In this document: positions 1-50,636 of the stretch, in pieces | Layout: each line of letters starts with the position of its first letter | Position numbering within the stretch: the stretch's first letter is position 1 | Virus record (IMG/VR): IMGVR_UViG_3300047178_000166 | Coordinates: 1-50,636 of that record | Strand: one strand, 5' to 3' | DNA: 50,636 bases | Source of the DNA: a virus | Made by a program: the position numbers and the translations under genes | Notes under the pieces: generated by a model | Databases searched by the model: none | What the model saw: only the letters and a program-made list of their open reading frames with translations | Told to the model about the DNA's origin: nothing

Positions 1-127
1 GGACCCGCCAGGGACGCCCTCGCCGTTCCGCATGCGGAGTTCGTGGGCGACCGGGGCACGGGCATCCGCGTCGTTCGGTGGCGCGACCCTGCCGCGTTCA
101 CAGTCGGCGTCGAGCGCAGGGAGTTCG
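1..127. repeat. Exact 127-bp terminal direct overlap, copy 1 (identical to 50510-50636); marks a circular contig
   Basis: Bases 1-127 recur base for base at 50510-50636. An ORF reads through the junction in frame. Confidence 0.95.
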
Positions 128-372
128 CCGCCGGGCACTCCCTTCTGGTCACCGACCCCGCACGCACCGTCGTCGACCTGTTCTGGCCGCTCTCCGGCGC
201 GACCGAGGGCGGTGCCCGCGAAGCCCTTGCCCGCCTCTACCGGACGGGCGGCGACGAAGCCATGAACCTCTGCACCACGTACGCGAACTCGTTCCGACCT
301 GCCCGCCGCGAAGCGGTCACCGCAGCCGTCGAGACGCTTAGGGAGACCGTGAAATGGACCGCCTTTCCGTAA
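1..372 (+). CDS. abiEi: AbiEi-family antitoxin, C-terminal part (5' end at 50228 across the junction)
   Basis: Same frame as ORF 43..372. It overlaps the start of the downstream AbiEii toxin gene by 19 nt, as is typical for this pair. Confidence 0.7.
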   Translation, partial: GPARDALAVPHAEFVGDRGTGIRVVRWRDPAAFTVGVERREFAAGHSLLVTDPARTVVDLFWPLSGATEGGAREALARLYRTGGDEAMNLCTTYANSFRPARREAVTAAVETLRETVKWTAFP

Positions 373-1286
373 CCATACCTTCCGACCGCCCCGACTGCAG
401 CAAGGTGGGAGAGAGCCGCTACCAAAAGCTCCGGGCGTCCGCGAAGGCGCAGGGCCGCGACCCCGCGTTCGCGTTCCGGCTCTACTGCTTCGAAGGCATG
501 CTCGCGCGCCTCCAGGCGAGCCGCTGGGCCGACGCCTGGGCCCTGAAGGGCGGCATGATCGTCCTGACCCTGCCGGGCGACGGGCTCGTGCGCGTGACCT
601 CCGACCTCGACTTCACGTGCAGCGGCGACGTCACCATGCCCGAGGTGATCGCGATCTTCCGCGAGCTCTGCGACTCGGTGCCCGCCGAAGAGGACGGGAT
701 CGTCTTCTCCCTGGCCGAGGGAAACTCGAGGCTGATGCGCGAGCAGTTCGAGCACCCGACCGCACGCCTCGCGATCCGGGCGACGCTGGTGAACGCGTGC
801 GCCGGGGTCGATGCCCCGTTCGTGGTCGATGTCACCGGCGCGGAAGGCCCGGTCGCGACGCGCGCCGTGACGCTGCCGAAGCTCTACAAGGGCCACGTGC
901 CGCCGACCGTGCCGGGCTACACCTGGGAGAGGGTGCTGGCCGAGAAGCTCCAGACCATCCGTCGCTGCGGCGCGGCCGCCGGGCGCATGCGCGACCTGTG
1001 GGACGTCTGCGCGATCAGCCGCCGCGTGGACCTCGACCTCGACGCGGTGGCCGAAGAGGTCGCCGCCGTGTTCGCGCTGCGCGGCACCGAGCTCGACGAC
1101 CCGCGCGGGTGGGACGGGCTGGCCCCGGCTTCCGCGACGGCACCCGACCGCGCGCGCAATTGGGACGGCCTGATGAAGCGTGCCGGGGCGGACCGCGACG
1201 CGCCGCGCGACCTAGCCGCCACCCTCGACGAGGTGCGCGACTTCGCGTCTCGGGTCGCGGCGCGCGCGCCCGCCCCGGCGATGTGA
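354..1286 (+). CDS. abiEii: AbiEii/AbiGii nucleotidyltransferase toxin (DUF1814-like)
   Basis: 310 aa. LKGGMIVLTLPGDGLVRVTSDLDFTC matches the NTase GG...S.DLDF motif, and the C-terminal RMRDLWDV motif fits. It is coupled to the upstream antitoxin. Confidence 0.8.
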   Translation: MDRLSVTIPSDRPDCSKVGESRYQKLRASAKAQGRDPAFAFRLYCFEGMLARLQASRWADAWALKGGMIVLTLPGDGLVRVTSDLDFTCSGDVTMPEVIAIFRELCDSVPAEEDGIVFSLAEGNSRLMREQFEHPTARLAIRATLVNACAGVDAPFVVDVTGAEGPVATRAVTLPKLYKGHVPPTVPGYTWERVLAEKLQTIRRCGAAAGRMRDLWDVCAISRRVDLDLDAVAEEVAAVFALRGTELDDPRGWDGLAPASATAPDRARNWDGLMKRAGADRDAPRDLAATLDEVRDFASRVAARAPAPAM

Positions 1287-1287
1287 C

Positions 1288-2232
1288 GTGAACCCGACTC
1301 CGGGCACCCTGGCGGCGTATGCGGCGCGCGGTATCGCGCTGCTGGCCAGGTGCGCCCGCGAGACGGGAGTGCCGCAGCCCGGACCGATGACCTTCGCGGA
1401 ATGGCTGGTCGACCAGCGTCCGGTGCTGAAGCCCGCGACCTGGCGGCTCTACCGCGCGTCCGCCGTGCACTTGCTGGAGGGTAACCCGGACACGGAAACC
1501 CGGCGCGCGCTAGAGCTGGTCGCGACCCCCCTGCCCTCCCCCGGCCAGCTGCCAGCGCGCACGTCGGCCTTGAAGCAGAAGAAGGTGGGCTCGGACGACC
1601 TGAAGGACCTCGTGCTGGCCCTGCGCCGCGTCGGGACGGACCTCTCGGCCCTGACGGAGGACTGGCTGGTCGCAGGGCTGATGACGGGCCTTCGACCCTG
1701 CGAATGGGGCGATGCCAACATTGGGCCGGAAATTGTCAACATTGGGGCCGGGCCCGTTCTGGTCGTCCGGAACCGGAAGGCGACCCAGGGTCGCGGCCTG
1801 GGAGAGTTCCGCCCCCTCGAGCTGGCAGGCTTCCACCCCGAGGACGTCGCGCGCATCCGGCGCATGGCCGACCGTGGGCGGGAGTGGACGGCTGCGGGGG
1901 TGTACGCGACCCGGCAGAAGTCGGCGGCCGACTGCCTCGCCCGGACGGCCCGCGCCCTCTGGCCCCGGCGCACGAGATACCCGACGCTGTATTCGGCCCG
2001 GCACCAGTTCTCGGCGCACGCGAAGTCGGTGCACTCGCAGGAGGGCGTCTCGGCCCTGCTCGGGCACGCAGTCGCGGAGACGGCCGTCTCGCACTACGGC
2101 AGGCGGTCTTCCGCGTGGGGCAAGTCGCGCCCCGTGGTGCCGTCGCCGTCACCGGCTGCGGTGGCCTCGGTCCGGTCGCGCACGAGGTCCCGGCCGAGCG
2201 ACCATACGAAGGTGCCGTCCTTCACCGGGTAG
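1288..2232 (+). CDS. int: Tyrosine recombinase / phage integrase family
   Basis: GTG start one base after the abiEii stop. Catalytic signature is present: GLRPCEW (Arg), SARHQFSAH (H-x-x-R), LLGH, and SHY (Tyr). The last ~45 codons overlap a convergent ORF and look like shadow sequence. Confidence 0.8.
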   Translation: MNPTPGTLAAYAARGIALLARCARETGVPQPGPMTFAEWLVDQRPVLKPATWRLYRASAVHLLEGNPDTETRRALELVATPLPSPGQLPARTSALKQKKVGSDDLKDLVLALRRVGTDLSALTEDWLVAGLMTGLRPCEWGDANIGPEIVNIGAGPVLVVRNRKATQGRGLGEFRPLELAGFHPEDVARIRRMADRGREWTAAGVYATRQKSAADCLARTARALWPRRTRYPTLYSARHQFSAHAKSVHSQEGVSALLGHAVAETAVSHYGRRSSAWGKSRPVVPSPSPAAVASVRSRTRSRPSDHTKVPSFTG

Positions 2233-2345
2233 GCGACCCCGGCGAGCGTCAAGTGCGTCACTCCGGTCAGGGGGCGAATGCGGTAGGCCTCGCGCTGCGC
2301 TTCCTGCGCGGCCTCCCACGCGGCCCTGCGTCTCGCCTCTCCCAT
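2094..2345 (-). CDS. Hypothetical protein (83 aa)
   Basis: ATG at 2345 with GGGAGA about 5 nt upstream. In the 2094-2232 overlap with int, GC at codon position 1 exceeds position 2 for this strand but not for int. Confidence 0.45.
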   Translation of the reverse strand: MGEARRRAAWEAAQEAQREAYRIRPLTGVTHLTLAGVAYPVKDGTFVWSLGRDLVRDRTEATAAGDGDGTTGRDLPHAEDRLP

Positions 2346-2578
2346 CGCTTTCTCCCGTCCCCGGATTTCTGTCCTGTGGCAGAATACCGCCGCGCAGCCG
2401 ATTTCCGGTAACGATTGCGGGTTTCCAGTAACGGCCCGGACGACTGCCCCCGTTACCTCGACTCGCGTTGCAACGGATCGCCGGAGCCGTGGATCGCACA
2501 AGCGGGGGTTTCTAGGCGGGCGCAAGATACGGTATTTGCACCGCAGAAACACCCCCACGTGCGGGGTATCCCACGGTG

Positions 2579-2618
2579 CTACGTGGGTGGCAACGTGGTC
2601 ACGTGGCAACGTGGCAAC
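2579..2618 (+). repeat. Iteron array A: tandem 8-bp units GTGGCAAC/GTGGTCAC
   Basis: GTGGCAAC GTGGTCAC GTGGCAAC GTGGCAAC at 2587-2618, preceded by degenerate units. Confidence 0.9.
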
Positions 2619-2640
2619 GGAGGGGGCGTAATCCCCCTCC
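2619..2640 (-). terminator. Hairpin GGAGGGGG-CGTAAT-CCCCCTCC just 3' of the 67-aa gene
   Basis: 8-bp perfect stem immediately after the stop at 2648. There is no U-tract. Confidence 0.4.
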
Positions 2641-2647
2641 GTGGACG

Positions 2648-2851
2648 TCAGATCTCTCCGACGAGCTTCTTGGCCTCGCCCTCGACGGCGGCGACGTCGG
2701 CCGCGATGTCGGCTTCGATGGCGGTCAGGATCTCGGCGGGTGCCGCGCGGAAGGCAGCGACCTTGGCACTCAGCCACGCCTCAAAGCGAGCGATCTCAGT
2801 CTCGGTCGGGGCGGCGGGCTCGGGGGCGGCTGCGGGGGCAACGTCGGTCAT
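2648..2851 (-). CDS. Hypothetical acidic helical protein (67 aa) flanked by iteron arrays
   Basis: ATG at 2851 with GGAG 7 nt upstream. Sequence begins MTDVAPAAAPEPAAPTETEIARFEAWLSAKVAAF. The longer ORF upstream of this start is translated iteron sequence. Confidence 0.55.
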   Translation of the reverse strand: MTDVAPAAAPEPAAPTETEIARFEAWLSAKVAAFRAAPAEILTAIEADIAADVAAVEGEAKKLVGEI

Positions 2852-2945
2852 GGGTCGGCTCCATCGGGGCGGCATGCCCCTTCCCCGAGGGTATGCGGGG
2901 GCGTCTCCCCGGCAAGCGAAAACAAGGCGCACCCCACCGCCGAAC

Positions 2946-2993
2946 GTGACCACGTGGGTCTGTGGCAACGTGGTCACGTGGCAACGTGGCAAG
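2946..2993 (+). repeat. Iteron array B: six tandem 8-bp units
   Basis: GTGACCAC GTGGGTCT GTGGCAAC GTGGTCAC GTGGCAAC GTGGCAAG. It shares a 30-bp core with array A. Confidence 0.9.
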
Positions 2994-3091
2994 ACGGCGG
3001 GGCGGGCTTGCATGGCGGGGACGGTGCGGGCAGGCTCCAGGCGTTTTCAACCGCGACGGAGTCGCACGTGAAGAGGTAGCCCGGAAACGAA

Positions 3092-3119
3092 GACACCCCC
3101 GGCTGCAACCGGGGGTGTC
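3092..3119. promoter_or_regulatory. 11-bp perfect stem-loop in the leader of the winged-helix gene
   Basis: GACACCCCCGG-CTGCAA-CCGGGGGTGTC. It is not downstream of any gene end. Confidence 0.4.
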
Positions 3120-3252
3120 GGGTCGATTGGTCGCCTGCCGGGACAGGGAAGAGGAACCCGATCCTGATAGGCCCGGAGCCCGCAGAACGCAAGCCGTATT
3201 GCGGACGCCGACGCTCGACCTGCGCCCGGCCGACCTCCGGAGGGAGGACAGG

Positions 3253-3936
3253 ATGGAGAGGAAGAGGCCCGTGCCGAGGGGCACGACGCACGTTCGGGAG
3301 TTCGAGCAGCCCGCGCTGCCGAAGGGTGGCAGGGAGGTCCTGGCCGCTGCGTGGAAGCTCGCGGGCGACGGGGTGCTCTCGCCCGGTGCCGTGACCCTTC
3401 TGTGCGCCATAGTGCGGCACGTGGGCCGTCAGGGCCGTTGCGTTCAGACGACCGAAAATCTGGCCAGATCGTGCGCTGTCAGATCGAAGAGCACGATCCG
3501 GGCGCGGGCGGCAGAGCTCGAGGCGGTCGGCCTGATGCTCCGGGTGCCGCTCAAGACGGGCCACGGGCGGGGCGCGGAGCAGGCACCGAACGGGTGGCTG
3601 GTCCTGCACGACGAGTCCGTCCTGGCGCGCCTGGGGGGTGCCGGATTCCGGCACCAACTCAGGATACAAAAAAAACAAAAGGGGGCAGACAGGAGGGCTG
3701 CTCGGGCGGAGAGGCTCGCCGAGGAACGCCGCGACGCGGCAGAGGACGCGGAGCGCGAGTGGGTCCCCGCGCCGGGCTCGCGGCCGTTGACGCGGGGACT
3801 GGAGGAACTGGACGACGTGCTCGGCTTCCTAGACTACCGCCGGGCGGGAGGGGCCTGGCCGCCGCCAGGATGGTCGATGCCCGCAGCCGCGAGCAGCGCG
3901 AGGGCGAGCCCCTTGGCGAGCTTCGTGGCCCTGTAG
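3253..3936 (+). CDS. Winged-helix DNA-binding protein, possible plasmid-type replication initiator or regulator
   Basis: ATG at 3253 after AGGGAGGA. LLCAIVRHVGRQGRCVQTTENLARSCAVRSKSTIRARAAELEAVGLMLRV looks like a wHTH. The last ~34 codons overlap the parA 3' end and look like shadow sequence. Confidence 0.5.
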   Translation: MERKRPVPRGTTHVREFEQPALPKGGREVLAAAWKLAGDGVLSPGAVTLLCAIVRHVGRQGRCVQTTENLARSCAVRSKSTIRARAAELEAVGLMLRVPLKTGHGRGAEQAPNGWLVLHDESVLARLGGAGFRHQLRIQKKQKGADRRAARAERLAEERRDAAEDAEREWVPAPGSRPLTRGLEELDDVLGFLDYRRAGGAWPPPGWSMPAAASSARASPLASFVAL

Positions 3937-4484
3937 GGCAGGCCGTCCGCGCCGCCGGGTGACAGGAGCTCGCTGAGCGGCGCCATGCGGGGCACGGGGG
4001 CCAGGAGGCGGTCTGGAGAGGCGGGAAGCGGCCAGGCCTCCCTGCGCCGCGCGTCTTCCTTCCTGGTCCCCCACGCGCTCGGCAGGCCGTAGGCGGCGGG
4101 CAATGCGTCGAGTGTGAGCCTCGCCCGGTCGAACTCGTGCCGCGCCGCCATGAACGGCACGACGGTCGCGAGCGGGCGGACCAGGGCGGACAGGGCGGCG
4201 TCGAGCTCGTGCCGGGCCGCCGCCCCATCGATCAGGACTACGGGGTCGTCCTCTAGGACCGCGAGCCCGGTCAGGATCGCGGCCAGCTGCTCGGGCTCCC
4301 GGCCGTCGAGCACGACGTAGCGTCGGCCGTCGTCCGTCAGGGGGAACTCGCGGGGATCGGTCGTCACTACGCAGGCGGGCACCGGTGGGCGCAGCATGGA
4401 CAGGCCCACGGCGGCGAGGTGCGCGGTGGTGCTCTTCCCGGTGCCGCCTTTGTCGCCCGAGACGAGGATGTATCTAGCGGGCAT
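3834..4484 (-). CDS. parA: ParA/ParF-type partition ATPase (deviant Walker A)
   Basis: MPARYILVSGDKGGTGKSTTAHL carries a KGGxGKS/T P-loop. About 216 aa. An alternative GTG start lies at 4493. It overlaps the upstream RHH gene by 11 nt. Confidence 0.8.
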   Translation of the reverse strand: MPARYILVSGDKGGTGKSTTAHLAAVGLSMLRPPVPACVVTTDPREFPLTDDGRRYVVLDGREPEQLAAILTGLAVLEDDPVVLIDGAAARHELDAALSALVRPLATVVPFMAARHEFDRARLTLDALPAAYGLPSAWGTRKEDARRREAWPLPASPDRLLAPVPRMAPLSELLSPGGADGLPYRATKLAKGLALALLAAAGIDHPGGGQAPPARR

Positions 4485-4773
4485 CGGGGTCACCCCACTC
4501 GCGCGCGATCAGGTCCTGCACGAGGTCCTGTGCACTGATCCGGCGTCCGTGCTCGGCCGTCTGGCGACCGGCGATCGTGTGCAGGTGCCGGAGCACGGAG
4601 ACGGGCAAGCGGATGTGGAAGCTCTCCCGCGTCTCCCGCCTGTCGTCCCGGCCCCGTGGCATAGTCGCAGGCTCCGGCGCGGACGCGGGAGACGGGACGG
4701 AGGGCGTGACGGCCCGGATGCGGGCGGCGAGGTCGACGGCGGCGGCGGGCGGCTTGGTTTGGGGTGCGGGCAT
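4474..4773 (-). CDS. Ribbon-helix-helix protein, candidate centromere-binding/autorepressor partner of ParA
   Basis: ATG at 4773. ESFHIRLPVSVLRHLHTIAGRQ fits an RHH beta-strand plus helix. It is translationally coupled to parA. Confidence 0.6.
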   Translation of the reverse strand: MPAPQTKPPAAAVDLAARIRAVTPSVPSPASAPEPATMPRGRDDRRETRESFHIRLPVSVLRHLHTIAGRQTAEHGRRISAQDLVQDLIAREWGDPDAR

Positions 4774-4785
4774 GGCTCTGTCTCC

Positions 4786-4909
4786 GTTGCCACGTGGGAA
4801 CGTGGGTCGGTAGCACCGTGGGCTCGTGAGTGGCAACAGTCGAGGGAACGTGCGTGCATGGGTTGGTGTGTGGTCACGTGGCAACGTGGCAACGTGGCAA
4901 CGTGGCAAA
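4786..4909. repeat. Iteron array C: inverted GTTGCCAC, degenerate units, then GTGGTCAC plus four GTGGCAAC-type units
   Basis: GTTGCCAC lies at 4786-4793 next to the RHH start. Five perfect or near-perfect tandem units lie at 4870-4909. Confidence 0.9.
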
Positions 4910-4964
4910 GAGAAGGGCGTCCCGAAGACCGGGACGCCCTGGGAAGGCTGCGGCGATGGCGGGG

Positions 4965-5321
4965 TCACATCCCGGCGGGATACGTCGCCTTCTTGTGGCC
5001 GCCGAGCTCCAGGCCGAGGAAGGACACCTCGAAAAGGAGCACGACGTCATCGATGTCGTTGGCGCGCTGGCGGGCCTGCCGGGAGTACCGCTGGGCGATC
5101 CGGCACAGGGCGGCTGGGAGCCAGGTCGGGGTCGGACGCTCCCCCGACACCCAGCGGCGCACCAGCCGGACGTCGAGCCCGTCACGAGGGCCGCGCGGGT
5201 GGTACTGGCCGAGGTCGCGGGCCAGGCAGGCCTTCCAGTCGTCGCGGTCCGCGTAGGTCGTCTCCCCGAAGCGCAGGAGGTGGTGGGGGGTCAGCTGGGG
5301 GGTCGGCGGAAGGTCGGTCAT
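4965..5321 (-). CDS. Hypothetical protein (118 aa), possible HTH regulator
   Basis: ATG at 5321 with GAGGAT 7 nt upstream. VRRWVSGERPTPTWLPAALCRIAQ resembles the recognition region of Cro/Xre-type HTH proteins (weak). Confidence 0.6.
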   Translation of the reverse strand: MTDLPPTPQLTPHHLLRFGETTYADRDDWKACLARDLGQYHPRGPRDGLDVRLVRRWVSGERPTPTWLPAALCRIAQRYSRQARQRANDIDDVVLLFEVSFLGLELGGHKKATYPAGM

Positions 5322-5357
5322 GGCGTCATCCTCGGCAGGCGGTCAGGGGCGACCGCT

Positions 5358-5397
5358 CTTGTCCCTGACGGTAGGGACAAGAGGTTGCACGTGTCAA
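5358..5397 (-). promoter_or_regulatory. Promoter-operator module 1
   Basis: On the minus strand: TTGACA, 18-nt spacer, TACCGT, overlapped by the palindrome CTTGTCCCT-N6-AGGGACAAG at 5358-5381. It lies about 40 nt upstream of the 118-aa gene. Confidence 0.6.
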
Positions 5398-5456
5398 CGG
5401 TCGAGATCCTGGCGTGGTGCCTGCGCGTGCGCCAATCCTCGCGGCAGGAGGTCGCC

Positions 5457-5759
5457 ATGAGGATACTGATCGCGACGACGGAGCCGGAGGTCGCGGTCCG
5501 GGTGGTGGAACGGCTCGGGCCCAGCTCGGAGCACCTGGCGTTCGCGCTGAGCTGGCACGACCTGGTGCGTGCCGCAGGGCTCTACGAGCTGGTGATCCTC
5601 GATGCCCGCATGCTCGCGGACGGGGACCTGCGGCACCTACGGCCGAGAACCCGGCCGGTCGTCGCATTCGGCCGTGGGAGGGAGCTCGCGGGCGAGATAG
5701 CGGGGGTCGCCGAGGAAGCGATCAGGCGGTGCTATACACAACCCGGACCCCGTGTATAG
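5457..5759 (+). CDS. Small receiver-like (CheY-fold-like, degenerate) protein, 100 aa
   Basis: ATG at 5457 after AGGAGG. MRILIATTEPEVAVRVVERLG...ELVILDARMLADGD resembles receiver beta1 and beta3, but the acidic pocket and the conserved Lys are not evident. Confidence 0.4.
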   Translation: MRILIATTEPEVAVRVVERLGPSSEHLAFALSWHDLVRAAGLYELVILDARMLADGDLRHLRPRTRPVVAFGRGRELAGEIAGVAEEAIRRCYTQPGPRV

Positions 5760-5771
5760 CGGACAATGAAA

Positions 5772-5800
5772 GGGCCCGCCGGAGGTGTCCCGGCGGGCCC
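5772..5800. terminator. Bidirectional hairpin between convergent genes
   Basis: GGGCCCGCCGG-AGGTGTC-CCGGCGGGCCC, an 11-bp stem between gene ends at 5759 (+) and 5829 (-). Confidence 0.6.
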
Positions 5801-5828
5801 GCGCCGCGAAGACTCGAAGCCCTCCACG

Positions 5829-7289
5829 TCATGCCTGGATTCCTTGGTTGATGTGCCGGTCGACGGCGTCCATTCGCTCGAGTATCCAGCTGGCCACGGG
5901 GACGGCCCACGAGTTGCCGATCAGCTTGTAGCGCGCCGTGTCCGCGAGAGGCTTGCCGCGCACCCTGGCCGCGTCGATCCAGTCGTGATCGAAGCCCTGG
6001 AGCGAGAGGCACTCCCCGGGGGTAAGCCTGCGGCAAATCCAGAACGGCTCCGGGTCGCCGGGGCCCCGCAGGGCCGCCGCCATGAGCGGAGGCACCGTGG
6101 CACCGTCGCCCCGCTGGTCGTACACCACGGCGTCGTTCGGTCCCCGGGAGTCCCGCGCGAGCAGGCTGGACGTCGTGCCGTCCGCGACGTAATGGCCAAA
6201 GGCGGGCTGGCGGAAGGCGACGGGCTCCAGGGCGCAGCCGCTGCCGTCCGCGCTATCGTTGCCGAAGCGCACTGCCTGCGCGATGCCCCCGACCGTGCAG
6301 GTCCTGGTGTCGGCCGCGAGGGGCTCGAGAACGCAGCCCTGGTGCGTCCCGGACCCGTCCGTCGCGGCCCGCAGGGTTTGTCCTATGGGTCCAACCTTGA
6401 AGTTGAACACGTCCGCGTGGACGACTATGCGGTCATCGGCCCGCCCCCCGTCACCGGGATTCATCAGTGCGTAGGCCTCGTCCTCGATCCACTCCGCGAC
6501 CTTGGAAGTGTTTCCCTTGACGCCGCGAGGCCGTTCCACGACGGAGAGGGCGATGTGAGCATTTTGCGCGCTGTCATCGATCCTGGCCGACGATCGCCGC
6601 GTCGCGGGGCGCATCCAACCCGTCAGGGCGTCGAGGTCGAGCCCATCGAAATCATATTGAGCAGGGCTTCCCGGAGCTGCGGCGGGAGTGCCTTGCCCCT
6701 GTTCTGCGCCCGACGCATGACCCCCGCCGCCGCCTTCGGCGAGAGCCAGTACCGTCGCAGGTGCGAGCCAGTCTCCAAGATGGAGCGCAATGAACAATCG
6801 ACGCCTTCTCTGTGGAACTCCGAAGTATTTAGCGTCCAACACTCTGAAGGCCGCAGTATACCCGAGTTCCGCCAGTTGCCCGAGGAAGGCTGAAAAGTCC
6901 CTTGACTTGTTGCTGTGCAGCAAACCAGGGACGTTTTCGTAGAGTGCCCATCGGGGGCGCACTTGGTCGAGGACATTCAGGTACTCCAGGCTGAGGTTTC
7001 CGCGCTTGCCCGCGAGGCCCGCGCGCTTTCCCGCGAGTGAGAAGTCTTGGCACGGTGGGCCTCCGACGATCACGTCCGCCCTGCCCCGCCATGCGGACCA
7101 GTCGACGGCGCACATGTCGCCGAGGTTGGGGACGGACGGGTATCTCGCGGAGAGCACCGCGCATGCCGCCGGTTCGATCTCGCTGAAGGCTACGGGGTCC
7201 CACGGAATCCCGGTGCGCTCGACGGCTGCGGTGGCCGCTTCCATCCCCGAACAAAGGGAGATGTATCGCAGGCGTCGTTCGGGCGGCAT
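5829..7289 (-). CDS. dcm: DNA (cytosine-5) methyltransferase, orphan
   Basis: 486 aa. Motifs seen: SLCSGMEA (I), GGPPCQDFS (IV), ENVPGLL (VI), and GNSWAVPV (X). No restriction endonuclease candidate lies adjacent. Confidence 0.9.
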   Translation of the reverse strand: MPPERRLRYISLCSGMEAATAAVERTGIPWDPVAFSEIEPAACAVLSARYPSVPNLGDMCAVDWSAWRGRADVIVGGPPCQDFSLAGKRAGLAGKRGNLSLEYLNVLDQVRPRWALYENVPGLLHSNKSRDFSAFLGQLAELGYTAAFRVLDAKYFGVPQRRRRLFIALHLGDWLAPATVLALAEGGGGGHASGAEQGQGTPAAAPGSPAQYDFDGLDLDALTGWMRPATRRSSARIDDSAQNAHIALSVVERPRGVKGNTSKVAEWIEDEAYALMNPGDGGRADDRIVVHADVFNFKVGPIGQTLRAATDGSGTHQGCVLEPLAADTRTCTVGGIAQAVRFGNDSADGSGCALEPVAFRQPAFGHYVADGTTSSLLARDSRGPNDAVVYDQRGDGATVPPLMAAALRGPGDPEPFWICRRLTPGECLSLQGFDHDWIDAARVRGKPLADTARYKLIGNSWAVPVASWILERMDAVDRHINQGIQA

Positions 7290-7358
7290 CGGCTTTCCTC
7301 GCGCGGGTCACCCAGGCTCGGGTGCCCGGACTCCCGCGCAAAGGAAAATCGAGGGAGG

Positions 7359-7520
7359 TCAGCCCGAGAAGGCGGCGTCCCTGTCGGAGTAGTGCTGCGC
7401 CCAACGCTCGGCGCAGCTCGGCTCCGGCTCTGCGGGCCTTACGGCGGGTGCCGGGGCGCGCCGCAGGACGGGCTTGAGCAGGAGGGAGATGAAGGCGAAG
7501 TTGATCAGGTTCTGGCGCAT
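7359..7520 (-). CDS. Small hypothetical protein (53 aa)
   Basis: ATG at 7520 overlaps the upstream gene end by 16 nt. Sequence begins MRQNLINFAFISLLLKPVL, a hydrophobic N-terminus. Confidence 0.3.
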   Translation of the reverse strand: MRQNLINFAFISLLLKPVLRRAPAPAVRPAEPEPSCAERWAQHYSDRDAAFSG

Positions 7521-7807
7521 CGGGTGGCTCCGCTGGTGACGTCCGTTGCCGCCCGATCCCGCCATTCAAGGCACCCCGCATCGGGGTCGGCCTTCCTGTG
7601 CGCTTCGTAGGCGGCGACGAATGCTACCGCGCGTCCCGGCGTCAGACCCAGGGGTGCGGAGATGACGGTCATCGCGTTTCCCTGGTGCACGCACCAGACG
7701 TCGCCGTAGCCGTCGATGCCGATGCGGGTCGCTCGGGCCCGCGAAGGCCTGCCACGGGTGCGGGCCGGGGACTTCGGGGCGACCGGGATCGGCTGGGCTG
7801 CGAACAT
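7505..7807 (-). CDS. Hypothetical protein (100 aa), first gene of the leftward operon
   Basis: ATG at 7807 with AAGGA upstream. It is divergent from the rightward early operon. An RGRP motif is present. Confidence 0.5.
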   Translation of the reverse strand: MFAAQPIPVAPKSPARTRGRPSRARATRIGIDGYGDVWCVHQGNAMTVISAPLGLTPGRAVAFVAAYEAHRKADPDAGCLEWRDRAATDVTSGATRCART

Positions 7808-7960
7808 GGCGGTGGTTTCCTTGCGGCGGTGGTGCCGTCAACACCCTGCCCCGCTTTCCATGGCCGCGCAACGGGAAAACCGAAAGGAAAGGGCGCGCTT
7901 TTTCCGCTAGGCGCGGGAGACGGCCCGGCAAACAATCCTTGGACACACGGGGGGCGGGGC

Positions 7961-8287
7961 ATGGGACCGGGACAGGCGCGGTGGGCGCGGCGCGGGGCGC
8001 GTGCGGGATGCGTGGTGCTGCTGGCCGTGGCCGAGTGGTGCGCCGTTCGCTGGTCGCACGGGACGGCCGACGCTGCGGGCAGGGTCGCCCTGGTCGCAGC
8101 GGGCTTCACGGCCGAAGCGACCAGGGCGGGCATCGTCGAGCTGGCACGGGCGGGCCGCAGGGGATCGGTGCAACCCGCTCTCGACGCGCTCGACCGGATG
8201 CGGCCGGAGACGATCTCCGAGGTGAAGCCGCGTGCCTACGGACAGGACTGGTGGTCGGTGAAGCGGGGGCTGGAGGACGCACGATGA
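7961..8287 (+). CDS. Hypothetical protein (108 aa), first gene of the rightward early operon
   Basis: ATG at 7961. The stop overlaps the next start (ATGA at 8284). Confidence 0.45.
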   Translation: MGPGQARWARRGARAGCVVLLAVAEWCAVRWSHGTADAAGRVALVAAGFTAEATRAGIVELARAGRRGSVQPALDALDRMRPETISEVKPRAYGQDWWSVKRGLEDAR

Positions 8288-8544
8288 GGACGCACAGGGA
8301 CGCGCTCGAGGACAAGCTGCGGCGGGCGGTCCGCCCCGACCCGCTGGCCGGGATGACCCGCAAGGCACGGAGGCGCGCCGTCGCCCTCGAACGCAAGGTC
8401 GTCATCGTGGCCGCCGACAAGGACGGGAAGCCGATGCTCGTCCGCAAGGCCGACCTCGTGGCGCAGGTGGCTATCGCGGTGAAGTCGGGCCGGGTGAAGC
8501 GCAAGCGCGCCCTGGTCGCTGCGCACCGGGCGCAGCAGGCGTGA
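8284..8544 (+). CDS. Hypothetical basic protein (86 aa)
   Basis: ATGA overlap with the previous gene. Sequence begins MRTHRDALEDKLRRAV. Confidence 0.5.
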   Translation: MRTHRDALEDKLRRAVRPDPLAGMTRKARRRAVALERKVVIVAADKDGKPMLVRKADLVAQVAIAVKSGRVKRKRALVAAHRAQQA

Positions 8545-8792
8545 TCCCCCCGATCGACCCCGCCGCCGTCTGCCGAGCGGTCGAGCTGGGGCACGCATGG
8601 AAGGACGAGGCCCGACGCTACGGTGTCGGCGTGTCCGAGCTGCACCGCGCCGTGCGCGCCTGGCTCGGGGACGGGGTGCCGATGCCAGCCCCGCCCGGCA
8701 AGGGCGCGATGAGGACCTCGCGGGCGCGTTTGGCACGCACCTCGCACGAGGACGTCGGCGCGGCCCTGCGTGCGTTCGGGCTGACCCTGTGA
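8541..8792 (+). CDS. Small putative HTH protein (83 aa)
   Basis: GTGA overlap start. DEARRYGVGVSELHRAVRAWL is HTH-like. Confidence 0.5.
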   Translation: MIPPIDPAAVCRAVELGHAWKDEARRYGVGVSELHRAVRAWLGDGVPMPAPPGKGAMRTSRARLARTSHEDVGAALRAFGLTL

Positions 8793-8800
8793 GGGCCCCG

Positions 8801-9337
8801 ATGGACGCCGCCGACCAGAAGGCAGAGCGTGCATGGTTCCTGCTGCATTGCGGGCTGCCGATCCGGGAGGTCGCGAAGCGGATGGGCGTGTCCGTCCCGG
8901 CGGCGTTCGCGCTGCTGGACGTGCACGCCCCGGTCGCCCGGGAGCGCGAGCAGCGCGAGATGCTCGGATGGGGGGACTACGCGCAGGAGCCCGACCGCCC
9001 GGCGGCACCGGAGCCCCCGGCAAATCCCGACTTCGAGCCCTCCGACATGGATGCCCCCGAGCTGACCGGGATAGGCCGCGCGCTCTACCCCGAGCTAGAG
9101 GATTGGGTGCCCGAGTTCGGTTTGGTCGCCGCGAAGTGGCGACCCCACGAGAAATGGACCCCCGTCTCGCAGCGCGACCTCCGGGCATGGGTGGCGGGAG
9201 AGAAGCCCGTCCCCGCGTGGGCCGCGCGCGCCGCCCGAGCGATGGCGGCACTCGGCCGGGAAGGACTGCCGCCGCCCGTGCGTGCGCGGGAGCTGAAGGC
9301 GATCAAGATGAAGCCGGGAAGGAAGAAGAGCCCATGA
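8801..9337 (+). CDS. HTH protein (178 aa)
   Basis: ATG at 8801 with GAGGG 5 nt upstream. LLHCGLPIREVAKRMGVSVPAAFALL is a sigma-r4/LuxR-like HTH. The C-terminal RDLRAWVAGEKPVPAW motif is shared with the 118-aa protein. Confidence 0.55.
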   Translation: MDAADQKAERAWFLLHCGLPIREVAKRMGVSVPAAFALLDVHAPVAREREQREMLGWGDYAQEPDRPAAPEPPANPDFEPSDMDAPELTGIGRALYPELEDWVPEFGLVAAKWRPHEKWTPVSQRDLRAWVAGEKPVPAWAARAARAMAALGREGLPPPVRARELKAIKMKPGRKKSP

Positions 9338-9561
9338 CCCCCAAGGAAATCGTCGCCGCGCTCGGGGGACCGACCGCCGTGGGCCGCGCCCTGTCCGTGC
9401 CGGTCAGCACCGTGGCCACGTGGGGCCGGGACGGAAGCCGTGGCTGCGTCCCGGCTTGGCACGTCGCCCCGCTGCTCCGCATAGCCCGCGAGCAATCCGT
9501 CACGCTGACAGTTGAGGACCTGGTGCCGGGGCTGCGCGAGCTCGCGGGAGAAGTCCCGTGA
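9334..9561 (+). CDS. Cro/YdaS-like small DNA-binding protein (75 aa)
   Basis: ATGA overlap start. IVAALGGPTAVGRALSVPVSTVATWGRDG matches the Cro-like HTH pattern. Confidence 0.55.
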   Translation: MTPKEIVAALGGPTAVGRALSVPVSTVATWGRDGSRGCVPAWHVAPLLRIAREQSVTLTVEDLVPGLRELAGEVP

Positions 9562-9983
9562 GGCAGGGACTCCGGACGCCGCCGGAGACGTTCGAACGGG
9601 CGCGCGTCCTGCTAGAGCGTGGCGAGACGGTGCGCTACGTGGCCGACCGCGTGGGCTACAACGAGAAGACGATCCGCCTGTGGGTGCACTCCGGACGGCT
9701 CGGGGAGGTCCTGCGCGAGCGGGCCGCGCGGCCCGAGGACGAGGGACGCTCCCTGAGAAACCTGCTGGAGGGCGGCACGGGCGGATGGCGGGGCCAGCGT
9801 CAGGCCCTGGCCGCGTCGCTCCGCAAGAAGATCCCACCGGCCAGCCCCGGGGAGGAAGCCAAGCTGATCGCTGAGTGGCTGGCAAAGAACGAGGTCACGA
9901 AGATCCCGGCGGCGCACGCGTTCGACGGCAGCGCGGACGCCCGGAACTCCGCCTTTCTTATCCGGACGGCGGCGTCGTCGTGA
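9558..9983 (+). CDS. HTH protein (141 aa)
   Basis: GTGA overlap start. RARVLLERGETVRYVADRVGYNEKTIRLWV is HTH-like. Confidence 0.5.
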   Translation: MRQGLRTPPETFERARVLLERGETVRYVADRVGYNEKTIRLWVHSGRLGEVLRERAARPEDEGRSLRNLLEGGTGGWRGQRQALAASLRKKIPPASPGEEAKLIAEWLAKNEVTKIPAAHAFDGSADARNSAFLIRTAASS

Positions 9984-10423
9984 GCGGGCCGCCGTTCCTG
10001 ACCCTGACGGTGCCGCCGGGCCCTTCAAGCAATCGGCTGTGGAAGTCAGGGAAGAAAACCCATTTCAGGACCGACCCCTACAAGTCCTGGCTTGCCGTGG
10101 CGATACCGCTGGTCCGGTCGCAAGCCCGGGGGCGCAGCCTGGCGGGTCACTACGCGCTGCGGGTCACGGTGCCGCGTTCGGCCAGGGACCTCGGCAACTA
10201 CGAGAAGGCCCTTTCGGACATGCTCCAGGCCGCCGGGGTCGTGGCCGACGACAAGCTCGCCGACGAAATCCTGGCGGTACGCGACTGGACGGGCCAGGGT
10301 GGCCAGGTAATCCTAGACCTGTGGCACCGGGAAGACCCGCCCGCCAAGGAAAAGACGCCGAGAAAGAGGACGACGAAGACGACCGGACGGACCAACGGGG
10401 CACCAAACCCGCCGACCGGATGA
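9980..10423 (+). CDS. rusA: RusA-family Holliday junction resolvase
   Basis: GTGA overlap start. LTVPPGPSSNRLW and ARDLGNYEKALSDMLQAAGVVADDKL match RusA motifs (DxxN...DD). Confidence 0.75.
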   Translation: MSGPPFLTLTVPPGPSSNRLWKSGKKTHFRTDPYKSWLAVAIPLVRSQARGRSLAGHYALRVTVPRSARDLGNYEKALSDMLQAAGVVADDKLADEILAVRDWTGQGGQVILDLWHREDPPAKEKTPRKRTTKTTGRTNGAPNPPTG

Positions 10424-10445
10424 CCCCCGAGACGAGAGGCACCAC

Positions 10446-12314
10446 GTGACCCAACCCGCAACGCGCCGCAGGCAGGAGCCCCCGACATACTCGGGCCGCG
10501 ACGCCGTGGCCGTGCTCTACCCGTGGCACCAGGACTTCGAATCCGGCACGGGATACCGGACGGGCGCGCATCCGGGCAAGCACTTCTCGGCCGCTGGCAC
10601 CGTGGCCTACCGCTCCGGGCTGTTCTTCCAGTCCGAGCTCCGGACGTGGTCGACGATCGGCGAGCTGCACGACGTCGTGTGCGACCTCGCGGTCGAGGGG
10701 GCGGCGTTCCCCGTGCGCTCGGCACCGGCACACGACGGGAGCTACATGCGGCGCACGAAGGTCCGCAAGGGCAAGTGCCCGCCCGGACTGAAGCACGTGC
10801 CCCTGCGCTGGCTCCCGGTCGACGCCGACAAGCTGCCGAACGTGATGGGGCTCGACCCCCGCCGCGACCCGGTGGGGACGCTGCGCTGGATCGCCAGCCT
10901 GCTCGGACCCGAGTTCCGAGGCGTCACCTGCTCGGCGCACTTCTCGTCGTCATCGTGCGTTGGCGTGCCCGAGGGACAGGCTCCCACGCACCTATCGGCA
11001 CGGCTGCACTTCCTGCTCGACGCGCCGCTGATGGAGCTCGGGTGCCGGGCGGTCCTGAAGCTGCTCTGCGCCAGGGTCAGGGCGTTCTTCAGGGACGGGC
11101 ACGGGATAGAGTTCGCCCCGCGCGTGAAGCCCATCGACCCCAAGATTGCCGACATTCAGCAGCCGATCTACTGCGCTCGGCCGACCTTCGACGGCGTGGC
11201 CGACCCCCACGAGGTCACCGGGCGCGCCTTCCTTCTGGAGGGCACCGCCGACGTCGTGAGCCTGGAGGACCTGAGGTCTGCGGTCCGCGACGCGCAGCCG
11301 GAGCCGGAGGCCGTGCGCGAGGGGGAGAGGCCGTCAGAGCGTAGGCAGCGTAGGCAGCGCGAGAGGGCGGCGCGGACGTCGAGGCAGACCAAGGTGCCGG
11401 GATCGGTCCTGCCGCTCGCCGCGTCCCTGAAGCTGATCACGGCCTACCGCGAACGGCTGGACGCGGCGATCAAGGGTGTCGGCCGGGAGCACTACCTGGC
11501 GACCTGCTACAACCTGTTCAGCCGCCGCTCCGCGCTGGAGATGGTCGCCCTGGCCCTGCACAGGGGCGGTCTGCACGAGGGGACCAGGGACGAGTTCTCG
11601 ACGATGATCGCGTCGGCCGTGGTCGCGTCCATGCCGCTTAGCCGGGATGTAACGGACGAGATGGTCCGAGCCGAGGTCCGTCCGCTGCTCGTGCTCGTCT
11701 GCGGTGCCGAGTGGGTCCGGGTCGAGTGGGAAGAGGCCGGGGCCGACGCGTCTATCCTGGCGCGCTACCGCCGGGCCGTCGCGGGCGAGAGGGACCGCCA
11801 CGGCCGGGACCCCCGCTACACGTATTCGAAGGCGCGGCTGCTGCGCGAGTGGGAGCCGACCTACGCCGAGATCCTGGCCCTGGGGCTGCGCTCGCTCGCG
11901 AACGACGCCGACCGTGCGGCCGCCGAACGCGAGGCCGACCGGATGGCCACGGGCGCGCCGAGCAGGGACGAGTGGCTGGCCGCAGCCCGTGCCCTGGCTC
12001 CCCGGGCGCACGCGCTGCGGGCCGATGGCCTGAGCTGCCGCAAGGTCGCAGACCGCCTGGGGGTGAGCCTCGGCAAGGCCCTCCGGCTTCTGGCCCTGTC
12101 GCCCGAGACGGTGGCGCAGCTGGCAGAGACACAGGAGAGCACCGTGACCGAAGAAGAGCAGCAGACCGTGCCCGTGGCGGCGACGGTGGCAGAGCCCGCG
12201 ACCGAGCCGACGAACGTGGTGGCCTTCAGGGCTCCGGTGAGGCCGGGTATCCCCGACTTCCTGCGGGTCCGGGTGCCCTCCAGCGGAAAGCAGCTGTTGC
12301 ACCGGACCGCCTGA
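10446..12314 (+). CDS. Replication protein: N-terminal primase-polymerase (AEP)-like region, C-terminal HTH
   Basis: 622 aa. GTG start after GAGAGG. Candidate AEP motifs are LPVDADK (DxD), SARLHFLL (sxH) and PIDPKIADIQQPIYCARP. C-terminal HTH is LSCRKVADRLGVSLGKALRLL. No Walker A motif is seen. 21-bp iterons lie immediately downstream. Confidence 0.45.
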   Translation: MTQPATRRRQEPPTYSGRDAVAVLYPWHQDFESGTGYRTGAHPGKHFSAAGTVAYRSGLFFQSELRTWSTIGELHDVVCDLAVEGAAFPVRSAPAHDGSYMRRTKVRKGKCPPGLKHVPLRWLPVDADKLPNVMGLDPRRDPVGTLRWIASLLGPEFRGVTCSAHFSSSSCVGVPEGQAPTHLSARLHFLLDAPLMELGCRAVLKLLCARVRAFFRDGHGIEFAPRVKPIDPKIADIQQPIYCARPTFDGVADPHEVTGRAFLLEGTADVVSLEDLRSAVRDAQPEPEAVREGERPSERRQRRQRERAARTSRQTKVPGSVLPLAASLKLITAYRERLDAAIKGVGREHYLATCYNLFSRRSALEMVALALHRGGLHEGTRDEFSTMIASAVVASMPLSRDVTDEMVRAEVRPLLVLVCGAEWVRVEWEEAGADASILARYRRAVAGERDRHGRDPRYTYSKARLLREWEPTYAEILALGLRSLANDADRAAAEREADRMATGAPSRDEWLAAARALAPRAHALRADGLSCRKVADRLGVSLGKALRLLALSPETVAQLAETQESTVTEEEQQTVPVAATVAEPATEPTNVVAFRAPVRPGIPDFLRVRVPSSGKQLLHRTA

Positions 12315-12341
12315 CGGCAGCGGGAGGACTGCGCCGACTCC

Positions 12342-12396
12342 ACCCGGATCACCGCCGACGCAACCCGGATCACCGCCGACGCAACCCGGATCACCC
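12342..12396 (+). repeat. 21-bp direct iterons, 2.6 copies (ACCCGGATCACCGCCGACGCA)
   Basis: Perfect copies at 12342-12362 and 12363-12383, with a partial copy at 12384-12396. The array starts 28 nt after the replication gene stop. Confidence 0.9.
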
Positions 12397-12856
12397 CGGA
12401 ACGGGCAAGCCGGGGCGTGCAGGGAACGGGGGCAGCACGTGCCTGCTTGGTCCGTGGCGGGCAACGGGAACGGGACGGGACACCGGAGGGCAGGGAGGTG
12501 AACGGGTGCCGTGGGATGTCCCTGCCGGGACGGATGGCCACGGGCTCCGTGCGGCTTCACCCATCCGACCCCAGGTACCCGTACGGATGGGGCTGGCTAA
12601 GGATCTGGCTCTCTTCCTGCTCCAGCAGCTTCCCCTTCCATAGAGCCCGACGCTACCCGGATCAGCCGAACTGCCCTGTCCCGCTCGCGGCAACCCGTCA
12701 CGACGGCACAAGGAAACCTGCCGTCGCTTGCTAGTAAACCCTTGCGGTTTTGCCGCTGCCCAGGCATAGTCCGGGTGTCGGCAGCGGACGGTGGTGCGTC
12801 TGCGGCAGGCGTCTCGGGTGACCGGCGGATGGTGGTGCGTCCTCCGGTCTGTTCAG

Positions 12857-12897
12857 AAAAGGAAGCGGCTCGGGGCAACTCGAGCCGCTTTCCTTTT
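12857..12897 (+). terminator. Rho-independent-type terminator
   Basis: AAAAGGAAGCGGCTCG, an 8-nt loop, then CGAGCCGCTTTCCTTTT followed by GTG. It is a 16-bp stem with one bulge and a T-run. Confidence 0.7.
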
Positions 12898-13025
12898 GTG
12901 CGGCGATCCGTCCCACGGCAAGGAAAAACGGCCAATAAAGTGGACCGCTCGCATTTAGTCCTTTGAGCAGGGCAGACGGTATGTAGCATCGAGGTAACGG
13001 ATTTCCCGAACCCGAGGGCCGCACC

Positions 13026-13331
13026 CTGCTTCACGCACGCTACTACACGCGCGAGCAAGACGCGCTGCTGGTCCGGCTTGCCGAGGCCGGGACGCCGTGG
13101 GCCGTCATCCATGCGCGCCTGTGCAAGCCGTGCACAATCGAGAGCCTGCGGAGTCGTTACCTCAGGATGGAGACGGCAGAGGCCCGCGCCGCCCGGCTCG
13201 GCAGGGTCGTCGACCGCGAGCCCGGAGGGAGGCGCAGGACCTGCCTCCGGTGCAGCCGTCCCTTCGAGAGCGAGGGCGTTCACAATAGGCTCTGCACGCC
13301 ATGCTCGGACTGGATCCGGGAATGCGGCTGA
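13026..13331 (+). CDS. Myb/SANT-like plus zinc-ribbon small protein; no ATG/GTG/TTG start available (candidate CTG start)
   Basis: Open frame from 12987 to TGA at 13329-13331. YYTREQDALLVRLAEAGTPWAVIHARLCKPCTIESLRSRYLRM is Myb-like, and CLRCSRPFESEGVHNRLCTPC is a CxxC...CxxC ribbon. GAGGG lies 7 nt before CTG 13026. The first ATG (13167) falls inside the domain. Confidence 0.4.
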   Translation: MLHARYYTREQDALLVRLAEAGTPWAVIHARLCKPCTIESLRSRYLRMETAEARAARLGRVVDREPGGRRRTCLRCSRPFESEGVHNRLCTPCSDWIRECG

Positions 13332-13344
13332 CCAGGGGGCGACC

Positions 13345-13950
13345 GTGATCAACGTGAAGGCCGACGTAAGCAAGCTGACCAAGGGACTCGGGCACCTCAG
13401 CGATCAGCTGCCCTACGCGACCGCGCTGGCCCTGAGCCAGGTGGCAAGGCAGGCCCGCGACGACGTGACCGCCAAGATTCCGAGCATCTTCGCTGCGAAG
13501 GGGCCGCCGACGCCGTTCACCCGGAACGCGGTCGGCTACACCTCGGCGAACAAGCGCAACCTGACCGCGACGGTGTTCGTGAAGGACGCGCAGGCGAAAT
13601 ACCTCGTGCTCGAGGAAACGGGCGGCACGCAGACCCCGGACAAGGGCTCGGCCTTCGTGCTCCCGATAGACGCCGCCCGCAACGCGTACGGCAACATGGC
13701 CAAGGGCTACCTCCAGAGGATGAAGGGCCGGAAGCGCAACCAGGCCTTTGTCGGCACCGAGCACAACATCGGCGGCTTTTGGCTGCGGCAGGCAGGAAAG
13801 CTCGTGCTCCTCGCCGAGTTCATAAAGAAGAGGACCTACAAGCCCAAGTTCCACTATCGCGAGATGGTCAAGAAGTCGGTCGACGCGAACCTCCCGGCGG
13901 CGATGACGGCAGGGATCGCGAAGGCCCTCGCCACGGCGAGGACGCCGTGA
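13345..13950 (+). CDS. Virion-associated protein, weakly lambda gpZ (tail completion)-like
   Basis: GTG at 13345 after AGGGGG. 201 aa. The N-terminal LSDQLPYATALALSQVARQARDDV resembles the gpZ N-terminus as remembered. Functional assignment is weak. Confidence 0.35.
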   Translation: MINVKADVSKLTKGLGHLSDQLPYATALALSQVARQARDDVTAKIPSIFAAKGPPTPFTRNAVGYTSANKRNLTATVFVKDAQAKYLVLEETGGTQTPDKGSAFVLPIDAARNAYGNMAKGYLQRMKGRKRNQAFVGTEHNIGGFWLRQAGKLVLLAEFIKKRTYKPKFHYREMVKKSVDANLPAAMTAGIAKALATARTP

Positions 13951-14090
13951 CCGCCAGGTTTCCCTTTGCGCGGGAGACGTCGCGGCCGACGATGGTGCCG
14001 TCCGCCGTCGCGGTGGGCTGGGTGGCTCCAGGGGTCGGCAGGGCACGCATGAAGCCGCCGACCCCAAACCTGGAGAGCTCGGAAGAATGA
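13947..14090 (+). CDS. Tiny coupled ORF (47 aa)
   Basis: It has a GTGA overlap at its 5' end and an ATGA overlap at its 3' end. There is no other support. Confidence 0.2.
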   Translation: MTARFPFARETSRPTMVPSAVAVGWVAPGVGRARMKPPTPNLESSEE

Positions 14091-14662
14091 CCACGATCCT
14101 GTGCGACCTCGACGGGACGCTTGTCGACACGGCACCGCTGGTCCGTGCCAGCTGCATCGGCGCGCTGGCCAGTCTCGGCATCGTGGCAAGCAACCTCGAC
14201 GAGCGTCCCGCGCCCGATGACGGCGTGTTCTGGACCGGCGTCGTTTCGTCGTTCGCCAGGCTGCGCGGCGTGTCCCTGGCGACCGTCCATGCCAGGCGTC
14301 GGCAGCTCTACATGGGCTCCCTGGTGCACGCGCAGGTGAACAAGGAACTGGTGCAGCGCATCCGGCGCGCTCGCCTGGAAGGGTCGTCTTCCGCATTGGT
14401 CACCAACGCGAGCAGGGTCAACGCCGATGCAATCCTTGGCACGCTGGGGATTGGCGACCTGTTCGACATACGTGTCTGCCGTGGCGACGTGTCGCAGCCC
14501 AAGCCGCACGCGGAGCCGTACACGTGCGCGATGCAGTTGCTGCGGGCCAGTCCCGCCGAGTGCTGCGCGTTCGAGGACACCGACGAAGGCATCGCTTCGG
14601 CGAACGCGGCGAACGTGGGCGTGGTGCACGACGTGCGCGGCTGGCAGGGGAGAGCATCGTGA
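14087..14662 (+). CDS. HAD-superfamily hydrolase (phosphatase-like)
   Basis: Motif I is DLDGTLVDT, motif II is VTNAS, and motifs III/IV are KP...FEDTDEG. Confidence 0.75.
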   Translation: MTTILCDLDGTLVDTAPLVRASCIGALASLGIVASNLDERPAPDDGVFWTGVVSSFARLRGVSLATVHARRRQLYMGSLVHAQVNKELVQRIRRARLEGSSSALVTNASRVNADAILGTLGIGDLFDIRVCRGDVSQPKPHAEPYTCAMQLLRASPAECCAFEDTDEGIASANAANVGVVHDVRGWQGRAS

Positions 14663-14720
14663 ACGCGGCCAGCCCATCGAGCCATGCAAGCCGTGCATGG
14701 GTGGGGGGTCTTGGGTCCCT

Positions 14721-14742
14721 CCCGGGGCATGGATGCCCCGGG
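14721..14742 (+). terminator. Hairpin after the HAD gene
   Basis: CCCGGGGCAT-GG-ATGCCCCGGG, a 10-bp perfect stem. Confidence 0.45.
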
Positions 14743-14897
14743 GGCCATTCGCGGCCCGTTCCATCCCTAGCTCGCAAATCCCGAATCGCCTTAACTGAAC
14801 GCCGCTCTGGGGGTGCTACGCGCCCGTTCGCGTTTTTCCCGCATCAGTTCCCACCGGAAAACGGTGCCCGTCCTGGTGCCCTTCTAGGAGCTTCCGG

Positions 14898-15155
14898 ATG
14901 ACCGTCGAAATCACGGACTTGGGCTGGAAGCCGATCGAGTCCGCACCGAAGGACGGCACGCAGGTCCTGCTCTGCCGTGCCACGGACGCTGAAGGCAAAC
15001 CTATCGGCGCGAATAGCTTCGGCCTGTTCACGCAGGTCGCGGCGTGGTGGGAGGGTGAGGACGAATGGATCGTCTATTGCGACCTCTGCCGCGACCCGGC
15101 TCTGCACTTCGAGCCTAGCCATTGGATGCATGTTCCGAGGAATCCCCTGTCGTGA
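14898..15155 (+). CDS. DUF551-like protein
   Basis: ATG after AGGAG. WKPIESAPKDGTQVLL...PSHWMHVP matches the DUF551 pattern. Confidence 0.65.
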   Translation: MTVEITDLGWKPIESAPKDGTQVLLCRATDAEGKPIGANSFGLFTQVAAWWEGEDEWIVYCDLCRDPALHFEPSHWMHVPRNPLS

Positions 15156-15721
15156 GCGACACCCTGCCCCCGGCCTTCTGCACGCAAGCCGAGTTCGCCC
15201 GACTGATGGGTGTGAGCAAGCCAGCGGTCACGCAATGGAAGGCGGCGGGTCGTCTCGTGCTGGTCGACGGCCGCGTGGACGTCGAGGCGACCAGAGCGGT
15301 CCTGGCGCGCTTCCGGCGGGAGGGCGACCCGCTTAACCCTGGTCCGAAGCCCGTCCTGGAGGGCTGGGAGCCCAAGGACGACGAGGAAGCCGAGCGCATC
15401 GCGGCCCTGGTCATCCTGGCCACGGGCTCCGAATGGACGACGGAAGAGGCGATCCGGGTGAAGGAGAGCCATCTGGCCCTGCTGAAGCGGCTCGAGTACG
15501 ACCAAAAGTCCGGGGCCGTGGTCGCGGTCGCCGAGGTCGCGGCTGCGGTGGGGGCGCAGTTCTCCCAGGTCCGCCAGCGGCTTCTCGCTATCCCCGCCGA
15601 GCAAGCCGAGGCAATCGCTCGCTGTCGTACGGTCCCGGAGGTCCGGGACCTGCTGGAGAGCCTGATCGTCGAGGTCCTACAGGCCCTGAGCCGTGGTGAC
15701 GGCGCGCCCGATGCCCCGTGA
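15152..15721 (+). CDS. terS: Terminase small subunit (Nu1-like, N-terminal HTH)
   Basis: GTGA overlap start. TQAEFARLMGVSKPAVTQWKAAGRL is HTH-like. It lies directly upstream of and overlaps terL. Confidence 0.7.
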   Translation: MSDTLPPAFCTQAEFARLMGVSKPAVTQWKAAGRLVLVDGRVDVEATRAVLARFRREGDPLNPGPKPVLEGWEPKDDEEAERIAALVILATGSEWTTEEAIRVKESHLALLKRLEYDQKSGAVVAVAEVAAAVGAQFSQVRQRLLAIPAEQAEAIARCRTVPEVRDLLESLIVEVLQALSRGDGAPDAP

Positions 15722-17741
15722 GATACCTCCGGAACGCTACGCGGTCGGCCGGGAGGCCCTGGGGCTGGCCCTGGCCGCCGCACGCTCCCTGAACCTGGCA
15801 CCGCCCCCGAAACTGACGCTGAGCGAATGGGCCGAGCGGCACGCGGTGCTCTCGAGGGAGACGTCGGCGCAGACCGGCCGTTTCCGCGCGTTCGGCTACC
15901 AGAAGGGCCTGATGGACGCCGTGACCGACCCGTCCGTGCACACGGTGACGGTGATGAAGTCGGCGCGGGTAGGCTTCACGAAGGTCCTGGATCACGTCGT
16001 CGGCTTCTTCCTGCACCAGGATCCGAGCCCCGTGCTCGTGGTGCAGCCACGTGTGGAAGACGCGGAGGACTACTCGAAAACCGAGATTTCCCCGATGCTC
16101 CGGGACACGCCCGTCCTAGCCGATATCTGCCCCCCGGCGCGCAGCAAGGACACGAGCCAGACGATCTTGAAGAAGGTGATGCTCAACGGGAGCTCGCTGA
16201 CGCTGGTCGGGGCGAACTCCCCGGGTGGCTTCAGGCGCATCACGGCGAGGGTGGTGTGCTTCGACGAGGTCGACGGCTACCCGGCGGGCGGCGCGGGCAG
16301 CGAGGGCGACCAGATAGCACTCGGCAAGAAACGGTCCGAGACTTTCTGGAACAGAAAGACAATCCTGGGCTCGACGCCGACCGTGAAGGGCGTCAGCCGG
16401 ATCGAGAAGAGCTACGCCGAGTCGGACCAGCGGGAATACAGGGTGCCGTGCCCCCAATGCGGGCACAGGCAGGCCCTGCAATGGGGCGGCAAGGACAAGG
16501 ATTACGGCATCAAGTGGGCCCGGGACGACAAGGGCGTCGGCCGACCCGAGACGGCCTACTACCTCTGCTCGAGCGGCAACGGCTGCGTGATCGAACCGGC
16601 CGACCTGCCAGCGATGGACCGCGCCGGGGAATGGGTCGCGACCCGTCCGTGCACGGGGCACGCTGGCTTCAAGCTGTGGGCCGGGATGAGCCTGTTCGTT
16701 AATGCGGCGTGGCCGAAGCTCGTCGAGGAATGGCTGCGGGTAAAGGACTCGCCCCTCGAGCGGCAGACCTTCTACAACCTGGTCCTGGGCGAGCCGTACG
16801 AGGACCGGGGCGACTACGCGCTCTCGGAGCACGTGCTGGCCGCGCGCGGCGAGATTTGGTCGGCGCAGGTGCCTGACGGCGTTGCGGTCATCACGGTCGG
16901 AATCGACACCCAGGACGGTCGCTTCGAGCTCGAGGTGGTGGGCTGGGGAGCGAATGAAGAGTCGTGGTCCCTGGCGTACGAGGTCATCGAGGGCGACCCG
17001 GACGACCCGGAGGTGCAGGCGCAGCTCGACGCGTTCCTACGGAGGCGGTGGGTGCGCGCGGACGGCCGCGAGTTCGAGGTCATGGCCGCGTGCGTGGACT
17101 CCGGCGGGCACAAGACGCAGGCCGTGTATGCCTTCAGCAAGTCACGGCTGGGCCGTCGGATCTGGGCGATCAAGGGCGAATCGGCCCGTGGCGGCATGCG
17201 GTCGCCCGTCTGGCCCACGAAGAAGCCGAACGGCCGCAGCAAGGCATCGTTCCGCCCGTTCATCATCGGCACCAACGCGGCGAAGGACGTGATCCGTAGC
17301 CGCCTTGCCCTGGCCGCGCCCGAGCAGCTCGGCCAGCCGACGCCTGGCTACTGCCATTTCCCGGCCGACCGCGATATCACGTATTTCAGCCAGCTTTTGG
17401 CCGAAAACCTAGTCACGGTCACGCTGAACGGCAAGAAGGTCAGGCTCTGGAAGCAGTCGCCGGGGCGTGCGAACGAGGCCCTGGACACGAGGGTATATGC
17501 GTATGCGGCTCTTCAGGGGCTGATCCATCTCGGACTAAAGCTCAACATGAAGGCTTCGGACGTCTGTCGGCCGATGGTGCCCTCCGTCGAGCAGCCCCCG
17601 CGCCCCGAGCCCGTCGTCGAGGCCCTCGACGTGGCCAGGATCAAGGCATGGGTGCCCCCGAACGCGGCCGACGCGCCCCCTTCCCCGCCGCCTGCGGCCC
17701 CCGAGCGGCCAAAGGTGCGGCTGCGGCGGTCCCTGGCCTGA
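15711..17741 (+). CDS. terL: Terminase large subunit, lambda GpA family
   Basis: LSEWAERHAVLSRETSAQTGRFRAFGYQKGLMDAVTDPSVHTVTVMKSARVGFTK is characteristic of the GpA N-terminus. An alternative GTG start lies at 15693. Confidence 0.9.
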   Translation: MPREIPPERYAVGREALGLALAAARSLNLAPPPKLTLSEWAERHAVLSRETSAQTGRFRAFGYQKGLMDAVTDPSVHTVTVMKSARVGFTKVLDHVVGFFLHQDPSPVLVVQPRVEDAEDYSKTEISPMLRDTPVLADICPPARSKDTSQTILKKVMLNGSSLTLVGANSPGGFRRITARVVCFDEVDGYPAGGAGSEGDQIALGKKRSETFWNRKTILGSTPTVKGVSRIEKSYAESDQREYRVPCPQCGHRQALQWGGKDKDYGIKWARDDKGVGRPETAYYLCSSGNGCVIEPADLPAMDRAGEWVATRPCTGHAGFKLWAGMSLFVNAAWPKLVEEWLRVKDSPLERQTFYNLVLGEPYEDRGDYALSEHVLAARGEIWSAQVPDGVAVITVGIDTQDGRFELEVVGWGANEESWSLAYEVIEGDPDDPEVQAQLDAFLRRRWVRADGREFEVMAACVDSGGHKTQAVYAFSKSRLGRRIWAIKGESARGGMRSPVWPTKKPNGRSKASFRPFIIGTNAAKDVIRSRLALAAPEQLGQPTPGYCHFPADRDITYFSQLLAENLVTVTLNGKKVRLWKQSPGRANEALDTRVYAYAALQGLIHLGLKLNMKASDVCRPMVPSVEQPPRPEPVVEALDVARIKAWVPPNAADAPPSPPPAAPERPKVRLRRSLA

Positions 17742-17801
17742 TCAAAGCGGGAGTCGCGGGCCTGTAGCCTCTCCGGAGCCCTTGCCGGAGGCTTCCAGCC
17801 C

Positions 17802-20800
17802 GTGACCGCATACGTTTCCGCCGCGAACGGCAATCACAACGTGGCCGCGACATGGACCCCGGCCGCCGTCCCCGGCGTCGGGGATACGGTGACCATCAAC
17901 CACGTCGTGACGGTGCCTGCGGGCGTGACTTGGCTGCTCGGTGCCAGCCCCGGCAGCTGCGTACAGGGCTCCGCGTCGGCCGCGGTGACCCAGGTCGTGC
18001 CCGGTATCACGGTGAACTCGTACCACGGCTACGCGAACTGGCTCCAAAGCGCGATCTTGACCAATAACCCGACGTTTGCGAACGCGGGCGGTGCCTCTGG
18101 CGGGCAACTGGTCGTGGCGGCGGGCGCGACCGTGCAGATCCGGGGAGATATCGTGCTGAACGGCGGGCCGATGACGCTCGCGGCGGGCGCGCAGCTGGTG
18201 TTCGACACCTCGGCGGCACCGGCCGGGACCGTGTATCGGTGCGAGGTCGCGAACCCATACAACATCAGCACGGGCGTCCTGACCTGCAACGGCACGGCGG
18301 GCTCGCGTTGCCGCATTTCCGGCACGTCGGCGAACAACTGGTGCATCAGCGGAGGCTGGAGGACGGTCGGCGTCGAGGGCTACACGCCCTACGCCGATTG
18401 GGGCGCGGCGATGTTCTACTACACGGACACGATCCAGGGCGGAATCCCGGCCTCGACGCTCCAGATGTGCCAGACCTGCGCGACGAACACGAGTGCCAGC
18501 GGCCTGAACGTGACGGGCGGCGTGCCGACGATCGTGCTCTCGAACGGTGCCACGGCGACCTACCAGTACAACTCCGCTGCCTCGCTCTTCTGGCAGACGA
18601 CCCAGGCCCGCACCTACACGAACACGCGGCAGCTCCGCATGGGCCCTGCGGGCATCACGTGGAACGGCGCGACCGTCAAGGACTCGAACGGCAGCACCCG
18701 ATCCATCCTGTCCGGTTACTCGGTGACGCAGAGCGGCTCGACCCTGACGCTGACGACGACCTGGAGCGCGCCCGCGACTGCGGTCGGCGTCCCCGTATGC
18801 CTGATGACCGATGGATCGCTGCTTTCCTACGCGAGCGGCAGCGGCACCTCGACGCTCGTCTTCTCCGGCCCGGCCAGCCAGTCCTTCGTCTCCACGGCGA
18901 GCTGCTTCGTCGACACCTTCATCAACATCGCGGCGGGGACCATCACGGACGCCTCCGGCGGCGCGGTGCCCCAGTACGGCGAGGGCGGCGGCTGCTGGTT
19001 TGCCGTTCAGACGTCGTGGATCAACGGGTCGACCACGGTCACGGACGGCCTTCCCTGGTGGTCCTTCAGACCCGCCACGAGCGCAGCCGCCGCTTCCGCG
19101 CGCAGCCTGACCTTCGGCAACTCCACCGCGCAAGGATGCACCTCCGTTCACGTCGGAGACGGCGTGCACACGCCCTCCGGCATCAACTTCTACGGGTCGG
19201 ACTTCATCGGCGGCGTCGACAACCTGGCGATCGTGAACGGCAGCCAGGGCAGCGGCATCACCGAGGGTGGCGGCGATATCGTGCTGCTGACGGGCGGTCG
19301 CATCGGCACCGGACCGAACGAGCTGCGCCTGTTCTCGGGCTGCAACTTCGCCAGGCGCGTCGTCCTCCAGAACGCCGACGACTTCACGTTCAGCGAGTGC
19401 GTGTTCGGCGACGACCTCTACATGGGCGTAGCTGGCAGCAAGAACCTCACCGTGCAGCATTGCCTGCACGTCGTGCCCAGCGGATACGTCGCGGGTGGCC
19501 AGAACTACTTCGTTTCATTCGGCTCGAAATACGATAGCAACATCTTCTGCTTCGATAGCCCGACGCTCCGCAACTCGCACGGGCTTTTCTGCGGCTTCCA
19601 GTCCGGTGCCCTGACGGGTGTTTCCGGGACCCCGCAGTATGCCTACATCACGAACAACATAGTCGAAGCACAGCGCGCCAATGCTTCCGAAGGCGGCAAT
19701 TGGATGGCCTGCACGCCAATCACGGGCGGCAGCACCTCTGCGAGCGTGCCCTACAATACTTGCGTCGTTACCGGCAACATCGTCGTTCCGCAATACAACA
19801 GCATCGCGGGCGCGGCTGGCCCCATGTCAGGCTACTACCAGGCGAACGGCGTGCTGACGATGGACGCGGCACCGGGGCAGTTGAACTGGAAAACCCTTGT
19901 ACAGGGCAATACTTTCCTGACGCAGGCGACCGGAAACGGGTGCATCGCGGCGAACGAGGGCGGCGGCACCAGCGGGCAGTTCGCGGGCATCCTCGACAAC
20001 ATCTTCTGGTCGCCCGCCTCGACCGCCGTTCCGCACGGCCCGAGCTACTGGGACCGCCACGACAACACGGTCGCAGTGGACGAGTGCCCGGCAGCGGCGT
20101 TCGACTACAACGTGCACTACAACGGTCAGACGACCGGATACTGCAACACGGGCGGCACGATTACCTCGGGCGGCAACAGCAACGCGTTCACCGGGGGCAC
20201 GAACTACCCGACCGGGCCGTACACGGGCGCGCTCTACTCGACAAGCCTCATGCCAGGCGTGCACGACGCGCGCTTCACGGGCGCGACCCCTTTTCTCGAC
20301 CAGGACCGCAGCACCTGCAAGTTCGACGCCGTGAACGGCGGGCCGGGCACCGTCGCGTCGCTCGTCGGCCAGCTTTTCCTTCGCAACGCGAACGGGATCG
20401 GCGGGCTCTACGGGCTACCCGCGAGCTACAACGCGGCCTACACGGTCGACGGCGTGTTCGGCTGGATCAAGGCGGGCTTCTCCCCGCAGGTCACGGCGGC
20501 TAACCAGGCCCTACAGAACGGCAGCTCGACGGGCGGATACGTGGGCGCGGTCGCGCCGACCCTGCCCCCCGCTGCGGTCATCACGTCCGTCGCCGCGAGC
20601 CCGAGCACGGGCGACCAGGGCGTCGGCAGCACGGTCACGCTGACCGTCGCCTTCACCCGCGCCCTGACTTTCTCCGGAGGCACCCCGACCCTATCGCTGA
20701 ACTCCGGCGGCACCGCGACGTACGTCGGCGGGAACGGGGGAACCGCCTACACCTTCACGACCACGGTCGCGGCGGGACAGTCGGCGGCGTCGCTCCAGGC

Positions 20801-23800
20801 GACGGCCTACAACGCGAACGGCGGCACGACCGTCGACCAGTTCGGCACCGCAGCCAGCCTCGGGTCCGTCCCCGCGATAGCCGCGAGCCCGCAGATCGAC
20901 GGCGTCGCGCCGACCCTGGCCGCCCTTGCCTTCAGCCCTTCCACGGGCACCCTGAAGGCGGGCGCGTCCGTCGCGATCACCCTGACCGCGAGCGAGCCCG
21001 TCACGGTCACCGGCTCCCCGACCCTGAGCACGAACCTCGGGCCTGCAGCCTTCAACGCGGGCGCGAGCACGGCGACCTCGCTGGTGTTCGCGTTGACGGT
21101 CCCGGCTGGTCAGACCGCCTCCCCCGTCGCGGTTTCCGCGTTCAACTTGGGCGGCGGCACGGTCCTCGACGGCGCGGGCAACGCGCTCGTGCAGACGCTG
21201 CCCGCCCCGGGCGCGGCCCCCAACGCTGACGGCGTGGCCCCCGTGGTGTCCTCCGTGGTGTTCGCGCCGACATCCGGCTTCCTGGGGGTTGGCGCGACCT
21301 ACGCGATTTCGCTTGCTGTCAGCAAGTCGGTGACCGTGACGGGCTCCCCGGCCCTCACGATGAGCGACGGCAGCACCGCCCCGCTGAACGCGGGCGCGAG
21401 CACCCCTACCTCGCTCGTTTTCGGCGGCACCGTGCACGCGGGGGCTACCGCGAGCCCGCTCGGCGTATCCTCGCTGAACCTCAACGGCGGCACGATCAAG
21501 GACGGCCCCGGCAACGCCCTGAACGCTGCGGGCGCGACCTCCGCTCCCACGGGCGGCGCGCCTTCCGCTGACGGCGTGGTCCCGGTCGTCTCCTACGTGC
21601 ACGCGAGCCCGCCTTCGGGCGACGAGGGCGCGGGCCAGACGATCACGTTCACTGTGGCGACCAGCAAGGCCGTTACGGTTGTCGGCGCGCCGTCCCTTAC
21701 GCTGAACGACGGGCGCAGCGCGGCCTTCGTCGCGGGCTCGAGCACCCCGACCTCGCTCGCGTTCACCTACACCGTGCAGCCGGGCGACGTCGCGTCGCAG
21801 CTCTCGGTCACCGCCTTCGCCATGAACGGGGCGACGATCCTCGACGAGGCATCGAACGCCCTGGTCGCGACGGGCGCGGTCGGCGTCCCAACCGGCGGAT
21901 CTCCGCAAGTCGACGGCGTCATCCCGGTCGTGTCCTCCGTGGCCTTCTCCCCCGTCTCCGGCACCGTCCCGGCGGGCGGCACCATCACGATCACCCTCGC
22001 CCTGAGCAAGGCGATCACCGTCACGGGCGCGCCCTCGCTGACCCTCTCCGGAGGCGCGTCGGCCGCTTACGTCCCTGCCAGCTCGACGCCGACCTCGCTC
22101 GCGTTCACCTACACGGTGCAGCCCGGATACGCCGCCGCCCCCGTGTCGGTGTCTGGCCTGTCCCTGTCCGGGGCGACCGCCAGGGACGCCGCCGGGAACT
22201 CGCTGAACGCGTCCGGTGCGACCTCCGCTCCCACGGGCGGCGCGCCTTCCGCTGACGGCGTGGCCCCGGTCGTGTCGTCCGTCTCCGTGTCCCCGCAGGG
22301 TGCCGACCTCGGCGTCGGCGCGGCGGCGACCTTCACCCTCGCCCTGAGCAAGGCCGTGACCGTATCCGGCGCGCCCTCGCTGACCCTGACGGACGGCGGC
22401 AGCGCGAGCTACGTCGGCGCGAGCAGCACCCCGACCGCCCTGGCCTTCCGCTACGCGGTCCGCGCGGGCGACGTCGCGCAGGCCCTGGGCGTGTCCGCCC
22501 TGTCCCTGAACGGCGGGACCGTCACCGACGCCGCCGGGAACGCGCTCGTGTCCTCCGGCGCGGCCGGGACCCCTGCGGGAGCACCGCAGGTCGACGGCGT
22601 CGCACCGACCGTATCAGGCCTTTCCGCCGCCGCCGGGACCTACGGGGCGGGTGCCACGGTCGCGATCACCGTCGCCCTGAGCAAGGCTTGCAGCGTCTCG
22701 GGCGGCGCGCCCGTGCTGACGACCCCGTTCGGTGCGGCTACCTACTCCGGGGCCGCTTCCGGCTCCCAGGCCCTCGTGTTCGACCTCGTGGTGCCAGCTG
22801 GTGCCACGGGTGCTCTGACCGTGGGCCCGCTGACCGGGACGATCGCCGACGCGGCCGGGAACCCGCTCGTGGCCAGCGGTGCCACGGGCATCGTGTCCGG
22901 TATCACGCTGGACGGCGTGGCTCCCGTCGTGGCCTCGGTCACCGCCGCCGCAGGAAGCTACTTCTCGGGCGAGCAGGTCCTGATCGCGGTCGCGACCAGC
23001 AAGGCGGTCACCGTCTCGGGGACCCCGAGCCTGGCAACCTCCATCGGCACCGCGACCTACCTGCCGGGCAGCAGCAGCGCGACCGTGCTCGAGTTCTCGC
23101 TGACCATCGCATCGAACGCGGCCCTTGGCCCCATCTCGACGACGGGCCTGACCGACGCGGGCGGATCCATCGTCGACGAGGCCGGGAACGCACTGGTCGC
23201 GACCGGGGCCGCGTGCGCCCTGCCCGGCGTGGTCGTGGTGCCGAACTCCCCGACCGTCACCGGGGCGACCGCCACGGCCGGGACGTATCCTGCGGGCTCG
23301 GTCTTGAGCATCGTGCTCGGCTTCAGCATGGCCGTCGCGTTCGCGGGCCCGTCCCCCATCCTCGACCTCAACATCGGCGCGGCGCACCTCGCGAGCACGA
23401 CGGCGACCACGGCGACGTTCTCCGTCGTCGTCCCCGCCGGGGCGCAGGCCGCCGTCGTCGTGACCGACCTGAACCTGAACGGCGGGACGATCACGTCTGT
23501 GGCGTCCGGTGCCGCCCTGTCCGGGCCCTGCACCTTCTCGCTCGCGGGCGTCTTTGCCGCTGGCGCGCCGCCCGCCGTGACCGGAGTGTCCGCCCCGGCC
23601 GGGGAATACGGCGCGGGTGCCACGATCCTGGTCCGCGTGGCGACGTCGGCCGCGACCCGCCTGGTCGACGCCGCGCAGCCGCCCGTGCTCTGGACCGCGC
23701 TCGGCCCCGCCTACTACGTCGCTGCCAGCTCGACCCCGGTCAGCCTGGCGTTCGACCTCGTGGTCCCGCCCGGGGCGTCCTCTTCCTCGCTGGTCACGAC

Positions 23801-24854
23801 CGCCCTGTCGGTCGGCGGCGGCATCACCGACGCGGCCGGGAACAACCTGGTCGTGACAGGGGCCGCCGCGACCGTCGCGGGGGTCATCGTCGACGCGGTC
23901 GCGCCGACCATCACCTCGGTCACCTGCGCCCCGGGCGACTACGGCATCGGGTCCGCCCCGGCCATCGTGCTCGGACTGTCCAAGCCCGTCATCGTGTCCG
24001 GACCGATCCAGCTGCTGACCTCGGTCGGGTCCGCGACCTACGTCCCTGCGGGGAGCAGCGCGACCAGCCTGCGCTTCGCCGCGTCGGTGGCCGCTGGCAC
24101 CCTTCCCGGTACCCTGGCGGTGCTGGCCTTCCAAGCCAACGGCGGGTCGGTGGTCGACGCGGCCGGGAACGGGCTCGTGCAGGGGGGCGCGGCTGCGCTG
24201 CTCCAGGGCTGCGTCGCGGACGGCACCACGGCGACCGTCGTCGGCATCACGTCCAACCTCTCCGTGGTCGCGGTCGGAAGCACGGTCGAACTCCGGATAC
24301 AGACCAGCAAGCCGCTCGCAGTGCCGTCGCTAGGCGGCATCTCGGCCGCGCTCTCGAACGGCGCGACGGTGGCCCTGTCCTACGTCAGCGGATCTCTGCT
24401 CGGCTTCCTCTACGTCCCGGCCGGGACCGACGTCGCCGCGCCCGTGACGCTGGTTTCCTTGTCCGTCCCCGGCCCGCTGCTCGACGGCTTCGGCAACCCC
24501 GCCGACCTGACGGGCGCGGCGGGAACCATCGGTCAGGGCCTGTCGGTCGTCTCGGGGCTCCAGCCCATCCCATCGGCCTCGAGCCAGCTCGACCCCTACT
24601 GCCAGCCCATCGTCCCGGCCGAGTTCGTGGGGCTTCCTGCGGCGACGCTGACGCAATGGCTGGCCGACTGCCAGAACGCGCTTCAGCAGCTGGAGACAGG
24701 GGCGATTACCGTGTCCGTGAGCTACCAGGGGACCGGCGGCACCTCGGCGACCTTCACGGCTGCGGACTCCGACCGCCTGCGGCAGCGCATCCGGGCCCTG
24801 TCCTCCGCCCTGGGCCTGACGCCGCGCCGCCGCCCCATGCGACCGGGATTTTAA
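17802..24854 (+). CDS. Giant 2350-aa protein: beta-helix N-terminal region, about 12 Ig-like repeats, C-terminal gpW-like head-tail joining domain
   Basis: A single uninterrupted frame between terL and portal. See the findings for the domain evidence. Confidence 0.8.
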   Translation: MTAYVSAANGNHNVAATWTPAAVPGVGDTVTINHVVTVPAGVTWLLGASPGSCVQGSASAAVTQVVPGITVNSYHGYANWLQSAILTNNPTFANAGGASGGQLVVAAGATVQIRGDIVLNGGPMTLAAGAQLVFDTSAAPAGTVYRCEVANPYNISTGVLTCNGTAGSRCRISGTSANNWCISGGWRTVGVEGYTPYADWGAAMFYYTDTIQGGIPASTLQMCQTCATNTSASGLNVTGGVPTIVLSNGATATYQYNSAASLFWQTTQARTYTNTRQLRMGPAGITWNGATVKDSNGSTRSILSGYSVTQSGSTLTLTTTWSAPATAVGVPVCLMTDGSLLSYASGSGTSTLVFSGPASQSFVSTASCFVDTFINIAAGTITDASGGAVPQYGEGGGCWFAVQTSWINGSTTVTDGLPWWSFRPATSAAAASARSLTFGNSTAQGCTSVHVGDGVHTPSGINFYGSDFIGGVDNLAIVNGSQGSGITEGGGDIVLLTGGRIGTGPNELRLFSGCNFARRVVLQNADDFTFSECVFGDDLYMGVAGSKNLTVQHCLHVVPSGYVAGGQNYFVSFGSKYDSNIFCFDSPTLRNSHGLFCGFQSGALTGVSGTPQYAYITNNIVEAQRANASEGGNWMACTPITGGSTSASVPYNTCVVTGNIVVPQYNSIAGAAGPMSGYYQANGVLTMDAAPGQLNWKTLVQGNTFLTQATGNGCIAANEGGGTSGQFAGILDNIFWSPASTAVPHGPSYWDRHDNTVAVDECPAAAFDYNVHYNGQTTGYCNTGGTITSGGNSNAFTGGTNYPTGPYTGALYSTSLMPGVHDARFTGATPFLDQDRSTCKFDAVNGGPGTVASLVGQLFLRNANGIGGLYGLPASYNAAYTVDGVFGWIKAGFSPQVTAANQALQNGSSTGGYVGAVAPTLPPAAVITSVAASPSTGDQGVGSTVTLTVAFTRALTFSGGTPTLSLNSGGTATYVGGNGGTAYTFTTTVAAGQSAASLQATAYNANGGTTVDQFGTAASLGSVPAIAASPQIDGVAPTLAALAFSPSTGTLKAGASVAITLTASEPVTVTGSPTLSTNLGPAAFNAGASTATSLVFALTVPAGQTASPVAVSAFNLGGGTVLDGAGNALVQTLPAPGAAPNADGVAPVVSSVVFAPTSGFLGVGATYAISLAVSKSVTVTGSPALTMSDGSTAPLNAGASTPTSLVFGGTVHAGATASPLGVSSLNLNGGTIKDGPGNALNAAGATSAPTGGAPSADGVVPVVSYVHASPPSGDEGAGQTITFTVATSKAVTVVGAPSLTLNDGRSAAFVAGSSTPTSLAFTYTVQPGDVASQLSVTAFAMNGATILDEASNALVATGAVGVPTGGSPQVDGVIPVVSSVAFSPVSGTVPAGGTITITLALSKAITVTGAPSLTLSGGASAAYVPASSTPTSLAFTYTVQPGYAAAPVSVSGLSLSGATARDAAGNSLNASGATSAPTGGAPSADGVAPVVSSVSVSPQGADLGVGAAATFTLALSKAVTVSGAPSLTLTDGGSASYVGASSTPTALAFRYAVRAGDVAQALGVSALSLNGGTVTDAAGNALVSSGAAGTPAGAPQVDGVAPTVSGLSAAAGTYGAGATVAITVALSKACSVSGGAPVLTTPFGAATYSGAASGSQALVFDLVVPAGATGALTVGPLTGTIADAAGNPLVASGATGIVSGITLDGVAPVVASVTAAAGSYFSGEQVLIAVATSKAVTVSGTPSLATSIGTATYLPGSSSATVLEFSLTIASNAALGPISTTGLTDAGGSIVDEAGNALVATGAACALPGVVVVPNSPTVTGATATAGTYPAGSVLSIVLGFSMAVAFAGPSPILDLNIGAAHLASTTATTATFSVVVPAGAQAAVVVTDLNLNGGTITSVASGAALSGPCTFSLAGVFAAGAPPAVTGVSAPAGEYGAGATILVRVATSAATRLVDAAQPPVLWTALGPAYYVAASSTPVSLAFDLVVPPGASSSSLVTTALSVGGGITDAAGNNLVVTGAAATVAGVIVDAVAPTITSVTCAPGDYGIGSAPAIVLGLSKPVIVSGPIQLLTSVGSATYVPAGSSATSLRFAASVAAGTLPGTLAVLAFQANGGSVVDAAGNGLVQGGAAALLQGCVADGTTATVVGITSNLSVVAVGSTVELRIQTSKPLAVPSLGGISAALSNGATVALSYVSGSLLGFLYVPAGTDVAAPVTLVSLSVPGPLLDGFGNPADLTGAAGTIGQGLSVVSGLQPIPSASSQLDPYCQPIVPAEFVGLPAATLTQWLADCQNALQQLETGAITVSVSYQGTGGTSATFTAADSDRLRQRIRALSSALGLTPRRRPMRPGF
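20570..24560 (+). repeat. Coding tandem array of about 12 repeats of roughly 105-115 aa (Ig-like), inside the giant ORF
   Basis: Repeats begin DGVAPVVSSV / DGVIPVVSSV / DGVAPTVSGL. They share the consensus SKAVTVTGAPSLTL..G.SA.YV.GSSTPTSLAFTYTV.PGD....L.V.A..LNGGT..DAAGNAL. Confidence 0.85.
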
Positions 24855-24857
24855 GAC

Positions 24858-26573
24858 ATGGCATACCGCATCAGCAGGATACCGAACGCGCCCGTCGCCC
24901 CGGGGCGCGGGCTCGCGCTGCCGTCCCCCGGGGGACGGCCCAGGCACCTCGCGGGGCTCCAGGGCGGGCTCCAGGGCGCGGCTTTTCCTTACGACGCCGC
25001 CGCGATCACGACCCCGGAGTTCGGGGAGTGGCTGCCCTCCATCCGTGGCCCGGACATGGAGATCAACTACTGGCGCGACCGCATGGTCGCCCGCTCCAGG
25101 GACCTCGTTCGAAACGACGGCTGGTGCTCCGGCTCCATCACCCGGATACTGGACTCCCTGCTCGGCGGCAGCTACCGCCTCGCCTGCATGCCCGACTACC
25201 GCTTCCTCGCGCGGCAGGGTGGCCCGTCATACGATGCGGTGTGGGCCGAGGAATTCCGGCAGTTCGTTGAGGGCGAGTGGCGCGCCTGGAGCGAGGATAT
25301 CGGCCATTGGAACGACGCGACCGGCGAGATGACGGTCACTCAGCAGTTCCGTCAGTTCCTCTGGCACTACCTCGTCGACGGTGACGGCTTCGCGGTCTGC
25401 TACAGCCTTCCCGACCAGATCGGGCGGGGTGCCGCGAAATACGCGACCAGCTGGCAGGTCATCGACCCGGACCGCCTGAGCAACCCGAACAACATGGTCG
25501 ACCAGAAGCACCTGCGGGGCGGCGTCGAGCTGAACGAGCGCGGTCGGCCAATCGCCTACCACGTCCGGAAGGCGGAACAGAACTCGTGGTACGAGGCCGT
25601 CGAGTCGGTGACGTGGGAGCGCATCGAACGCGACGACCCGGACGGCTGGCAGAGGGCGATTCACCATCACTCCCGCGAGAGGGCCGGGCAGCATCGCGGC
25701 CTCGGAATCTTCCTTCCCGTCCTGGGGCGGCTGAAGATGCTCGCGAAATACTACGGGACCGAGCTCCAGGCCGCCGCCATCGCATCGACGTTCGGCACCT
25801 ACATCACTTCTCCTTTCGACCCGCAGCTCGTCGAGAGCGCGCTGGACGCGGGCAGCGACGGCGCGGGCGAGGCTTGGAGCTACTATCAGGGCATCCGCAG
25901 CGACTTCCACGAGCAGCACCGTCCGCAGCTCAACGGAGCGACAATCCCCACGCTCGCGCCGGGCGAAAAAATCGAGACCGTATCAGCAGAAAGGCCCAAT
26001 TCCGCGTTCAGCGACTTCACGCACGAGATGCTGAGGGGCGTGGCGTCCTGCATCAACGTCTCTTACGAGCAGCTGACGCAGGACTACTCGGAAACCAACT
26101 ACAGCAGCGCGCGTGCTGCCGTGGCCGAGACGGAGCGAAGCATCCGCCGCCGCCTTGCAGAGTTCAACTCCGGCTGCGCCAACAAGGTCTATGCGAACTT
26201 CCTCCAGGAGGTATTCGAGCAGGGCAAGGTGCCGCTGCCGCGCGGTGCCGTCGACTTCCTCGACGCGCGCACGGCCTACGCGCGCTGCCTGTGGCGCGGC
26301 CCCGGCGCGGGCCTGATCGACGGCCTGAAGGAGCGTCAGGCGACCGGGCTCGGCCTCGACCTGGGCCTTACGACGCTCCAGGAAGCCGTCGCGGGCGAGA
26401 GCGGTGCGGACTGGCAGGAGGTGCTCGAGCAGCGCGCCATCGAGCTCGCCAAGTGCAAGGAGCTCGGCCTTCCGCCCCCGAGCTGGTCGGCCCCGCCGCC
26501 GGGCTCCGGAGGGACGGACGACGACGAGGGCAAGGGGAAGAACGCGACCCCGACGCCGCCGCAGGCGAAGTAG
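24858..26573 (+). CDS. Portal protein, lambda family
   Basis: 571 aa. INYWRDRMVARSRDLVRNDGWCSGSITRILDSLLG fits the lambda-type portal N-terminal region. The position is as expected. Confidence 0.85.
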   Translation: MAYRISRIPNAPVAPGRGLALPSPGGRPRHLAGLQGGLQGAAFPYDAAAITTPEFGEWLPSIRGPDMEINYWRDRMVARSRDLVRNDGWCSGSITRILDSLLGGSYRLACMPDYRFLARQGGPSYDAVWAEEFRQFVEGEWRAWSEDIGHWNDATGEMTVTQQFRQFLWHYLVDGDGFAVCYSLPDQIGRGAAKYATSWQVIDPDRLSNPNNMVDQKHLRGGVELNERGRPIAYHVRKAEQNSWYEAVESVTWERIERDDPDGWQRAIHHHSRERAGQHRGLGIFLPVLGRLKMLAKYYGTELQAAAIASTFGTYITSPFDPQLVESALDAGSDGAGEAWSYYQGIRSDFHEQHRPQLNGATIPTLAPGEKIETVSAERPNSAFSDFTHEMLRGVASCINVSYEQLTQDYSETNYSSARAAVAETERSIRRRLAEFNSGCANKVYANFLQEVFEQGKVPLPRGAVDFLDARTAYARCLWRGPGAGLIDGLKERQATGLGLDLGLTTLQEAVAGESGADWQEVLEQRAIELAKCKELGLPPPSWSAPPPGSGGTDDDEGKGKNATPTPPQAK

Positions 26574-26583
26574 GAGACGGTCG

Positions 26584-26823
26584 ATGAGGCGGGGGCAGTC
26601 GGGGACCTGGTGGATCGTCAACCTGAGCTACCCCGGGGAGCCGCCCGTCTATTGGACGGCCGACGTGCGTGGCCAGGGGCATCACGGACTGTCCTTCGAT
26701 CACCGGCAGGCGGCGCAGTTCGACACGCCCGAGCAGGCACACTTCAACGCCCGCCTGCTCGGGCTGGCCGACGCGCTGCCGCACTACCGGGTCGAACACC
26801 ACGCCTGGATCGACGGCGTCTAG
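26584..26823 (+). CDS. Hypothetical protein (79 aa)
   Basis: ATG at 26584 with AGGAG 7 nt upstream. Confidence 0.5.
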   Translation: MRRGQSGTWWIVNLSYPGEPPVYWTADVRGQGHHGLSFDHRQAAQFDTPEQAHFNARLLGLADALPHYRVEHHAWIDGV

Positions 26824-26862
26824 TTGACGCTTGCGTCCGTTGTCCCTACCATCAGGGACAAG
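26824..26862 (+). promoter_or_regulatory. Promoter-operator module 2
   Basis: TTGACG, 17-nt spacer, TACCAT, overlapped by the palindrome TTGTCCCT-ACCATC-AGGGACAA at 26840-26861. It is nearly identical to the reverse complement of module 1. Confidence 0.6.
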
Positions 26863-26987
26863 AGGGCAGTTCCCTCGGCACCACACGGAGACGCACCAAT
26901 GCGAGAAAAAGAATCCCCGCCGCACGCACGACCCTGACTACTACGACCTGCCGCTTCCGAACGGCCTCACCCTCGGCCGTAGCGCGG

Positions 26988-27746
26988 TCAGGGCGATACC
27001 CTTTTCTTGATAGCATCAAGGTAACCCGTCTCGCGCTCGATACCAATGGCACGGAATCCTCCAGCCAACGCAGCTGACAACGTGCTGCCGCTCCCGGCGA
27101 ACGGGTCCAGCACGAGGCCGCCCGGTGGGGTAACTACTTCGATGAGGCACCCCAGAAGTTCGGCTGGCTTCTCCGTGGGGTGGTCGCCGTTACGGACAGG
27201 CTTGCAGGACAGCACGTTGCCGATGTCGCGACGCTGCGGCGGATTGCCCGTTCCGTTCGTGAAATGCAGCACGAACTCATGTTGATTGCGGAAGCAGGAG
27301 CCCATGCCGAAATAGGTCTTGTTCCACACCAGAACGCCGCAGTGCTTCAGGTCGGCACTCTCGATTGCGGCTGCCAGATGCGGAGCCATGCGCCAGTCGA
27401 TAAAAACCAGGGCGTGGCCTCCGGGAACCAGCAGATCGCGCCATAGCAAGGCACACTCCCGCATCATCCATACAAAGCTATGCGCCGTCAGGGCGTCATT
27501 GCCAAACCAATCGGCGGCACCCATTCCACGTGTCATGGCCTTCCTAGTCCCCTTGGATGCCTCCATCCTGGTGCCGCTGGAATACGGAGGGTCGGTTACA
27601 ACCGAGTCCACGCGGACGCCACGGTCTACCAATGCCCGCATGACCTGCAAGCAGTCGCCAATATAAATCTCGGATTGGCCATTATCGTGCGCCGGTGCCA
27701 GGGTAATGCTGGGAGCCTCTATGCTCAGTTTGGTGAGATTGGTCAT
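26988..27746 (-). CDS. Beta-class amino DNA methyltransferase (N6-adenine or N4-cytosine), orphan
   Basis: ATG at 27746 after AAGGAG. DPPY comes first (VVTDPPYSS), then HPTEKP and FAGSGST at the C-terminus. The region looks lower in GC than its neighbours. Confidence 0.85.
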   Translation of the reverse strand: MTNLTKLSIEAPSITLAPAHDNGQSEIYIGDCLQVMRALVDRGVRVDSVVTDPPYSSGTRMEASKGTRKAMTRGMGAADWFGNDALTAHSFVWMMRECALLWRDLLVPGGHALVFIDWRMAPHLAAAIESADLKHCGVLVWNKTYFGMGSCFRNQHEFVLHFTNGTGNPPQRRDIGNVLSCKPVRNGDHPTEKPAELLGCLIEVVTPPGGLVLDPFAGSGSTLSAALAGGFRAIGIERETGYLDAIKKRVSP

Positions 27747-27796
27747 GCGAGTCTCCTTCGGTATGGCAACGGCAAACCTTCGCTGCCGTCGATGCA
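27744..27796 (-). repeat. Duplicated leader cassette, copy 1 (ends exactly at the methyltransferase ATG)
   Basis: 31 nt (one mismatch), a 10-nt variable block, then 12 identical nt, compared with 28042-28094. Confidence 0.85.
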
Positions 27797-27810
27797 AGAT
27801 GCGTTGGCCT

Positions 27811-28044
27811 TCACCGTCTCGCGGCCGAGCCAGCCGCAGCGTCCCTCCACCGAGGATTTCTCAGGGGGACCCCGCCGTCAAAGGATTTATTCGTGGGCGC
27901 GCAACGCGTGGCTTGCGAGAGGGGGGGGCGTCCGCCCCGGCGATCTCGAGCGCGAGGGCGGCTGAACCGTGACGTGCTCCGCTCCTCCTTAGAGAGCAGG
28001 CGCAGGACAAGGATATCTTCCGGGCTCAGGTCTTCGAGTTTCAT
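27811..28044 (-). CDS. Hypothetical small protein (77 aa)
   Basis: Its ATG sits at the same position in the duplicated leader cassette as the methyltransferase ATG. The C-terminal half is low complexity. Confidence 0.35.
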   Translation of the reverse strand: MKLEDLSPEDILVLRLLSKEERSTSRFSRPRARDRRGGRPPLSQATRCAPTNKSFDGGVPLRNPRWRDAAAGSAARR

Positions 28045-28094
28045 GCGAGTCGCCTTCGGTATGGCAACGGCAGCCCCTCAGAGCCGTCGATGCA
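28042..28094 (-). repeat. Duplicated leader cassette, copy 2
   Basis: See copy 1. Confidence 0.85.
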
Positions 28095-28185
28095 GGGCCG
28101 GGGCCGCTCCGCAGGGGGCGGCCCTTTCCTTTTGCGCTGGCCGCAGAGGGCGCGGGGTGCGATCCTGTCGGCCGGGAGGAAGGTC

Positions 28186-28422
28186 ATGGGAGAGATCAGG
28201 CGCATCGTCGGGGGCTACGCGGCCTACCGTGGCGGGGTCCTCCTGCCGGGACGCTACGCGACCGCCCTGGCCGCCCGCGCCGCCCTCTTGATCGATGCCC
28301 AGGACCTGGAGCGCGCCGCCGCCAGCTGCGCCCCCGGCACCGTACCGTTCCAGGTCCTGGCCGACCTGTTCGACGCCGGGGACCAGAGGTCCCTGAGCGA
28401 CATGATGACCGCGCCGCCCTGA
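28186..28422 (+). CDS. Hypothetical protein (78 aa)
   Basis: ATG at 28186 after GGGAGGAAGG. Confidence 0.5.
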   Translation: MGEIRRIVGGYAAYRGGVLLPGRYATALAARAALLIDAQDLERAAASCAPGTVPFQVLADLFDAGDQRSLSDMMTAPP

Positions 28423-28469
28423 AGACGTCCGGGCCCGGCAAGGAAAATCCTTGCGTGGCGGTCGCATGT

Positions 28470-28745
28470 GTCCCCCTACGGGAAACCCGAATGGCCCGCC
28501 ACGGGCCACGGGAACGCGAAAAACGGCATGCCCGAAAACTCGTCACGGGGCACCCAGGGCGGGCACAATACGGGCCCGCGCACGGGGATACGGGAAACCC
28601 GAAACGGCCGCATAGCGCGAGGTGATTACCGAGAACAAAAGTTATCGGTAATCCCGTCCAAAGGTGACGCATGCAGCTGTTACGATAACAGTTACCGTAA
28701 CAGCTTGCCGTAACGTTATCCTGTAACGTTATCAGGTTTCGTTAC
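28470..28745. repeat. Repeat-dense, lower-GC non-coding region
   Basis: ACGGGAAACCCGAA-type repeats lie at 28478-28491, 28508-28526 and 28590-28607. A 9-bp inverted repeat GATTACCGA/TCGGTAATC lies at 28624-28653. A GTTAC/GTAAC array follows: 28679-28689, palindrome 28691-28701, and tandem GTAACGTTATC at 28710-28720 and 28723-28733. Confidence 0.85.
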
Positions 28746-28749
28746 AGGA

Positions 28750-28938
28750 TCACCGCTCCAGCCTGCCCATCGCCGCCGCCGCCTCGCGTGCGCGCGCGAG
28801 CTGCTCAAGGAGGATATCGGCGTCCCGCAGGTAGAGCTCGGACAGGTAGGTCGCGCCCGGCGTGTCGTGGCGCACGACGACCCGGTTCGGCAGGGCGAAC
28901 GCCTGGAAGCTGCTCTCGTGGTCCATGCCCGCAGGCAT
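28750..28938 (-). CDS. Hypothetical small protein (62 aa)
   Basis: The ORF has protein-like composition. GGAGGA lies 12 nt upstream of the ATG, which is a long spacing. Confidence 0.4.
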   Translation of the reverse strand: MPAGMDHESSFQAFALPNRVVVRHDTPGATYLSELYLRDADILLEQLARAREAAAAMGRLER

Positions 28939-28969
28939 GCCGCCCGCGAGTCCTCCAGCCCGAACGAAG

Positions 28970-28997
28970 AAGGGGCACCCCGAGCGGGGTGCCCCTT
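28970..28997 (-). terminator. Strong hairpin after the 392-aa gene
   Basis: AAGGGGCACCCC-GAGC-GGGGTGCCCCTT, a 12-bp perfect stem. On the minus strand it is followed by CTTCGTTCG. Confidence 0.6.
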
Positions 28998-29022
28998 GCC
29001 GTTCCGAGACGGGCGCGACGGG

Positions 29023-30201
29023 TCAGGCGTCGGCCAGCGACGACCTGATCCGGGCCAGCGACGCCTCTGCGCGGGTCGCCCGGAGCTCGGCAGCGGCGAC
29101 GCGGGATTCCGCGTCACGGGCGCGCGCCTCTGCCTCGGCGACCCGCTGCCCGATGGCGAGCAGCATGGCCGCGAGGTCGTCGGTCGGCCGGGCGACCTGC
29201 TCCGGCTCCCGCAGGATGACCTGCTGGTCAGCCACGGGCACCGGGTCGAGCGTGATGCCGACCTTCGGGGTGAAGGTCGTGTCGAGGCTCTCTGCGGGCG
29301 ACGCCTTGGTGATGGAGTAGATCGCGCCCGTCGAGACACCGAAACGGCTGGCGATCTCGCTGACCTTCATGCCGCCGTCTCGCATGGCCCTGGCCGCCGC
29401 ATGGTTGATCCGGCGACTTCTGTAGGGCTTGCGACCCTTCAGCGTGAGGGCCGTGTCGGGGGATTCTGCGACTGGCTGCGCTGGCGCGGCGACCTTCGGG
29501 CCGAACGTCGTGCCGGTGACCTCCGAGACGAACGGCAGTCGGTGCTCGGCGGACACCGAGCGGAAGTTCACGCCGAGCTTCTTGGCCAGCGCGCCCTGCG
29601 ATTTCACGGTCCCCGAGGTGATGGCGTCGTAGGCCTCGGACGCGAGCATGCGTCCGATCATGCGGCCGGAGGCCTCGGGGCGGTGCGAGTTCGTGGTGGT
29701 CTGCATGGGGAGGTTTTCCTTTTCAGCTTCATGGCGGGCTAGGCGGCGATAGACGTAGGCGGGCGTGAATCCGTAGAGCTCCGCGAGCTCCCTGCCGTTC
29801 TTGGCGGCACCCGCCCTGAGCAGCTCTGCGGCCTCGGCAGCGGGGAACGGCTTCCGCTTGGCCCGGGTCGGCGCGATGACGTCCGGAGCGGCCTGCGGCA
29901 CGTCCGGTGCCAGCTCCAGCTCTTCCCGCAAGTGCTCGACGGGCGGGAAAAGGTCGAGGACCTGGGCCGTCTCATCCGGTGGGGCGACGTAAGTGCTGGT
30001 TTCGATGCGCTTGATCCGGCCCATCATCAGCTTGCGAAAACCATCGTCGACCGAGCTCGGGAGCGTGGTCACGACCCCCGATTCCGGCCATAGGATCCGC
30101 AAATGGTTAGTCCCGTTCCTCTCCAGGAGCGTCCAACCCCGGGCCTTGGCCCACAGGGCCAGCCCCCTCTCTCCGCTGGTGCGGAACTGTAGCTGCGGCA
30201 T
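29023..30201 (-). CDS. Multi-HTH DNA-binding protein with HicA-like N-terminal domain and C-terminal coiled coil (392 aa)
   Basis: LALWAKARGWTLLERNGTNHLRILWPESGVVTTLPSS resembles the HicA/YcfA fold pattern. HTH-like segments are RELAELYGFTPAYVYRRL, QGALAKKLGVNFRSV and VSEIASRFGVSTGAIYSI. The tail is Ala/Arg/Glu-rich. Confidence 0.5.
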   Translation of the reverse strand: MPQLQFRTSGERGLALWAKARGWTLLERNGTNHLRILWPESGVVTTLPSSVDDGFRKLMMGRIKRIETSTYVAPPDETAQVLDLFPPVEHLREELELAPDVPQAAPDVIAPTRAKRKPFPAAEAAELLRAGAAKNGRELAELYGFTPAYVYRRLARHEAEKENLPMQTTTNSHRPEASGRMIGRMLASEAYDAITSGTVKSQGALAKKLGVNFRSVSAEHRLPFVSEVTGTTFGPKVAAPAQPVAESPDTALTLKGRKPYRSRRINHAAARAMRDGGMKVSEIASRFGVSTGAIYSITKASPAESLDTTFTPKVGITLDPVPVADQQVILREPEQVARPTDDLAAMLLAIGQRVAEAEARARDAESRVAAAELRATRAEASLARIRSSLADA

Positions 30202-30248
30202 GTCTTTCTTCCTCCGTGTGGCGACGGCCGACCTTGTGTTAGGTCCTT

Positions 30249-30289
30249 TTCGGATATCCCGTCAATGGATTTCCTTCGGGATATCCGAA
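30249..30289. promoter_or_regulatory. 13-bp perfect inverted repeat in a divergent intergenic region
   Basis: TTCGGATATCCCG, 15-nt spacer, CGGGATATCCGAA. Each arm contains the palindrome GGATATCC. TTGACA lies at about 30334. Confidence 0.55.
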
Positions 30290-30377
30290 TGCAAGGACAA
30301 GCGAATCCTTGCGGTTTTCCCGTTGACACCCGCCGCGCGCCGCCCTTCCCTGTCGCTCCAGCAAGGAGAAGCACCAC

Positions 30378-30842
30378 GTGTTCACAGTCATCACGGAGGT
30401 CGAGGACTACGATCTCGACACGGACAACGCCCTGATCGCGACCTACGACGCCTGGGGCGAGGTCACCGACCGCCGCAGCGTCGGGGCCGTGCCGACGCAC
30501 GAAGACGCCGTGCAGGTGCACCCCGAGCTCTGCCTGCTGGCCGACGCCTTCGCGCACTTGGCCGAGTGCGCGGGGCTGGTGCCCGACGACAACCGGACCA
30601 TAGCGCACCTCTACCAGAACTCGCGGGGAGCCGCCCTGGAAGCGGCCGAGGCGACCCTGCGTACTGCCGCCTGCATGTCGATGGACATGACGTCGAAGCA
30701 GCTCCATCGGCAGGATCGGCTGACCGGGTGGGCGTCCGACATTCGGTCCGAGAGCCGGGTGCCGTGGGTCTGCAAGGCGCACGCCGACGCCGTTGATGCT
30801 GCCGTCAGGCGCAGGGCCCGTACGGTGCCGCTGCCCGTCTGA
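30378..30842 (+). CDS. Hypothetical protein (154 aa)
   Basis: GTG at 30378 with AAGGAG 9 nt upstream. Confidence 0.55.
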   Translation: MFTVITEVEDYDLDTDNALIATYDAWGEVTDRRSVGAVPTHEDAVQVHPELCLLADAFAHLAECAGLVPDDNRTIAHLYQNSRGAALEAAEATLRTAACMSMDMTSKQLHRQDRLTGWASDIRSESRVPWVCKAHADAVDAAVRRRARTVPLPV

Positions 30843-31023
30843 CGGGAAAGGCCGTCCCCGGCAACAGGGACGGCCTTCGTGAACTTCGGGCGTGTGGTCC
30901 GGGAGGGGCTGCACGGTGCACACGGCCAAAGGAAAGCCGCTGCGTATCGCGTTCGGATAAGCCCCGCCCTTCCGGCCCGACTGTTGCCCCGATGCTTGCA
31001 CCGGGCGTCCGGGGCGTAACCCC

Positions 31024-31278
31024 CTACTTGTGGTCGGCGGCGTTTTCCTTGGCGATCTCTGCCTCTAGCCAGGCATCGACCTGCGCGCACGCCTTTTCGT
31101 AGGCGTCCCTGTCCTGTGTCGCGAGACGCCTGATCTCGAGGGGCGCGGACGTCGCGTGGCAGAAGGTGCCGACCGCGACCCAGCCCTCCCAGCCGCTGCT
31201 CCGGACCTGTCGGCCCGTCTCCCGGCAGTTCTCGCGTATGCCCTCCACGGCGTATCTGGCGACCTTGGCGAGGCGCAT
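31024..31278 (-). CDS. Hypothetical protein (84 aa)
   Basis: ATG at 31278 after GGAGAA. The rest of the long ORF 31024..32211 is antisense shadow of the protease gene. Confidence 0.5.
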   Translation of the reverse strand: MRLAKVARYAVEGIRENCRETGRQVRSSGWEGWVAVGTFCHATSAPLEIRRLATQDRDAYEKACAQVDAWLEAEIAKENAADHK

Positions 31279-31383
31279 TCGGTTTCTCCGTTGCCCTCCA
31301 GCGTCGCCCGTCCCGGCCCCCGCCGCAAGCCGTCCTTTGCCCGGGAGCTGCGGGCGTGAAGGATTCGCGCCGGAGGGCCTGCC

Positions 31384-32289
31384 GTGTCCCGTTTCGCGTT
31401 CCTCGCGCAAAAGCTCTACAACTGCCCGTTGGCGATCACCCCCGAGAAGGGGGAGATGGTCGCGGCCGCGCTCGCGGAGCGGCTGGGCGTGTCCCGCTTC
31501 CGCAGGTCGAGCGGCGAGACGGTGCCGCTGGCCCCGGCCGCGTGGATGGACGACGACGAGGACGTCAGCTCGGCCAGGGCCCGCCGCAAGGAGGACCAGG
31601 GCTACGACGTAGTGTCCGGGGTCGCGGTCATCCCCGTCCGGGGCACCCTGGTCCAAAGGCTCGGGTCGGTGCGTCCCTACTGCGGCATGACCGGCTACGA
31701 CGGCATCCGGCTTTCGGTGATGTGCGCGCTGTCGGACGAGAAAGTCGATGCGATCGTCCTCGACATCGACTCCCCCGGTGGGGAGGTATGCGGATGCTTC
31801 GACTTGGTGGACACCATCTACAACGCGCGCGGCATCAAGCCGATCTGGTCGATTTTGAACGAGAGCGCGTTCAGCGCGGCCTACGCGATCGCCTCTGCCG
31901 CCGACGTCGTGACCGTCCCCCGCACCGGGGGCACCGGGAGCGTCGGGGTGATCCTGATGCACACCGATATCAGCAAGGCCCTCTCGAAGGAGGGCGTGAC
32001 CGTGACCCTGATCACCTACGGCGACCGCAAGGGCGAGGGCTCCAGCTACGCCCCCCTCGCGGACGAGGCCCTGTCCCGGCTCCAGGCCGACGTCGACGCG
32101 ATGGGCGACCTGTTCGTGCAGACCGTGGCGAGAAACAGGGGCATCCCCGCGAAGCAGGTCCGAGACACGGAAGCGGGAACTTTTCTCGGGAGCGCGGGAG
32201 TCGCGGGCCAATACGCTGACCGCGTGATGAGCCCCGACCAGGCGTTCCGCGCGCTGCTCGCGTCGCTGCCTTCGAAGAGGAAAAACTGA
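31384..32289 (+). CDS. Head maturation protease, S49 (SppA/ClpP-like) family
   Basis: IVLDIDSPGGEV and ESAFSAAYAIASAAD are motifs typical of S49 prohead proteases. Confidence 0.85.
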   Translation: MSRFAFLAQKLYNCPLAITPEKGEMVAAALAERLGVSRFRRSSGETVPLAPAAWMDDDEDVSSARARRKEDQGYDVVSGVAVIPVRGTLVQRLGSVRPYCGMTGYDGIRLSVMCALSDEKVDAIVLDIDSPGGEVCGCFDLVDTIYNARGIKPIWSILNESAFSAAYAIASAADVVTVPRTGGTGSVGVILMHTDISKALSKEGVTVTLITYGDRKGEGSSYAPLADEALSRLQADVDAMGDLFVQTVARNRGIPAKQVRDTEAGTFLGSAGVAGQYADRVMSPDQAFRALLASLPSKRKN

Positions 32290-32915
32290 TGCCTAAGGAA
32301 ATCGAGGCCGCAGCCAACGCCGCCGCGCTGAGCTTCGCGCACCTGGCGGGCCTTGCCCGTCCCGCTGCCGCAGCCGCCGAGGACGACAAGGAAGACAAGG
32401 ACGCCCCGCCCGTCGAGGACGACTCCGGGAAGGGCAAGAAGGCAAAGGGCAAGGCGAAGGGCAAGACCGCCGCCGACGACCAGACGGACGATGCCGACGA
32501 GGGCATGGAGTCCGACAAGAACGATGCAGACGACGAGGACGCCGACGCCGACGAAGGCGACGACGAGCGCGAGGAAGGTCCCAAGGAGAAGGGCAAGAAA
32601 GCGAAGTCCGCCGCCGCCCGCTCGGTGCCGACCGCCGCGTCCGCCCGCGCCGCCGAGCGCAACCGCTGGGCCGCCGTGCTCAGCCACGCGTCCTTTGCGA
32701 AGGCCCCGGCGGTCGCCGCGAAGCTGCTCGCGAGCACCGACCTCCCCGCCTCGGCGATCGTTGACGCGCTGGCCGAGCTCCCGGCGTCCGGTGCCTCGGG
32801 AGCCGCAGGCCGCGCCGCCCGCAACCCGAGCATCGGCACGGCGGGCGGCAGCACCCCGGCCCCGACTTCCTCCATGGTCGCCGCTCTCGAGCGCGCTTCC
32901 GCCCGCCGCAAGTAA
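32289..32915 (+). CDS. Highly acidic/Lys-rich scaffold-like protein
   Basis: It sits between protease and decoration/capsid genes. There is an Asp/Glu/Lys low-complexity core. The start is coupled (TGATG). Confidence 0.5.
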   Translation: MPKEIEAAANAAALSFAHLAGLARPAAAAAEDDKEDKDAPPVEDDSGKGKKAKGKAKGKTAADDQTDDADEGMESDKNDADDEDADADEGDDEREEGPKEKGKKAKSAAARSVPTAASARAAERNRWAAVLSHASFAKAPAVAAKLLASTDLPASAIVDALAELPASGASGAAGRAARNPSIGTAGGSTPAPTSSMVAALERASARRK

Positions 32916-32930
32916 AAGGAGCGCGAACAA

Positions 32931-33311
32931 ATGGCACTCACCCCCGTCACTTCGCCCCTTTTCGAGGGCTGGCACACCGGCGGTTTCCTGATCACGGTCG
33001 GTCGCGGAAACATCAGCTTCGACCGCATGCAGCTCGCCGCTGGCCAGGCCCTTCCTGCCGGGTCGCTGCTCGGCCAGATCACGACCTCCGGGCTCGTGAC
33101 CGTGCTGAACCCCACCGCCACGGACGGCTCGGAGACTGCGATCGGCATACTCTACGCCGACACCGACGCGTCCGCCGCCAACACCTACTGCGCGGTCGTC
33201 ACGCGGCAGGCCGAGGTGAACGCCTCGGAAATCCAATACGGCACGCTGACCGCCCCGCAGATCGCGGCCGCGAAGACCCAGCTGGCCGTCCCCCAAGTCA
33301 TCTTCCGCTAA
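32931..33311 (+). CDS. Head decoration protein (gpD-like)
   Basis: 126 aa immediately upstream of the E-type capsid gene. AIGILYADTDASAANTYCAVVTRQAEVNASEIQY fits the pattern. Confidence 0.7.
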   Translation: MALTPVTSPLFEGWHTGGFLITVGRGNISFDRMQLAAGQALPAGSLLGQITTSGLVTVLNPTATDGSETAIGILYADTDASAANTYCAVVTRQAEVNASEIQYGTLTAPQIAAAKTQLAVPQVIFR

Positions 33312-33332
33312 GCGCGGTCAGGGAGAACACAC

Positions 33333-34364
33333 ATGGCCTCGCTTAACGTCTTCCAGCAGGATCTTTTCTCCACGGTTTCCCTGACGGAAGCCGTGGAGAA
33401 GGTCCCGTTCAACCCGATCGGTATCGGCTCGCTCGGCCTGTTCACGCCGCAGCCCATCCGCACGCAGAACCTCGCGGTCGAATCCCGCCAGGGCAAGCTC
33501 TACCTCGTGCCGTTCAGCGAGCGCGGCGAGGCTGGCAAGCAGAGGACCACGGAGAAGAGGCAGGGCTTCTTCTTCAAGGTGCCCCGCCTCATGACGAGCG
33601 ACACCATCCGCGCGTCGGAGCTGCAAGATATCCGTGCTTTCGGTAGCGAAACGGAACTGATGCAGATTGAGGCTGAGGTTTCCCGCAGGATTGCAGGACC
33701 CACCGGCCTGCTCGCGAACCTCGAGTACACCAAGGAGTTCCTGCGGTTGGCGGCCGTCCAGGGCTACGTGACCGACCCGGGCACGGGGCAGACCCTGTAT
33801 GACCTCTACGCGCAGTTCGGCCTGACCCGCCCGGCCGCGTTCTCCCTCGGGCTCGCGACCCCGGTGGCGAACACGCTGCGGACGGCGATCAACCAGAACA
33901 TCCTGCGGCCGATGGCCCGCGCGGCGCAGGGCGGCATGCCCCAGGGCACTCGCGTCGTCGGGCTCTGCGGCGACACGTTCTACGACGAACTCTGCTCGCA
34001 CCCGGACGTCATCCGGACCTTCGTGAACTGGAGCGACGCGCGCGAGCTGCGTGCGGACGTCGGCGGCGCGTTCTCTACCTTCCCCTTCGGCGGGGTCGAC
34101 TGGGTCAACTACAGGGGCTCGGACGACAACGCGACCATCAAGATCCCGAACAACAGCTGTGCCCTGTTCCCGAACGCGCCCGCGCTCTTCAGCGTGGCCT
34201 ACGCGCCGGGCGAGAGCATGGAATGGGTCAACACCCTGGGCAAGGAGCAGTATATCCTCCCCATCCCGGACCGTGACCGCAACATGTTCTGGACCATGGA
34301 AGCATATAGCTACCCCATGTTCTACTGCCTGCGGCCGGAAGTGCTCTACAGCGCGACCGTCTAG
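33333..34364 (+). CDS. Major capsid protein, lambda E family
   Basis: 343 aa. The N-terminus MASLNVFQQDLFSTVSLTEAVEKVPFNP and the overall length fit E-type capsid proteins. Confidence 0.85.
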   Translation: MASLNVFQQDLFSTVSLTEAVEKVPFNPIGIGSLGLFTPQPIRTQNLAVESRQGKLYLVPFSERGEAGKQRTTEKRQGFFFKVPRLMTSDTIRASELQDIRAFGSETELMQIEAEVSRRIAGPTGLLANLEYTKEFLRLAAVQGYVTDPGTGQTLYDLYAQFGLTRPAAFSLGLATPVANTLRTAINQNILRPMARAAQGGMPQGTRVVGLCGDTFYDELCSHPDVIRTFVNWSDARELRADVGGAFSTFPFGGVDWVNYRGSDDNATIKIPNNSCALFPNAPALFSVAYAPGESMEWVNTLGKEQYILPIPDRDRNMFWTMEAYSYPMFYCLRPEVLYSATV

Positions 34365-34370
34365 TCTTTC

Positions 34371-34392
34371 GGCGGGGGCTTATGCCCCCGCC
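34371..34392 (+). terminator. Hairpin after the capsid gene
   Basis: GGCGGGGGC-TTAT-GCCCCCGCC followed by TATACTT. Confidence 0.6.
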
Positions 34393-34415
34393 TATACTTG
34401 CAGGAGGCGCACCCG

Positions 34416-34733
34416 GTGCAGGTCAACTTCGACGCGGCCCTGGCAGCGGCGATGCGGGCCTTCGGCGTTCCGGTCGTCTATTCCCCCAGGGGCGGCACCG
34501 CCTTCGACACGGTGGGCGCGTTCAACGCGGCCTACGCGGACGTCGACTTTTCCTCCGGCGTGCCGGTGGCTTCCTCGAAACCGATGCTCGGCATCCGGGC
34601 CAGCCAAGTCCCGGCGGGCGTCGTCTGCGGGCAGGGAGATCGCGTGAACGTGGCATCGGCCGACTGGCTCGTCGTGAACGTGGAACCGGACGGGCGCGGG
34701 CACCTTCGCTGCATCCTGAAGGCCCTGACGTGA
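34416..34733 (+). CDS. Head-tail connector/head completion protein (FII or Gifsy-2-type, weak)
   Basis: GTG at 34416 with GGAGG 7 nt upstream. It is the first gene after the capsid gene, and its size of about 105 aa fits. Confidence 0.5.
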   Translation: MQVNFDAALAAAMRAFGVPVVYSPRGGTAFDTVGAFNAAYADVDFSSGVPVASSKPMLGIRASQVPAGVVCGQGDRVNVASADWLVVNVEPDGRGHLRCILKALT

Positions 34734-35314
34734 GCTACACAATGGGCCCCGACGCCGCTTCGCTGGCACCCGAGCCGACCGCCCGTTCGGAGGTCCGCGA
34801 CCTCGTGGCCGAAATCGTGGCCGAGGCCGTGCGGCCCCTGGGGGCGCAGGTCTTCAAGGCGCGCAGCTGGCCCCTGACCCTGCCGACGCTCCCCGCCGTG
34901 CTCGTGTACGGCTGGGACGAGCAGAAGACGTCCGCGTCGGCGTCGAGCACGCACACCCGCTTCGCCGTGTCGCTCCAGATGGTCGTGCAGGCCGCCGTGT
35001 CCGGGATCGACGCGGTCGCGGTCGAGGCCGACGCCGAGGCGTTCGCCGGGGCCATCGTATCCAGCGTCCTGACCGCGCCCGGGCTGCTCGGCTGGAACGG
35101 TGCCATCGAGCGCGTGAGCGGCGTCAAGACGACCATCGAGATCCCCAAGCAGGTCGACGCGGGCAAGGAATCCGTGGGCGAGGTCAGCGTGACCTTCACC
35201 TGCGAGTGGGCCGAAACCTACGACGTCGCGCCGCCCGAGGACGGCGCGTGCACCGACTGCGAGCAGACGACCTTCTCTGTTGGCGTGCCGCTCAGCGCGC
35301 CTCTGGTGCCCTAA
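34730..35314 (+). CDS. Head-tail adaptor or tail terminator-like protein
   Basis: GTGA overlap start. It lies between the connector and sheath genes. Confidence 0.45.
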   Translation: MSYTMGPDAASLAPEPTARSEVRDLVAEIVAEAVRPLGAQVFKARSWPLTLPTLPAVLVYGWDEQKTSASASSTHTRFAVSLQMVVQAAVSGIDAVAVEADAEAFAGAIVSSVLTAPGLLGWNGAIERVSGVKTTIEIPKQVDAGKESVGEVSVTFTCEWAETYDVAPPEDGACTDCEQTTFSVGVPLSAPLVP

Positions 35315-35326
35315 GGAGAACCGTCC

Positions 35327-35518
35327 GTGCGCCCTTCGAACGAGACCTTTGAGCTGGAGCCACGGGCGGGAATGTTAGTCCGCGACCCGGACCTGCGGGA
35401 TTTCCTTCCCGTCGGGGGTCGGACGGTCCCGGCGTCTCTCTACTGGCGGCGGCGTCTGTTCGACGGCGACGTGACACACAAGACCGCACCCGCGGCGTCC
35501 GAAGGAGCAAGTGAATGA
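35327..35518 (+). CDS. Small conserved protein preceding the sheath gene in Mu-like tail modules (DUF2635-like, from memory)
   Basis: AAGGAG lies upstream of the GTG. The SLYWRRRLFDGDV motif is present. Confidence 0.55.
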   Translation: MRPSNETFELEPRAGMLVRDPDLRDFLPVGGRTVPASLYWRRRLFDGDVTHKTAPAASEGASE

Positions 35519-37014
35519 GCGGCTCGATCAACAACACCGCGGGCGCGGTTGCCTTCCAGAGCATCCCGAACAACTTGCGTATTCCCCTGTTCTTCGCCGA
35601 GGTGAACAACAGCCAGGCGAACTCCGCGCCACAGACGCAGCGCGCCCTGCTGGTCGGCCAGATCACCGCGTCCGCGAGCGTGCCCCCCGGCGTGCCGGTG
35701 CTGATCTCGGGCAACGGCTACGGCATGTTCGGTAAGGGCTCCATGCTCGCGAGCATGGTCGCCTGGTATCGCAAGCGCGACGGCTTCGGTGAGGTGTGGG
35801 CCCTGCCGCTGGCAGACCCGAGCGGCGGCGTCGCCGCTTCCGGCACCGTAACCATCAACGCGCCCGCTACGGCCGCTGGCACCCTGTCCCTGTACGTCTC
35901 CGGGCACCTCTGCGCGATACCCGTGCAGCCGACACAGACCCCGACACAGGTCGCAACCGCGCTCGCGGCCGTTATCAACACCAATCCCAAGGTGCAGGTC
36001 ACCGCTGCCGCAGCCGCAGGCGTGGTCACGGTGACCGCGAACCATAAGGGCGCAACCGGTAACAGCATCGACCTACGCCTGAACTACCTGGGCGTGCCCG
36101 GCGGTGAAGCAGTCCCGGCAGGTCTGGTCGTGAACATCGCTGGCATGGCTGGCGGCACGGGCGTCCCCGACGTCGTGGACGCGCTCGCGGTCATCGGCAC
36201 GATGGGCTTCGACTTCCTCGCGGTGCCCTACACCGACACGGGCTCCCTCCAGGCGGTCACCTCTTTCCTCGCCGACCGCTGGTCGTGGGACAAGATGCTC
36301 TACGGCGGCGCGTTCACCGCCTACCAGGGCACCGTCGCCGCGCTCGCGACGTTCGGCAACGGCCTCAACGACCCGCACCTGACGGTGATGGGCTACAACG
36401 GCTCGCCCTCGGCTCCGTGGGCCTGGGCCGCGAACTACTGCGGCGCGAGCGCGGTCGGCCTTCGTGCCGACCCCGGCCTGCCCCTCCAGACCCTCCAGCT
36501 GGACGTCCTGGCTCCCCCGGCCGCGCAGCAGTTCGTGCCGGGCGACCGGAACACCCTGCTTTGGGACGGCATCAGCACCTTCACGGTCGGACCGGACGGA
36601 AGCTGCGCCATCGAGCAGGCGATCACCACGTACCAGACGGACGCCTACGGCGACCCGGACAACAGCTACCTGTACGTCGAGCGGCTCTACACCATCGCGG
36701 CCTGCATCCGCTACCTGCGCTCCAAGGTGCAGAGCACGTTCGGCAGGGTGAAGCTCGCGGACTCCGGAACCAACGTGACGCCGGGCTCCGGCATCGTGAC
36801 CACGGACACGATCCGCAGCGCGATCATCGCCTGGTACGGAGAGCTGGTCAGCCAAGGCCTGGCGCAGGAGGCAGCGACATTCGCCGCGAACCTGGTCGTG
36901 GTCCGCAACGGGCAGAACAGGTGCAGGGTCGACGGCATGTTCCCGATCGTCCCCATCGACGCCCTGCGGCAGCTCTGCGCCCTCGTCGAGTTCCAGAACT
37001 CGACGGGTAACTAA
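35515..37014 (+). CDS. Contractile tail sheath protein (Mu gpL-like)
   Basis: 499 aa. IPNNLRIPLFFAEVNNSQA and the gene order support the call. Confidence 0.85.
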   Translation: MSGSINNTAGAVAFQSIPNNLRIPLFFAEVNNSQANSAPQTQRALLVGQITASASVPPGVPVLISGNGYGMFGKGSMLASMVAWYRKRDGFGEVWALPLADPSGGVAASGTVTINAPATAAGTLSLYVSGHLCAIPVQPTQTPTQVATALAAVINTNPKVQVTAAAAAGVVTVTANHKGATGNSIDLRLNYLGVPGGEAVPAGLVVNIAGMAGGTGVPDVVDALAVIGTMGFDFLAVPYTDTGSLQAVTSFLADRWSWDKMLYGGAFTAYQGTVAALATFGNGLNDPHLTVMGYNGSPSAPWAWAANYCGASAVGLRADPGLPLQTLQLDVLAPPAAQQFVPGDRNTLLWDGISTFTVGPDGSCAIEQAITTYQTDAYGDPDNSYLYVERLYTIAACIRYLRSKVQSTFGRVKLADSGTNVTPGSGIVTTDTIRSAIIAWYGELVSQGLAQEAATFAANLVVVRNGQNRCRVDGMFPIVPIDALRQLCALVEFQNSTGN

Positions 37015-37037
37015 AGAAAACCGGAAGGAGAACGGCC

Positions 37038-37424
37038 GTGGCCGCAAACAACAGCCGACGCCTTGCTGGTGTAACGCAGTTCATGATCGACGGGGCCGCC
37101 TACAACGTGGCCGACGAGGTTACCTGGACGCCGGGCGCGCCCGTCCGCGAGTCCCTCAAGGGGCTCTCGGGCATCCCGGGCTACTCAGAGGTGCCGAACC
37201 CAGGCAAGATCACCGCGAAGATCTTCGACGCCTTCGACCTGAGCATCAACACGCTCGCCGCGCTGACGGACTCGACCGTGCAGGTCTTGGCCGCGAACGG
37301 GAAGAACGTGACGGGCAGCGGCATGTGGGTCACCGAGGCCCTGGCGGTATCGGGCAAGGAGGGTAGCTTCGAGATCACGTTCGAGGGCCCGAACGTGTCC
37401 GACGCCGGATACGCGGCCGCGTAA
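37038..37424 (+). CDS. Tail tube protein (Mu gpM-like)
   Basis: 128 aa, directly after the sheath gene. Confidence 0.75.
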   Translation: MAANNSRRLAGVTQFMIDGAAYNVADEVTWTPGAPVRESLKGLSGIPGYSEVPNPGKITAKIFDAFDLSINTLAALTDSTVQVLAANGKNVTGSGMWVTEALAVSGKEGSFEITFEGPNVSDAGYAAA

Positions 37425-37439
37425 GAAAGGAAAGCGCAC

Positions 37440-37751
37440 GTGAGCGAAGAGAACGAAGCGACCGAGCTGACCATCGAGCTCGCCGAGCCCATTAACCTGA
37501 ACGGCGGCAGCTGGTCGGAGATCACGGTCAGGGAGCCGACTGCCCTCCAGGTGAAGCAGGCCGAGACGCTGCTGAAGGGCGCGAACCCGAGCCCCGAGCA
37601 GGGCCGCGCGTACCAGATCATGCTCGTCAGCCTCGTATCCGGCGCGCCGCGCGGCGTCATCGAGAGCCTGCCGATTTCCAAGTTCAACCGGGCGTTCGAC
37701 TTCATCGTCGCCTTCGTGCTGGGGACCAACGAAAACCCTTTGGGAAAGTAG
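37440..37751 (+). CDS. Tail assembly chaperone (short form)
   Basis: 103 aa between the tube and tape measure genes. It ends just after a GGGAAAG slippery heptamer. Confidence 0.75.
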   Translation: MSEENEATELTIELAEPINLNGGSWSEITVREPTALQVKQAETLLKGANPSPEQGRAYQIMLVSLVSGAPRGVIESLPISKFNRAFDFIVAFVLGTNENPLGK

Positions 37752-37915
37752 CCAGCCCCGGCTGGCCGCAGAACTGGAAGGAGCTGCCAGCGCAGCTCAG
37801 CAAGTTCTACGGGTGGGGGCCGAAGGAGTCGTGGGAGCTGACCGGAGGCGAGCTCGGGGAGTGGGTCGAGGCGGCGAACAGGATGATCGAAGCGGGTAGC
37901 CGGAGGGAGGGCTGA
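37440..37915 (+). CDS. Tail assembly chaperone, -1 frameshifted long form
   Basis: The -1 frame after 37748 encodes VASPGWPQNWKELPAQLSKFYGWGPKESWELTGGELGEWVEAANRMIEAGSRREG, which looks protein-like. It stops 1 nt before the tape measure ATG. Confidence 0.65.
37742..37748 (+). promoter_or_regulatory. Programmed -1 frameshift slippery site G_GGA_AAG
   Basis: The heptamer is in the correct zero-frame phase 1 nt before TAG. The -1 frame stays open to TGA at 37913-37915. Confidence 0.75.
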
Positions 37916-37916
37916 A

Positions 37917-39899
37917 ATGGCGAGCGCAGCCCAAGTCTTCAACGTCGCGATCACCGCTACCGACAAGGCGACCGCCAAGATCCAGGCGGTAAACAAGAAG
38001 ATCCAGCAGGCGACGAAGCCCGCCAGGGACCTTGGCGCGAGCCTGAAGAAGTTCGCGGACGTCTCGGGCATCACGAAGGTCGGCATGGCCTTCGAGAAGG
38101 TGCGCGGAAGCGCGAACAAGGTCGCTTCCTCCATCGCGGGCGTGGCCAGCGCGCTCGGCATCGTCACGGCATCCGCGACCGTCGCGGGCGTGGCGAAGGT
38201 GGTGGGCGCGTGGGCCAACTTCGGGACCTCGCTGAAGAACCAGGCCGCGCGGGCCAAGATGTCAGCCTCTGCGCTCTACGACCTCCAGAACGCCGTCGCG
38301 CTGCTCGGCGGCGACCGGGGAGCCGTATCCGGGGGCATGGCGACCCTCGAGGACAACCTGAAGAACATCGGGTCAGGCCGGGGCGCGCCAGAGGCCGTGG
38401 CCGCCTTGAACACGCTCAGGCTATCGTGGCGGAACCTCGACGGCTCGACCAAGACGGCCGCTCAGATACTGCCCGAGATTTCGGACAAGCTCGCCGGGAT
38501 ACAGGACCCGACCTACCAGGCATACCTCGGCTCCGTGCTGCTCGGGGGGTCTTACGACGCCCTGGCACCGGCCCTGAACAACGGCTCCGACGCGCTGAGG
38601 GAGGCGGGCGACGAGGCCCGCAAGCACTCGCGCTACAGCGACGCGGCGGCGAAGGCTGCGGACGACTTCCGGCGCAAGATCGAGGCCGTGCGGCAGTCCG
38701 CGACGCAGGTCGGGAACTCGCTGGGCGAGCACCTGCAGCCCGTCCTGAGCCAGCTGCTCGGGGACCTGTCCCGGTGGGTGGACGGTCACGGGCCGGAGGT
38801 GGACGCCTTCTTCAAGGGCATCGCGACGTCGGTCGAGGGCGTCGACTGGACGGCGGTCGGCGCGGGCGTCGGCAGCGTAGCGAGCGCGTTCGGCAGCGTC
38901 GTCACGGCGGTCGGCGGGTGGGACGTGGCCCTGAAAGGCGTGCTCGGCCTGATGGCCCTGCGCTGGGTGGTTGGCGTGCTCGGCCCCGTGGGGCAGCTCG
39001 TCAGCCTGCTCTCGACCTGCTCGGGCGTGATGACGAAGATCGCCCTCGCCGCGCCGGAGATGACGGCCGTGGCCTTGGCGATCGCGGGCATCGCCTACGA
39101 GCTCTACAAGTGCAAGGAGAGCTACGACGCCTGGCAGGAGACGCGGAAGGCCGACCACGACCTGAAGCTGGCCACGGGCCCGAACCCCTACAAGGGGAAC
39201 AACATGCAGATCCTCGGCGAGAAGGGTCAGCTGCCCGACAACCTCCAGGCTGCATGGGACGCGGCGCACCCTAAGCCGACCGCGCCGAACTCGCGCAGGG
39301 GCGGGAACGTCGACCTGGCGAACGCCGAGAATGGTCAGTGGCACAACAACAACCCCACCAACCTGGAATACCGCCAGGACCAGCCCGGGGTCATCGGGCG
39401 AAACGGCCGGTGGGGTGTCTATGGCACGCCGGAGGCAGGCATCGCCGCCGGGCTGCACCAAATGATCCTCGACCAGCGGCGCGGCTACGACTCCGTGAGC
39501 AAGGAAATCACCCGCCGCAGCCCGCCGTCCGAGAACCCCACGGCCGAGATGATCAAGACGATCAGCGGACACGCGGGGATGAACCCGGACGCGAAATACG
39601 ACCTGACCGACCCGGCGCAGGCGAAGCGTTTCCTGCTGGCCGACATAGCCCGCGAGGGCAAGGCGGTCACCCCGGAGATGGTCGACCGCGCGATCAACAT
39701 CGCGCGTGCCAACGGCGATCCCATCGGGGTCGGCGGCGGCACCGGGGCGACGGCGGGCGGCGCGCCGGGCGGACACGTGCAGGTGGACGTCACGCACACG
39801 AACCCGCCGCCGGGCACGACCGCGACGGTCAGCAGCAGCGGCAAGGGCATCAGCACCGGCCCGCTGGTGGTCAAGAGCATGGCGGGGGCGGGCGCATGA
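37917..39899 (+). CDS. Tail tape measure protein with conserved C-terminal globular domain
   Basis: 660 aa. Ala/Gly-rich helical and hydrophobic central segments are present. Position supports the call. Confidence 0.8.
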   Translation: MASAAQVFNVAITATDKATAKIQAVNKKIQQATKPARDLGASLKKFADVSGITKVGMAFEKVRGSANKVASSIAGVASALGIVTASATVAGVAKVVGAWANFGTSLKNQAARAKMSASALYDLQNAVALLGGDRGAVSGGMATLEDNLKNIGSGRGAPEAVAALNTLRLSWRNLDGSTKTAAQILPEISDKLAGIQDPTYQAYLGSVLLGGSYDALAPALNNGSDALREAGDEARKHSRYSDAAAKAADDFRRKIEAVRQSATQVGNSLGEHLQPVLSQLLGDLSRWVDGHGPEVDAFFKGIATSVEGVDWTAVGAGVGSVASAFGSVVTAVGGWDVALKGVLGLMALRWVVGVLGPVGQLVSLLSTCSGVMTKIALAAPEMTAVALAIAGIAYELYKCKESYDAWQETRKADHDLKLATGPNPYKGNNMQILGEKGQLPDNLQAAWDAAHPKPTAPNSRRGGNVDLANAENGQWHNNNPTNLEYRQDQPGVIGRNGRWGVYGTPEAGIAAGLHQMILDQRRGYDSVSKEITRRSPPSENPTAEMIKTISGHAGMNPDAKYDLTDPAQAKRFLLADIAREGKAVTPEMVDRAINIARANGDPIGVGGGTGATAGGAPGGHVQVDVTHTNPPPGTTATVSSSGKGISTGPLVVKSMAGAGA

Positions 39900-41365
39900 G
39901 CGAGACTTCGACACTCGGCACCTGGGCCGACAACCTCCAGCCCGCGAGCTGGAGGGGCATCCCCTTCGAGGTAACCGCGACGACGATCCGGCGCGGGCGC
40001 AGGACCGCGGTGCACGACTACCCCTACCGAGACCTCGTGTTCGTCGAGGACATGGGCCGGGCCCGCCGGGAGATCGAGTTCACCGGCTTCCTGGTGGGCG
40101 ACGACGTGCTCGACCAGCAGCAGCGGATGCTCGACGCGTGCGAGCAGGCCGGAGCGGGCACGCTCGTTCACCCCGCGCTCGGGTCCCTGACGGTCGCCCT
40201 GGTAGCCCCCGTCGAGGCCGCAGAGCGCGCCGAGATGGGCCGGGTGATCGAGCTCTCGTTTTCCTTCGTCGAGACGGCGGACTCGACCGCCGCGCGCTCC
40301 CCCGTGTCCGCCGTGGACACGCAGGGCCAGGCGTCGGGAATGGCCACGGCCGCGCGGGACGACGTGGCGGGCGACTTCACGGACGACATGGGGACGACGC
40401 TGGAGGACGGTCCGGACGTCGTCGACGCGGTCTGCGGGCAGATCACCCAGGCCGGGGCGTTCGTGTCCGGGCTGCTCGCGGATCCGGCAAACGCGCTGCT
40501 GTCAGTATCCGGGGACCTCGGCTCGGTGCTCGGCTCGGTGCAGGCCGCCGTGGGCTCCGTCTATGGGGCCGTGTCCGGTGCCGTGGGCTCCGTGCTCGGC
40601 GCGGTGGGCTCCGTCGTCAGCTTCGGCCGATTCGCTTTCCTGGACGCGACCTCGCTCGTCTCGACGGTGCTCTCGGCAGGTGCAGGGATATTCGGCGGCG
40701 ACGGCGGGCCCGTGGCCGCCGCCTTCCTGTCCCTGGCCGCGACGAACCGGGCTGCGGCACAGGCCGCGTTCGCGAACGCCTTCGCCACGGCGCAGGGCGG
40801 CGGCGCGACCGGGACGGCGACCGCAATTCAGTCCGCCGTCACCGCGTTCGCGGCGTGCTGGCCGCCCGCCCCGGATCTCGTGCGGGTCACGGGGCAGTTC
40901 CTGGCCGCCGTCCCGGTGCCCGTCCCGCCCGCCACGGTAGGCGGGCTCGGCATCCCCCGGCTTGCCGCCGCGACCGCGACCGCAGCCCTGTTCCGTCGCA
41001 CGGCGTGCCTGGCGTGCGTGTCGGCGGCGGCGTCCTACGCCCCCACGAGCTACGACGACGCCGCCGCGCTCAGGTCGGCGATAACGGCCCTGCTGGACGC
41101 CGAGATCACGGTGGCGGGCGACGCGGGCGACGACCGCTCGTATGCCGCCCTGCGGGCCGTCCGCGCCGCCTGCGTGTCCGACCTGACGCGCCGGGGCGCG
41201 TCGCTCGCCCGGATGACGACGGTGACCCGCGCGCAGCCGCTGCCGAGCCTCGTGCTCGCCTGGCAGCTCTACGCCGACGCGACCCGTGCCGACGAGCTGC
41301 TCGCCGAGGCTGGCCCGGCCAATCCCGTCTTCATGCCGCTCTCGTTTGAGGCCTTGTCCCAATGA
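39896..41365 (+). CDS. Mu gpN-like DNA circularisation protein
   Basis: The N-terminus WADNLQPASWRGIPFEVTATTIRRGRRTAVHDYPYRD is characteristic. Confidence 0.8.
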   Translation: MSETSTLGTWADNLQPASWRGIPFEVTATTIRRGRRTAVHDYPYRDLVFVEDMGRARREIEFTGFLVGDDVLDQQQRMLDACEQAGAGTLVHPALGSLTVALVAPVEAAERAEMGRVIELSFSFVETADSTAARSPVSAVDTQGQASGMATAARDDVAGDFTDDMGTTLEDGPDVVDAVCGQITQAGAFVSGLLADPANALLSVSGDLGSVLGSVQAAVGSVYGAVSGAVGSVLGAVGSVVSFGRFAFLDATSLVSTVLSAGAGIFGGDGGPVAAAFLSLAATNRAAAQAAFANAFATAQGGGATGTATAIQSAVTAFAACWPPAPDLVRVTGQFLAAVPVPVPPATVGGLGIPRLAAATATAALFRRTACLACVSAAASYAPTSYDDAAALRSAITALLDAEITVAGDAGDDRSYAALRAVRAACVSDLTRRGASLARMTTVTRAQPLPSLVLAWQLYADATRADELLAEAGPANPVFMPLSFEALSQ

Positions 41366-42507
41366 CCGCACCCGCCCCCGACGAGCTGACCCTGATGGTG
41401 AACGGGCGCGCCTGGACCGGGTGGACGGGCGTGCGCCTGACGCGCGGCGTGGAACGGATGCCGAGCGACTTCGAGGTCGAGGTCACCGAGAAATATCCCT
41501 TGGACGCGGCCGCTATCGACATCTCGCCCGGCCAGACCTGCGCCGTGAAGCTGGGCGAGGACCTCGTGCTGACGGGCTACGTCGACCGCTACACGGCCGA
41601 GGTTTCCCCCGAGGAACACCGGATCACGATCAGCGGGCGCAGCAAGAGCGAGGACATGGTCGACTGCTCGGCCGAGCGGGTGACGGGGCAGTTTTCCTCG
41701 ACGACCCTCTCGCAGCTGGCGACCGACCTCGCGGCACCCTACGGGATCTCCGTGAAGGCCCTAGCGCAGTCCGACTTCGCCCTGAGCCAGTTCAACGTGA
41801 GCCTGACGGAGAGCGCGTGGGATATCCTGGAGCGGGTGTCCCGATACTCCGGCGTGGTCGTGTACGACGACACGGACGGCAGCATCATCATCGCGACCGT
41901 TGGCCAGACCAGCGCGGCCAGCGGCTTCGTGCAGGGGGAGAACGTGCAGAGCGGGTCCGTCGCCTTCACGATGGACCAGCGTTTCGCGACCTACATCGCG
42001 GTCCCGATGGCGGTGGACAACTTCAAGGGCATCAGCGCGGCCGGTGGCCTGGTGGCGAACGGCAAGAAGGCGACCGACCCCGACGTGCGGGCGGGGCGGC
42101 AGCTGGTCATCATCTCCGAGCAGGTCACCAGCTCGGACCCCAACTTCGCGCAGACGCGGGCGAATTGGGAGAAGGCGCGTCGCTACGGCAGGTCGAAGTC
42201 GATCAAGGTGGTCTGCGATAGCTGGCGGGATTCGGCGGGCAAGCTCTGGACCCCGAACACCCTGGCCCCCGTGCGGATGCCTGCCCTCAAGCTGCCGAGC
42301 GCGACGTGGCTGGTCAGCGAGGTCACCTACACGAAGTCCCTGTCGGGCGGGACAACTGCGGAAGTCGTGCTGATGCCGCCGCAGGCGTTCAGCCCCGAGC
42401 CCATCAACTTCTACGACTTCAACTCGGCGATCGCGAACTCGGCACCCGCCCCGCCTGCGGCCGGGCCGCAGTCGCCTCCCGCCCCGAGCGCGGGAGGCAA
42501 GCCGTGA
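41362..42507 (+). CDS. Mu gpP-like tail/baseplate hub protein
   Basis: LTLMVNGRAWTGWTGVRLTRGVERMPSDFEVEV is characteristic. Confidence 0.8.
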   Translation: MTAPAPDELTLMVNGRAWTGWTGVRLTRGVERMPSDFEVEVTEKYPLDAAAIDISPGQTCAVKLGEDLVLTGYVDRYTAEVSPEEHRITISGRSKSEDMVDCSAERVTGQFSSTTLSQLATDLAAPYGISVKALAQSDFALSQFNVSLTESAWDILERVSRYSGVVVYDDTDGSIIIATVGQTSAASGFVQGENVQSGSVAFTMDQRFATYIAVPMAVDNFKGISAAGGLVANGKKATDPDVRAGRQLVIISEQVTSSDPNFAQTRANWEKARRYGRSKSIKVVCDSWRDSAGKLWTPNTLAPVRMPALKLPSATWLVSEVTYTKSLSGGTTAEVVLMPPQAFSPEPINFYDFNSAIANSAPAPPAAGPQSPPAPSAGGKP

Positions 42508-43046
42508 TCCGGGAGGTCATGCGCCGGGTGTCCCTGCTGCTCTCGCACGGCACCGTGGGCCCGGTCACCGAGGCCGCGAACGTGCGGACGCTCCAGGCGA
42601 CGCTGAACGGCCTCGAGACGGTCGACGGACTGCCGGTCATCTCGCACTTCGGATTCGGGAGCTCCCCGCTGCCCGGTGCCGACGCGCTCGTCCTTTTCCT
42701 TGGCGGCGACCGCTCCAAGGGGGTCTGCGTCGGCACGGCCGACCAGCGGTACCACGTCGAGCTTCTCGCGGGCGAGGTGGTGGTGCACGACGGGCGTGGG
42801 CAGTCCGTGCGCCTGTCGCAGACCGGGATCGTCGTGAACGGCGGCGGGTTGCCGCTGAAGATAACGAACACCCCGCAGGTCCGGATGGAGACGGCCTTGC
42901 TCGAGGTGACGGGGGACGTGAAGGACAACTGCGACGGCTCCGGCGAGACGATGGCGGCACAGAGGGGCGTGTACGACGGACACGTGCACCCCGGCGTGCA
43001 GACAGGGGACGGCAGCACGCAGCCGCCCCAGCAGCAGGAGAAGTAG
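42504..43046 (+). CDS. Baseplate spike/assembly protein V (Mu gp45-like)
   Basis: The C-terminal YDGHVHPGVQTGDGSTQPP motif is present. Confidence 0.75.
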   Translation: MIREVMRRVSLLLSHGTVGPVTEAANVRTLQATLNGLETVDGLPVISHFGFGSSPLPGADALVLFLGGDRSKGVCVGTADQRYHVELLAGEVVVHDGRGQSVRLSQTGIVVNGGGLPLKITNTPQVRMETALLEVTGDVKDNCDGSGETMAAQRGVYDGHVHPGVQTGDGSTQPPQQQEK

Positions 43047-43049
43047 TCC

Positions 43050-43508
43050 GTGGGCGACATAACCGTTCAATGGGTCCCGCAGGCGGCGGGCGGCGATTGG
43101 GTCTTCCTGGACGGCCAAATCGAGATCGGGTCCGACCTCCAGAGCGCGGTCGTCGTTTCCTTGTTTACAGACGCCCTGGCGACCCCCGACTTCACCCCGA
43201 ACGACGGGTCGGCCGACCGCCGGGGATGGTGGGGGGATTCATACGGCGACCCGGGTGACGGGCACATCGGCTCGAACCTGTGGCAGCTGGCACGCAGCAA
43301 GAAGACCCAGGCCGTGCTCGGAAAAGCCAAATCCTACTGCGAGCAGGCCCTGGCGTGGCTGATCGCGGACGGGGTGGCGGCGTCCGTCGCGGTAGTCACG
43401 GAATGGCAGAATGGTATCCGTCTCGCAATTCGCGTGACGATCGCCGAGCCGAACGGCACCGTCTCGACCTTCGGCTTCGGCTGGGTCTGGGCGCAGCAGG
43501 GAGCCTGA
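43050..43508 (+). CDS. Mu gp46-family baseplate protein
   Basis: LQSAVVVSLFTDALA...RRGWWGD...GSNLWQL motifs are present. Confidence 0.75.
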   Translation: MGDITVQWVPQAAGGDWVFLDGQIEIGSDLQSAVVVSLFTDALATPDFTPNDGSADRRGWWGDSYGDPGDGHIGSNLWQLARSKKTQAVLGKAKSYCEQALAWLIADGVAASVAVVTEWQNGIRLAIRVTIAEPNGTVSTFGFGWVWAQQGA

Positions 43509-43512
43509 ACCG

Positions 43513-44637
43513 ATGCCATTCGCCCGACCTACGCTGACCCAGCTGCGCTCCCAGGTGCTCTCCGACATTGCCACAAGCGACCTGCCGAACGCGGATTCCC
43601 TGCTCCGGCGCGCCGTGCTGCGGGTGCTCGGCACCGTGTTCGCCGGGCTGATCTACATGCTCTACGGCTACCTAGACTGGATCGCCCTCCAATGCACCCC
43701 CTACACGGCGACGGACGAGTACGCCGACGCCTGGGGCGGGCTCGTCGGCGTGACAAGGAAAGCCGCGACCGCCGCGACGGGCACCGCGACGTTCACCGGG
43801 ACGGCGGGCACGACGATCCCGTCCGGGACCGCCCTCCAGAGGAACGACGGCACCGCCTTCACGACCACGGCTGCGGGCACCGTGGCGGCGGGGGCGACGA
43901 CGGTCACGGTGCCGATCCTTTGCTCGGTGCCGGGAAGCGCGGGCGACACGGACGCCGGGACGCAGGTCGCCCTGGCCGCCGCCGTCCCCGGCATCGTCTC
44001 CATCGGCAGCATGCAGGCGGCGTCGGGCTTCGACGTCGAGGACAACGGCAGCTACCGCGACCGCTACCTCGCGCAGTATCGCGCCCCTCCGCACGGCGGC
44101 GACGCGGCCGACTACGTGCAATGGGCGACCGCGCAGCCGGGGATCACCCGCGCCTGGACCGTGCCTTGCGGCCTGGGGCCGGGGACCGTTCAGGTGTTCT
44201 TCATGGAGGACGGGAACGCGTTCGCGGGCTTCCCGCAGGGCACGAACGGCGTGGCCACGGCCGAGCTGCGCGACGACCCCGCGACCGGGGACCAGCTGGC
44301 ACTTGCCAACGCCCTGTTCCCCCTCCAGCCCGTTCCCGCCCTGGTCTATGCGTGCGCGCCCCTGCCCGCGCCCCTGGCGTTCACGATCAACGACGCGACG
44401 CTGCCGACCGGGGGCGCGGCCCTTGTCACCGCAGCCCTGGCCGACGTGTTCCTACGCAAGGCGACCCCGCTCGGCACTTACATCCTGCCCTCCGAGTTCG
44501 AGTCGGCGATCGCGAGCGTTCCGGGCGTCGGGGACTTCACTTTGGCCAGCCCGACGCTGCCCGTGAACGCCCCGCCGGGCAGCATCCTGACCGTGGGGAC
44601 CATCACTTACGGCGCGACGACGCTGCCGGGGGTCTGA
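43513..44637 (+). CDS. Baseplate J-like protein (Mu gp47-like)
   Basis: 374 aa, with the expected order in the baseplate block. Confidence 0.8.
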   Translation: MPFARPTLTQLRSQVLSDIATSDLPNADSLLRRAVLRVLGTVFAGLIYMLYGYLDWIALQCTPYTATDEYADAWGGLVGVTRKAATAATGTATFTGTAGTTIPSGTALQRNDGTAFTTTAAGTVAAGATTVTVPILCSVPGSAGDTDAGTQVALAAAVPGIVSIGSMQAASGFDVEDNGSYRDRYLAQYRAPPHGGDAADYVQWATAQPGITRAWTVPCGLGPGTVQVFFMEDGNAFAGFPQGTNGVATAELRDDPATGDQLALANALFPLQPVPALVYACAPLPAPLAFTINDATLPTGGAALVTAALADVFLRKATPLGTYILPSEFESAIASVPGVGDFTLASPTLPVNAPPGSILTVGTITYGATTLPGV

Positions 44638-44638
44638 G

Positions 44639-45235
44639 ATGGCGACACCGACCCCGAACACCTCCGCGAGCTACCTGACGCAGCTGCTCTCCCTGCTCCC
44701 CCGGGGGCGGGTATGGCCGCGCGACGCAAGCTCTACGCTCGTGCAGACGCTCTCCGGGCTGACGCCTTCCGTGGCCAGGATGGACGGCGCAGCCTGCGGG
44801 CTCGTGGGCGACGCGTTCCCCGCGACCACGGTGGCCCTGCTTCCCGAGTGGGAGCAGACCCTGGGTCTGCCCGACCCCTGCGTCGGCCCCTACCCTTCCC
44901 TCGCGAAGGCGCAGGCGTCGGTGGCCGCGAAGCTGGGCGCGCGGGGCGGTGCCAGCGCGGGTTACTTCATCGGGCTCGCGGCCGCGCTCGGCTACACGAT
45001 CACCATCCAGACGTTCGCCCCGGCCCGCTTCGGGCGCGCCACGATGGGGAGCCCGATGCGGGGGACGGCCTGGGCTTACGCGTGGCAGGTCACGGCACCT
45101 TACGACACGATCCGGCCCGCAGCCTTCGGGTCCGCCCCGATGGGCTCCCCGTTCCGCGCGTGGAACAGCCCCGTGCTCGAGTGCCAGATCATGGAGGTCG
45201 CGCCCGCGCACGCGACCGTAATCTTCAACTACTAG
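44639..45235 (+). CDS. Mu gp48 / YmfQ (DUF2313)-like tail protein
   Basis: YLTQLLSLLPRGRVWP and LLPEWEQTLGLPDPC motifs are present. Confidence 0.75.
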   Translation: MATPTPNTSASYLTQLLSLLPRGRVWPRDASSTLVQTLSGLTPSVARMDGAACGLVGDAFPATTVALLPEWEQTLGLPDPCVGPYPSLAKAQASVAAKLGARGGASAGYFIGLAAALGYTITIQTFAPARFGRATMGSPMRGTAWAYAWQVTAPYDTIRPAAFGSAPMGSPFRAWNSPVLECQIMEVAPAHATVIFNY

Positions 45236-45304
45236 GCCGCCTGGTCCGGTAGTCGCGGGCACGTAGCTTCGCGGAAGGATTCCGACCCTTCCGCGAGGAC
45301 CGCA

Positions 45305-46813
45305 ATGCACCGCATTTCCAACGGCACCCAGGTCGGCGCGCTCCCGACCCCCGCAGCCGTCGTAGGCACCCCGGGCTACGCGACCGGGGGCGTCCCCGGC
45401 GTCCTGGCCGCGACGGACATCGATCCCGATCAGTGGAACTCGTTCCAAGAAGAGCTCTGCGCCGTCGTCTCGGCTGCGGGCATCACCCTGTCCAAGACCT
45501 CCAACAGTCAGGTGCTCCAGGCCCTGACCTCCCTGTTCGCCGCGAAGCTGGTGCAGCGCAAGGCGACGTGGCTCGACCCCGTGGCCGACTTCGGCTGCGC
45601 CTTCGACGGTGTGACCGACGATACGGTCAACTTCCAGGCGTTCCTGAACGGGATGGTGACGCAGAAGCTGCCCGGCCGCATGCCCCCCGGCACCGCGAAG
45701 ATCACCGGCACCCAGCTCGTACTCGACCTGGCCCTGGTCGCCCGCTCCGGCATCATCCTGGAGGGCTGCGGACCCGCCGCCACGACCATCGACGTCACGG
45801 CCTGCACCGGGTCGCCTCAGTTCCAGATCGAATGCACGGCGACGGGCGGCGCGGCCTTCTACTCGGTGTTCCACAACTTCCAGGTGCTCGGCACCAGCTC
45901 GGGCGTGACCTTCCAGCTCGGGCGTGACGCGACCGCGCCCGACGTCTATCCGGACGCGATGAACTCTTTCGACCTACAGAACATCATCGTCAAGAACACG
46001 GGCACGGGCGGCACCGCCGTCAAATACGGCTACGTGATCGACTCCGACCTCGACGTCGTGGCCAATGGGCCGGGCTCCGGCTCCGGCGTGGCGATACAAT
46101 GCGACCAGGTGGTCAGCTGCATCCTGCGCGGCGCGGTCGGCAACGCGGCGATAGGCTACTGGTTTGTCAACGGCTACAGCTACTCGAACTCCATCATCGC
46201 GGTCGACCACGAGGTGCTCGGATGCATCGCGAAGAGCGATAGCACGATGGCGCATTCGAACACGTGGATCGGAGGTCAGATGAACTGGACCGGGGCTTCG
46301 GCCTTCGTCCTGAACGCTGCGGGCGGGCCCTTCTACGTCGTGCTCGCGAACTTCGGCAGCGGTCCTCCGACCGTCTCCGGCGCGGCCGCATCCAACATGA
46401 AGATCTTCGACTCCGGCGTCGGTGGCCTGACGATGGGTACGATCGACATTGCCCCGACGGGGGGCGACTCGGCGGTCAACATCCATGCCCTTCCGGGTCA
46501 GTCGGCCTGGACCGTCAGCAAGGCCCTGAACGTCAGCCAATGGCTCGTCGGCATGGACACGGGCGGCGGCTGGGGCGTGCACCGCTACGTGGCCGGGGTC
46601 GCGGCCGACATCCCCCTGTTCATCGACAACCCGACCGGGACCGTGGGCGTCACGACGCTGAACGTCTCGACCAAGGCGGGCTTCTTCGGCCAGGCCCCGG
46701 TCGCGCAGCAGACCGTGACGGGCTCAAGGGGGTCGGCGACCACGGCCGTGCTCGCGAGCCTTCTGACCGCGCTGGCGGCTACGGGCCTGATCCACGACGG
46801 CACGACCGCGTAA
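45305..46813 (+). CDS. Tail fibre/tailspike with pectate-lyase-like beta-helix
   Basis: The conserved fibre N-terminus is present (TDIDPDQWNSFQEELCAVVSAAGITL). DFGCAFDGVTDDTVNFQAFLN is a pectate_lyase_3-type motif. Confidence 0.75.
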   Translation: MHRISNGTQVGALPTPAAVVGTPGYATGGVPGVLAATDIDPDQWNSFQEELCAVVSAAGITLSKTSNSQVLQALTSLFAAKLVQRKATWLDPVADFGCAFDGVTDDTVNFQAFLNGMVTQKLPGRMPPGTAKITGTQLVLDLALVARSGIILEGCGPAATTIDVTACTGSPQFQIECTATGGAAFYSVFHNFQVLGTSSGVTFQLGRDATAPDVYPDAMNSFDLQNIIVKNTGTGGTAVKYGYVIDSDLDVVANGPGSGSGVAIQCDQVVSCILRGAVGNAAIGYWFVNGYSYSNSIIAVDHEVLGCIAKSDSTMAHSNTWIGGQMNWTGASAFVLNAAGGPFYVVLANFGSGPPTVSGAAASNMKIFDSGVGGLTMGTIDIAPTGGDSAVNIHALPGQSAWTVSKALNVSQWLVGMDTGGGWGVHRYVAGVAADIPLFIDNPTGTVGVTTLNVSTKAGFFGQAPVAQQTVTGSRGSATTAVLASLLTALAATGLIHDGTTA

Positions 46814-46839
46814 CCGAACACGATGGCGTGCAAAACGCG

Positions 46840-46867
46840 GGACCAACGTGCCCCGCGACGTTGGTCC
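46840..46867 (+). terminator. Hairpin after the tail fibre gene
   Basis: GGACCAACGT-GCCCCGCG-ACGTTGGTCC, a 10-bp stem. Confidence 0.45.
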
Positions 46868-46957
46868 GGGACTCCCGGGCACCTATCGTAAAAGTGAGAG
46901 CAAATGCTTGTAATCGTTCGGGAATTACGCTTCCCGGAACGAAGGTGGGGGCGCGGA

Positions 46958-47320
46958 ATGGCTGACACGGGAAGCAACGGGCCGAACCCCTGGATCGCGA
47001 TCGTCTTGGCCCCGCTTCTGACGCTGGCCACGGGCAGCGTCGGCTTCCTAATGGCAAGCGCGAAGACGGACGCGCTGGTAGCGTCGCACACGTCGTCCAT
47101 CGCGGCCGACGAGGCCCGGCTAGAACGCCTCGAGTCGAGAGTCGGAGGGCACGACGCGATCCTGGCGCAAATTGCCGCCCGCCTGGACGCCGTGTCCGCG
47201 ACGCTTGCCGAGAACGACAAGCACGGAGACGAACGGCACGCGATGCTGCTCGACAACCTCAGGCGCATGCAGGACCAGCTGCTCGCACAGATGATGCACG
47301 AGCACGGCCACAAGGACTGA
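46958..47320 (+). CDS. Membrane-anchored coiled-coil protein (120 aa)
   Basis: An N-terminal TM segment PWIAIVLAPLLTLATGSVGFLMA is followed by helical heptad-like sequence. Confidence 0.45.
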   Translation: MADTGSNGPNPWIAIVLAPLLTLATGSVGFLMASAKTDALVASHTSSIAADEARLERLESRVGGHDAILAQIAARLDAVSATLAENDKHGDERHAMLLDNLRRMQDQLLAQMMHEHGHKD

Positions 47321-47342
47321 CCCCACCAGGAGAGCCCCGAGC

Positions 47343-48575
47343 ATGCCAGCCAGCGCACCACGTGGCCGCACCAGCGACAAGGATTTCCGCCAGGCCTGGA
47401 GACGACACAAGGGATCGCCCGCTGCCGTGGCCCGCGTCCTGGGGCTGGACCTGAGGACCGTCTATCGGCGCAGGGACAAGCTGGAGCGGGACGGGGAGCA
47501 CCTGCCGACCCGTGCGTCCCACCGCCAGAAGCCCGGGTCCGTCACGACACCGGAACCGGCCCCGGAGCCCAGGGCCGCCGCGATGGACCCCGCGACCCTG
47601 GCGTCCGTGATCGCCGCCGCCGTCGCCGCCGCGATGCGCCCGCCAGCCCCGGAACGCGCGCCCTCGACGCTCCCCGCCGCCGCGCGCTGGCAGACCCCAT
47701 CCCCGGGACTGCCCGTGTCCGACATGCAGGGCGTTCACGGACGCTACGCGCCGCACGTGGTCGAGCCTTCCTCCGACGAGGTGGCGACCGACCTGGTATT
47801 CGGCGACTCGCACATCGACCCCCGCGTGATGGAGGCAAACCGCCGGGTGCTGGTGCTCGGCGCGCTCCACGCGGGAGCGATCAAGGCGAGGTCGGTGGTA
47901 CACGTCGGGGATTTCGGGGAATGGGCGTCGTGTTGCCATTGGGTCGACAAGGCGACCTGGAAGGCTCGCGGCAAGCCGTCGATCGCCGAGGACATGGACG
48001 CCGTGCGGGACGTGTGGGCGTCGTTCACGCGCGCCCTGGACGCGGCCGGGGCGACCAAGGAAAGGCACGTCCTGTTCGGCAACCACGAGGCCTGGATCGA
48101 GCAACACGAGAACCGCACGCCGGAGGAATACGGCAGGCACACGGGCGAGCTCGACCGGATGCTGAAGGGCAACAAGTGGACCCCGCACGCCTACGGACAT
48201 TATGTATTCGTCGGCGGAATAGGATACGTGCACGTGCCAATGTCAATAATGGACAGGCCCGTAGGCGGACAGACCGCAGAGAATACCGTGGCGATGCAGT
48301 CCGTGTTCGACGTAGTGTTCGGGCACACGCACTTCTTCAACAGCGGCCGCCGGAGGAAGCTCGGGCCGGGCCAGGTGGTGACCGCCCTGAACGCGGGGAG
48401 CACGATGCCGCTGGGCTACGTGGGCGACCACGCGCAGCGGACGCAGGGCTCCCACGTCGACTCCGGGGTGCTCGAGGTGACCCGGCGGCGCGGCAGGATA
48501 ATCGGGCACGCGTTCCGTCCGACCGCGTGGCTGGAGCACGCATACGGGGAGCGCGCCGACCTGTTCCTGTCCTGA
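47343..48575 (+). CDS. HTH domain fused to calcineurin-like metallophosphoesterase
   Basis: The N-terminal HTH is SPAAVARVLGLDLRTVYRRRDKL. Phosphoesterase motifs are GDSHID, VGDFGEW, GNHEAW and GHTHF. Confidence 0.7.
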   Translation: MPASAPRGRTSDKDFRQAWRRHKGSPAAVARVLGLDLRTVYRRRDKLERDGEHLPTRASHRQKPGSVTTPEPAPEPRAAAMDPATLASVIAAAVAAAMRPPAPERAPSTLPAAARWQTPSPGLPVSDMQGVHGRYAPHVVEPSSDEVATDLVFGDSHIDPRVMEANRRVLVLGALHAGAIKARSVVHVGDFGEWASCCHWVDKATWKARGKPSIAEDMDAVRDVWASFTRALDAAGATKERHVLFGNHEAWIEQHENRTPEEYGRHTGELDRMLKGNKWTPHAYGHYVFVGGIGYVHVPMSIMDRPVGGQTAENTVAMQSVFDVVFGHTHFFNSGRRRKLGPGQVVTALNAGSTMPLGYVGDHAQRTQGSHVDSGVLEVTRRRGRIIGHAFRPTAWLEHAYGERADLFLS

Positions 48576-48628
48576 TCGCGGAGGTCGCGGGCGGGTAGCG
48601 TCGGGTGGCCTTCCGCGAAGGAAAACCC

Positions 48629-49168
48629 ATGCCCGACCGTTTCACAGAGTGCCTCGCGTTCACCTGGGACCCGCATTGGGACGGCCAGCCCCTGCACAAG
48701 TCGAGCAACGACCCCGGCGGCTGGACCGCGTGGGGCGTCACGCTGTCGACGTTCTCGAGCTGGCAGGAAGACCACGGCAACCCGCCCGCGACCGTCGAGG
48801 ACCTGAGGGCCGCGACCAAGGATGACCTGGCTCCCATCGTGCGTTCGCGGTACTGGGATGCGGTGCACGCCGACCAGCTGCCGCCGGGACCCGACCTGCT
48901 CGTCTATGACTTCGGCTACGGCTCGGGCTCGGGCACCTCGGCGAAGCTGCTCCAGGAGGTGCTCGGCGTCGCCGTCGACGGCCGGATCGGACCGGCGACC
49001 CTGGCCGCAGCAGCTGCGGCGGACGCGGCCGACCACGCGGGCTTCGTGCAGAGGCTCGGTGACCGGCACGAGTCCTTCTACCGCAGCCTGCGCCTGTTCG
49101 CGACATTCGGTCACGGCTGGCTGAACCGCAACTCGGCCCGCGTCACGCTCGCGCTGGCCGCTTCCTAG
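48629..49168 (+). CDS. Endolysin, GH108 muramidase with PG_binding_3-like C-terminus
   Basis: ATG at 48629 after GAAGGA. NDPGGWTAWGVT and AVDGRIGPATL motifs are present. Confidence 0.8.
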   Translation: MPDRFTECLAFTWDPHWDGQPLHKSSNDPGGWTAWGVTLSTFSSWQEDHGNPPATVEDLRAATKDDLAPIVRSRYWDAVHADQLPPGPDLLVYDFGYGSGSGTSAKLLQEVLGVAVDGRIGPATLAAAAAADAADHAGFVQRLGDRHESFYRSLRLFATFGHGWLNRNSARVTLALAAS

Positions 49169-49179
49169 GAGGGACGGGC

Positions 49180-49473
49180 GTGCGCGAGGACAGGCAGATA
49201 GGGCCGATCATCGTGTCGGCCGTAGTGGTGACGGGCTTCGCCGTGACCGTGGCCCTCGTCCTTACGCATACCCTGCCGCAGGGAAACGAAGCGGTGGCGC
49301 ACGAGCTCTGCGGCGCGCTGGGCTCCCTGGCCGGGCTCTGCGTGAGCTATTGGGTCGGCAGCAGCGCGGCTGCGGTGCGGTCGAACCGGGACCTGCGGGC
49401 GGCGACCGACGCGCTCGCGACCTCTACGCCGTGCGTGCCCCCGACCCCGACCGGAGACAAGACAAATGGGTAG
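49180..49473 (+). CDS. Holin candidate (two TM segments)
   Basis: GTG after GGAGGG. The TM segments are IGPIIVSAVVVTGFAVTVALVL and LCGALGSLAGLCVSYWVG. It is adjacent to the endolysin gene. Confidence 0.55.
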   Translation: MREDRQIGPIIVSAVVVTGFAVTVALVLTHTLPQGNEAVAHELCGALGSLAGLCVSYWVGSSAAAVRSNRDLRAATDALATSTPCVPPTPTGDKTNG

Positions 49474-49930
49474 CATCCTGAAGATCGCGCTCGGCTTCGT
49501 CCCCGGCATCGGCCCCCTGCTGAGCGGCGGGCTGGGTATGGTGACGTCCCTGTTCACCGGGAAATCGACGGCGTCGGGCGGCTCGCCGTGGAAGTGGATC
49601 GCAATCCTGGCCGGGGTCGCGGTGACGGGCGTCGGCACATGGAAGACGGTGGGCTTCGTGCGGACATACGAAGCGAACGAGGTCGCCCTGGCCGCCGTGA
49701 CCGGGCAGCGCGACCAGGCGATCGCCGCGGCCTCTGCCAACGCGAAGTCCCTGGCCGACGCGGAGGCGCAGCACGCGGCCGTGCTCGCGTCCGCCAACGC
49801 CGCAGCCGACGCCGCGAAATCACGCGCCCTGAGCCTGGCGCAGACCCTGGAGAAACTGCATGCCGCGCCCCGTTCCGTTTGCGTCCCCTCCGCTGCTGCT
49901 CGCTCTCTTCTTGACGGGCTGCGGCGGTAA
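49466..49930 (+). CDS. i-spanin candidate
   Basis: An N-terminal membrane segment is followed by an Ala-rich coiled coil. It overlaps the o-spanin gene. Confidence 0.55.
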   Translation: MGSILKIALGFVPGIGPLLSGGLGMVTSLFTGKSTASGGSPWKWIAILAGVAVTGVGTWKTVGFVRTYEANEVALAAVTGQRDQAIAAASANAKSLADAEAQHAAVLASANAAADAAKSRALSLAQTLEKLHAAPRSVCVPSAAARSLLDGLRR

Positions 49931-50162
49931 ACCCGTCCCCGTCCTGAGCGTGGTCGCGGCACCCGCGCCCCCGGCCGTGACCGCGCAGGAAGCCGAGATG
50001 TTCCGCTGCCCCGCCCCGCCCCTGCTCGGTGCGGACGAGACGGCCTACGAGGACCTCGAGTCGCTCGCGCTGCGGCTGCGGGCGGCGTTCGACGACTGCC
50101 GGGACGACAACGCGCGCCTGATCGACCTCGTCACCAAGCCAAGGGCGACCGCCCCGAAATAG
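49860..50162 (+). CDS. o-spanin lipoprotein candidate
   Basis: Signal peptide with lipobox LFLTGC. The start is embedded in the 3' end of the i-spanin gene. GGAGAA lies upstream. Confidence 0.65.
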   Translation: MPRPVPFASPPLLLALFLTGCGGKPVPVLSVVAAPAPPAVTAQEAEMFRCPAPPLLGADETAYEDLESLALRLRAAFDDCRDDNARLIDLVTKPRATAPK

Positions 50163-50227
50163 CATCGCTTGCCTGGACCGTGGGTATCCTCGACACACGA
50201 ACAGATTTCGTGTGTGGGAGATACCCG

Positions 50228-50636
50228 GTGTCGCAGAGGCAGGAAATCCTGGGCTTGCTGGAGGACGGGAGGGTCGTGACCCGCCTGGAGCTCCAGCGTC
50301 TCGGCTTCAGCCGCGGTACGGTCGGTCGCATGCTCGACGACGGCACCCTGGAGAGAGTCGGAAGCTCCGGGGTGCGGCTCCCGGGCTGGCACGACGCCGA
50401 CCGCTGGGGCAGCGTCGCCGCAGCCTTCCGGGGTCGCGGCGTGATCTGCCTGATGGGTGCAGCGCGCCTGCACGACCTGACCGACGTGCCGAACGACCTG
50501 GCCGGGGACGGACCCGCCAGGGACGCCCTCGCCGTTCCGCATGCGGAGTTCGTGGGCGACCGGGGCACGGGCATCCGCGTCGTTCGGTGGCGCGACCCTG
50601 CCGCGTTCACAGTCGGCGTCGAGCGCAGGGAGTTCG
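50228..50636 (+). CDS. abiEi: AbiEi-family antitoxin (type IV TA), N-terminal part; continues at base 128 and ends at 372
   Basis: GTG at 50228 has GGGAG 7 nt upstream. VSQRQEILGLLEDGRVVTRLELQRLGFSRGTVGRMLDDGTLERVGSG looks like the winged HTH of AbiEi antitoxins. It is in frame with ORF 43..372 through the overlap. Confidence 0.7.
   Translation, partial: MSQRQEILGLLEDGRVVTRLELQRLGFSRGTVGRMLDDGTLERVGSSGVRLPGWHDADRWGSVAAAFRGRGVICLMGAARLHDLTDVPNDLAGDGPARDALAVPHAEFVGDRGTGIRVVRWRDPAAFTVGVERREF
50510..50636. repeat. Exact 127-bp terminal direct overlap, copy 2
   Basis: Identical to 1-127. Confidence 0.95.

Follow-up and report, generated by a model that had tools for sequence, protein, structure and literature searches.

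A type Ib-like partition cassette with three arrays of an 8-bp repeat in a temperate myovirus genome that is probably maintained as a plasmid

Positions 2570-4910 of a phage genome raise the question of whether the prophage is maintained as a plasmid or integrated in the host chromosome. The window, by which is meant the whole stretch of DNA analysed (50,636 nucleotides; IMG/VR record IMGVR_UViG_3300047178_000166), is a complete, circularly assembled myovirus genome of 50.6 kb. A preliminary description had proposed a closed circular contig, and this was upheld by an exact overlap of 127 bp between the contig ends and by an AbiEi-like ORF that runs intact across the junction (50228 to 372), with no host flanks. 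Circular assembly does not discriminate an episomal from other states, as virion DNA assembles likewise. The AbiEi-like ORF, which gives no match in Pfam, overlaps the AbiEii gene from directly upstream, and a function of AbiEii in addiction or defence is possible. The structural genes are syntenic with those of the phage-plasmid ppDSJ01, with the whole structural module common to both (TerL 64%, portal 44% and sheath 47% identity). The slot of the maintenance module is occupied by an integrase in the relative phiAP1 and by telomerase-RepA-ParAB in ppDSJ01, and the closest homologues of the module proteins are found in Proteobacteria. The features are listed in Table 1.

Table 1. Features of the maintenance module and of other sites considered, in window positions
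Feature	Positions	Strand	Remarks
AbiEi-like antitoxin gene, 3' part	43-372	+	ORF of ~218 aa, start near 50228, continuous over the 127-bp overlap
AbiEii nucleotidyltransferase toxin (type IV toxin-antitoxin/abortive infection)	354-1286	+	Pfam PF08843, E=2.3e-22, above curated cut-off
Divergent tyrosine-recombinase-like protein	1288-2232	+	Residues conserved with three plasmid homologues
Repeat-rich site	2402-2476		Two TTTCCrGTAACG copies 20 bp apart, inverted GTAACGG, palindrome CGTTGCAACG; sequence reading
Array A	2573-2618		Four 8-bp units well preserved (GTGGCAAC/GTGGTCAC), others degenerate; candidate additional centromere/operator; period-8 score 0.65
Hairpin	2619-2640	-	8-bp stem, GGAGGGGG-CGTAAT-CCCCCTCC; directly past stop of 67-aa gene, abuts array A; sequence reading
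67-aa acidic, helical orphan gene	2648-2851	-	ORF, GC3 0.84; between arrays B and A
Array B	2946-2993		Six units in 8-bp register; period-8 score 0.675
Terminator-like hairpin	3092-3119	-	12-bp stem; between wHTH start and array B
Orphan 227-aa HTH (wHTH) protein	3253-3936	+	Pfam HTH_36 E=3e-4, below cut-off; GC3 0.84
ParF-like deviant-Walker-A ATPase	3834-4493	-	216-219 aa; Walker A GDKGGTGKST
99-aa centromere-binding-protein candidate	4474-4773	-	N-terminal DLAARI motif, Pro/Ala-rich linker, C-terminal strand-helix-helix (RHH-like)
Array C	4786-4909		124 bp, ~16 units of 8 bp; period-8 score 0.80, best in window
Terminator hairpin	4914-4940	-	Closes upstream 118-aa gene, insulates array C
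Three contiguous 21-bp direct repeats and a fourth copy	12332-12667		In a 760-bp non-coding gap, outside the module

The three arrays of one repeat unit reported earlier were borne out. The window holds 10 exact copies of GTGGCAAC (1.56 expected), a count reached in none of 100 shuffles, and these lie at 2587-2618 (three), 2962-2985 (two) and 4786-4901 (five, including a minus-strand copy at 4786-4793) and nowhere else. A period-8 scan of the whole 50.6 kb in 48-nt windows placed arrays C, B and A as its top three spots, and TRF lists all three. Array A reads, in 8-bp register from 2587, GTGGCAAC GTGGTCAC GTGGCAAC GTGGCAAC, with degenerate units back to approximately 2573. Array B, located between the divergently oriented 67-aa and wHTH genes, reads GTGACCAC GTGGGTCT GTGGCAAC GTGGTCAC GTGGCAAC GTGGCAAG from 2946, and has 31 identical bases in common with array A (2587-2617 = 2962-2992). 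The distal end of array C consists of GTGGTCAC, three copies of GTGGCAAC and GTGGCAAA, followed by approximately ten degenerate units with one 4-nt register slip. The array terminates at an inverted pair, GTTGCCAC and GTGGGAAC (4786-4801), 13 nt from the ATG of the small gene, and the inverted unit adjoins the Shine-Dalgarno sequence of that gene. The hairpin next to array A presumably acts as a terminator. The region yielded no sigma-70-like promoter, leaving a promoter-operator reading without motif support, and the 67-aa protein has no family match in Pfam, PHROG or NCBIfam.

The genes also proved to be as described, with a high-GC3 coding signal in the ATPase, 99-aa, 67-aa and HTH ORFs. 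The 219-aa ATPase ORF, which contains VSGDKGGTGKST, overlaps the upstream 99-aa ORF by 11 nt when its start is the ATG at 4484 and by 20 nt when it is the GTG at 4493. The window ATPase has no match in curated libraries (Pfam, PHROG, NCBIfam), but its family, of 256 representatives, has near-invariant residues K15, G16, G17, K20, T45, D46, D89 and G90, and the family profile finds TP228 ParF as its best match among solved structures (4dzz, E=2.9e-15, ParF residues 1-139), with the Walker A, A' and B regions aligned. CbiA is matched by 35 and AAA_31 by 31 of 51 family members, whereas the window protein matches neither. A low-confidence model of the ATPase can be superposed over 144 columns on ParF (3.3-3.6 A). 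The family, which is closest to ParF, is present on 15 plasmids and in 0 of 50,697 phage records. The ATPase would be the motor of a partition cassette.

The small protein is 48% identical to its counterpart in one relative (L001), N-terminus included, and its architecture is common to ten proteins. An AF2 model, which is shallow, places residues 50-93 at pLDDT 79-87, with an extended segment followed by helices at 58-75 and 81-93. In hhalign comparisons the protein aligned with Arc (E=0.0023, 37 columns in register) and CopG (E=0.0026); comparisons with PDB, Pfam and Foldseek were negative, and no curated family model in Pfam, PHROG or NCBIfam recognises it. The C-terminus is compatible with an RHH fold, and the modelled protein is probably an RHH dimer with a flexible N-terminal tail, which would bind DNA.

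The same gene pair occurs elsewhere, and in all nine relatives examined the small gene comes first and overlaps the ATPase gene. Five of the nine are plasmids of cultured bacteria, in which rep genes often adjoin the pair, and a further one is an Azospirillum replicon of phage-like character. Eight have an upstream 8-bp-periodic array, significant in seven, with a periodicity greater than that of all 200 shuffles in six and of all but one shuffle in a seventh. The unit sequence varies by element, pFKN carrying approximately 33 perfect CCTCACAA units, and the small proteins have an N-terminal motif and a C-terminal strand-helix-helix pattern in common. Pairs on plasmids adjoin RepA, Rep O or TrfA genes, and in three the rep gene directly follows the par pair. 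On Azospirillum thermophilum plasmid unnamed5, a homologous small-gene/ParF-like pair (38-40% identity) is followed by RepA and a tyrosine recombinase. One ATPase family member lacks the small gene (L003, a chromosomal-looking orphan). The type Ib partition assignment made earlier is therefore supported by the pair, its upstream array, the ParF profile match and the relatives, while the RHH fold of the small protein stays a prediction.

The closest parallel by family profile is parFGH of TP228, where the centromere and operator are formed by 20 boxes spaced 8 bp apart, of which parH has 11 direct and one inverted (PMC3130281). The likeness extends to a deviant-Walker-A ATPase of approximately 200 aa, to a small partner with a (here predicted) flexible N-terminal tail and strand-helix-helix C-terminus, and to short degenerate boxes, mostly direct with one inverted, directly upstream. 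In contrast to TP228, the DNA-binding protein is encoded first, the reverse of the order in parFG; similarity of the small protein to ParG is not significant (hhalign E=0.27); none of the curated ParA-type models recognises the window ATPase; and three dispersed arrays of GC-rich 8-mers replace one contiguous parH-OF region of ACTC boxes with AT-rich spacers. In the delta/omega system of pSM19035, one RHH protein binds all arrays, regulates and forms partition complexes, with a minimum of four contiguous units (PMC9499535). Several arrays precede different genes there also, in heptads (7 bp) rather than the 8-bp units seen here, and every window array has at least four contiguous good units, as the omega complex requires. 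Sequence similarity between the small protein and omega was not detectable (hhalign E=0.38). The two genes are translationally coupled here but transcribed as separate units in pSM19035, which is a Firmicute plasmid, whereas the window is a phage with module homologues closest in Proteobacteria. Arrays A and B resemble the omega sites at three pSM19035 promoters, or parC1 and parC2 of pB171, whose type Ib par2 locus (parC1-parA-parB-parC2) has its operon flanked by centromere arrays according to construct descriptions (PMC4270457). The operons of L001 and the Azospirillum element are flanked alike by par-type arrays, and in the window arrays B and A are located past the operon, on the side away from array C, but here they are cut off from it by a convergent gene and enclose another small gene. 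A further layout is that of StbA/StbB of R388, where, as here, the DNA-binding gene comes first and a Walker-type ATPase second, with short direct-repeat arrays upstream. Several relatives of the pair are on MOBF/MPF_T or TrwC-bearing elements. StbA, unlike the window protein, belongs to the HTH proteins, and its repeats are 9 bp long; the 15 plasmid matches of the ATPase include no record from E. coli or of R388, and no solved StbA-like structure was found with the small-protein profile.

Taken together, 2570-4910 is best read, with moderate confidence, as the maintenance module of a temperate myovirus with a type Ib-like partition cassette at its core, the prophage most likely being a low-copy circular plasmid. 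Array C is proposed to be the main centromere and operator. Dimers of the small protein, whose gene is translationally coupled to that of the ATPase, would coat its contiguous 8-bp units, forming the partition complex and also repressing the operon. The conserved N-terminal motif (DLAAxL) would then touch the nucleoid-bound ATPase and stimulate its activity, and phage genome copies would thereby be spaced apart ahead of cell division. Because arrays A and B each lie just past a hairpin, with a minus-strand ORF following, the small protein probably also controls its neighbours (orf67 and possibly the divergent wHTH gene). The same arrangement, which array C also has, together with the inverted unit pair abutting the ribosome-binding site of the small gene and the frequent role of RHH proteins as repressors, would suit arrays that are transcriptional operators only, the small protein autorepressing a three-promoter regulon and the ATPase having no role in segregation. 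This is highly improbable, since the ParF-like ATPase is obligately paired in 9/9 relatives, the pair is plasmid-borne and adjoins rep genes, arrays as long as that of pFKN are far beyond operator needs, and TP228 and pSM19035 combine the operator and centromere roles.

Arrays A and B had also been interpreted as iterons of a theta-type Rep, namely the wHTH protein, with 2570-3936 as a mini-replicon beside the par cassette. The wHTH gene runs towards the ATPase gene, the two sharing 103 nt at their 3' ends, and its start codon is 260 bp downstream of array B. Rep genes do follow the par pair in plasmid relatives, and besides HTH_36 the protein weakly resembles two PHROG families annotated as 'replication initiation protein' (7e-4 and 7.5e-3); it is possibly a replication initiator or regulator. 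All of these similarities are below curated cut-offs, however, and the protein found no homologue but itself among 5.8 billion proteins and no match in a PDB search. The units of arrays A and B are contiguous 8-mers with the very sequence found in the par array, unlike iterons, which measure 17-22 bp and recur at a helical spacing of ~22 bp, and the RepA iterons of the Azospirillum element (~18 bp, CCGTGGGGTTAGGACAC) are a separate repeat, distinct from the 8-bp par arrays that flank its operon. No DnaA box was found, arrays A and B have no AT-rich stretch close by, the sites of lowest GC lying elsewhere, and the repeats at 12332-12667 are an alternative candidate origin with classical iterons. 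The iteron interpretation was thus not sustained and such a replicon is improbable; arrays A and B more probably provide additional binding sites for the small protein proposed to coat array C. No replication initiator or origin was identified with confidence in the window.

The recombinase bears on whether the phage integrates. The protein has no match in Pfam, PHROG or NCBIfam, but tblastn gave homologues on 104 plasmids (33-37% identity, more than 80% of the length covered) and in 0 of 50,697 phage records. Residues R136 (LRPxEW), K164, R238-H239 (RHQ), H260 (GH) and Y270 are kept in comparison with three plasmid homologues, and two of four family members match Phage_integrase, at E=0.012 only, which does not reach the threshold. 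It is a candidate dimer resolvase or integrase, and the adjacent site at 2402-2476 is a candidate attP, res or operator; CNGTAACG is weakly enriched in the window (8 copies, 3.6 expected). In an integrative temperate phage the recombinase would be the integrase, with attP in 2346-2572, and the ParF-like pair would stabilise the excised or replicating genome, exclude related plasmids or phages by incompatibility, or regulate genes. Consistent with this, the structurally related phiAP1 is integrative and, in synteny, has its integrase directly after the late genes, in the slot of the recombinase here, beside which lies a repeat-rich non-coding stretch; the lack of a confident initiator and the partnerless ATPase homologue in a chromosomal-looking context also fit. 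Integration is nevertheless rather unlikely, given that the recombinase family is of plasmid distribution, neither a tRNA gene nor any other obvious sign of an attachment site was found, the contig is circular with a gene intact over the junction and without host flanks, and the other occurrences of the par pair are on plasmids and one phage-like plasmid.

Maintenance as a low-copy plasmid is favoured because the cassette lies in the slot of an integrase or of telomerase-RepA-ParAB, with the AbiE pair and a plasmid-type recombinase beside it. P1 and N15 are phage-plasmids with a tailed-phage gene set and plasmid partition and toxin-antitoxin genes. A complete tailed-phage gene set with partition and toxin-antitoxin genes likewise links the window with ppDSJ01 (Pantoea stewartii) and Azospirillum unnamed5, although ppDSJ01 is a linear element that encodes a protelomerase, a large RepA and a ParA/ParB pair whose ParB is of HTH type, all absent from the window, and the Azospirillum element is a siphovirus-like phage whose Rep and recombinase are unrelated to those in the window. 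The phage-plasmid lifestyle first suggested is thus plausible by virtue of the homologous pair on the Azospirillum phage-like plasmid, the structural kinship with ppDSJ01 and recombinase homologues found only on plasmids, set against an integrative phiAP1 and a circularity that is uninformative. Systems of this kind are already known, whereas the sequence family of this ParF-like cassette has not previously been described.

The three repeat arrays and the genes around them, which a preliminary description had picked out from the sequence, are borne out by octamer counts, periodicity and coding signal. The octamer GTGGCAAC is present in 10 copies in the window (50,636 bp), where 1.56 would be expected; 0 of 100 shuffles reach 10, and all copies are confined to three clusters (2587-2618, 2962-2985 and 4786-4901). 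When the whole window is ranked for 8-bp periodicity, the top three 48-nt windows are exactly arrays A, B and C, and the genes named in that description are all present with good coding signal. Type Ib partition loci carry a centromere of tandem short repeats adjoining the operon, a position taken here by array C, directly upstream of the small gene that precedes the ATPase gene. Its well-conserved distal block is followed by about 10 degenerate units with one 4-nt register slip, and the array closes with an inverted pair, GTTGCCAC and GTGGGAAC, which leaves 13 nt to the small gene's start codon. A stretch of 31 bases is identical in arrays A and B. On the minus strand the order hairpin, array, ORF is found three times in the region, and a promoter scan of the region found no sigma-70-like sites. 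The possible 83-aa ORF downstream of array A has a high GC3, which may merely mirror the reading frame of the recombinase gene that it overlaps. An independent 9.4-kb assembly of the same sequence (L004, Logan contig ERR9963765_962354) stops approximately 870 bp past the ATPase gene, in or beside array B, where short-k-mer assembly is probably interrupted by the 31-nt core that the two arrays A and B have in common.

Features of the window, and array units in related loci
Feature	Position (strand)	Details
Tyrosine-recombinase-like gene	1288-2232 (+)	
Possible 83-aa ORF	2094-2345 (-)	downstream of array A; overlaps recombinase 3' end by 139 nt
Site downstream of recombinase gene	2402-2476	TTTCCGGTAACG and TTTCCAGTAACG 20 bp apart, then inverted CCGTTAC; perfect 10-bp palindrome CGTTGCAACG
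Array A	2573-2618	8-bp register from 2587: GTGGCAAC GTGGTCAC GTGGCAAC GTGGCAAC; degenerate units before
orf67 (67-aa ORF)	2648-2851 (-)	
Array B	2946-2993	8-bp register from 2946: GTGACCAC GTGGGTCT GTGGCAAC GTGGTCAC GTGGCAAC GTGGCAAG
wHTH protein gene	3253-3936 (+)	
A_AAA_AAA run	3667-3675	zero frame of wHTH gene, within ATACAAAAAAAACAAAAG
ATPase gene	3834-4493 (-)	
Small gene (99 aa)	4474-4773 (-)	
Array C	4786-4909	124 bp; distal block GTGGTCAC, three GTGGCAAC, GTGGCAAA
Series 1	hairpin 4940-4914 (-)	then array C, small gene and ATPase gene
Series 2	hairpin 3119-3092 (-)	then array B, orf67
Series 3	hairpin 2640-2619 (-)	then array A, possible 83-aa ORF
622-aa ORF	10446-12314	
Non-coding gap	12315-13077	760 bp
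Three contiguous 21-bp direct repeats	12332-12396	CCGACGCAACCCGGATCACCG
Fourth copy	12647-12667	270 bp off
Hairpin in gap	12857-12896	
2350-aa ORF	17802-24854 (+)	GC3 0.90; between large terminase and portal genes
4.8-kb island	26574-31383	between portal and protease genes
DPPY-motif DNA methyltransferase ORF	26988-27797	in island
Lowest-GC spot of genome	28635-28734	44% GC; GTAACGTTATC-type repeats; in island
392-aa protein	29023-30201	C-terminal HTH; in island
Second low-GC palindromic region	30229-30328	in island
P. syringae pFKN array	L010 4346-4608; NC_002759.1 ~10638-10900	~33 perfect tandem CCTCACAA units, upstream of unannotated par pair
pGLE121P3 array (Antarctic Pseudomonas plasmid)	L013, around 2042	unit CCTCACAA, as in pFKN
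pPF72-2 array		CAGTTGTG-type units
Azospirillum element array		units AACGTTnn
L005 array (further relative)		units TACGATnn
L001 array (closest ATPase relative)		units NNNNNNAC

The ATPase, at 216-219 aa and with the sequence GDKGGTGKST, is a small deviant-Walker-A protein with no N-terminal HTH, as in type Ib systems, whose ParA-type ATPases have about 190-250 aa and a KGGxxGK[ST] motif. It reaches no curated threshold: Pfam returns P-loop matches only (E=0.014-0.06, under the cut-offs), NCBIfam returns no match, the PHROG ParA-like family is matched at E=0.0084, and the single sequence finds only P-loops in the PDB. Two relatives were recovered by a word-indexed protein search and 256, mostly of about 200 aa, by an exhaustive profile search, which alone revealed the family. 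Across 51 full-length members the lysines of Walker A, the TD of motif A' and the D-G of Walker B hardly vary, and GRxY and (I/V)DGGGNR are also conserved. The best match of the family profile is TP228 ParF (E=2.9e-15), over ParF residues 1-139, from Walker A to the strand past Walker B, and Pfam CbiA is matched by 35 of the 51 members at E<=0.01. Over about 144 columns, the AF2 model of the ATPase (low confidence; pLDDT 55) can be superposed on ParF at 3.3-3.6 A, and it would be consistent with the ParF fold. With the ATPase as query, tblastn matched 15 plasmids and, among 50,697 phage records, not one. When viral contigs were scanned with the ATPase alignment, no match appeared, and the window itself was likewise missed; blastn with 2300-5400 as query retrieved nothing from the phage and plasmid collections.

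The small protein is the candidate for the centromere-binding protein (CBP), which in type Ib systems is a small ribbon-helix-helix dimer whose flexible N-terminal tail contacts the ATPase. A word-indexed search with it found one relative, the protein encoded beside the closest ATPase relative (L001) is 48% identical to it, and, because this identity includes the N-terminus, the 99-aa start is preferred to the 62-aa call of one source. In the nine relatives with the same par pair, a gene of 86-124 aa overlaps the start of the ATPase gene. The ten small proteins share an N-terminal motif (K)GxxDLAAxL, a Pro/Ala-rich linker and a C-terminal pattern hxhxLR - helix - GRxh(S/T)xQ - helix. An AF2 model from a two-sequence alignment, of moderate confidence, places an extended segment and two helices at residues 50-93 (pLDDT 79-87), and the C-terminus so modelled looks like one monomer of a ribbon-helix-helix (RHH) dimer. 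The alignment of the small-protein family matches Arc (E=0.0023 over 37 columns) and CopG (E=0.0026) in register by hhalign; matches to ParG (E=0.27) and to omega (E=0.38) are not significant. The reference sequences used for ParG, Arc and CopG were confirmed against the PDB. The family profile found no meaningful match in the PDB and Pfam, and Foldseek with the two-sequence model found nothing. From the family alignment and the model, an RHH fold is likely.

The most informative evidence is the presence of upstream arrays in the relatives. In the window and in 9 of 9 relatives the small gene comes first and overlaps the ATPase gene, which is not the usual type Ib order of ATPase first and CBP second. 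Upstream of the small gene, 8 of the 9 relatives carry an array in which 8 bp is the strongest period of the best 48-nt window; this signal exceeds all 200 shuffles in six of them and all but one in a seventh. The sequence of the unit varies by element, and a fixed register combined with an element-specific unit is what would be expected from a cognate centromere/CBP pair. The L001 locus and the Azospirillum element have a second array beyond the stop codon of the ATPase gene, so that arrays lie on both flanks of the operon, and in the latter this is followed by a different repeat, CCGTGGGGTTAGGACAC (four direct, one inverted), before repA. All annotated public records that were examined, among them plasmids of plant pathogens such as the familiar virulence plasmid pFKN of P. 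syringae, give the ATPase and its partner as 'hypothetical protein', and Pfam, NCBIfam and PHROG models catch neither; no description of the pFKN CCTCACAA array or of this par family was found in the literature. A partition cassette is predicted in the window from these features; type Ib systems stabilise low-copy replicons by sequence-specific binding of the centromere and stimulation of the ATPase. The closest analogue of its arrays as centromere is that of TP228, where 20 boxes at 8-bp spacing, most of them direct repeats and one (in parH) inverted, serve as both centromere and operator (PMC3130281).

Arrays A and B had been taken in the preliminary description for iterons beside a wHTH Rep, a reading that found no support. 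Both consist of contiguous 8-mers identical to the par units, in the par register and with at least four contiguous good units, and they lie on the far side of the operon like the second arrays of the relatives. This position resembles that of parC1/parC2, the two sites of pB171 (PMC4270457). The omega protein of pSM19035 binds heptad arrays at the copS, delta and omega promoters and needs at least four contiguous repeats (PMC9499535), and the three hairpin-array-ORF series of the window resemble these omega arrays. Theta replicons have iterons of approximately 17-22 bp at a spacing of about 22 bp, with an AT-rich element and DnaA boxes, an arrangement that arrays A and B lack; no DnaA box or AT-rich element was found near either, and the sites of lowest GC are at 28.6, 30.2 and 6.8 kb. 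It is unlikely that arrays A and B are iterons of the wHTH protein. Nor could this protein be placed in a recognised family of Rep initiators (winged-helix Rep_3, RepA, TrfA and similar), as a theta replicon would have: it matches HTH_36 at E=3e-4, under the cut-off, and PHROG replication-initiation families at 7e-4 and 7.5e-3, and it shows no homologue in a word-indexed protein search, no PDB match and no similarity to the Azospirillum RepA. By analogy, a Rep role for it is nevertheless possible, because rep genes follow the par pair in three plasmids.

Two further observations concern the wHTH gene. The A_AAA_AAA run within it is very unusual at 69% GC and has the form of a -1 slippery heptamer; a programmed -1 frameshift was considered and dropped, since the zero-frame coding signal persists after the site (GC3 0.82). 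In addition, the wHTH and ATPase genes are convergent and overlap by 103 nt (3834-3936). The sole terminator-like hairpin for the minus-strand par transcript is that preceding array B, and because it lies beyond the wHTH start, the par transcript may run antisense across the entire wHTH gene.

A more classical iteron candidate than arrays A and B is the set of 21-bp repeats in the non-coding gap that follows the orphan 622-aa ORF. These repeats have the look of an iteron origin of the classical kind, although the region might instead serve packaging or late control. The same gap contains a pair of GCGGAyGGTGGTGCGTC sequences spaced 41 bp apart and a hairpin. The 622-aa ORF was considered as a protelomerase or Rep and dropped, as it has no family match, no phage match and one weak plasmid match; it also shows no similarity to the genes of ppDSJ01, a replicon of Pantoea stewartii.

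The window has 69% G+C and no host flanks, and its ends overlap exactly over 127 bp, as those of a circularly closed assembly do; the circle is not a repeat artefact, because an AbiEi-like ORF reads through the junction. Its TerL, portal, protease, major capsid protein, sheath, tape measure and tail fibre genes form a complete myovirus-type set for virion and packaging, as a phage-plasmid would carry. The structural block is syntenic with that of ppDSJ01, at 31-64% protein identity, and ppDSJ01 is a linear replicon with a protelomerase, RepA and ParA/ParB. Acetobacter phage phiAP1, whose TerL is 64% identical to that of the window and whose organisation is syntenic, is integrative, with its integrase directly after the late genes. 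From the synteny with both, the par region occupies the variable lysogeny-module slot of a phage lineage. A scan of GTDB genomes with TerL gave one match, a fragment of an Acidobacteriota MAG at 36% identity.

Within the structural block, the only family match of the 2350-aa ORF is gpW (head-tail joining), in the last 60 residues. At this position ppDSJ01 and phiAP1 have a separate gene of 85-100 aa, annotated as 'gpW' and 'phage protein', respectively, and to judge from the sequence about 2280 residues without assigned function seem to have been fused or inserted upstream of gpW. In both relatives the portal gene directly adjoins the protease gene, whereas here the 4.8-kb island lies between the two; the methyltransferase ORF and the gene for the 392-aa protein in this island are both on the minus strand.

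Maintenance as a plasmid prophage is moderately favoured. The par family is plasmid-borne and occurs also on a phage-like replicon of Azospirillum, the structural lineage includes the phage-plasmid ppDSJ01, and an AbiE pair adjoins the region. The recombinase-like protein, moreover, has homologues on 104 plasmids and in no phage record. Of the R-K-H-R-H/W-Y set of tyrosine recombinases, R136, K164, R238, H260 and Y270 are kept in four homologues, with Tyr or Ser at the first His position; the window protein does not match Pfam Phage_integrase (PF00589), and two relatives do so only at E=0.012. No PDB match was found for it, and it is unrelated to the Azospirillum recombinase. Against a plasmid prophage, phiAP1 of the same lineage integrates and has its integrase in the same slot. 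Family searches of the window recognised no replication function, and one ATPase family member (L003) is an orphan in a chromosomal-looking setting. A circular assembly fits an episome and virion DNA alike.

Two neighbouring features also deserve description. The site that follows the recombinase gene could serve in recombination or as an operator, and its palindrome resembles two inverted half-units of the array repeat. The AbiE pair consists of AbiEii (E=2.3e-22, above the cut-off) and an overlapping upstream AbiEi gene, an ORF of about 218 aa that crosses the contig junction, has no family match and is identified by position only; the pair could act as an addiction module.

The Azospirillum replicon, plasmid unnamed5 of the cultured isolate A. 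thermophilum CFH 70021 (NZ_CP029360.1; 54.9 kb), is siphovirus-like, with genes for terminase, tape measure, tail tube, lysozyme and Gam. Its RHH-like/ParF-like pair is followed by RepA with its own iterons, Dam and a tyrosine recombinase, and it carries in addition BrnT/BrnA and HicB toxin-antitoxin genes, two tyrosine recombinases in all and a large protein with a ParB domain. It seems to be a phage-plasmid that has gone unrecognised.

Neither phage-plasmids nor type Ib partition is a novelty, and the mechanism is a known one. The new elements are the sequence family, which lacks annotation, escapes curated models and combines a leading small gene with centromeres in 8-bp register, its presence in a phage and the three-array layout. 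A broader reading would combine two proposals: that the par pair represents an uncharacterised, widely scattered partition family (small gene first, DLAAxL, fixed 8-bp register, element-specific sequence), and that the CBP here is a master switch which, through three arrays and antisense par transcription over the wHTH gene, couples segregation to the control of prophage genes for replication or lysogeny. Taken jointly, these are speculative and rather doubtful. If ParF-like par pairs with 8-bp centromere arrays were recognised, plasmids and phage-plasmids would be better annotated, a stability cassette as compact as about 1.1 kb, which might be used in high-GC hosts, would become available, and there would be a further example of one RHH-type protein serving several dispersed arrays. 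One structural phage lineage would have three alternative lysogeny solutions in the same slot, namely integration by an integrase, life as a linear plasmid with a telomerase and, as proposed here, life as a circular plasmid with type Ib-like par; such a case would help in studying how phages alternate between the integrated and the plasmid state.

Follow-up and report, generated by a model that had tools for sequence, protein, structure and literature searches.

A 2350-residue fibre-like phage protein ending in a gpW head-tail adaptor domain: a candidate for adaptor-anchored neck fibres

The giant open reading frame and its neighbourhood

The window, by which we mean the whole stretch of 50,636 nucleotides analysed here, holds a phage genome of ~50.5 kb. 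Its contig ends share an exact 127-nt terminal overlap, which gives a circular assembly, and the genome is therefore complete. In the head module a single open frame encoding 2350 aa lies between a large terminase gene and a portal gene. Three pipelines predict this identical gene at 17802..24854 and label it 'hypothetical protein'. The features discussed below are the following.

15693..17741, + strand: large terminase, GpA type (PF05876, E=7e-70; PF20454, E=2e-80), the upstream neighbour
17742..17801, + strand: spacer between terL and the fusion gene with the Shine-Dalgarno sequence GGAGG (17787-17791), homologous to the native terL-gpW spacer
17802..24854, + strand: fibre-gpW fusion ORF, 2350 codons plus stop, GC3 in frame throughout
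17802..18431, + strand: domain A, residues 1-210, all-beta orphan, 47% identical to residues 1-198 of P0003
18432..18989, + strand: two embedded Ig-like repeats, residues 211-396 (repeat HMM, E=4e-17 and 1.3e-21)
18999..20561, + strand: domain B, residues ~400-920, all-beta orphan, 31-36% identical to residues 413-914 of P0003
20571..24524, + strand: stalk of 12 tandem Ig-like repeats, residues 924-2241 (repeat HMM, period 106-114 aa)
24513..24596, + strand: Pro/Ser-rich flexible linker, residues ~2238-2265 (pLDDT <50 at model residues 205-232)
24597..24851, + strand: gpW head-tail adaptor domain, residues ~2266-2350 (PF02831, phrog_75, AF2, BFVD)
24627..24629, + strand: in-frame GTG, codon 2276, a candidate internal gpW start that is not supported
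24858..26573, + strand: portal protein, lambda family (PF05136, E=1e-89)

The first-pass annotation of this DNA had placed an unbroken 2350-codon frame in the slot between a GpA-type terminase and a lambda-family portal. Both statements hold: the neighbours are identified by PF05876, PF20454 and PF05136, and the frame runs exactly from 17802 to 24854, with the portal gene beginning 3 nt past its stop. At 70% GC, the chance probability of a stop-free run of this length is ~1e-20 by our own calculation. In each of the 47 consecutive 150-nt windows of the ORF, the repeat-gpW junction included, GC content peaks at the third codon position (GC3), so there is no compositional hint of a frameshift. 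Repeat-driven misassembly was considered and rejected, since the Ig-like repeats reach at most 84% nucleotide identity over less than 60 nt and the longest exact repeat is 46 nt, leaving nothing to mislead an assembly at k=127. With its open frame, continuous GC3 pattern, circular assembly and diverged repeats, the fusion is genuine, as had been supposed, and the ORF is real and uninterrupted. Its long form is known from one metagenomic assembly; a second candidate, P0131, turned out to be that very contig, a V/M difference at residue 1 being all that separates the two.

The head, tail and lysis genes of the phage are all intact on the circular assembly. Among them are a gene for an S49 head protease (31384-32289) and a gene of the Hc1/FII type (34398-34730). 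The baseplate is normal and comes with its own separate tail fibre gene at 45305-46810, for which reason we rejected the giant ORF as a tail fibre gene. The head module also holds a second insertion of ~4.8 kb. The host is probably an alphaproteobacterium, judging by the terminase of an Aliidongia prophage, which shows 68% identity.

A modular protein with gpW at its end

The C-terminal domain can be assigned with several independent tools. PF02831, whose gathering cutoff is 22.5 bits, gives 32.1 bits on the whole protein and 39.0 bits on the isolated gpW domain, and phrog_75, 'head-tail adaptor Ad1', is matched over positions 5-73 of 73 (E=2.4e-16). In the AlphaFold2 (AF2) model the domain consists of a helix (2280-2298), a beta-hairpin (2303-2319), a second helix (2320-2336) and a C-arm (2337-2350), corresponding in model numbering to H247-265, E270-275/E281-286, H287-303 and an extended tail, at a pLDDT of ~90. 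A structure search in BFVD returned a 'Head-tail adapter protein' (prob 1.0, TM 0.65). The gpW-like C-terminus that had been recognised by eye is confirmed by these scores and by the gpW topology of the model. In sequence, the domain aligns with free-standing gpWs of 81-95 aa, and a tblastn search of it against 50,697 phage records gave no match. A six-frame HMM search found no second gpW copy elsewhere in the genome: the ~85 C-terminal residues of the giant protein are the sole gpW of this complete genome.

The likeness to lambda gpW (PF02831; PDB 1HYW, 8K38) extends from the slot between GpA terminase and lambda-type portal to the conserved C-terminal arm of the RRR..GF type and to the order of helix, beta-hairpin, helix and C-arm, whose lengths are nearly identical to those of the lambda elements (4-22, 23-36, 37-54 and 55-68; PMC10721106). 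One difference is of context: lambda gpW and the other relatives that we found are single-domain proteins of 53-129 aa, whereas here the domain makes up the C-terminal 4% of 2350 aa. A second difference concerns the hairpin tip. Beside the DNA-clamping Arg32 of lambda sits Arg31, and in the alignment column of this residue 87 of 100 sequences have K or R. The giant fusion has Thr there, and the hairpin turn window of its gpW contains no K or R at all. The basic residue is also absent from the only other fused gpW domain, that of P0026 described below; its loss could reflect an altered or relaxed adaptor function.

Ahead of the linker lies the stalk, for which the repeat HMM counts 12 tandem units, in agreement with the first estimate of about 12 repeats of ~110 aa. 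The units have a median amino acid identity of 43%. Modelled with AF2, a repeat forms an all-beta sandwich with a pLDDT of ~90, whose best fold matches in the PDB are tandem Ig-like arrays (Bap, Met IPT, SiiE), all of them weak at E >=5e-3; in BFVD it matches a P-SSM7 protein (E=2.4e-4, prob 1.0). No Ig-like family of Pfam or NCBIfam scores above threshold on the repeats, the best being fn3_5 and Ig_CFAP65_4th at E ~0.02, and the only PHROG matched is phrog_30287, of unknown function. We use the label 'Ig-like' on the strength of predicted structure, not of any Pfam Ig family.

Searching the 50,697 phage records with the whole protein by tblastn gave one match, a 100-aa repeat in Marinobacter phage PS6. 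The repeat family also occurs in chromosomal proteins of 2000-3900 aa at 29-41% identity. The comparison is with giant bacterial Ig-repeat adhesins (SiiE, the Bap C-region, DUF4347-type 'Ig-like domain-containing proteins'), of which Bap and SiiE supply the best PDB folds; they differ from the phage protein in being chromosomally encoded cell-surface proteins with neither gpW nor domains A and B. Two large homologues on contigs of 41-49 kb, P0006 and P0010, were considered as phage genes and proved chromosomal.

The N-terminal part had been described as ~900 aa of right-handed beta-helix with a distal enzymatic or adhesive domain. As one region this is overstated, because the two Ig-like repeats at residues 211-396 split it into domain A and domain B. 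The motifs on which the description was built (NNIV, GNIV, GNTF, DNIF and DYNVHY...GVHD...PF) are present in the translation, and domain B carries Asn-containing rung-like motifs of which the N-x-[IVF] type is conserved with P0003. The beta-helix itself found no backing: residues 1-210 and 400-930 match nothing in Pfam at E up to 10 (Beta_helix, NosD and Pectate_lyase included), the N-terminal domains match nothing in NCBIfam, PHROGs or PDB sequences, and an AlphaFold2 model of residues 1-930, built from a 2-sequence alignment, has a mean pLDDT of 30.5 and contains short, regularly spaced strands only. Likewise, no tool gave support to an enzymatic or adhesive function. Domain B is possibly a beta-solenoid. 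For each of the two domains the corresponding part of P0003 (residues 1-198 for A, 413-914 for B) is the only related sequence found, and scanning viral contigs and JGI metagenomes with patterns of the N-terminal module yielded no relatives.

Relatives and the origin of the fusion

Two proteins illuminate how this architecture may have come about. The first, P0003 (1537 aa, locus L001), is 39% identical to the giant protein over 1535 columns; the N-terminus, the two orphan domains, the embedded pair of repeats and part of the stalk are common to both. P0003 has no gpW and ends in its own ~45-aa tail, which matches nothing in Pfam (E up to 10), NCBIfam, PHROGs or PDB sequences. Its gene is set among virion genes, flanked by those for the major capsid protein and the tail sheath in an unrelated myophage.

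The second, P0026 (324 aa, locus L038), consists of two Ig repeats, a linker homologous to and alignable with that of the giant fusion, and gpW, without the distal head module and most of the stalk. Its identity to the giant protein is 41% overall and 57% in gpW. The gene has its own GGAG Shine-Dalgarno sequence and occupies the same slot, in a diverged relative whose terminase and portal are ~65% identical to those of the giant-fusion phage. We regard P0026 as an independent second Ig-gpW fusion. The L038 contig has 3x coverage, and some of its tail genes are oddly sized.

Apart from P0026, the other true gpW representatives in the HMMER list, ~100 in number, measure 53-129 aa. Seven long proteins considered as further fusions (P0060, P0086, P0091, P0094, P0112, P0122 and P0123) were rejected because their matches to the query are partial and fall in many internal stretches, which marks them as repeat-like noise and not as C-terminal gpW. 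Across ~55 related loci and in cultured relatives gpW is short, and relatives as well as the cultured phages BZS1 and phiAP1 keep the order terminase-gpW-portal. Literature and database searches retrieved no described equivalent of a fibre-gpW fusion, in line with what the first-pass annotation had stated.

The 5' junction of the fusion can be placed with some precision. The ORF starts with GTG, 10 nt downstream of GGAGG, and its anti-SD duplex reaches -9.5 kcal/mol, where 17 confident genes have a median of -7.4. When the spacer is aligned to the terL-gpW spacer of L083, the locus of the closest free-standing gpW and our reference for this comparison, the score has a z of 12.6 and is reached by 0 of 1000 shuffles. 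Directly downstream of the start GTG, the sequence tracks the free-standing fibre gene P0003 of L001. Spacer, Shine-Dalgarno sequence and start codon are those of the ancestral gpW gene, which implies that a fibre cassette of ~2260 codons was inserted in frame at the gpW 5' end. Judged from these alignments, the fusion arose by insertion directly after the gpW start codon, and the whole ORF is translated with the ribosome-binding site and start codon of the ancestral gpW gene. The inserted cassette comprises the two orphan all-beta domains, the two embedded Ig-like repeats and the 12-repeat stalk.

Putative neck fibres and competing explanations

What would such a protein do in the virion? In lambda, beta-augmentation ties the C-arm of gpW to the portal wing, and the lumenal barrel is built from the hairpins (PMC10721106). 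With the C-arm on the portal and the hairpins in the lumen, only an N-terminal extension is compatible with assembly. This topology supports the earlier reasoning that such an extension would leave the portal-binding arm free and project from the neck. Since gpW is present only as the C-terminal part of a 2350-aa protein, the phage probably bears neck-anchored long fibres, up to twelve of them. We therefore favour, with a probability of roughly 0.6, the reading that the gene encodes a chimeric head-tail adaptor, an obligate adaptor-fibre fusion that forms neck fibres.

After DNA packaging, the gpW domains would form the usual 12-mer ring beneath the portal, their C-arms entering the portal and their beta-hairpins lining the channel. 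Each N-terminus would lie at the outer rim of the ring, from where the ~28-residue flexible linker would lead to a stalk of ~40-60 nm, if each Ig-like domain contributes ~3.5-4 nm. At its far end, clear of the neck, the stalk would carry the N-terminal head module, and a virion would have up to 12 such neck fibres. Their most likely role, by analogy, is a primary, reversible adhesion to polysaccharide or matrix on the host surface, which would raise adsorption and leave specific binding to the separate baseplate tail fibre. No binding or catalytic family can be recognised in the distal module, and the adhesion role accordingly rests on analogy; the neck location we infer from gpW topology only. 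Twelve subunits of 240 kDa might hamper ring assembly.

Fibres at the head-tail junction, here predicted, are familiar from T4 wac (fibritin), Vibrio phage XM1 gp40, the collar-whisker systems of Bas63 and Sf14 and the GP4 fibre network of a podophage. Bas63 has Ig-like collar subunits arranged as a 12-fold ring on the periphery of adaptor and stopper, disulfide-linked to adaptor Cys2 (PMC12609058), and the geometry expected for the giant fusion is analogous. No search detected sequence similarity of the giant protein to any of these proteins, each of which is encoded by a gene of its own and docks onto the neck as a separate protein. In the giant fusion, fibre and adaptor are one polypeptide, so that the stoichiometry would be fixed at 12 and assembly coupled to completion of the head. 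The fusion is best read as a variant of collar/whisker systems with the putative neck fibre built into the adaptor. A further likeness is to T4 Hoc and other Ig-like decorations, which are displayed on the virion surface by a C-terminal anchor with Ig domains projecting N-terminally, and for which a role in weak glycan adhesion is proposed; Ig-like domains of mycobacteriophage Douge bind host glycans (PMC13033339). These decorations differ in having 1-4 Ig domains on capsid or tail-tube proteins, compared with 14 repeats and ~730 aa of orphan domains on an adaptor.

Lambda C/Nu3, with its nested minor product, offers a precedent for another arrangement, in which the gene would yield two products: mostly a free gpW of ~75 aa, started at GTG 24627 or at a non-canonical codon, and the giant form at only a few of the 12 positions. 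The GTG at codon 2276 is in frame and near where free gpWs begin, L038 has an in-frame ATG and GTG around the same place, and a mixed ring would relieve any steric problem. We nevertheless consider this unlikely. The anti-SD duplex at this GTG, -1.8 kcal/mol, is at background level, with 70% of 112 internal in-frame start codons equal or better, and the homologous codon in L038 is GTC. Moreover, gpW homology extends upstream of it (PIVPAEF), so an internal start would cut off a conserved N-terminal segment. Having no ribosome-binding site and not being conserved as a start, the GTG is not supported as an internal start for free gpW.

The adaptor-fibre fusion could also be an accident or artefact, namely a fibre gene beside gpW that lost its stop by mutation or assembly error, in a defective phage or chimeric contig. 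That the long form comes from a single metagenomic assembly, that the basic hairpin-tip residue is lost and that the second insertion suggests a genome in flux would all fit. Against this stand two in-frame junctions, the 5' one exactly at the start codon, 2350 open codons with coding GC3 throughout, a circular assembly with intact head, tail and lysis genes, and a longest repeat of 46 nt as compared with k=127. The Ig-linker-gpW arrangement has, in addition, been kept open in the L038 relative at ~65% protein identity, and we find this explanation distinctly improbable.

Very unlikely, finally, is a precursor that autoproteolysis or the S49 head protease would cut in the linker, setting free an ordinary gpW and a fibre of its own, either attached elsewhere or absent from the virion: the disordered Pro/Ser-rich linker, the encoded protease and the auto-cleaved C-terminal intramolecular chaperone domains of some phage fibres speak for it, but no chaperone or protease family was detected in the whole protein, the linkers of the giant fusion and P0026 share no cleavage motif beyond general composition, and lambda gpW acts outside the filled head after the prohead protease is done.

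For the adaptor-fibre fusion, we see an even chance that every infectious particle builds its adaptor ring from twelve 2350-residue subunits, with fibres that are obligate and covalent and a mobile cassette with exchangeable anchors. Such a cassette would have inserted exactly at the gpW start codon in this phage and would carry another C-terminal anchor in the unrelated myophage of P0003, behaving as a plug-in virion appendage.

Head-tail adaptors are regarded as minimal, conserved 'plumbing'. If this one is a functional adaptor with a 2260-residue appendage, the gpW N-terminus would be a permissive virion display site, present in 12 copies at a defined position and directly useful for phage engineering and display. 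The fusion would also exemplify a genetically simple path to neck fibres, one in-frame insertion that needs no new docking interface, and a natural case of a fibre module moving between phages by a swap of its C-terminal anchor. The orphan all-beta head module of ~730 aa, putatively ligand-binding, occurs in at least two unrelated phages.

A single reading frame that ends in gpW

The space between the terminase and portal genes is filled by one long frame, which all three pipelines that call the gene leave unnamed or name 'hypothetical protein'. The features around it are these:

15693-17741: large terminase, GpA-type, upstream neighbour of the giant ORF
17787-17791 (+): Shine-Dalgarno (SD) sequence GGAGG, 10 nt 5' of the GTG
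17802 (GTG) to 24852-24854 (stop) (+): giant ORF, single, 2350 aa
24627: in-frame GTG, codon 2276, the sole plausible internal start
24708-24740: gpW beta-hairpin with a lost basic tip residue, residues ~2303-2313
24858-26573: portal, lambda-family, its ATG 3 nt past the giant-ORF stop

The window has a GC content of about 70%, and the third position is the most GC-rich codon position in 47 of 47 consecutive 150-nt windows of the giant ORF, those crossing gpW included, so composition shows no hidden frameshift. The repeats within the protein are old (median amino-acid identity 43%), and their divergence at the DNA level, with matches of at most 84% over less than 60 nt and a longest exact repeat of 46 nt, makes a repeat-driven misassembly unlikely. 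The contig ends (1-127 and 50510-50636) form an exact 127-nt direct overlap, the mark of a circular k=127 assembly, and the window thus comprises the complete genome, about 50.5 kb in length. Its remaining genes are an ordinary myophage set: head genes for an S49 protease, a gpD-like decoration protein, a gpE-like capsid protein and an Hc1-type head-closure protein, tail genes for sheath, tube, tape measure and baseplate, a separate tail fibre (45305-46810) and an endolysin.

The C-terminal domain of the giant protein is gpW. PF02831 scores 32.1 bits with the whole protein and 39.0 bits with the last 82 residues (Pfam gathering cutoff 22.5), PHROG 75 ('head-tail adaptor Ad1') is matched over positions 5-73 of 73, and free-standing gpWs, 81-95 aa long and encoded at a dozen loci whose portals are 49-55% identical, align across the whole domain. 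A PDB search with the query domain alone returned lambda gpW (1HYW) as its sole relative, weakly (E=0.33); with a clade profile the match reaches E=9e-22, a figure that is not independent since the profile contained lambda gpW. The AlphaFold2 model of residues 2034-2350, based on an 80-row alignment, has a mean pLDDT of 74.5, rising to about 90 over gpW. Its helix (2280-2298), hairpin (2303-2319), helix (2320-2336) and extended 14-residue tail mirror the order seen in the lambda virion, with helix 4-22, hairpin 23-36, helix 37-54 and C-arm 55-68 (PMC10721106). In BFVD, Foldseek pairs this part with a 73-aa 'Head-tail adapter protein' (prob 1.00, TM 0.65). In the column of lambda Arg31, which adjoins the Arg32 that clamps DNA, 87 of 100 gpW representatives have K/R. 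The query has Thr there, and P0026, the one other gpW in a fusion, has Gln; a turn devoid of basic residues occurs in only 11 of the 100. Profile, fold and position place the giant protein in the gpW family, whereas its size and its hairpin-tip residue set it apart.

Could gpW also be made on its own? A six-frame HMM search of the genome found no second copy. A free gpW started at GTG 24627 was considered and looks unlikely: its anti-SD duplex energy is -1.8 kcal/mol, compared with -9.5 at the start of the giant ORF and a median of -7.4 among 17 confident genes, and 70% of the 112 internal in-frame start codons equal or beat it. Homology to gpW, moreover, extends upstream of this codon, with PIVPAEF in the query and PIPAEI, YVPAEF and QVPAEY in free gpWs. 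In the sequence, the sole gpW domain of the complete genome is the C-terminus of a 2350-aa polypeptide, and it has no signal for separate expression.

Origin and relatives of the fusion

The 60-nt spacer between terminase and giant ORF is homologous, SD and GTG included, to the native terL-gpW spacer of L083 (z=12.6; score reached by 0 of 1000 shuffles). Among free-standing gpWs the closest is the one encoded at L083, P0027 (86 aa, 60% identical). From the GTG on, the sequence instead tracks the fibre gene of a second locus, L001: GTGACCGC.T.CGT.TCCGCCGC.AACGGCAA. At the 3' junction the gpW ORF is kept almost whole, with DPYCQPIVPAEFVG in the query and (M)PAPYVPAEFVG in P0027. Together these points show a structure in which about 2260 codons have been inserted in frame right behind the gpW start codon, and the translation signals of gpW itself drive the whole giant ORF. 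Fibre codons 1-8 (V-T-A-Y-V-S-A-A, 17802-17825) also resemble the free gpW start (V-P-A-P-Y-V-P-A-E, L083 287-313), with about 19 of 24 nt alike and one codon gap, a likeness that may have guided the insertion as microhomology or may be coincidence.

An exhaustive phmmer search with the 92-aa gpW domain against 1.84 billion representative proteins gave 106 hits, whose full-length gpW matches are all 53-129 aa long save the query and P0026 (324 aa). Other long hits were discarded as noise, for they matched only fragments of the query, scattered over many internal places. P0026 is the nearest relative of the query domain (57% identity) and is colinear with the giant protein's final 318 residues. 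Starting from its own GGAG-GTG, it comprises two repeats of the family seen in the giant protein, followed by a Pro-rich linker that is also homologous and by gpW. In locus L038 its gene is flanked by a GpA terminase and a lambda-type portal. Since these are about 65% identical to those of the window, the Ig-linker-gpW arrangement has been maintained open in two well-diverged genomes.

Between terminase and fusion gene, L038 carries about 800 stop-rich nt (3511-4329), in which a minus-strand 207-aa ORF is called and which show no similarity to the giant protein. At 10947-13386 its gpFII-like gene has 293 aa and its sheath just 220 aa; the contig is at 3x coverage, so some of its gene sizes may be assembly errors. 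At all other loci examined, the gap measures about 350-600 nt and contains a short gpW. This applies to about 55 viral, metagenomic and genome loci, to prophages of Aliidongia and Bradyrhizobium MAGs, and to two cultured phages, Serratia BZS1 (87 aa) and Acetobacter phiAP1 (100 aa).

The fibre part has a relative of its own, P0003 (L001 10001-14614, 1537 aa), which is 39% identical over 1535 aligned columns and matches from the N-terminus through both orphan domains and the embedded pair of repeats, as well as over about five repeats of the stalk. It lacks gpW and ends in its own tail of ~45 residues (...VALVKPSSLPAASSLGVADGLLVVVGGKVSVMSLASLKVLLG), which is unique and without a family match; presumably this is its own virion anchor. 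Its gene sits among small neck-region genes, in the interval from major capsid to tail sheath, in an unrelated myophage whose terminase and portal are of a different type from the window's. P0003 is the free-standing form of the fibre cassette, which is thus a virion-module gene occurring with at least two different C-terminal ends.

Architecture of the putative neck fibre

A repeat HMM derived from the protein's own sequence detects 12 units in tandem across residues 924-2241, with a period of 106-114 aa, and two additional copies at 211-306 and 298-396. The first-pass annotation, which had described one giant frame joining about 12 Ig-like repeats to gpW, was largely correct in this. No Ig family reaches threshold in Pfam or NCBIfam, and a modelled repeat (AlphaFold2) is a confident all-beta sandwich. 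The PDB folds that it matches best belong to tandem Ig-like arrays (Bap C-region, Met IPT domains, SiiE), all weak matches (E >=5e-3), and the BFVD match to a P-SSM7 'S-layer domain protein' is significant (E=2.4e-4). By sequence, the repeats are related to bacterial proteins of 2000-3900 aa (29-41% identity), located in ordinary chromosomal neighbourhoods wherever context is visible.

Residues 1-210 and about 400-920 form two orphan domains, with a relative only in P0003 and no match in Pfam (E up to 10), NCBIfam, PHROGs or PDB sequences. A right-handed beta-helix had been proposed here: the motifs named for it are present and conserved with P0003, but the fold found no family match, and the AlphaFold2 model of residues 1-930 (two-sequence alignment, pLDDT 30.5) is unusable, offering only short, regularly spaced strands. 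The assignment remains a lead.

How could such a protein be built into a virion? Twelve gpW subunits form the adaptor ring of lambda; their hairpins make a lumenal beta-barrel, and the C-arm contacts portal wing residues 320-324 via beta-augmentation (PMC10721106). Because helix 1 runs into the lumenal hairpin, its N-terminus would lie at the outer rim, beside the C-arm exit. Only an extension at the N-terminus would allow the ring to assemble, and it would project outward; free relatives carry 10-25 more N-terminal residues than lambda gpW. A linker of ~28 residues with low model confidence would decouple stalk from ring. Ig-like domains in arrays measure about 3.5-4 nm each, and on this assumption the 12-repeat stalk would span roughly 40-60 nm. 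Set against a tail of roughly 100 nm, as implied by the 660-aa tape measure, the fibres would reach about halfway along it, or out laterally. Their most likely role would be adhesion, by analogy to Hoc-type Ig displays and collar/whisker structures. The earlier proposal of gpW-anchored neck fibres stands as far as computation goes; its beta-helix and enzymatic part stays tentative.

Neck appendages are known from T4 (wac), XM1 (gp40), Bas63/Sf14 (collar-whisker) and GP4, all as separate proteins. Bas63, for example, has a 12-fold ring of Ig-like collar subunits at the adaptor/stopper periphery, with a disulfide to adaptor Cys2 (PMC12609058). Here, in contrast, candidate fibre and adaptor are one polypeptide. 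Virfam handles gpW-type adaptors as small single proteins (PMC4362835), and a full-text literature search found no fused or extended gpW. The candidate neck fibre, covalently within its adaptor, would work in a collar/whisker-like way and belongs to none of those families.

A second insertion and accessory genes

About 4.8 kb (26574-31383) separate the portal from the S49 head protease, genes that abut or overlap in BZS1, phiAP1, L038 and the related loci L085/L086. This stretch makes a second insertion within the head module. On its minus strand lies a gene for 391 aa (29023-30201) that encodes a resolvase-type HTH (PF13384, PF02796), and several of its ORFs belong to no family; GC falls to 0.65 at 26-28 kb. 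The true genome length, ~50,509 bp, exceeds the 43-45 kb of cultured relatives by 6-8 kb, which is consistent with two insertions.

Two accessory enzymes are encoded at module borders: a HAD-family hydrolase (14087-14662) just 5' of the packaging genes, and a metallo-phosphoesterase-like protein (phrog_221, 47343-48575) between the tail fibre region and the endolysin. An AbiEii-type nucleotidyltransferase toxin gene is found at 354-1286 (PF08843, E=2e-22), and the small ORF just 5' of it (43-372) could be its antitoxin partner.

What the first reader, a model, noticed from the sequence alone, without database searches (positions are those of the whole stretch)
26574..31383. A roughly 4.8-kb accessory island splits the portal gene from the protease gene
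In lambda-type head modules the portal gene is followed directly by the S49 protease gene. Here eight small or regulatory ORFs of mixed orientation are inserted between them:
- a 79-aa ORF;
- an orphan beta-class methyltransferase;
- a 77-aa ORF;
- a 78-aa ORF;
- a 62-aa ORF;
- the 392-aa HicA-like/multi-HTH protein;
- a 154-aa ORF;
- an 84-aa ORF.

The island also holds at least three divergent or convergent intergenic regions full of repeats, and parts look lower in GC. Interrupting a late structural operon with bidirectionally transcribed genes is unusual. It marks a moron or defence/anti-defence hotspot. None of the small proteins is recognisable to me.
Basis: partly seen in the sequence, partly recalled or inferred. 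Interest (0 to 1): 0.65.

Follow-up and report, generated by a model that had tools for sequence, protein, structure and literature searches.

The report
Accessory gene island splitting phage head genes
A 4.8-kb block of extra genes sits exactly between the portal and head-protease genes of a lambda-type phage, a junction where relatives have the two genes overlapping. The block holds one DNA methyltransferase, one unusual DNA-binding regulator and five or six small proteins with no detectable relatives. It is a clear case of a known kind of phage "moron" or accessory hotspot, and its function is untested.

Summary
Portal (24858-26573, PF05136) and S49 protease (31384-32289) are intact and separated by 4,810 nt.

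- **Relatives:** there are about 15 non-redundant relatives (portal 34-55% identical). In nine the two genes overlap by 1-4 nt or lie within 11 nt. Three carry a GIY-YIG homing endonuclease at this junction, two carry a small ORF, and one has an 82-nt gap. None carries any island gene. The island is therefore an insertion at a recurrently used junction, not a set of head-assembly genes.
- **Coding status:** seven of the eight ORFs are well supported as coding (GC3 0.69-0.92, Shine-Dalgarno sequences). The 77-aa ORF is doubtful.
- **Transcription units:** the units are bounded by strong hairpins, as expected for morons.
- **Methyltransferase:** it is an orphan beta-class enzyme on a lower-GC cassette (60% against 69%).
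- **392-aa protein:** it combines a HicA-like alpha-beta-beta-beta-alpha domain, two or three Hin-type HTHs and a probable coiled coil. It faces the 154-aa ORF across an AT-rich spacer that holds a perfect 13-bp inverted repeat.
- **Small proteins:** all are ORFans in every search run.

The defence/anti-defence reading is untested. The closest analogue is the anti-CRISPR region just upstream of the protease/scaffold gene in Mu-like Pseudomonas phages. Verdict: new member of a known kind, moderate interest.

The parts
24858..26573 (+). Portal gene (lambda gpB family). Forms the left flank of the island.
   Evidence: PF05136 at 301 bits. Aligns to relatives through residue ~544-568.
26584..26823 (+). 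o79, a 79-aa ORFan co-directional with the portal gene and probably read with the late genes.
   Evidence: GC1/2/3 is 0.71/0.46/0.91. GGAGA-N6-ATG lies 10 nt after the portal stop. No family or homologue was found. A relation to the junction ORFs of L008/L014 is not supported (BLASTP E 0.007; hhalign probability 0.2).
26824..26895 (+). Spacer after o79, holding the only sigma-70-like promoter match in the island and a hairpin cluster.
   Evidence: TTGACG-17-TACCAT at 26824-26852. Fold of -26.6 kcal/mol, z -3.2.
26988..27746 (-). Orphan beta-class N6/N4 DNA methyltransferase on a lower-GC cassette.
   Evidence: PF01555 at 106.5 bits against a cut-off of 26.7. phrog_67 at 1e-55. DPPY lies at aa 69-72 and DPFAGSG at aa 231-237 of the 269-aa ORF (read). 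GC is 60% and GC3 0.70. It is 49-52% identical to actinophage MTases and 50% to an Azospirillum prophage MTase. No nuclease domain was found in the neighbours.
27743..27796 (-). Leader copy 1: 50 nt plus Shine-Dalgarno plus ATG in front of the MTase.
   Evidence: 54-nt direct repeat, 87% identical to 28041-28094. It is unique to these two places in the window and absent from IMG/VR.
27811..28044 (-). o77, a doubtful 77-aa ORF, possibly a decayed gene or short leader peptide.
   Evidence: No GC3 signal (0.67/0.63/0.69). Only the first ~22 codons look coding. pI 11.6. It starts behind leader copy 2, whose SD is weakened (AAGGCG instead of AAGGAG).
28041..28094 (-). Leader copy 2, in front of o77.
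28100..28134 (+). Canonical intrinsic terminator on the + strand (11-bp GC stem plus TTTCCTTTTG). It stands between portal and protease on the late-gene strand.
   Evidence: -28 kcal/mol. It underlies a sub-threshold Rfam BjrC68 hit (24 bits against a cut-off of 39).
28186..28422 (+). o78, a 78-aa ORFan.
   Evidence: GC1/2/3 is 0.72/0.56/0.92. GGGAGGAAGGTC-ATG. No homologue found.
28423..28749 (.). Non-coding, palindrome-rich spacer with the lowest GC in the contig. It carries a GTAAC/GTTAC motif cluster, TAACGTTA twice and three CGGGAwwwCCGA-like sites. Function unknown (protein-binding array, terminators or an origin-like site).
   Evidence: GC is 58% overall and 45-49% at 28601-28770. z = -6.6 on both strands. 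Repeats. Motif enrichment P about 7e-5. No credible small ORF and no Rfam family.
28750..28938 (-). o62, a 62-aa ORFan downstream of o392.
   Evidence: GC1/2/3 is 0.75/0.48/0.92. GGAGGA lies 12 nt before the ATG. No Pfam or PDB relative and none in IMG/VR.
28962..29004 (-). Terminator-like hairpin directly after o392.
   Evidence: 12-bp perfect stem, -33.7 kcal/mol, z -4.1. One of only two perfect inverted repeats of at least 13 nt in the contig.
29023..30201 (-). o392, a DNA-binding regulator. It has an N-terminal HicA-like domain (aa 1-68), two or three Hin/resolvase-type HTHs (about aa 112-160, 185-225 and 263-299) and an Ala/Arg/Glu-rich C-terminal helix (probable coiled coil, about aa 340-392).
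   Evidence: HTH_23, HTH_28 and HTH_7 at aa 256-299, plus weak PHROG HTH hits at aa 111-157. Exhaustive HMMER found stand-alone 70-85-aa proteins matching aa 1-68 and tandem-HTH proteins matching aa 246-308. Those stand-alone proteins hit PF07927 HicA_toxin below threshold (best 25.9 bits against 27). The AF2 model is H-E-E-E-H with pLDDT 79. The top Foldseek hits are HicA toxins 6g26, 4p78 and 6hpb (E 0.18-1.5). GC3 0.87.
30202..30377 (.). Divergent AT-rich control region between o392 and o154, with a perfect 13-bp inverted repeat TTCGGATATCCCG-N15-CGGGATATCCGAA (30249-30289).
   Evidence: GC 58%. Fold of -30.9 kcal/mol, z -5.6. One of only two such perfect inverted repeats in the contig.
30378..30842 (+). 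o154, an acidic (pI 5.0) 154-aa ORFan divergent from o392.
   Evidence: GC1/2/3 is 0.70/0.49/0.90. AAGGAGAA-N7-GTG. The only match in the 5.8-billion-protein index is its own gene call. No match in INPHARED, PDB or IMG/VR. The AF2 single-sequence model is unusable (pLDDT 44).
30848..30877 (.). Bidirectional hairpin between the convergent o154 and o84.
   Evidence: 11-bp perfect stem. -25.5 kcal/mol on + and -26.9 on - (z -2.8 and -4.1).
31024..31278 (-). o84, an 84-aa ORFan divergent from the protease gene.
   Evidence: GC1/2/3 is 0.65/0.51/0.88. GGAGAAACCGA-ATG. No homologue found.
31384..32289 (+). S49 head-maturation protease (lambda gpC type). Forms the right flank of the island.
   Evidence: PF01343 at 95.6 bits. 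The N-terminus aligns from residue 1-7 with relatives.

Best explanation
The region is a mosaic accessory (moron-type) island. It accumulated at a permissive junction of a lambda-type head gene cluster (terL, gpW, portal | protease, scaffold, gpD, gpE) in a complete, circularly assembled phage genome of about 50.5 kb.

Shown:
- The junction is ancestrally a translationally coupled portal-stop/protease-start overlap.
- It is recurrently invaded in relatives, by a GIY-YIG homing endonuclease or by a small ORF.
- In this phage it carries 4.8 kb that no relative has.
- The island consists of several separate gene units, each with its own Shine-Dalgarno sequence and bounded by strong hairpins.

Units:
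1. o79, co-directional with the portal gene.
2. A lower-GC cassette with an orphan beta-class DNA methyltransferase behind a duplicated leader.
3. o78.
4. o392 (with or without o62), facing o154 across an AT-rich spacer that holds a perfect 13-bp inverted repeat.
5. o84.

Inferred:
- The methyltransferase methylates phage DNA and so blunts host restriction-type defences.
- o392 is a sequence-specific DNA-binding regulator. Through its Hin-type HTHs, and dimerised by its C-terminal helix, it would bind the inverted repeat and the related CGGGAwwwCCGA sites in the 28423-28749 spacer. That would give the island autonomous control, independent of late transcription.
- The five soluble, mostly acidic ORFans are host-interaction genes (anti-defence, or exclusion of other phages). 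This is by analogy with the anti-CRISPR operons inserted just upstream of the protease/scaffold gene in Mu-like Pseudomonas phages.
- A canonical + strand terminator (28100-28134) and three opposite-strand blocks lie between portal and protease. The protease-to-capsid genes must therefore be reached either by antiterminated late transcription or from a new promoter in 31279-31383.
For: - **Head module:** lambda-type identity is shown.
- **Synteny:** the genes overlap by 1-4 nt or lie within 11 nt in nine relatives. The gap is 82 nt in one, 241-331 nt with a small ORF in two, and 841-845 nt with GIY-YIG in three.
- **Island genes elsewhere:** no island gene occurs in any of the 57 portal-related loci fetched (L001-L057), apart from distant MTase paralogues elsewhere in two.
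- **Coding status:** GC3 and SD support coding.
- **Unit boundaries:** hairpins bound the units.
- **MTase cassette:** its composition is foreign, and its relatives are orphan MTases in phage early regions.
- **o392:** domain evidence comes.
- **Operator candidates:** the inverted repeat and motif enrichment are shown.
- **Analogue:** described in PMC3993853 (anti-CRISPR region between the Mu G homologue and the protease/scaffold gene) and PMC4378225 (low-GC regions of genomic plasticity in head genes).
Against: - No function is demonstrated for any island gene except by family membership of the MTase.
- No PADLOC, PHROG, Pfam or NCBIfam hit suggests defence or anti-defence for the ORFans.
- Six of the ORFs have native GC3. 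They are therefore not recent imports from a compositionally different source and could be long-standing functional phage genes.
- Promoters were not identified. There is one consensus match, on the 'wrong' strand for most genes.
- The closest relatives available are only 55% identical in the portal, so the timing and stepwise build-up of the island cannot be reconstructed.
- The binding of o392 to the repeats is inference.
Confidence: 0.7

Rival explanations
1. The o392/o154 module, with the palindrome-rich spacer, is part of the phage's own core regulatory circuitry rather than dispensable cargo. It could be a lysogeny or immunity switch, a late-gene regulator, or a replication or partition site with its binding protein, lodged inside the head cluster.
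For: - The layout is divergent genes across an AT-rich spacer with a perfect inverted repeat, which is the classic repressor/cro arrangement.
- o392 is a multi-HTH DNA binder.
- The 327-nt spacer is the most AT-rich, palindrome-dense place in the genome, which is origin- or centromere-like.
- No CI-like repressor, integrase or replication initiator was recognised anywhere else in the contig.
- The ORFs have native GC3.
Against: - All relatives do without these genes at this position, and none of the long related loci carries a homologue of them anywhere in the DNA held.
- Other HTH candidates exist in the early region, such as 9558-9983 and 8541-8792.
- Nothing ties o392 to any known repressor, Rep or ParB family.
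Confidence: 0.15
2. o392 (with or without o62) is a HicA-type toxin-antitoxin or abortive-infection module. The HicA-like RNase domain would be the toxin, neutralised in cis or by o62, so the island would be a defence or addiction cassette.
For: - The N-terminal domain has HicA topology, and the G-T-x-H motif (H33) is conserved in 8 of 9 family members.
- The best structural matches are HicA toxins.
- Homologues hit PF07927 just below threshold.
- In L061 a stand-alone homologue overlaps a downstream HTH_3 gene, in toxin-antitoxin-like fashion.
Against: - o392 itself gives no PF07927 hit.
- The Foldseek E-values are not significant (0.18 or higher).
- The domain is fused to HTHs rather than free.
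- o62 shows no HicB, RHH or Xre similarity.
- Other stand-alone homologues sit in uni-directional phage early or replication clusters, and the neighbouring genes compared (L058, L059, L061, L062) share no similarity with any island ORF.
- There is no PADLOC hit beyond a 22-residue HTH match.
Confidence: 0.08
3. The island is a discrete mobile element (transposon, insertion sequence, integrative element or phage satellite) that inserted once into the junction.
For: - The boundaries coincide precisely with the gene ends.
- The HTH_23/HTH_28/HTH_7 domains of o392 also occur in transposase and resolvase N- or C-termini.
- Relatives carry a mobile homing endonuclease at the same site.
Against: - No transposase, integrase, recombinase catalytic domain or endonuclease is present in the island.
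- There is no remnant of the GIY-YIG gene.
- There are no convincing terminal inverted or direct repeats. The best boundary pairs are 70-73% over 22-29 nt, at chance level for 70% GC.
- Composition is heterogeneous, with only the MTase cassette deviant, which points to several events.
Confidence: 0.04
4. The genes are head-assembly accessory factors, or the arrangement is an assembly chimera.
For: o79 is co-directional with and abuts the portal gene. The position is inside the head cluster.
Against: - No relative has these genes.
- There are no structural-protein family hits.
- Five of the eight ORFs are on the opposite strand.
- A chimeric join would not leave both flanking genes intact to the codon.
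- The island ORFs share the contig's codon-position GC.
- The contig closes on itself with an exact 127-nt overlap.
Confidence: 0.03

Closest known systems
Morons / regions of genomic plasticity in phage structural operons (concept from HK97/HK022/lambda comparisons, own knowledge; Pseudomonas Mu-like phage RGPs, PMC4378225)
   Same: - Extra genes are present in one phage and absent at the same junction in relatives.
- They are inserted between two conserved late genes.
- They have their own translation signals and terminator-like hairpins.
- Part of the island is of deviant (lower) GC.
- Most of the ORFs are short and of unknown function.
   Different: - It is unusually large (4.8 kb, 7-8 ORFs) and bidirectional.
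- It breaks a normally translationally coupled portal/protease pair.
- Most of its ORFs have native GC3.
- Promoters and lysogenic expression are not shown.
Anti-CRISPR (acr-aca) region of Mu-like Pseudomonas aeruginosa phages, between the Mu G homologue and the protease/scaffold gene (PMC3993853)
   Same: - It is an operon-like insertion between two highly conserved head-morphogenesis genes, immediately upstream of the head protease gene.
- Its content varies among relatives.
- It holds small soluble ORFans plus an HTH regulator.
- There is an inverted repeat in the control region.
   Different: - No sequence similarity to any annotated Acr or Aca in the libraries searched.
- The HTH protein is 392 aa with three domain types, rather than a small single-HTH Aca.
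- Its orientation is divergent, not co-directional.
- The upstream neighbour is the portal gene, not a Mu G homologue.
- Inhibition of any defence system is untested.
HicA toxin of HicAB type II toxin-antitoxin systems (PF07927; PDB 6g26, 4p78, 6hpb)
   Same: The N-terminal 68 aa of o392 has predicted alpha-beta-beta-beta-alpha topology, a G-T-x-H motif, best fold matches to HicA, and homologues that are stand-alone 70-85-aa proteins.
   Different: - Profile scores are below the Pfam threshold.
- The domain is fused to DNA-binding domains.
- No HicB partner was found.
- Homologues lie in phage early gene clusters rather than in toxin-antitoxin pairs.
Phage orphan beta-class N6/N4 DNA methyltransferases (PF01555; phrog_67)
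   Same: The domain, the motif order (DPPY then FxGxG) and the size match. It is 49-52% identical to orphan MTases of Mycobacterium and Gordonia phages and to that of an Azospirillum prophage.
   Different: It is located inside the head gene cluster instead of the early region, and it sits behind a duplicated 54-nt leader.
Free-standing GIY-YIG homing endonuclease genes in phage intergenic junctions (seen here in relatives L007/L009/L010)
   Same: They occupy exactly the same portal|protease junction, which shows that the site tolerates and attracts insertions.
   Different: The window has no endonuclease or remnant of one.

Membership tests
Moron / accessory island in a phage late operon | Present in this phage but absent at the same junction in related phages | tested here: met
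   About 15 non-redundant relatives were compared and none has an island gene. In nine, the portal stop and protease start overlap by 1-4 nt or lie within 11 nt.
Moron / accessory island in a phage late operon | Own transcription signals (promoter and terminator) flanking the inserted gene(s) | tested here: inconclusive
   Strong hairpins bound the units. Only one sigma-70-like promoter match was found. The host's promoter type is unknown and there are no expression data.
Moron / accessory island in a phage late operon | Nucleotide composition different from the surrounding genome | tested here: inconclusive
   Met for the MTase cassette (GC 60%, GC3 0.70 against 69% and about 0.9). Not met for o79, o78, o62, o392, o154 and o84 (GC3 0.87-0.92).
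Moron / accessory island in a phage late operon | Dispensable for virion production; expressed from the prophage | not testable with these tools
   Needs deletion mutants and transcriptomics.
acr-aca anti-CRISPR locus | Inserted between conserved head-morphogenesis genes next to the protease/scaffold gene (Mu-like phage type) | tested here: met
   The island ends 0 nt before the protease start. The comparison is with PMC3993853 Fig. 1 legend.
acr-aca anti-CRISPR locus | Small acr gene(s) followed in the same operon by a small HTH Aca repressor | tested here: not met
   The HTH protein is 392 aa, multi-domain and divergent from o154. Only o62 is co-directional, and it lies downstream of o392.
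acr-aca anti-CRISPR locus | Sequence similarity to a known Acr or Aca family | tested here: not met
   No PHROG, Pfam, NCBIfam or PDB hit for the small ORFs. No dedicated Acr/Aca library was available.
acr-aca anti-CRISPR locus | Inhibition of a CRISPR-Cas or other defence system | not testable with these tools
   Needs a phage-challenge or plasmid-targeting assay.
HicA toxin (PF07927) / HicAB toxin-antitoxin | Match to the HicA_toxin profile above the curated threshold | tested here: not met
   The o392 N-terminus gives no hit. Its stand-alone homologues score 12.5-25.9 bits against a cut-off of 27.
HicA toxin (PF07927) / HicAB toxin-antitoxin | dsRBD-like alpha-beta-beta-beta-alpha fold | tested here: inconclusive
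   The AF2 model from a 9-sequence alignment has pLDDT 78.8 and elements H9-20, E24-28, E34-38, E43-47, H53-69. Foldseek top hits are HicA (6g26 probability 0.85; 4p78 TM 0.54/0.64), but the E-values are 0.18-1.5.
HicA toxin (PF07927) / HicAB toxin-antitoxin | Conserved catalytic histidine in the G-S/T-x-H motif | tested here: inconclusive
   N-G-T-N-H33 is present and conserved in 8 of 9 family members. Equivalence to the HicA catalytic His is by motif resemblance only (own knowledge of HicA).
HicA toxin (PF07927) / HicAB toxin-antitoxin | Adjacent HicB antitoxin gene | tested here: not met
   o62 and o154 have no HicB, RHH or Xre similarity. The compared neighbours of the stand-alone homologues are unrelated to any island ORF.
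Beta-class N6/N4 DNA methyltransferase (PF01555), orphan | Profile match above threshold | tested here: met
   106.5 bits against 26.7. phrog_67 at 1.2e-55. PADLOC MTase_II at 5e-33.
Beta-class N6/N4 DNA methyltransferase (PF01555), orphan | Motif IV (D/S-P-P-Y) N-terminal to motif I (FxGxG) | tested here: met
   DPPY at aa 69-72 and DPFAGSG at aa 231-237 of the 269-aa ORF (translation).
Beta-class N6/N4 DNA methyltransferase (PF01555), orphan | No cognate restriction endonuclease adjacent | tested here: met
   The neighbours o79, o77 and o78 have no nuclease or any other domain hit. A novel nuclease cannot be formally excluded.
Lambda-type head module | gpA terminase, gpW, gpB portal, S49 gpC protease, gpD decoration and gpE capsid in this order | tested here: met
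   PF05876/PF20454, PF02831, PF02924 and PF03864, PF05136 and PF01343.

The most novel reading that the evidence does not exclude
The island is a self-regulated anti-defence (or inter-phage exclusion) locus, analogous to acr-aca regions. In it o154, o78, o62, o84 and o79 would be new inhibitor families. o392 would be a new class of locus regulator, coupling a HicA-like RNA-binding or RNase domain to tandem Hin-type HTHs that read the CGGGAwwwCCGA palindromes. The portal|protease junction of lambda-type heads would then be a general, minable hotspot for such cargo.
Probability: 0.22. Interest if true: 0.7.

Novelty: new member of a known kind. Interest (0 to 1): 0.4.

Why it matters
If the reading is right, the portal|protease junction of lambda-type head modules becomes a defined address for mining phage accessory cargo. 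In relatives this junction is a 4-nt overlap, yet here and in five relatives it is invaded. This would extend the logic that uncovered anti-CRISPRs next to the protease/scaffold gene of Mu-like phages.

The island offers five or six soluble ORFans with no detectable relatives, plus an unusual HicA-like/triple-HTH regulator, as concrete candidates for anti-defence screens. It also poses a clear transcriptional question: how are the protease, scaffold, decoration and capsid genes expressed across 4.8 kb of opposing genes and a canonical terminator?

On present evidence it is still a well-documented example of a known phenomenon, not a new mechanism.

Tried and rejected
1. **Homology searches for the ORFans.** Pfam, PHROGs, PADLOC and NCBIfam were scanned, also at E up to 10. 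The 5.8-billion-protein word index was searched with o392, with o154 and with a concatenate of o79+o84+o78+o62. IMG/VR pattern scans were run for each ORF, tblastn against INPHARED, blastn against PLSDB and PDB sequence searches. Nothing was found except the MTase, the HTHs and the HicA-like domain. The concatenated query did not even return the window's own ORFs.
2. **Closer relatives.** Scans of GTDB genomes, IMG/VR and JGI metagenomes with the portal found nothing above 55% identity. The source contig could not be located by exact protein look-up.
3. **o79 as a counterpart of the junction ORFs of L008/L014.** BLASTP gave E 0.007, but hhalign gave probability 0.2. Rejected.
4. **o62 as a HicB-like antitoxin** (my impression from the sequence). 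No Pfam or PDB support. Rejected as untested speculation.
5. **Structure of o154.** The single-sequence AF2 model has pLDDT 44 and was not used.
6. **sRNA reading of 28053-28134.** The Rfam BjrC68 hit scores 24 bits against a cut-off of 39 and is explained by the terminator hairpin. Not accepted.
7. **Transposon-like ends, a GIY-YIG remnant, or paralogues of island genes elsewhere in the contig.** None found.
8. **A late-promoter motif shared between 31279-31383 and the rest of the genome.** Only chance 11-mers.
9. **The duplicated leader in IMG/VR.** No match.
10. **The Azospirillum prophage small ORF upstream of its MTase.** It is unrelated to o77.

Full report
**1. What is there**

The window is about 69% GC and closes on itself with an exact 127-nt terminal overlap. 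It is therefore a complete, circularly assembled phage genome of about 50.5 kb.

The right arm is a textbook lambda-type head module followed by contractile-tail genes:

- gpA-type large terminase, 15693-17741 (PF05876 and PF20454)
- a gpW domain at the end of the ORF 17802-24854 (PF02831)
- lambda-family portal, 24858-26573 (PF05136)
- S49 protease, 31384-32289 (PF01343)
- a scaffold-like acidic protein
- gpD decoration protein (PF02924) and gpE capsid protein (PF03864)

**2. Are the ORFs real?**

All eight ORFs exist. In this high-GC genome the codon-position GC is a strong test, because known genes show GC1/2/3 of about 0.65/0.50/0.90.

| ORF | Coordinates | Codon-position GC | Assessment |
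|---|---|---|---|
| o79 | 26584-26823 + | fits the pattern (GC3 0.87-0.92) | supported |
| o78 | 28186-28422 + | fits the pattern | supported |
| o62 | 28750-28938 - | fits the pattern | supported |
| o392 | 29023-30201 - | fits the pattern | supported |
| o154 | 30378-30842 + | fits the pattern | supported |
| o84 | 31024-31278 - | fits the pattern | supported |
| MTase | 26988-27797 - | GC3 0.69-0.70, GC 60% | real gene of foreign composition |
| o77 | 27811-28044 - | 0.67/0.63/0.69 | doubtful |

Each supported ORF has a Shine-Dalgarno sequence at a sensible distance. o77 looks coding for only about 22 codons, then turns Arg-rich with pI 11.6. I treat it as a decayed gene or leader peptide.

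**3. Is the arrangement unusual? Synteny**

Portal-based scans of GTDB genomes, IMG/VR and JGI metagenomes returned 57 loci. About 15 of these are non-redundant and carry both the portal gene (34-55% identical) and the protease gene.

I extended the portal frame to its stop and located the protease start.

| Gap between portal stop and protease start | Loci |
|---|---|
| 4-nt overlap | L001, L002, L005, L006, L013 |
| -1 nt | L040 |
| +2 nt | L004 |
| +11 nt | L011 |
| overlap by raw tblastn coordinates (-15 nt); not resolved because the portal frame runs off the contig | L012 |
| 82 nt | L003 |
| 241 and 331 nt, each holding one small co-directional ORF | L008, L014 |
| 841-845 nt, holding a 259-aa ORF | L007, L009, L010 |

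The ancestral state is therefore a translationally coupled pair.

- The small ORFs in L008 and L014 are homologous to each other (E 1e-8).
- The 259-aa ORF matches the GIY-YIG catalytic domain (25.8 bits against a cut-off of 22.6). It is a free-standing homing endonuclease.
- No island protein has a tblastn match in any locus, apart from distant MTase paralogues elsewhere in L011 and L017.

That criterion is not met. The junction is a recurrent insertion site, and this phage carries by far the largest load.

**4. Anatomy of the island**

From left to right:

- **(a) o79.** It lies 10 nt after the portal stop, followed by a hairpin cluster and the only sigma-70-like promoter match in the island.
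- **(b) The methyltransferase cassette, on the minus strand.**
  - The enzyme matches PF01555 at 106.5 bits.
  - DPPY (aa 69-72) lies before DPFAGSG (aa 231-237), which is the beta-class order.
  - It is 49-52% identical to orphan MTases in the early regions of Mycobacterium and Gordonia phages, and 50% to one in an Azospirillum prophage.
  - Its leader, SD and ATG (27743-27796) are duplicated at 87% identity in front of o77 (28041-28094). The repeat is unique to these two places and was not found in IMG/VR.
- **(c) A canonical + strand intrinsic terminator** at 28100-28134, followed by o78.
- **(d) A 327-nt non-coding spacer, 28423-28749.**
  - It contains the lowest-GC stretch of the whole contig.
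  - It folds far better than shuffles on both strands (z -6.6), which points to DNA palindromes rather than a strand-specific RNA.
  - It holds a cluster of GTAAC/GTTAC motifs and two TAACGTTA palindromes.
  - It has no credible ORF and no Rfam family.
- **(e) o62 and o392 on the minus strand,** separated by a 12-bp perfect hairpin (-33.7 kcal/mol).
- **(f) A 176-nt AT-rich divergent spacer** with the perfect inverted repeat TTCGGATATCCCG-N15-CGGGATATCCGAA.
- **(g) o154, a bidirectional hairpin, and then o84,** which is convergent with o154 and divergent from the protease gene.

Only two perfect inverted repeats of at least 13 nt (spacer up to 30) exist in the 50.6-kb contig. Both are in the island.

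The half-site CGGGATATCCGA recurs with up to 2 mismatches at 28479, 28591 and 28645 in the 327-nt spacer. That is 3 of the 13 non-seed matches genome-wide falling in 0.65% of the sequence (P about 7e-5). This links the two spacers as a possible common regulon.

**5. The 392-aa protein**

Pfam sees one Hin/homeodomain-type HTH at aa 256-299. PHROG fragments suggest another at aa 111-157.

An exhaustive HMMER search of 1.8 billion cluster representatives found no full-length relative. It found two partial classes:

- **Stand-alone 70-85-aa proteins matching aa 1-68** (E down to 1e-12). This match validates the upstream ATG at 30201, whereas the deposited gene call started 43 codons later.
- **Tandem-HTH repeat proteins matching aa 246-308.**

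The evidence on the N-terminal domain is as follows.

- The stand-alone proteins hit the HicA_toxin profile just below threshold. The best is 25.9 bits against 27, and five of eight give a hit.
- A 9-sequence alignment gives an AF2 model with pLDDT 79 and helix-strand-strand-strand-helix topology.
- The best PDB fold matches are the HicA toxins 6g26, 4p78 and 6hpb. Their E-values are non-significant, at 0.18-1.5.
- A G-T-x-H motif (H33) is conserved in 8 of 9 sequences.

'HicA-like' is therefore a fair description of the fold. Membership of the HicA toxin family is not established. No HicB-like partner exists.

The stand-alone homologues sit in uni-directional phage early or replication clusters containing DNA polymerase A, PD-(D/E)xK nuclease and DUF6378 genes.

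I read o392 as a sequence-specific DNA-binding regulator with an added RNA-binding or RNase-like module. It is probably dimerised by its Ala/Arg/Glu-rich C-terminal helix. That last point comes from inspecting the sequence only.

**6. The small proteins**

o79, o78, o62, o84 and o154 have no detectable relatives in the following searches:

- Pfam, PHROGs, PADLOC and NCBIfam
- the 5.8-billion-protein index (the second query was a concatenate, and its negative result is weak)
- IMG/VR
- INPHARED (o154 by tblastn; the whole island as DNA), PLSDB (island DNA) and PDB (o154 and o62)

All are predicted to be soluble, without hydrophobic segments, and are neutral to acidic (pI 5.0-6.7). The single-sequence model of o154 was too poor to use.

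**7. How it most likely works**

Shown:

- The island is an insertion at a permissive, recurrently invaded junction.
- It is modular, with per-gene SDs and hairpins.
- One cassette is of foreign composition and encodes an orphan MTase.
- One module has the layout of an autoregulated switch.

Inferred:

- The MTase protects phage DNA from restriction-type defences.
- o392 binds the inverted repeat and the related sites, and so controls o154 and itself independently of the late programme.
- The ORFans act on the host or on competing phages.

The closest documented analogue is the anti-CRISPR region of Mu-like Pseudomonas phages. [quoted passage not shown] It coincides with low-GC regions of genomic plasticity (PMC4378225).

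The resemblance is positional and architectural only. The defining features of an acr-aca locus are not met or could not be tested. These are a small Aca in the same operon, similarity to known families, and inhibitory activity.

One consequence is worth testing. The protease-to-capsid genes are now separated from the terminase-portal genes by three opposite-strand blocks and a canonical terminator. They need either lambda-style antiterminated late transcription or a new promoter in 31279-31383.

**8. Rivals**

- **Core regulatory, origin or partition function for the o392/o154/spacer module.** This cannot be excluded. No repressor, integrase or initiator was recognised elsewhere. However, relatives lack these genes at this site.
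- **HicA-type toxin-antitoxin or abortive-infection module.** This is weakened by sub-threshold scores, by the fusion to HTHs and by the absence of an antitoxin.
- **Single mobile element.** There is no recombinase or transposase, there are no terminal repeats, and there is no GIY-YIG remnant.
- **Head-assembly role, or assembly chimera.** Both are contradicted by synteny, by the intact flanking genes and by the shared codon-position GC.

**9. Verdict**

This is a new, unusually large and bidirectional member of a known kind of phage accessory island. It contains a previously undescribed domain architecture (HicA-like domain, tandem HTHs and a probable coiled coil) and five ORFans.

Interest is moderate (0.4). 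It is a good, well-delimited target for anti-defence screening, but nothing here shows a new mechanism.

Noticed in passing
window 17802-24854 (+): A single 2,350-aa ORF (GC3 0.90) lies between the large terminase and the portal gene and ends in a bona fide lambda gpW head-completion domain (PF02831, 37.6 bits, within the last 119 aa). Relatives have only a short gap here, and one of them (L013) shows a gpW-like match in it. About 2,270 aa of repeat-rich, Ala/Gly/Thr/Ser/Val-rich sequence (recurring 'SKAVTV(S/T)G.PSLTL'-type units) therefore appear fused in frame to gpW. No Pfam hit for the first 666 aa.
   Followed up: partly
window 1-127 and 50510-50636: An exact 127-nt terminal direct repeat. 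The contig is a circular assembly, so it is a complete phage (or phage-plasmid) genome of ~50.5 kb rather than a prophage fragment. A weak ParA-like gene lies at 3834-4493 (-).
   Followed up: partly
L007 2498-3277; L009 6849-7628; L010 3129-3908: Relatives carry a 259-aa GIY-YIG homing-endonuclease-like gene exactly between portal and protease. Its stop overlaps the protease start. It has a long Lys/Arg/Glu-rich repeat tail ('WTPERRAA...').
   Followed up: yes
L008 8610-8855; L014 11596-11931: Two other relatives carry homologous small ORFs (~80-110 aa, E 1e-8 to each other) at the same junction. Function unknown.
   Followed up: partly
window 27743-27796 and 28041-28094: A 54-nt leader with SD and ATG is duplicated (87% identity) in front of the MTase and of the doubtful o77. 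It is reminiscent of mobile regulatory cassettes that shuffle small genes in other phages. It has no other copy in the window or in IMG/VR.
   Followed up: partly
window 28423-28749: The most AT-rich, palindrome-dense 327 nt of the genome, lying between two convergent ORFs. It holds a GTAAC/GTTAC cluster, TAACGTTA twice and CGGGAAACCCGA twice. No ORF or Rfam family was found. It could be an origin-like, centromere-like or multi-operator site. Unexplained.
   Followed up: partly
window 5829-7289 (-): A second DNA methyltransferase in the genome: a 486-aa C5-cytosine (Dcm-type) enzyme (PF00145, 170 bits), in the early region.
   Followed up: no
window 43-1286 (+): An AbiEi-like ORF followed by an AbiEii nucleotidyltransferase toxin (PF08843, 80.6 bits). 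This is a type IV toxin-antitoxin / abortive-infection pair carried by the phage.
   Followed up: no
L005 9207-10115; L006 6179-7027; L009 9173-10021; L010 5475-6371: In several relatives the gpD-like decoration gene matches in two pieces separated by ~570 nt. This suggests a decoration protein with a large inserted domain.
   Followed up: no
window 47343-48575 (+): A 410-aa protein with an N-terminal HTH-like segment and a metallophosphoesterase match (phrog_221, 1e-10), lying between the tail-fibre and lysis genes.
   Followed up: no
window 13078-13950 (+): An ORF upstream of the terminase genes matches a 'minor tail protein' PHROG (phrog_1924, 8e-38), an odd position for a tail gene. A HAD-family hydrolase follows at 14087-14662.
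   Followed up: no
window 29023-30201 (-): The gene call stored in the public protein collection for o392 starts 43 codons too late (349 aa). That start truncates the HicA-like domain, which homology shows to begin at the ATG at 30201.
   Followed up: yes
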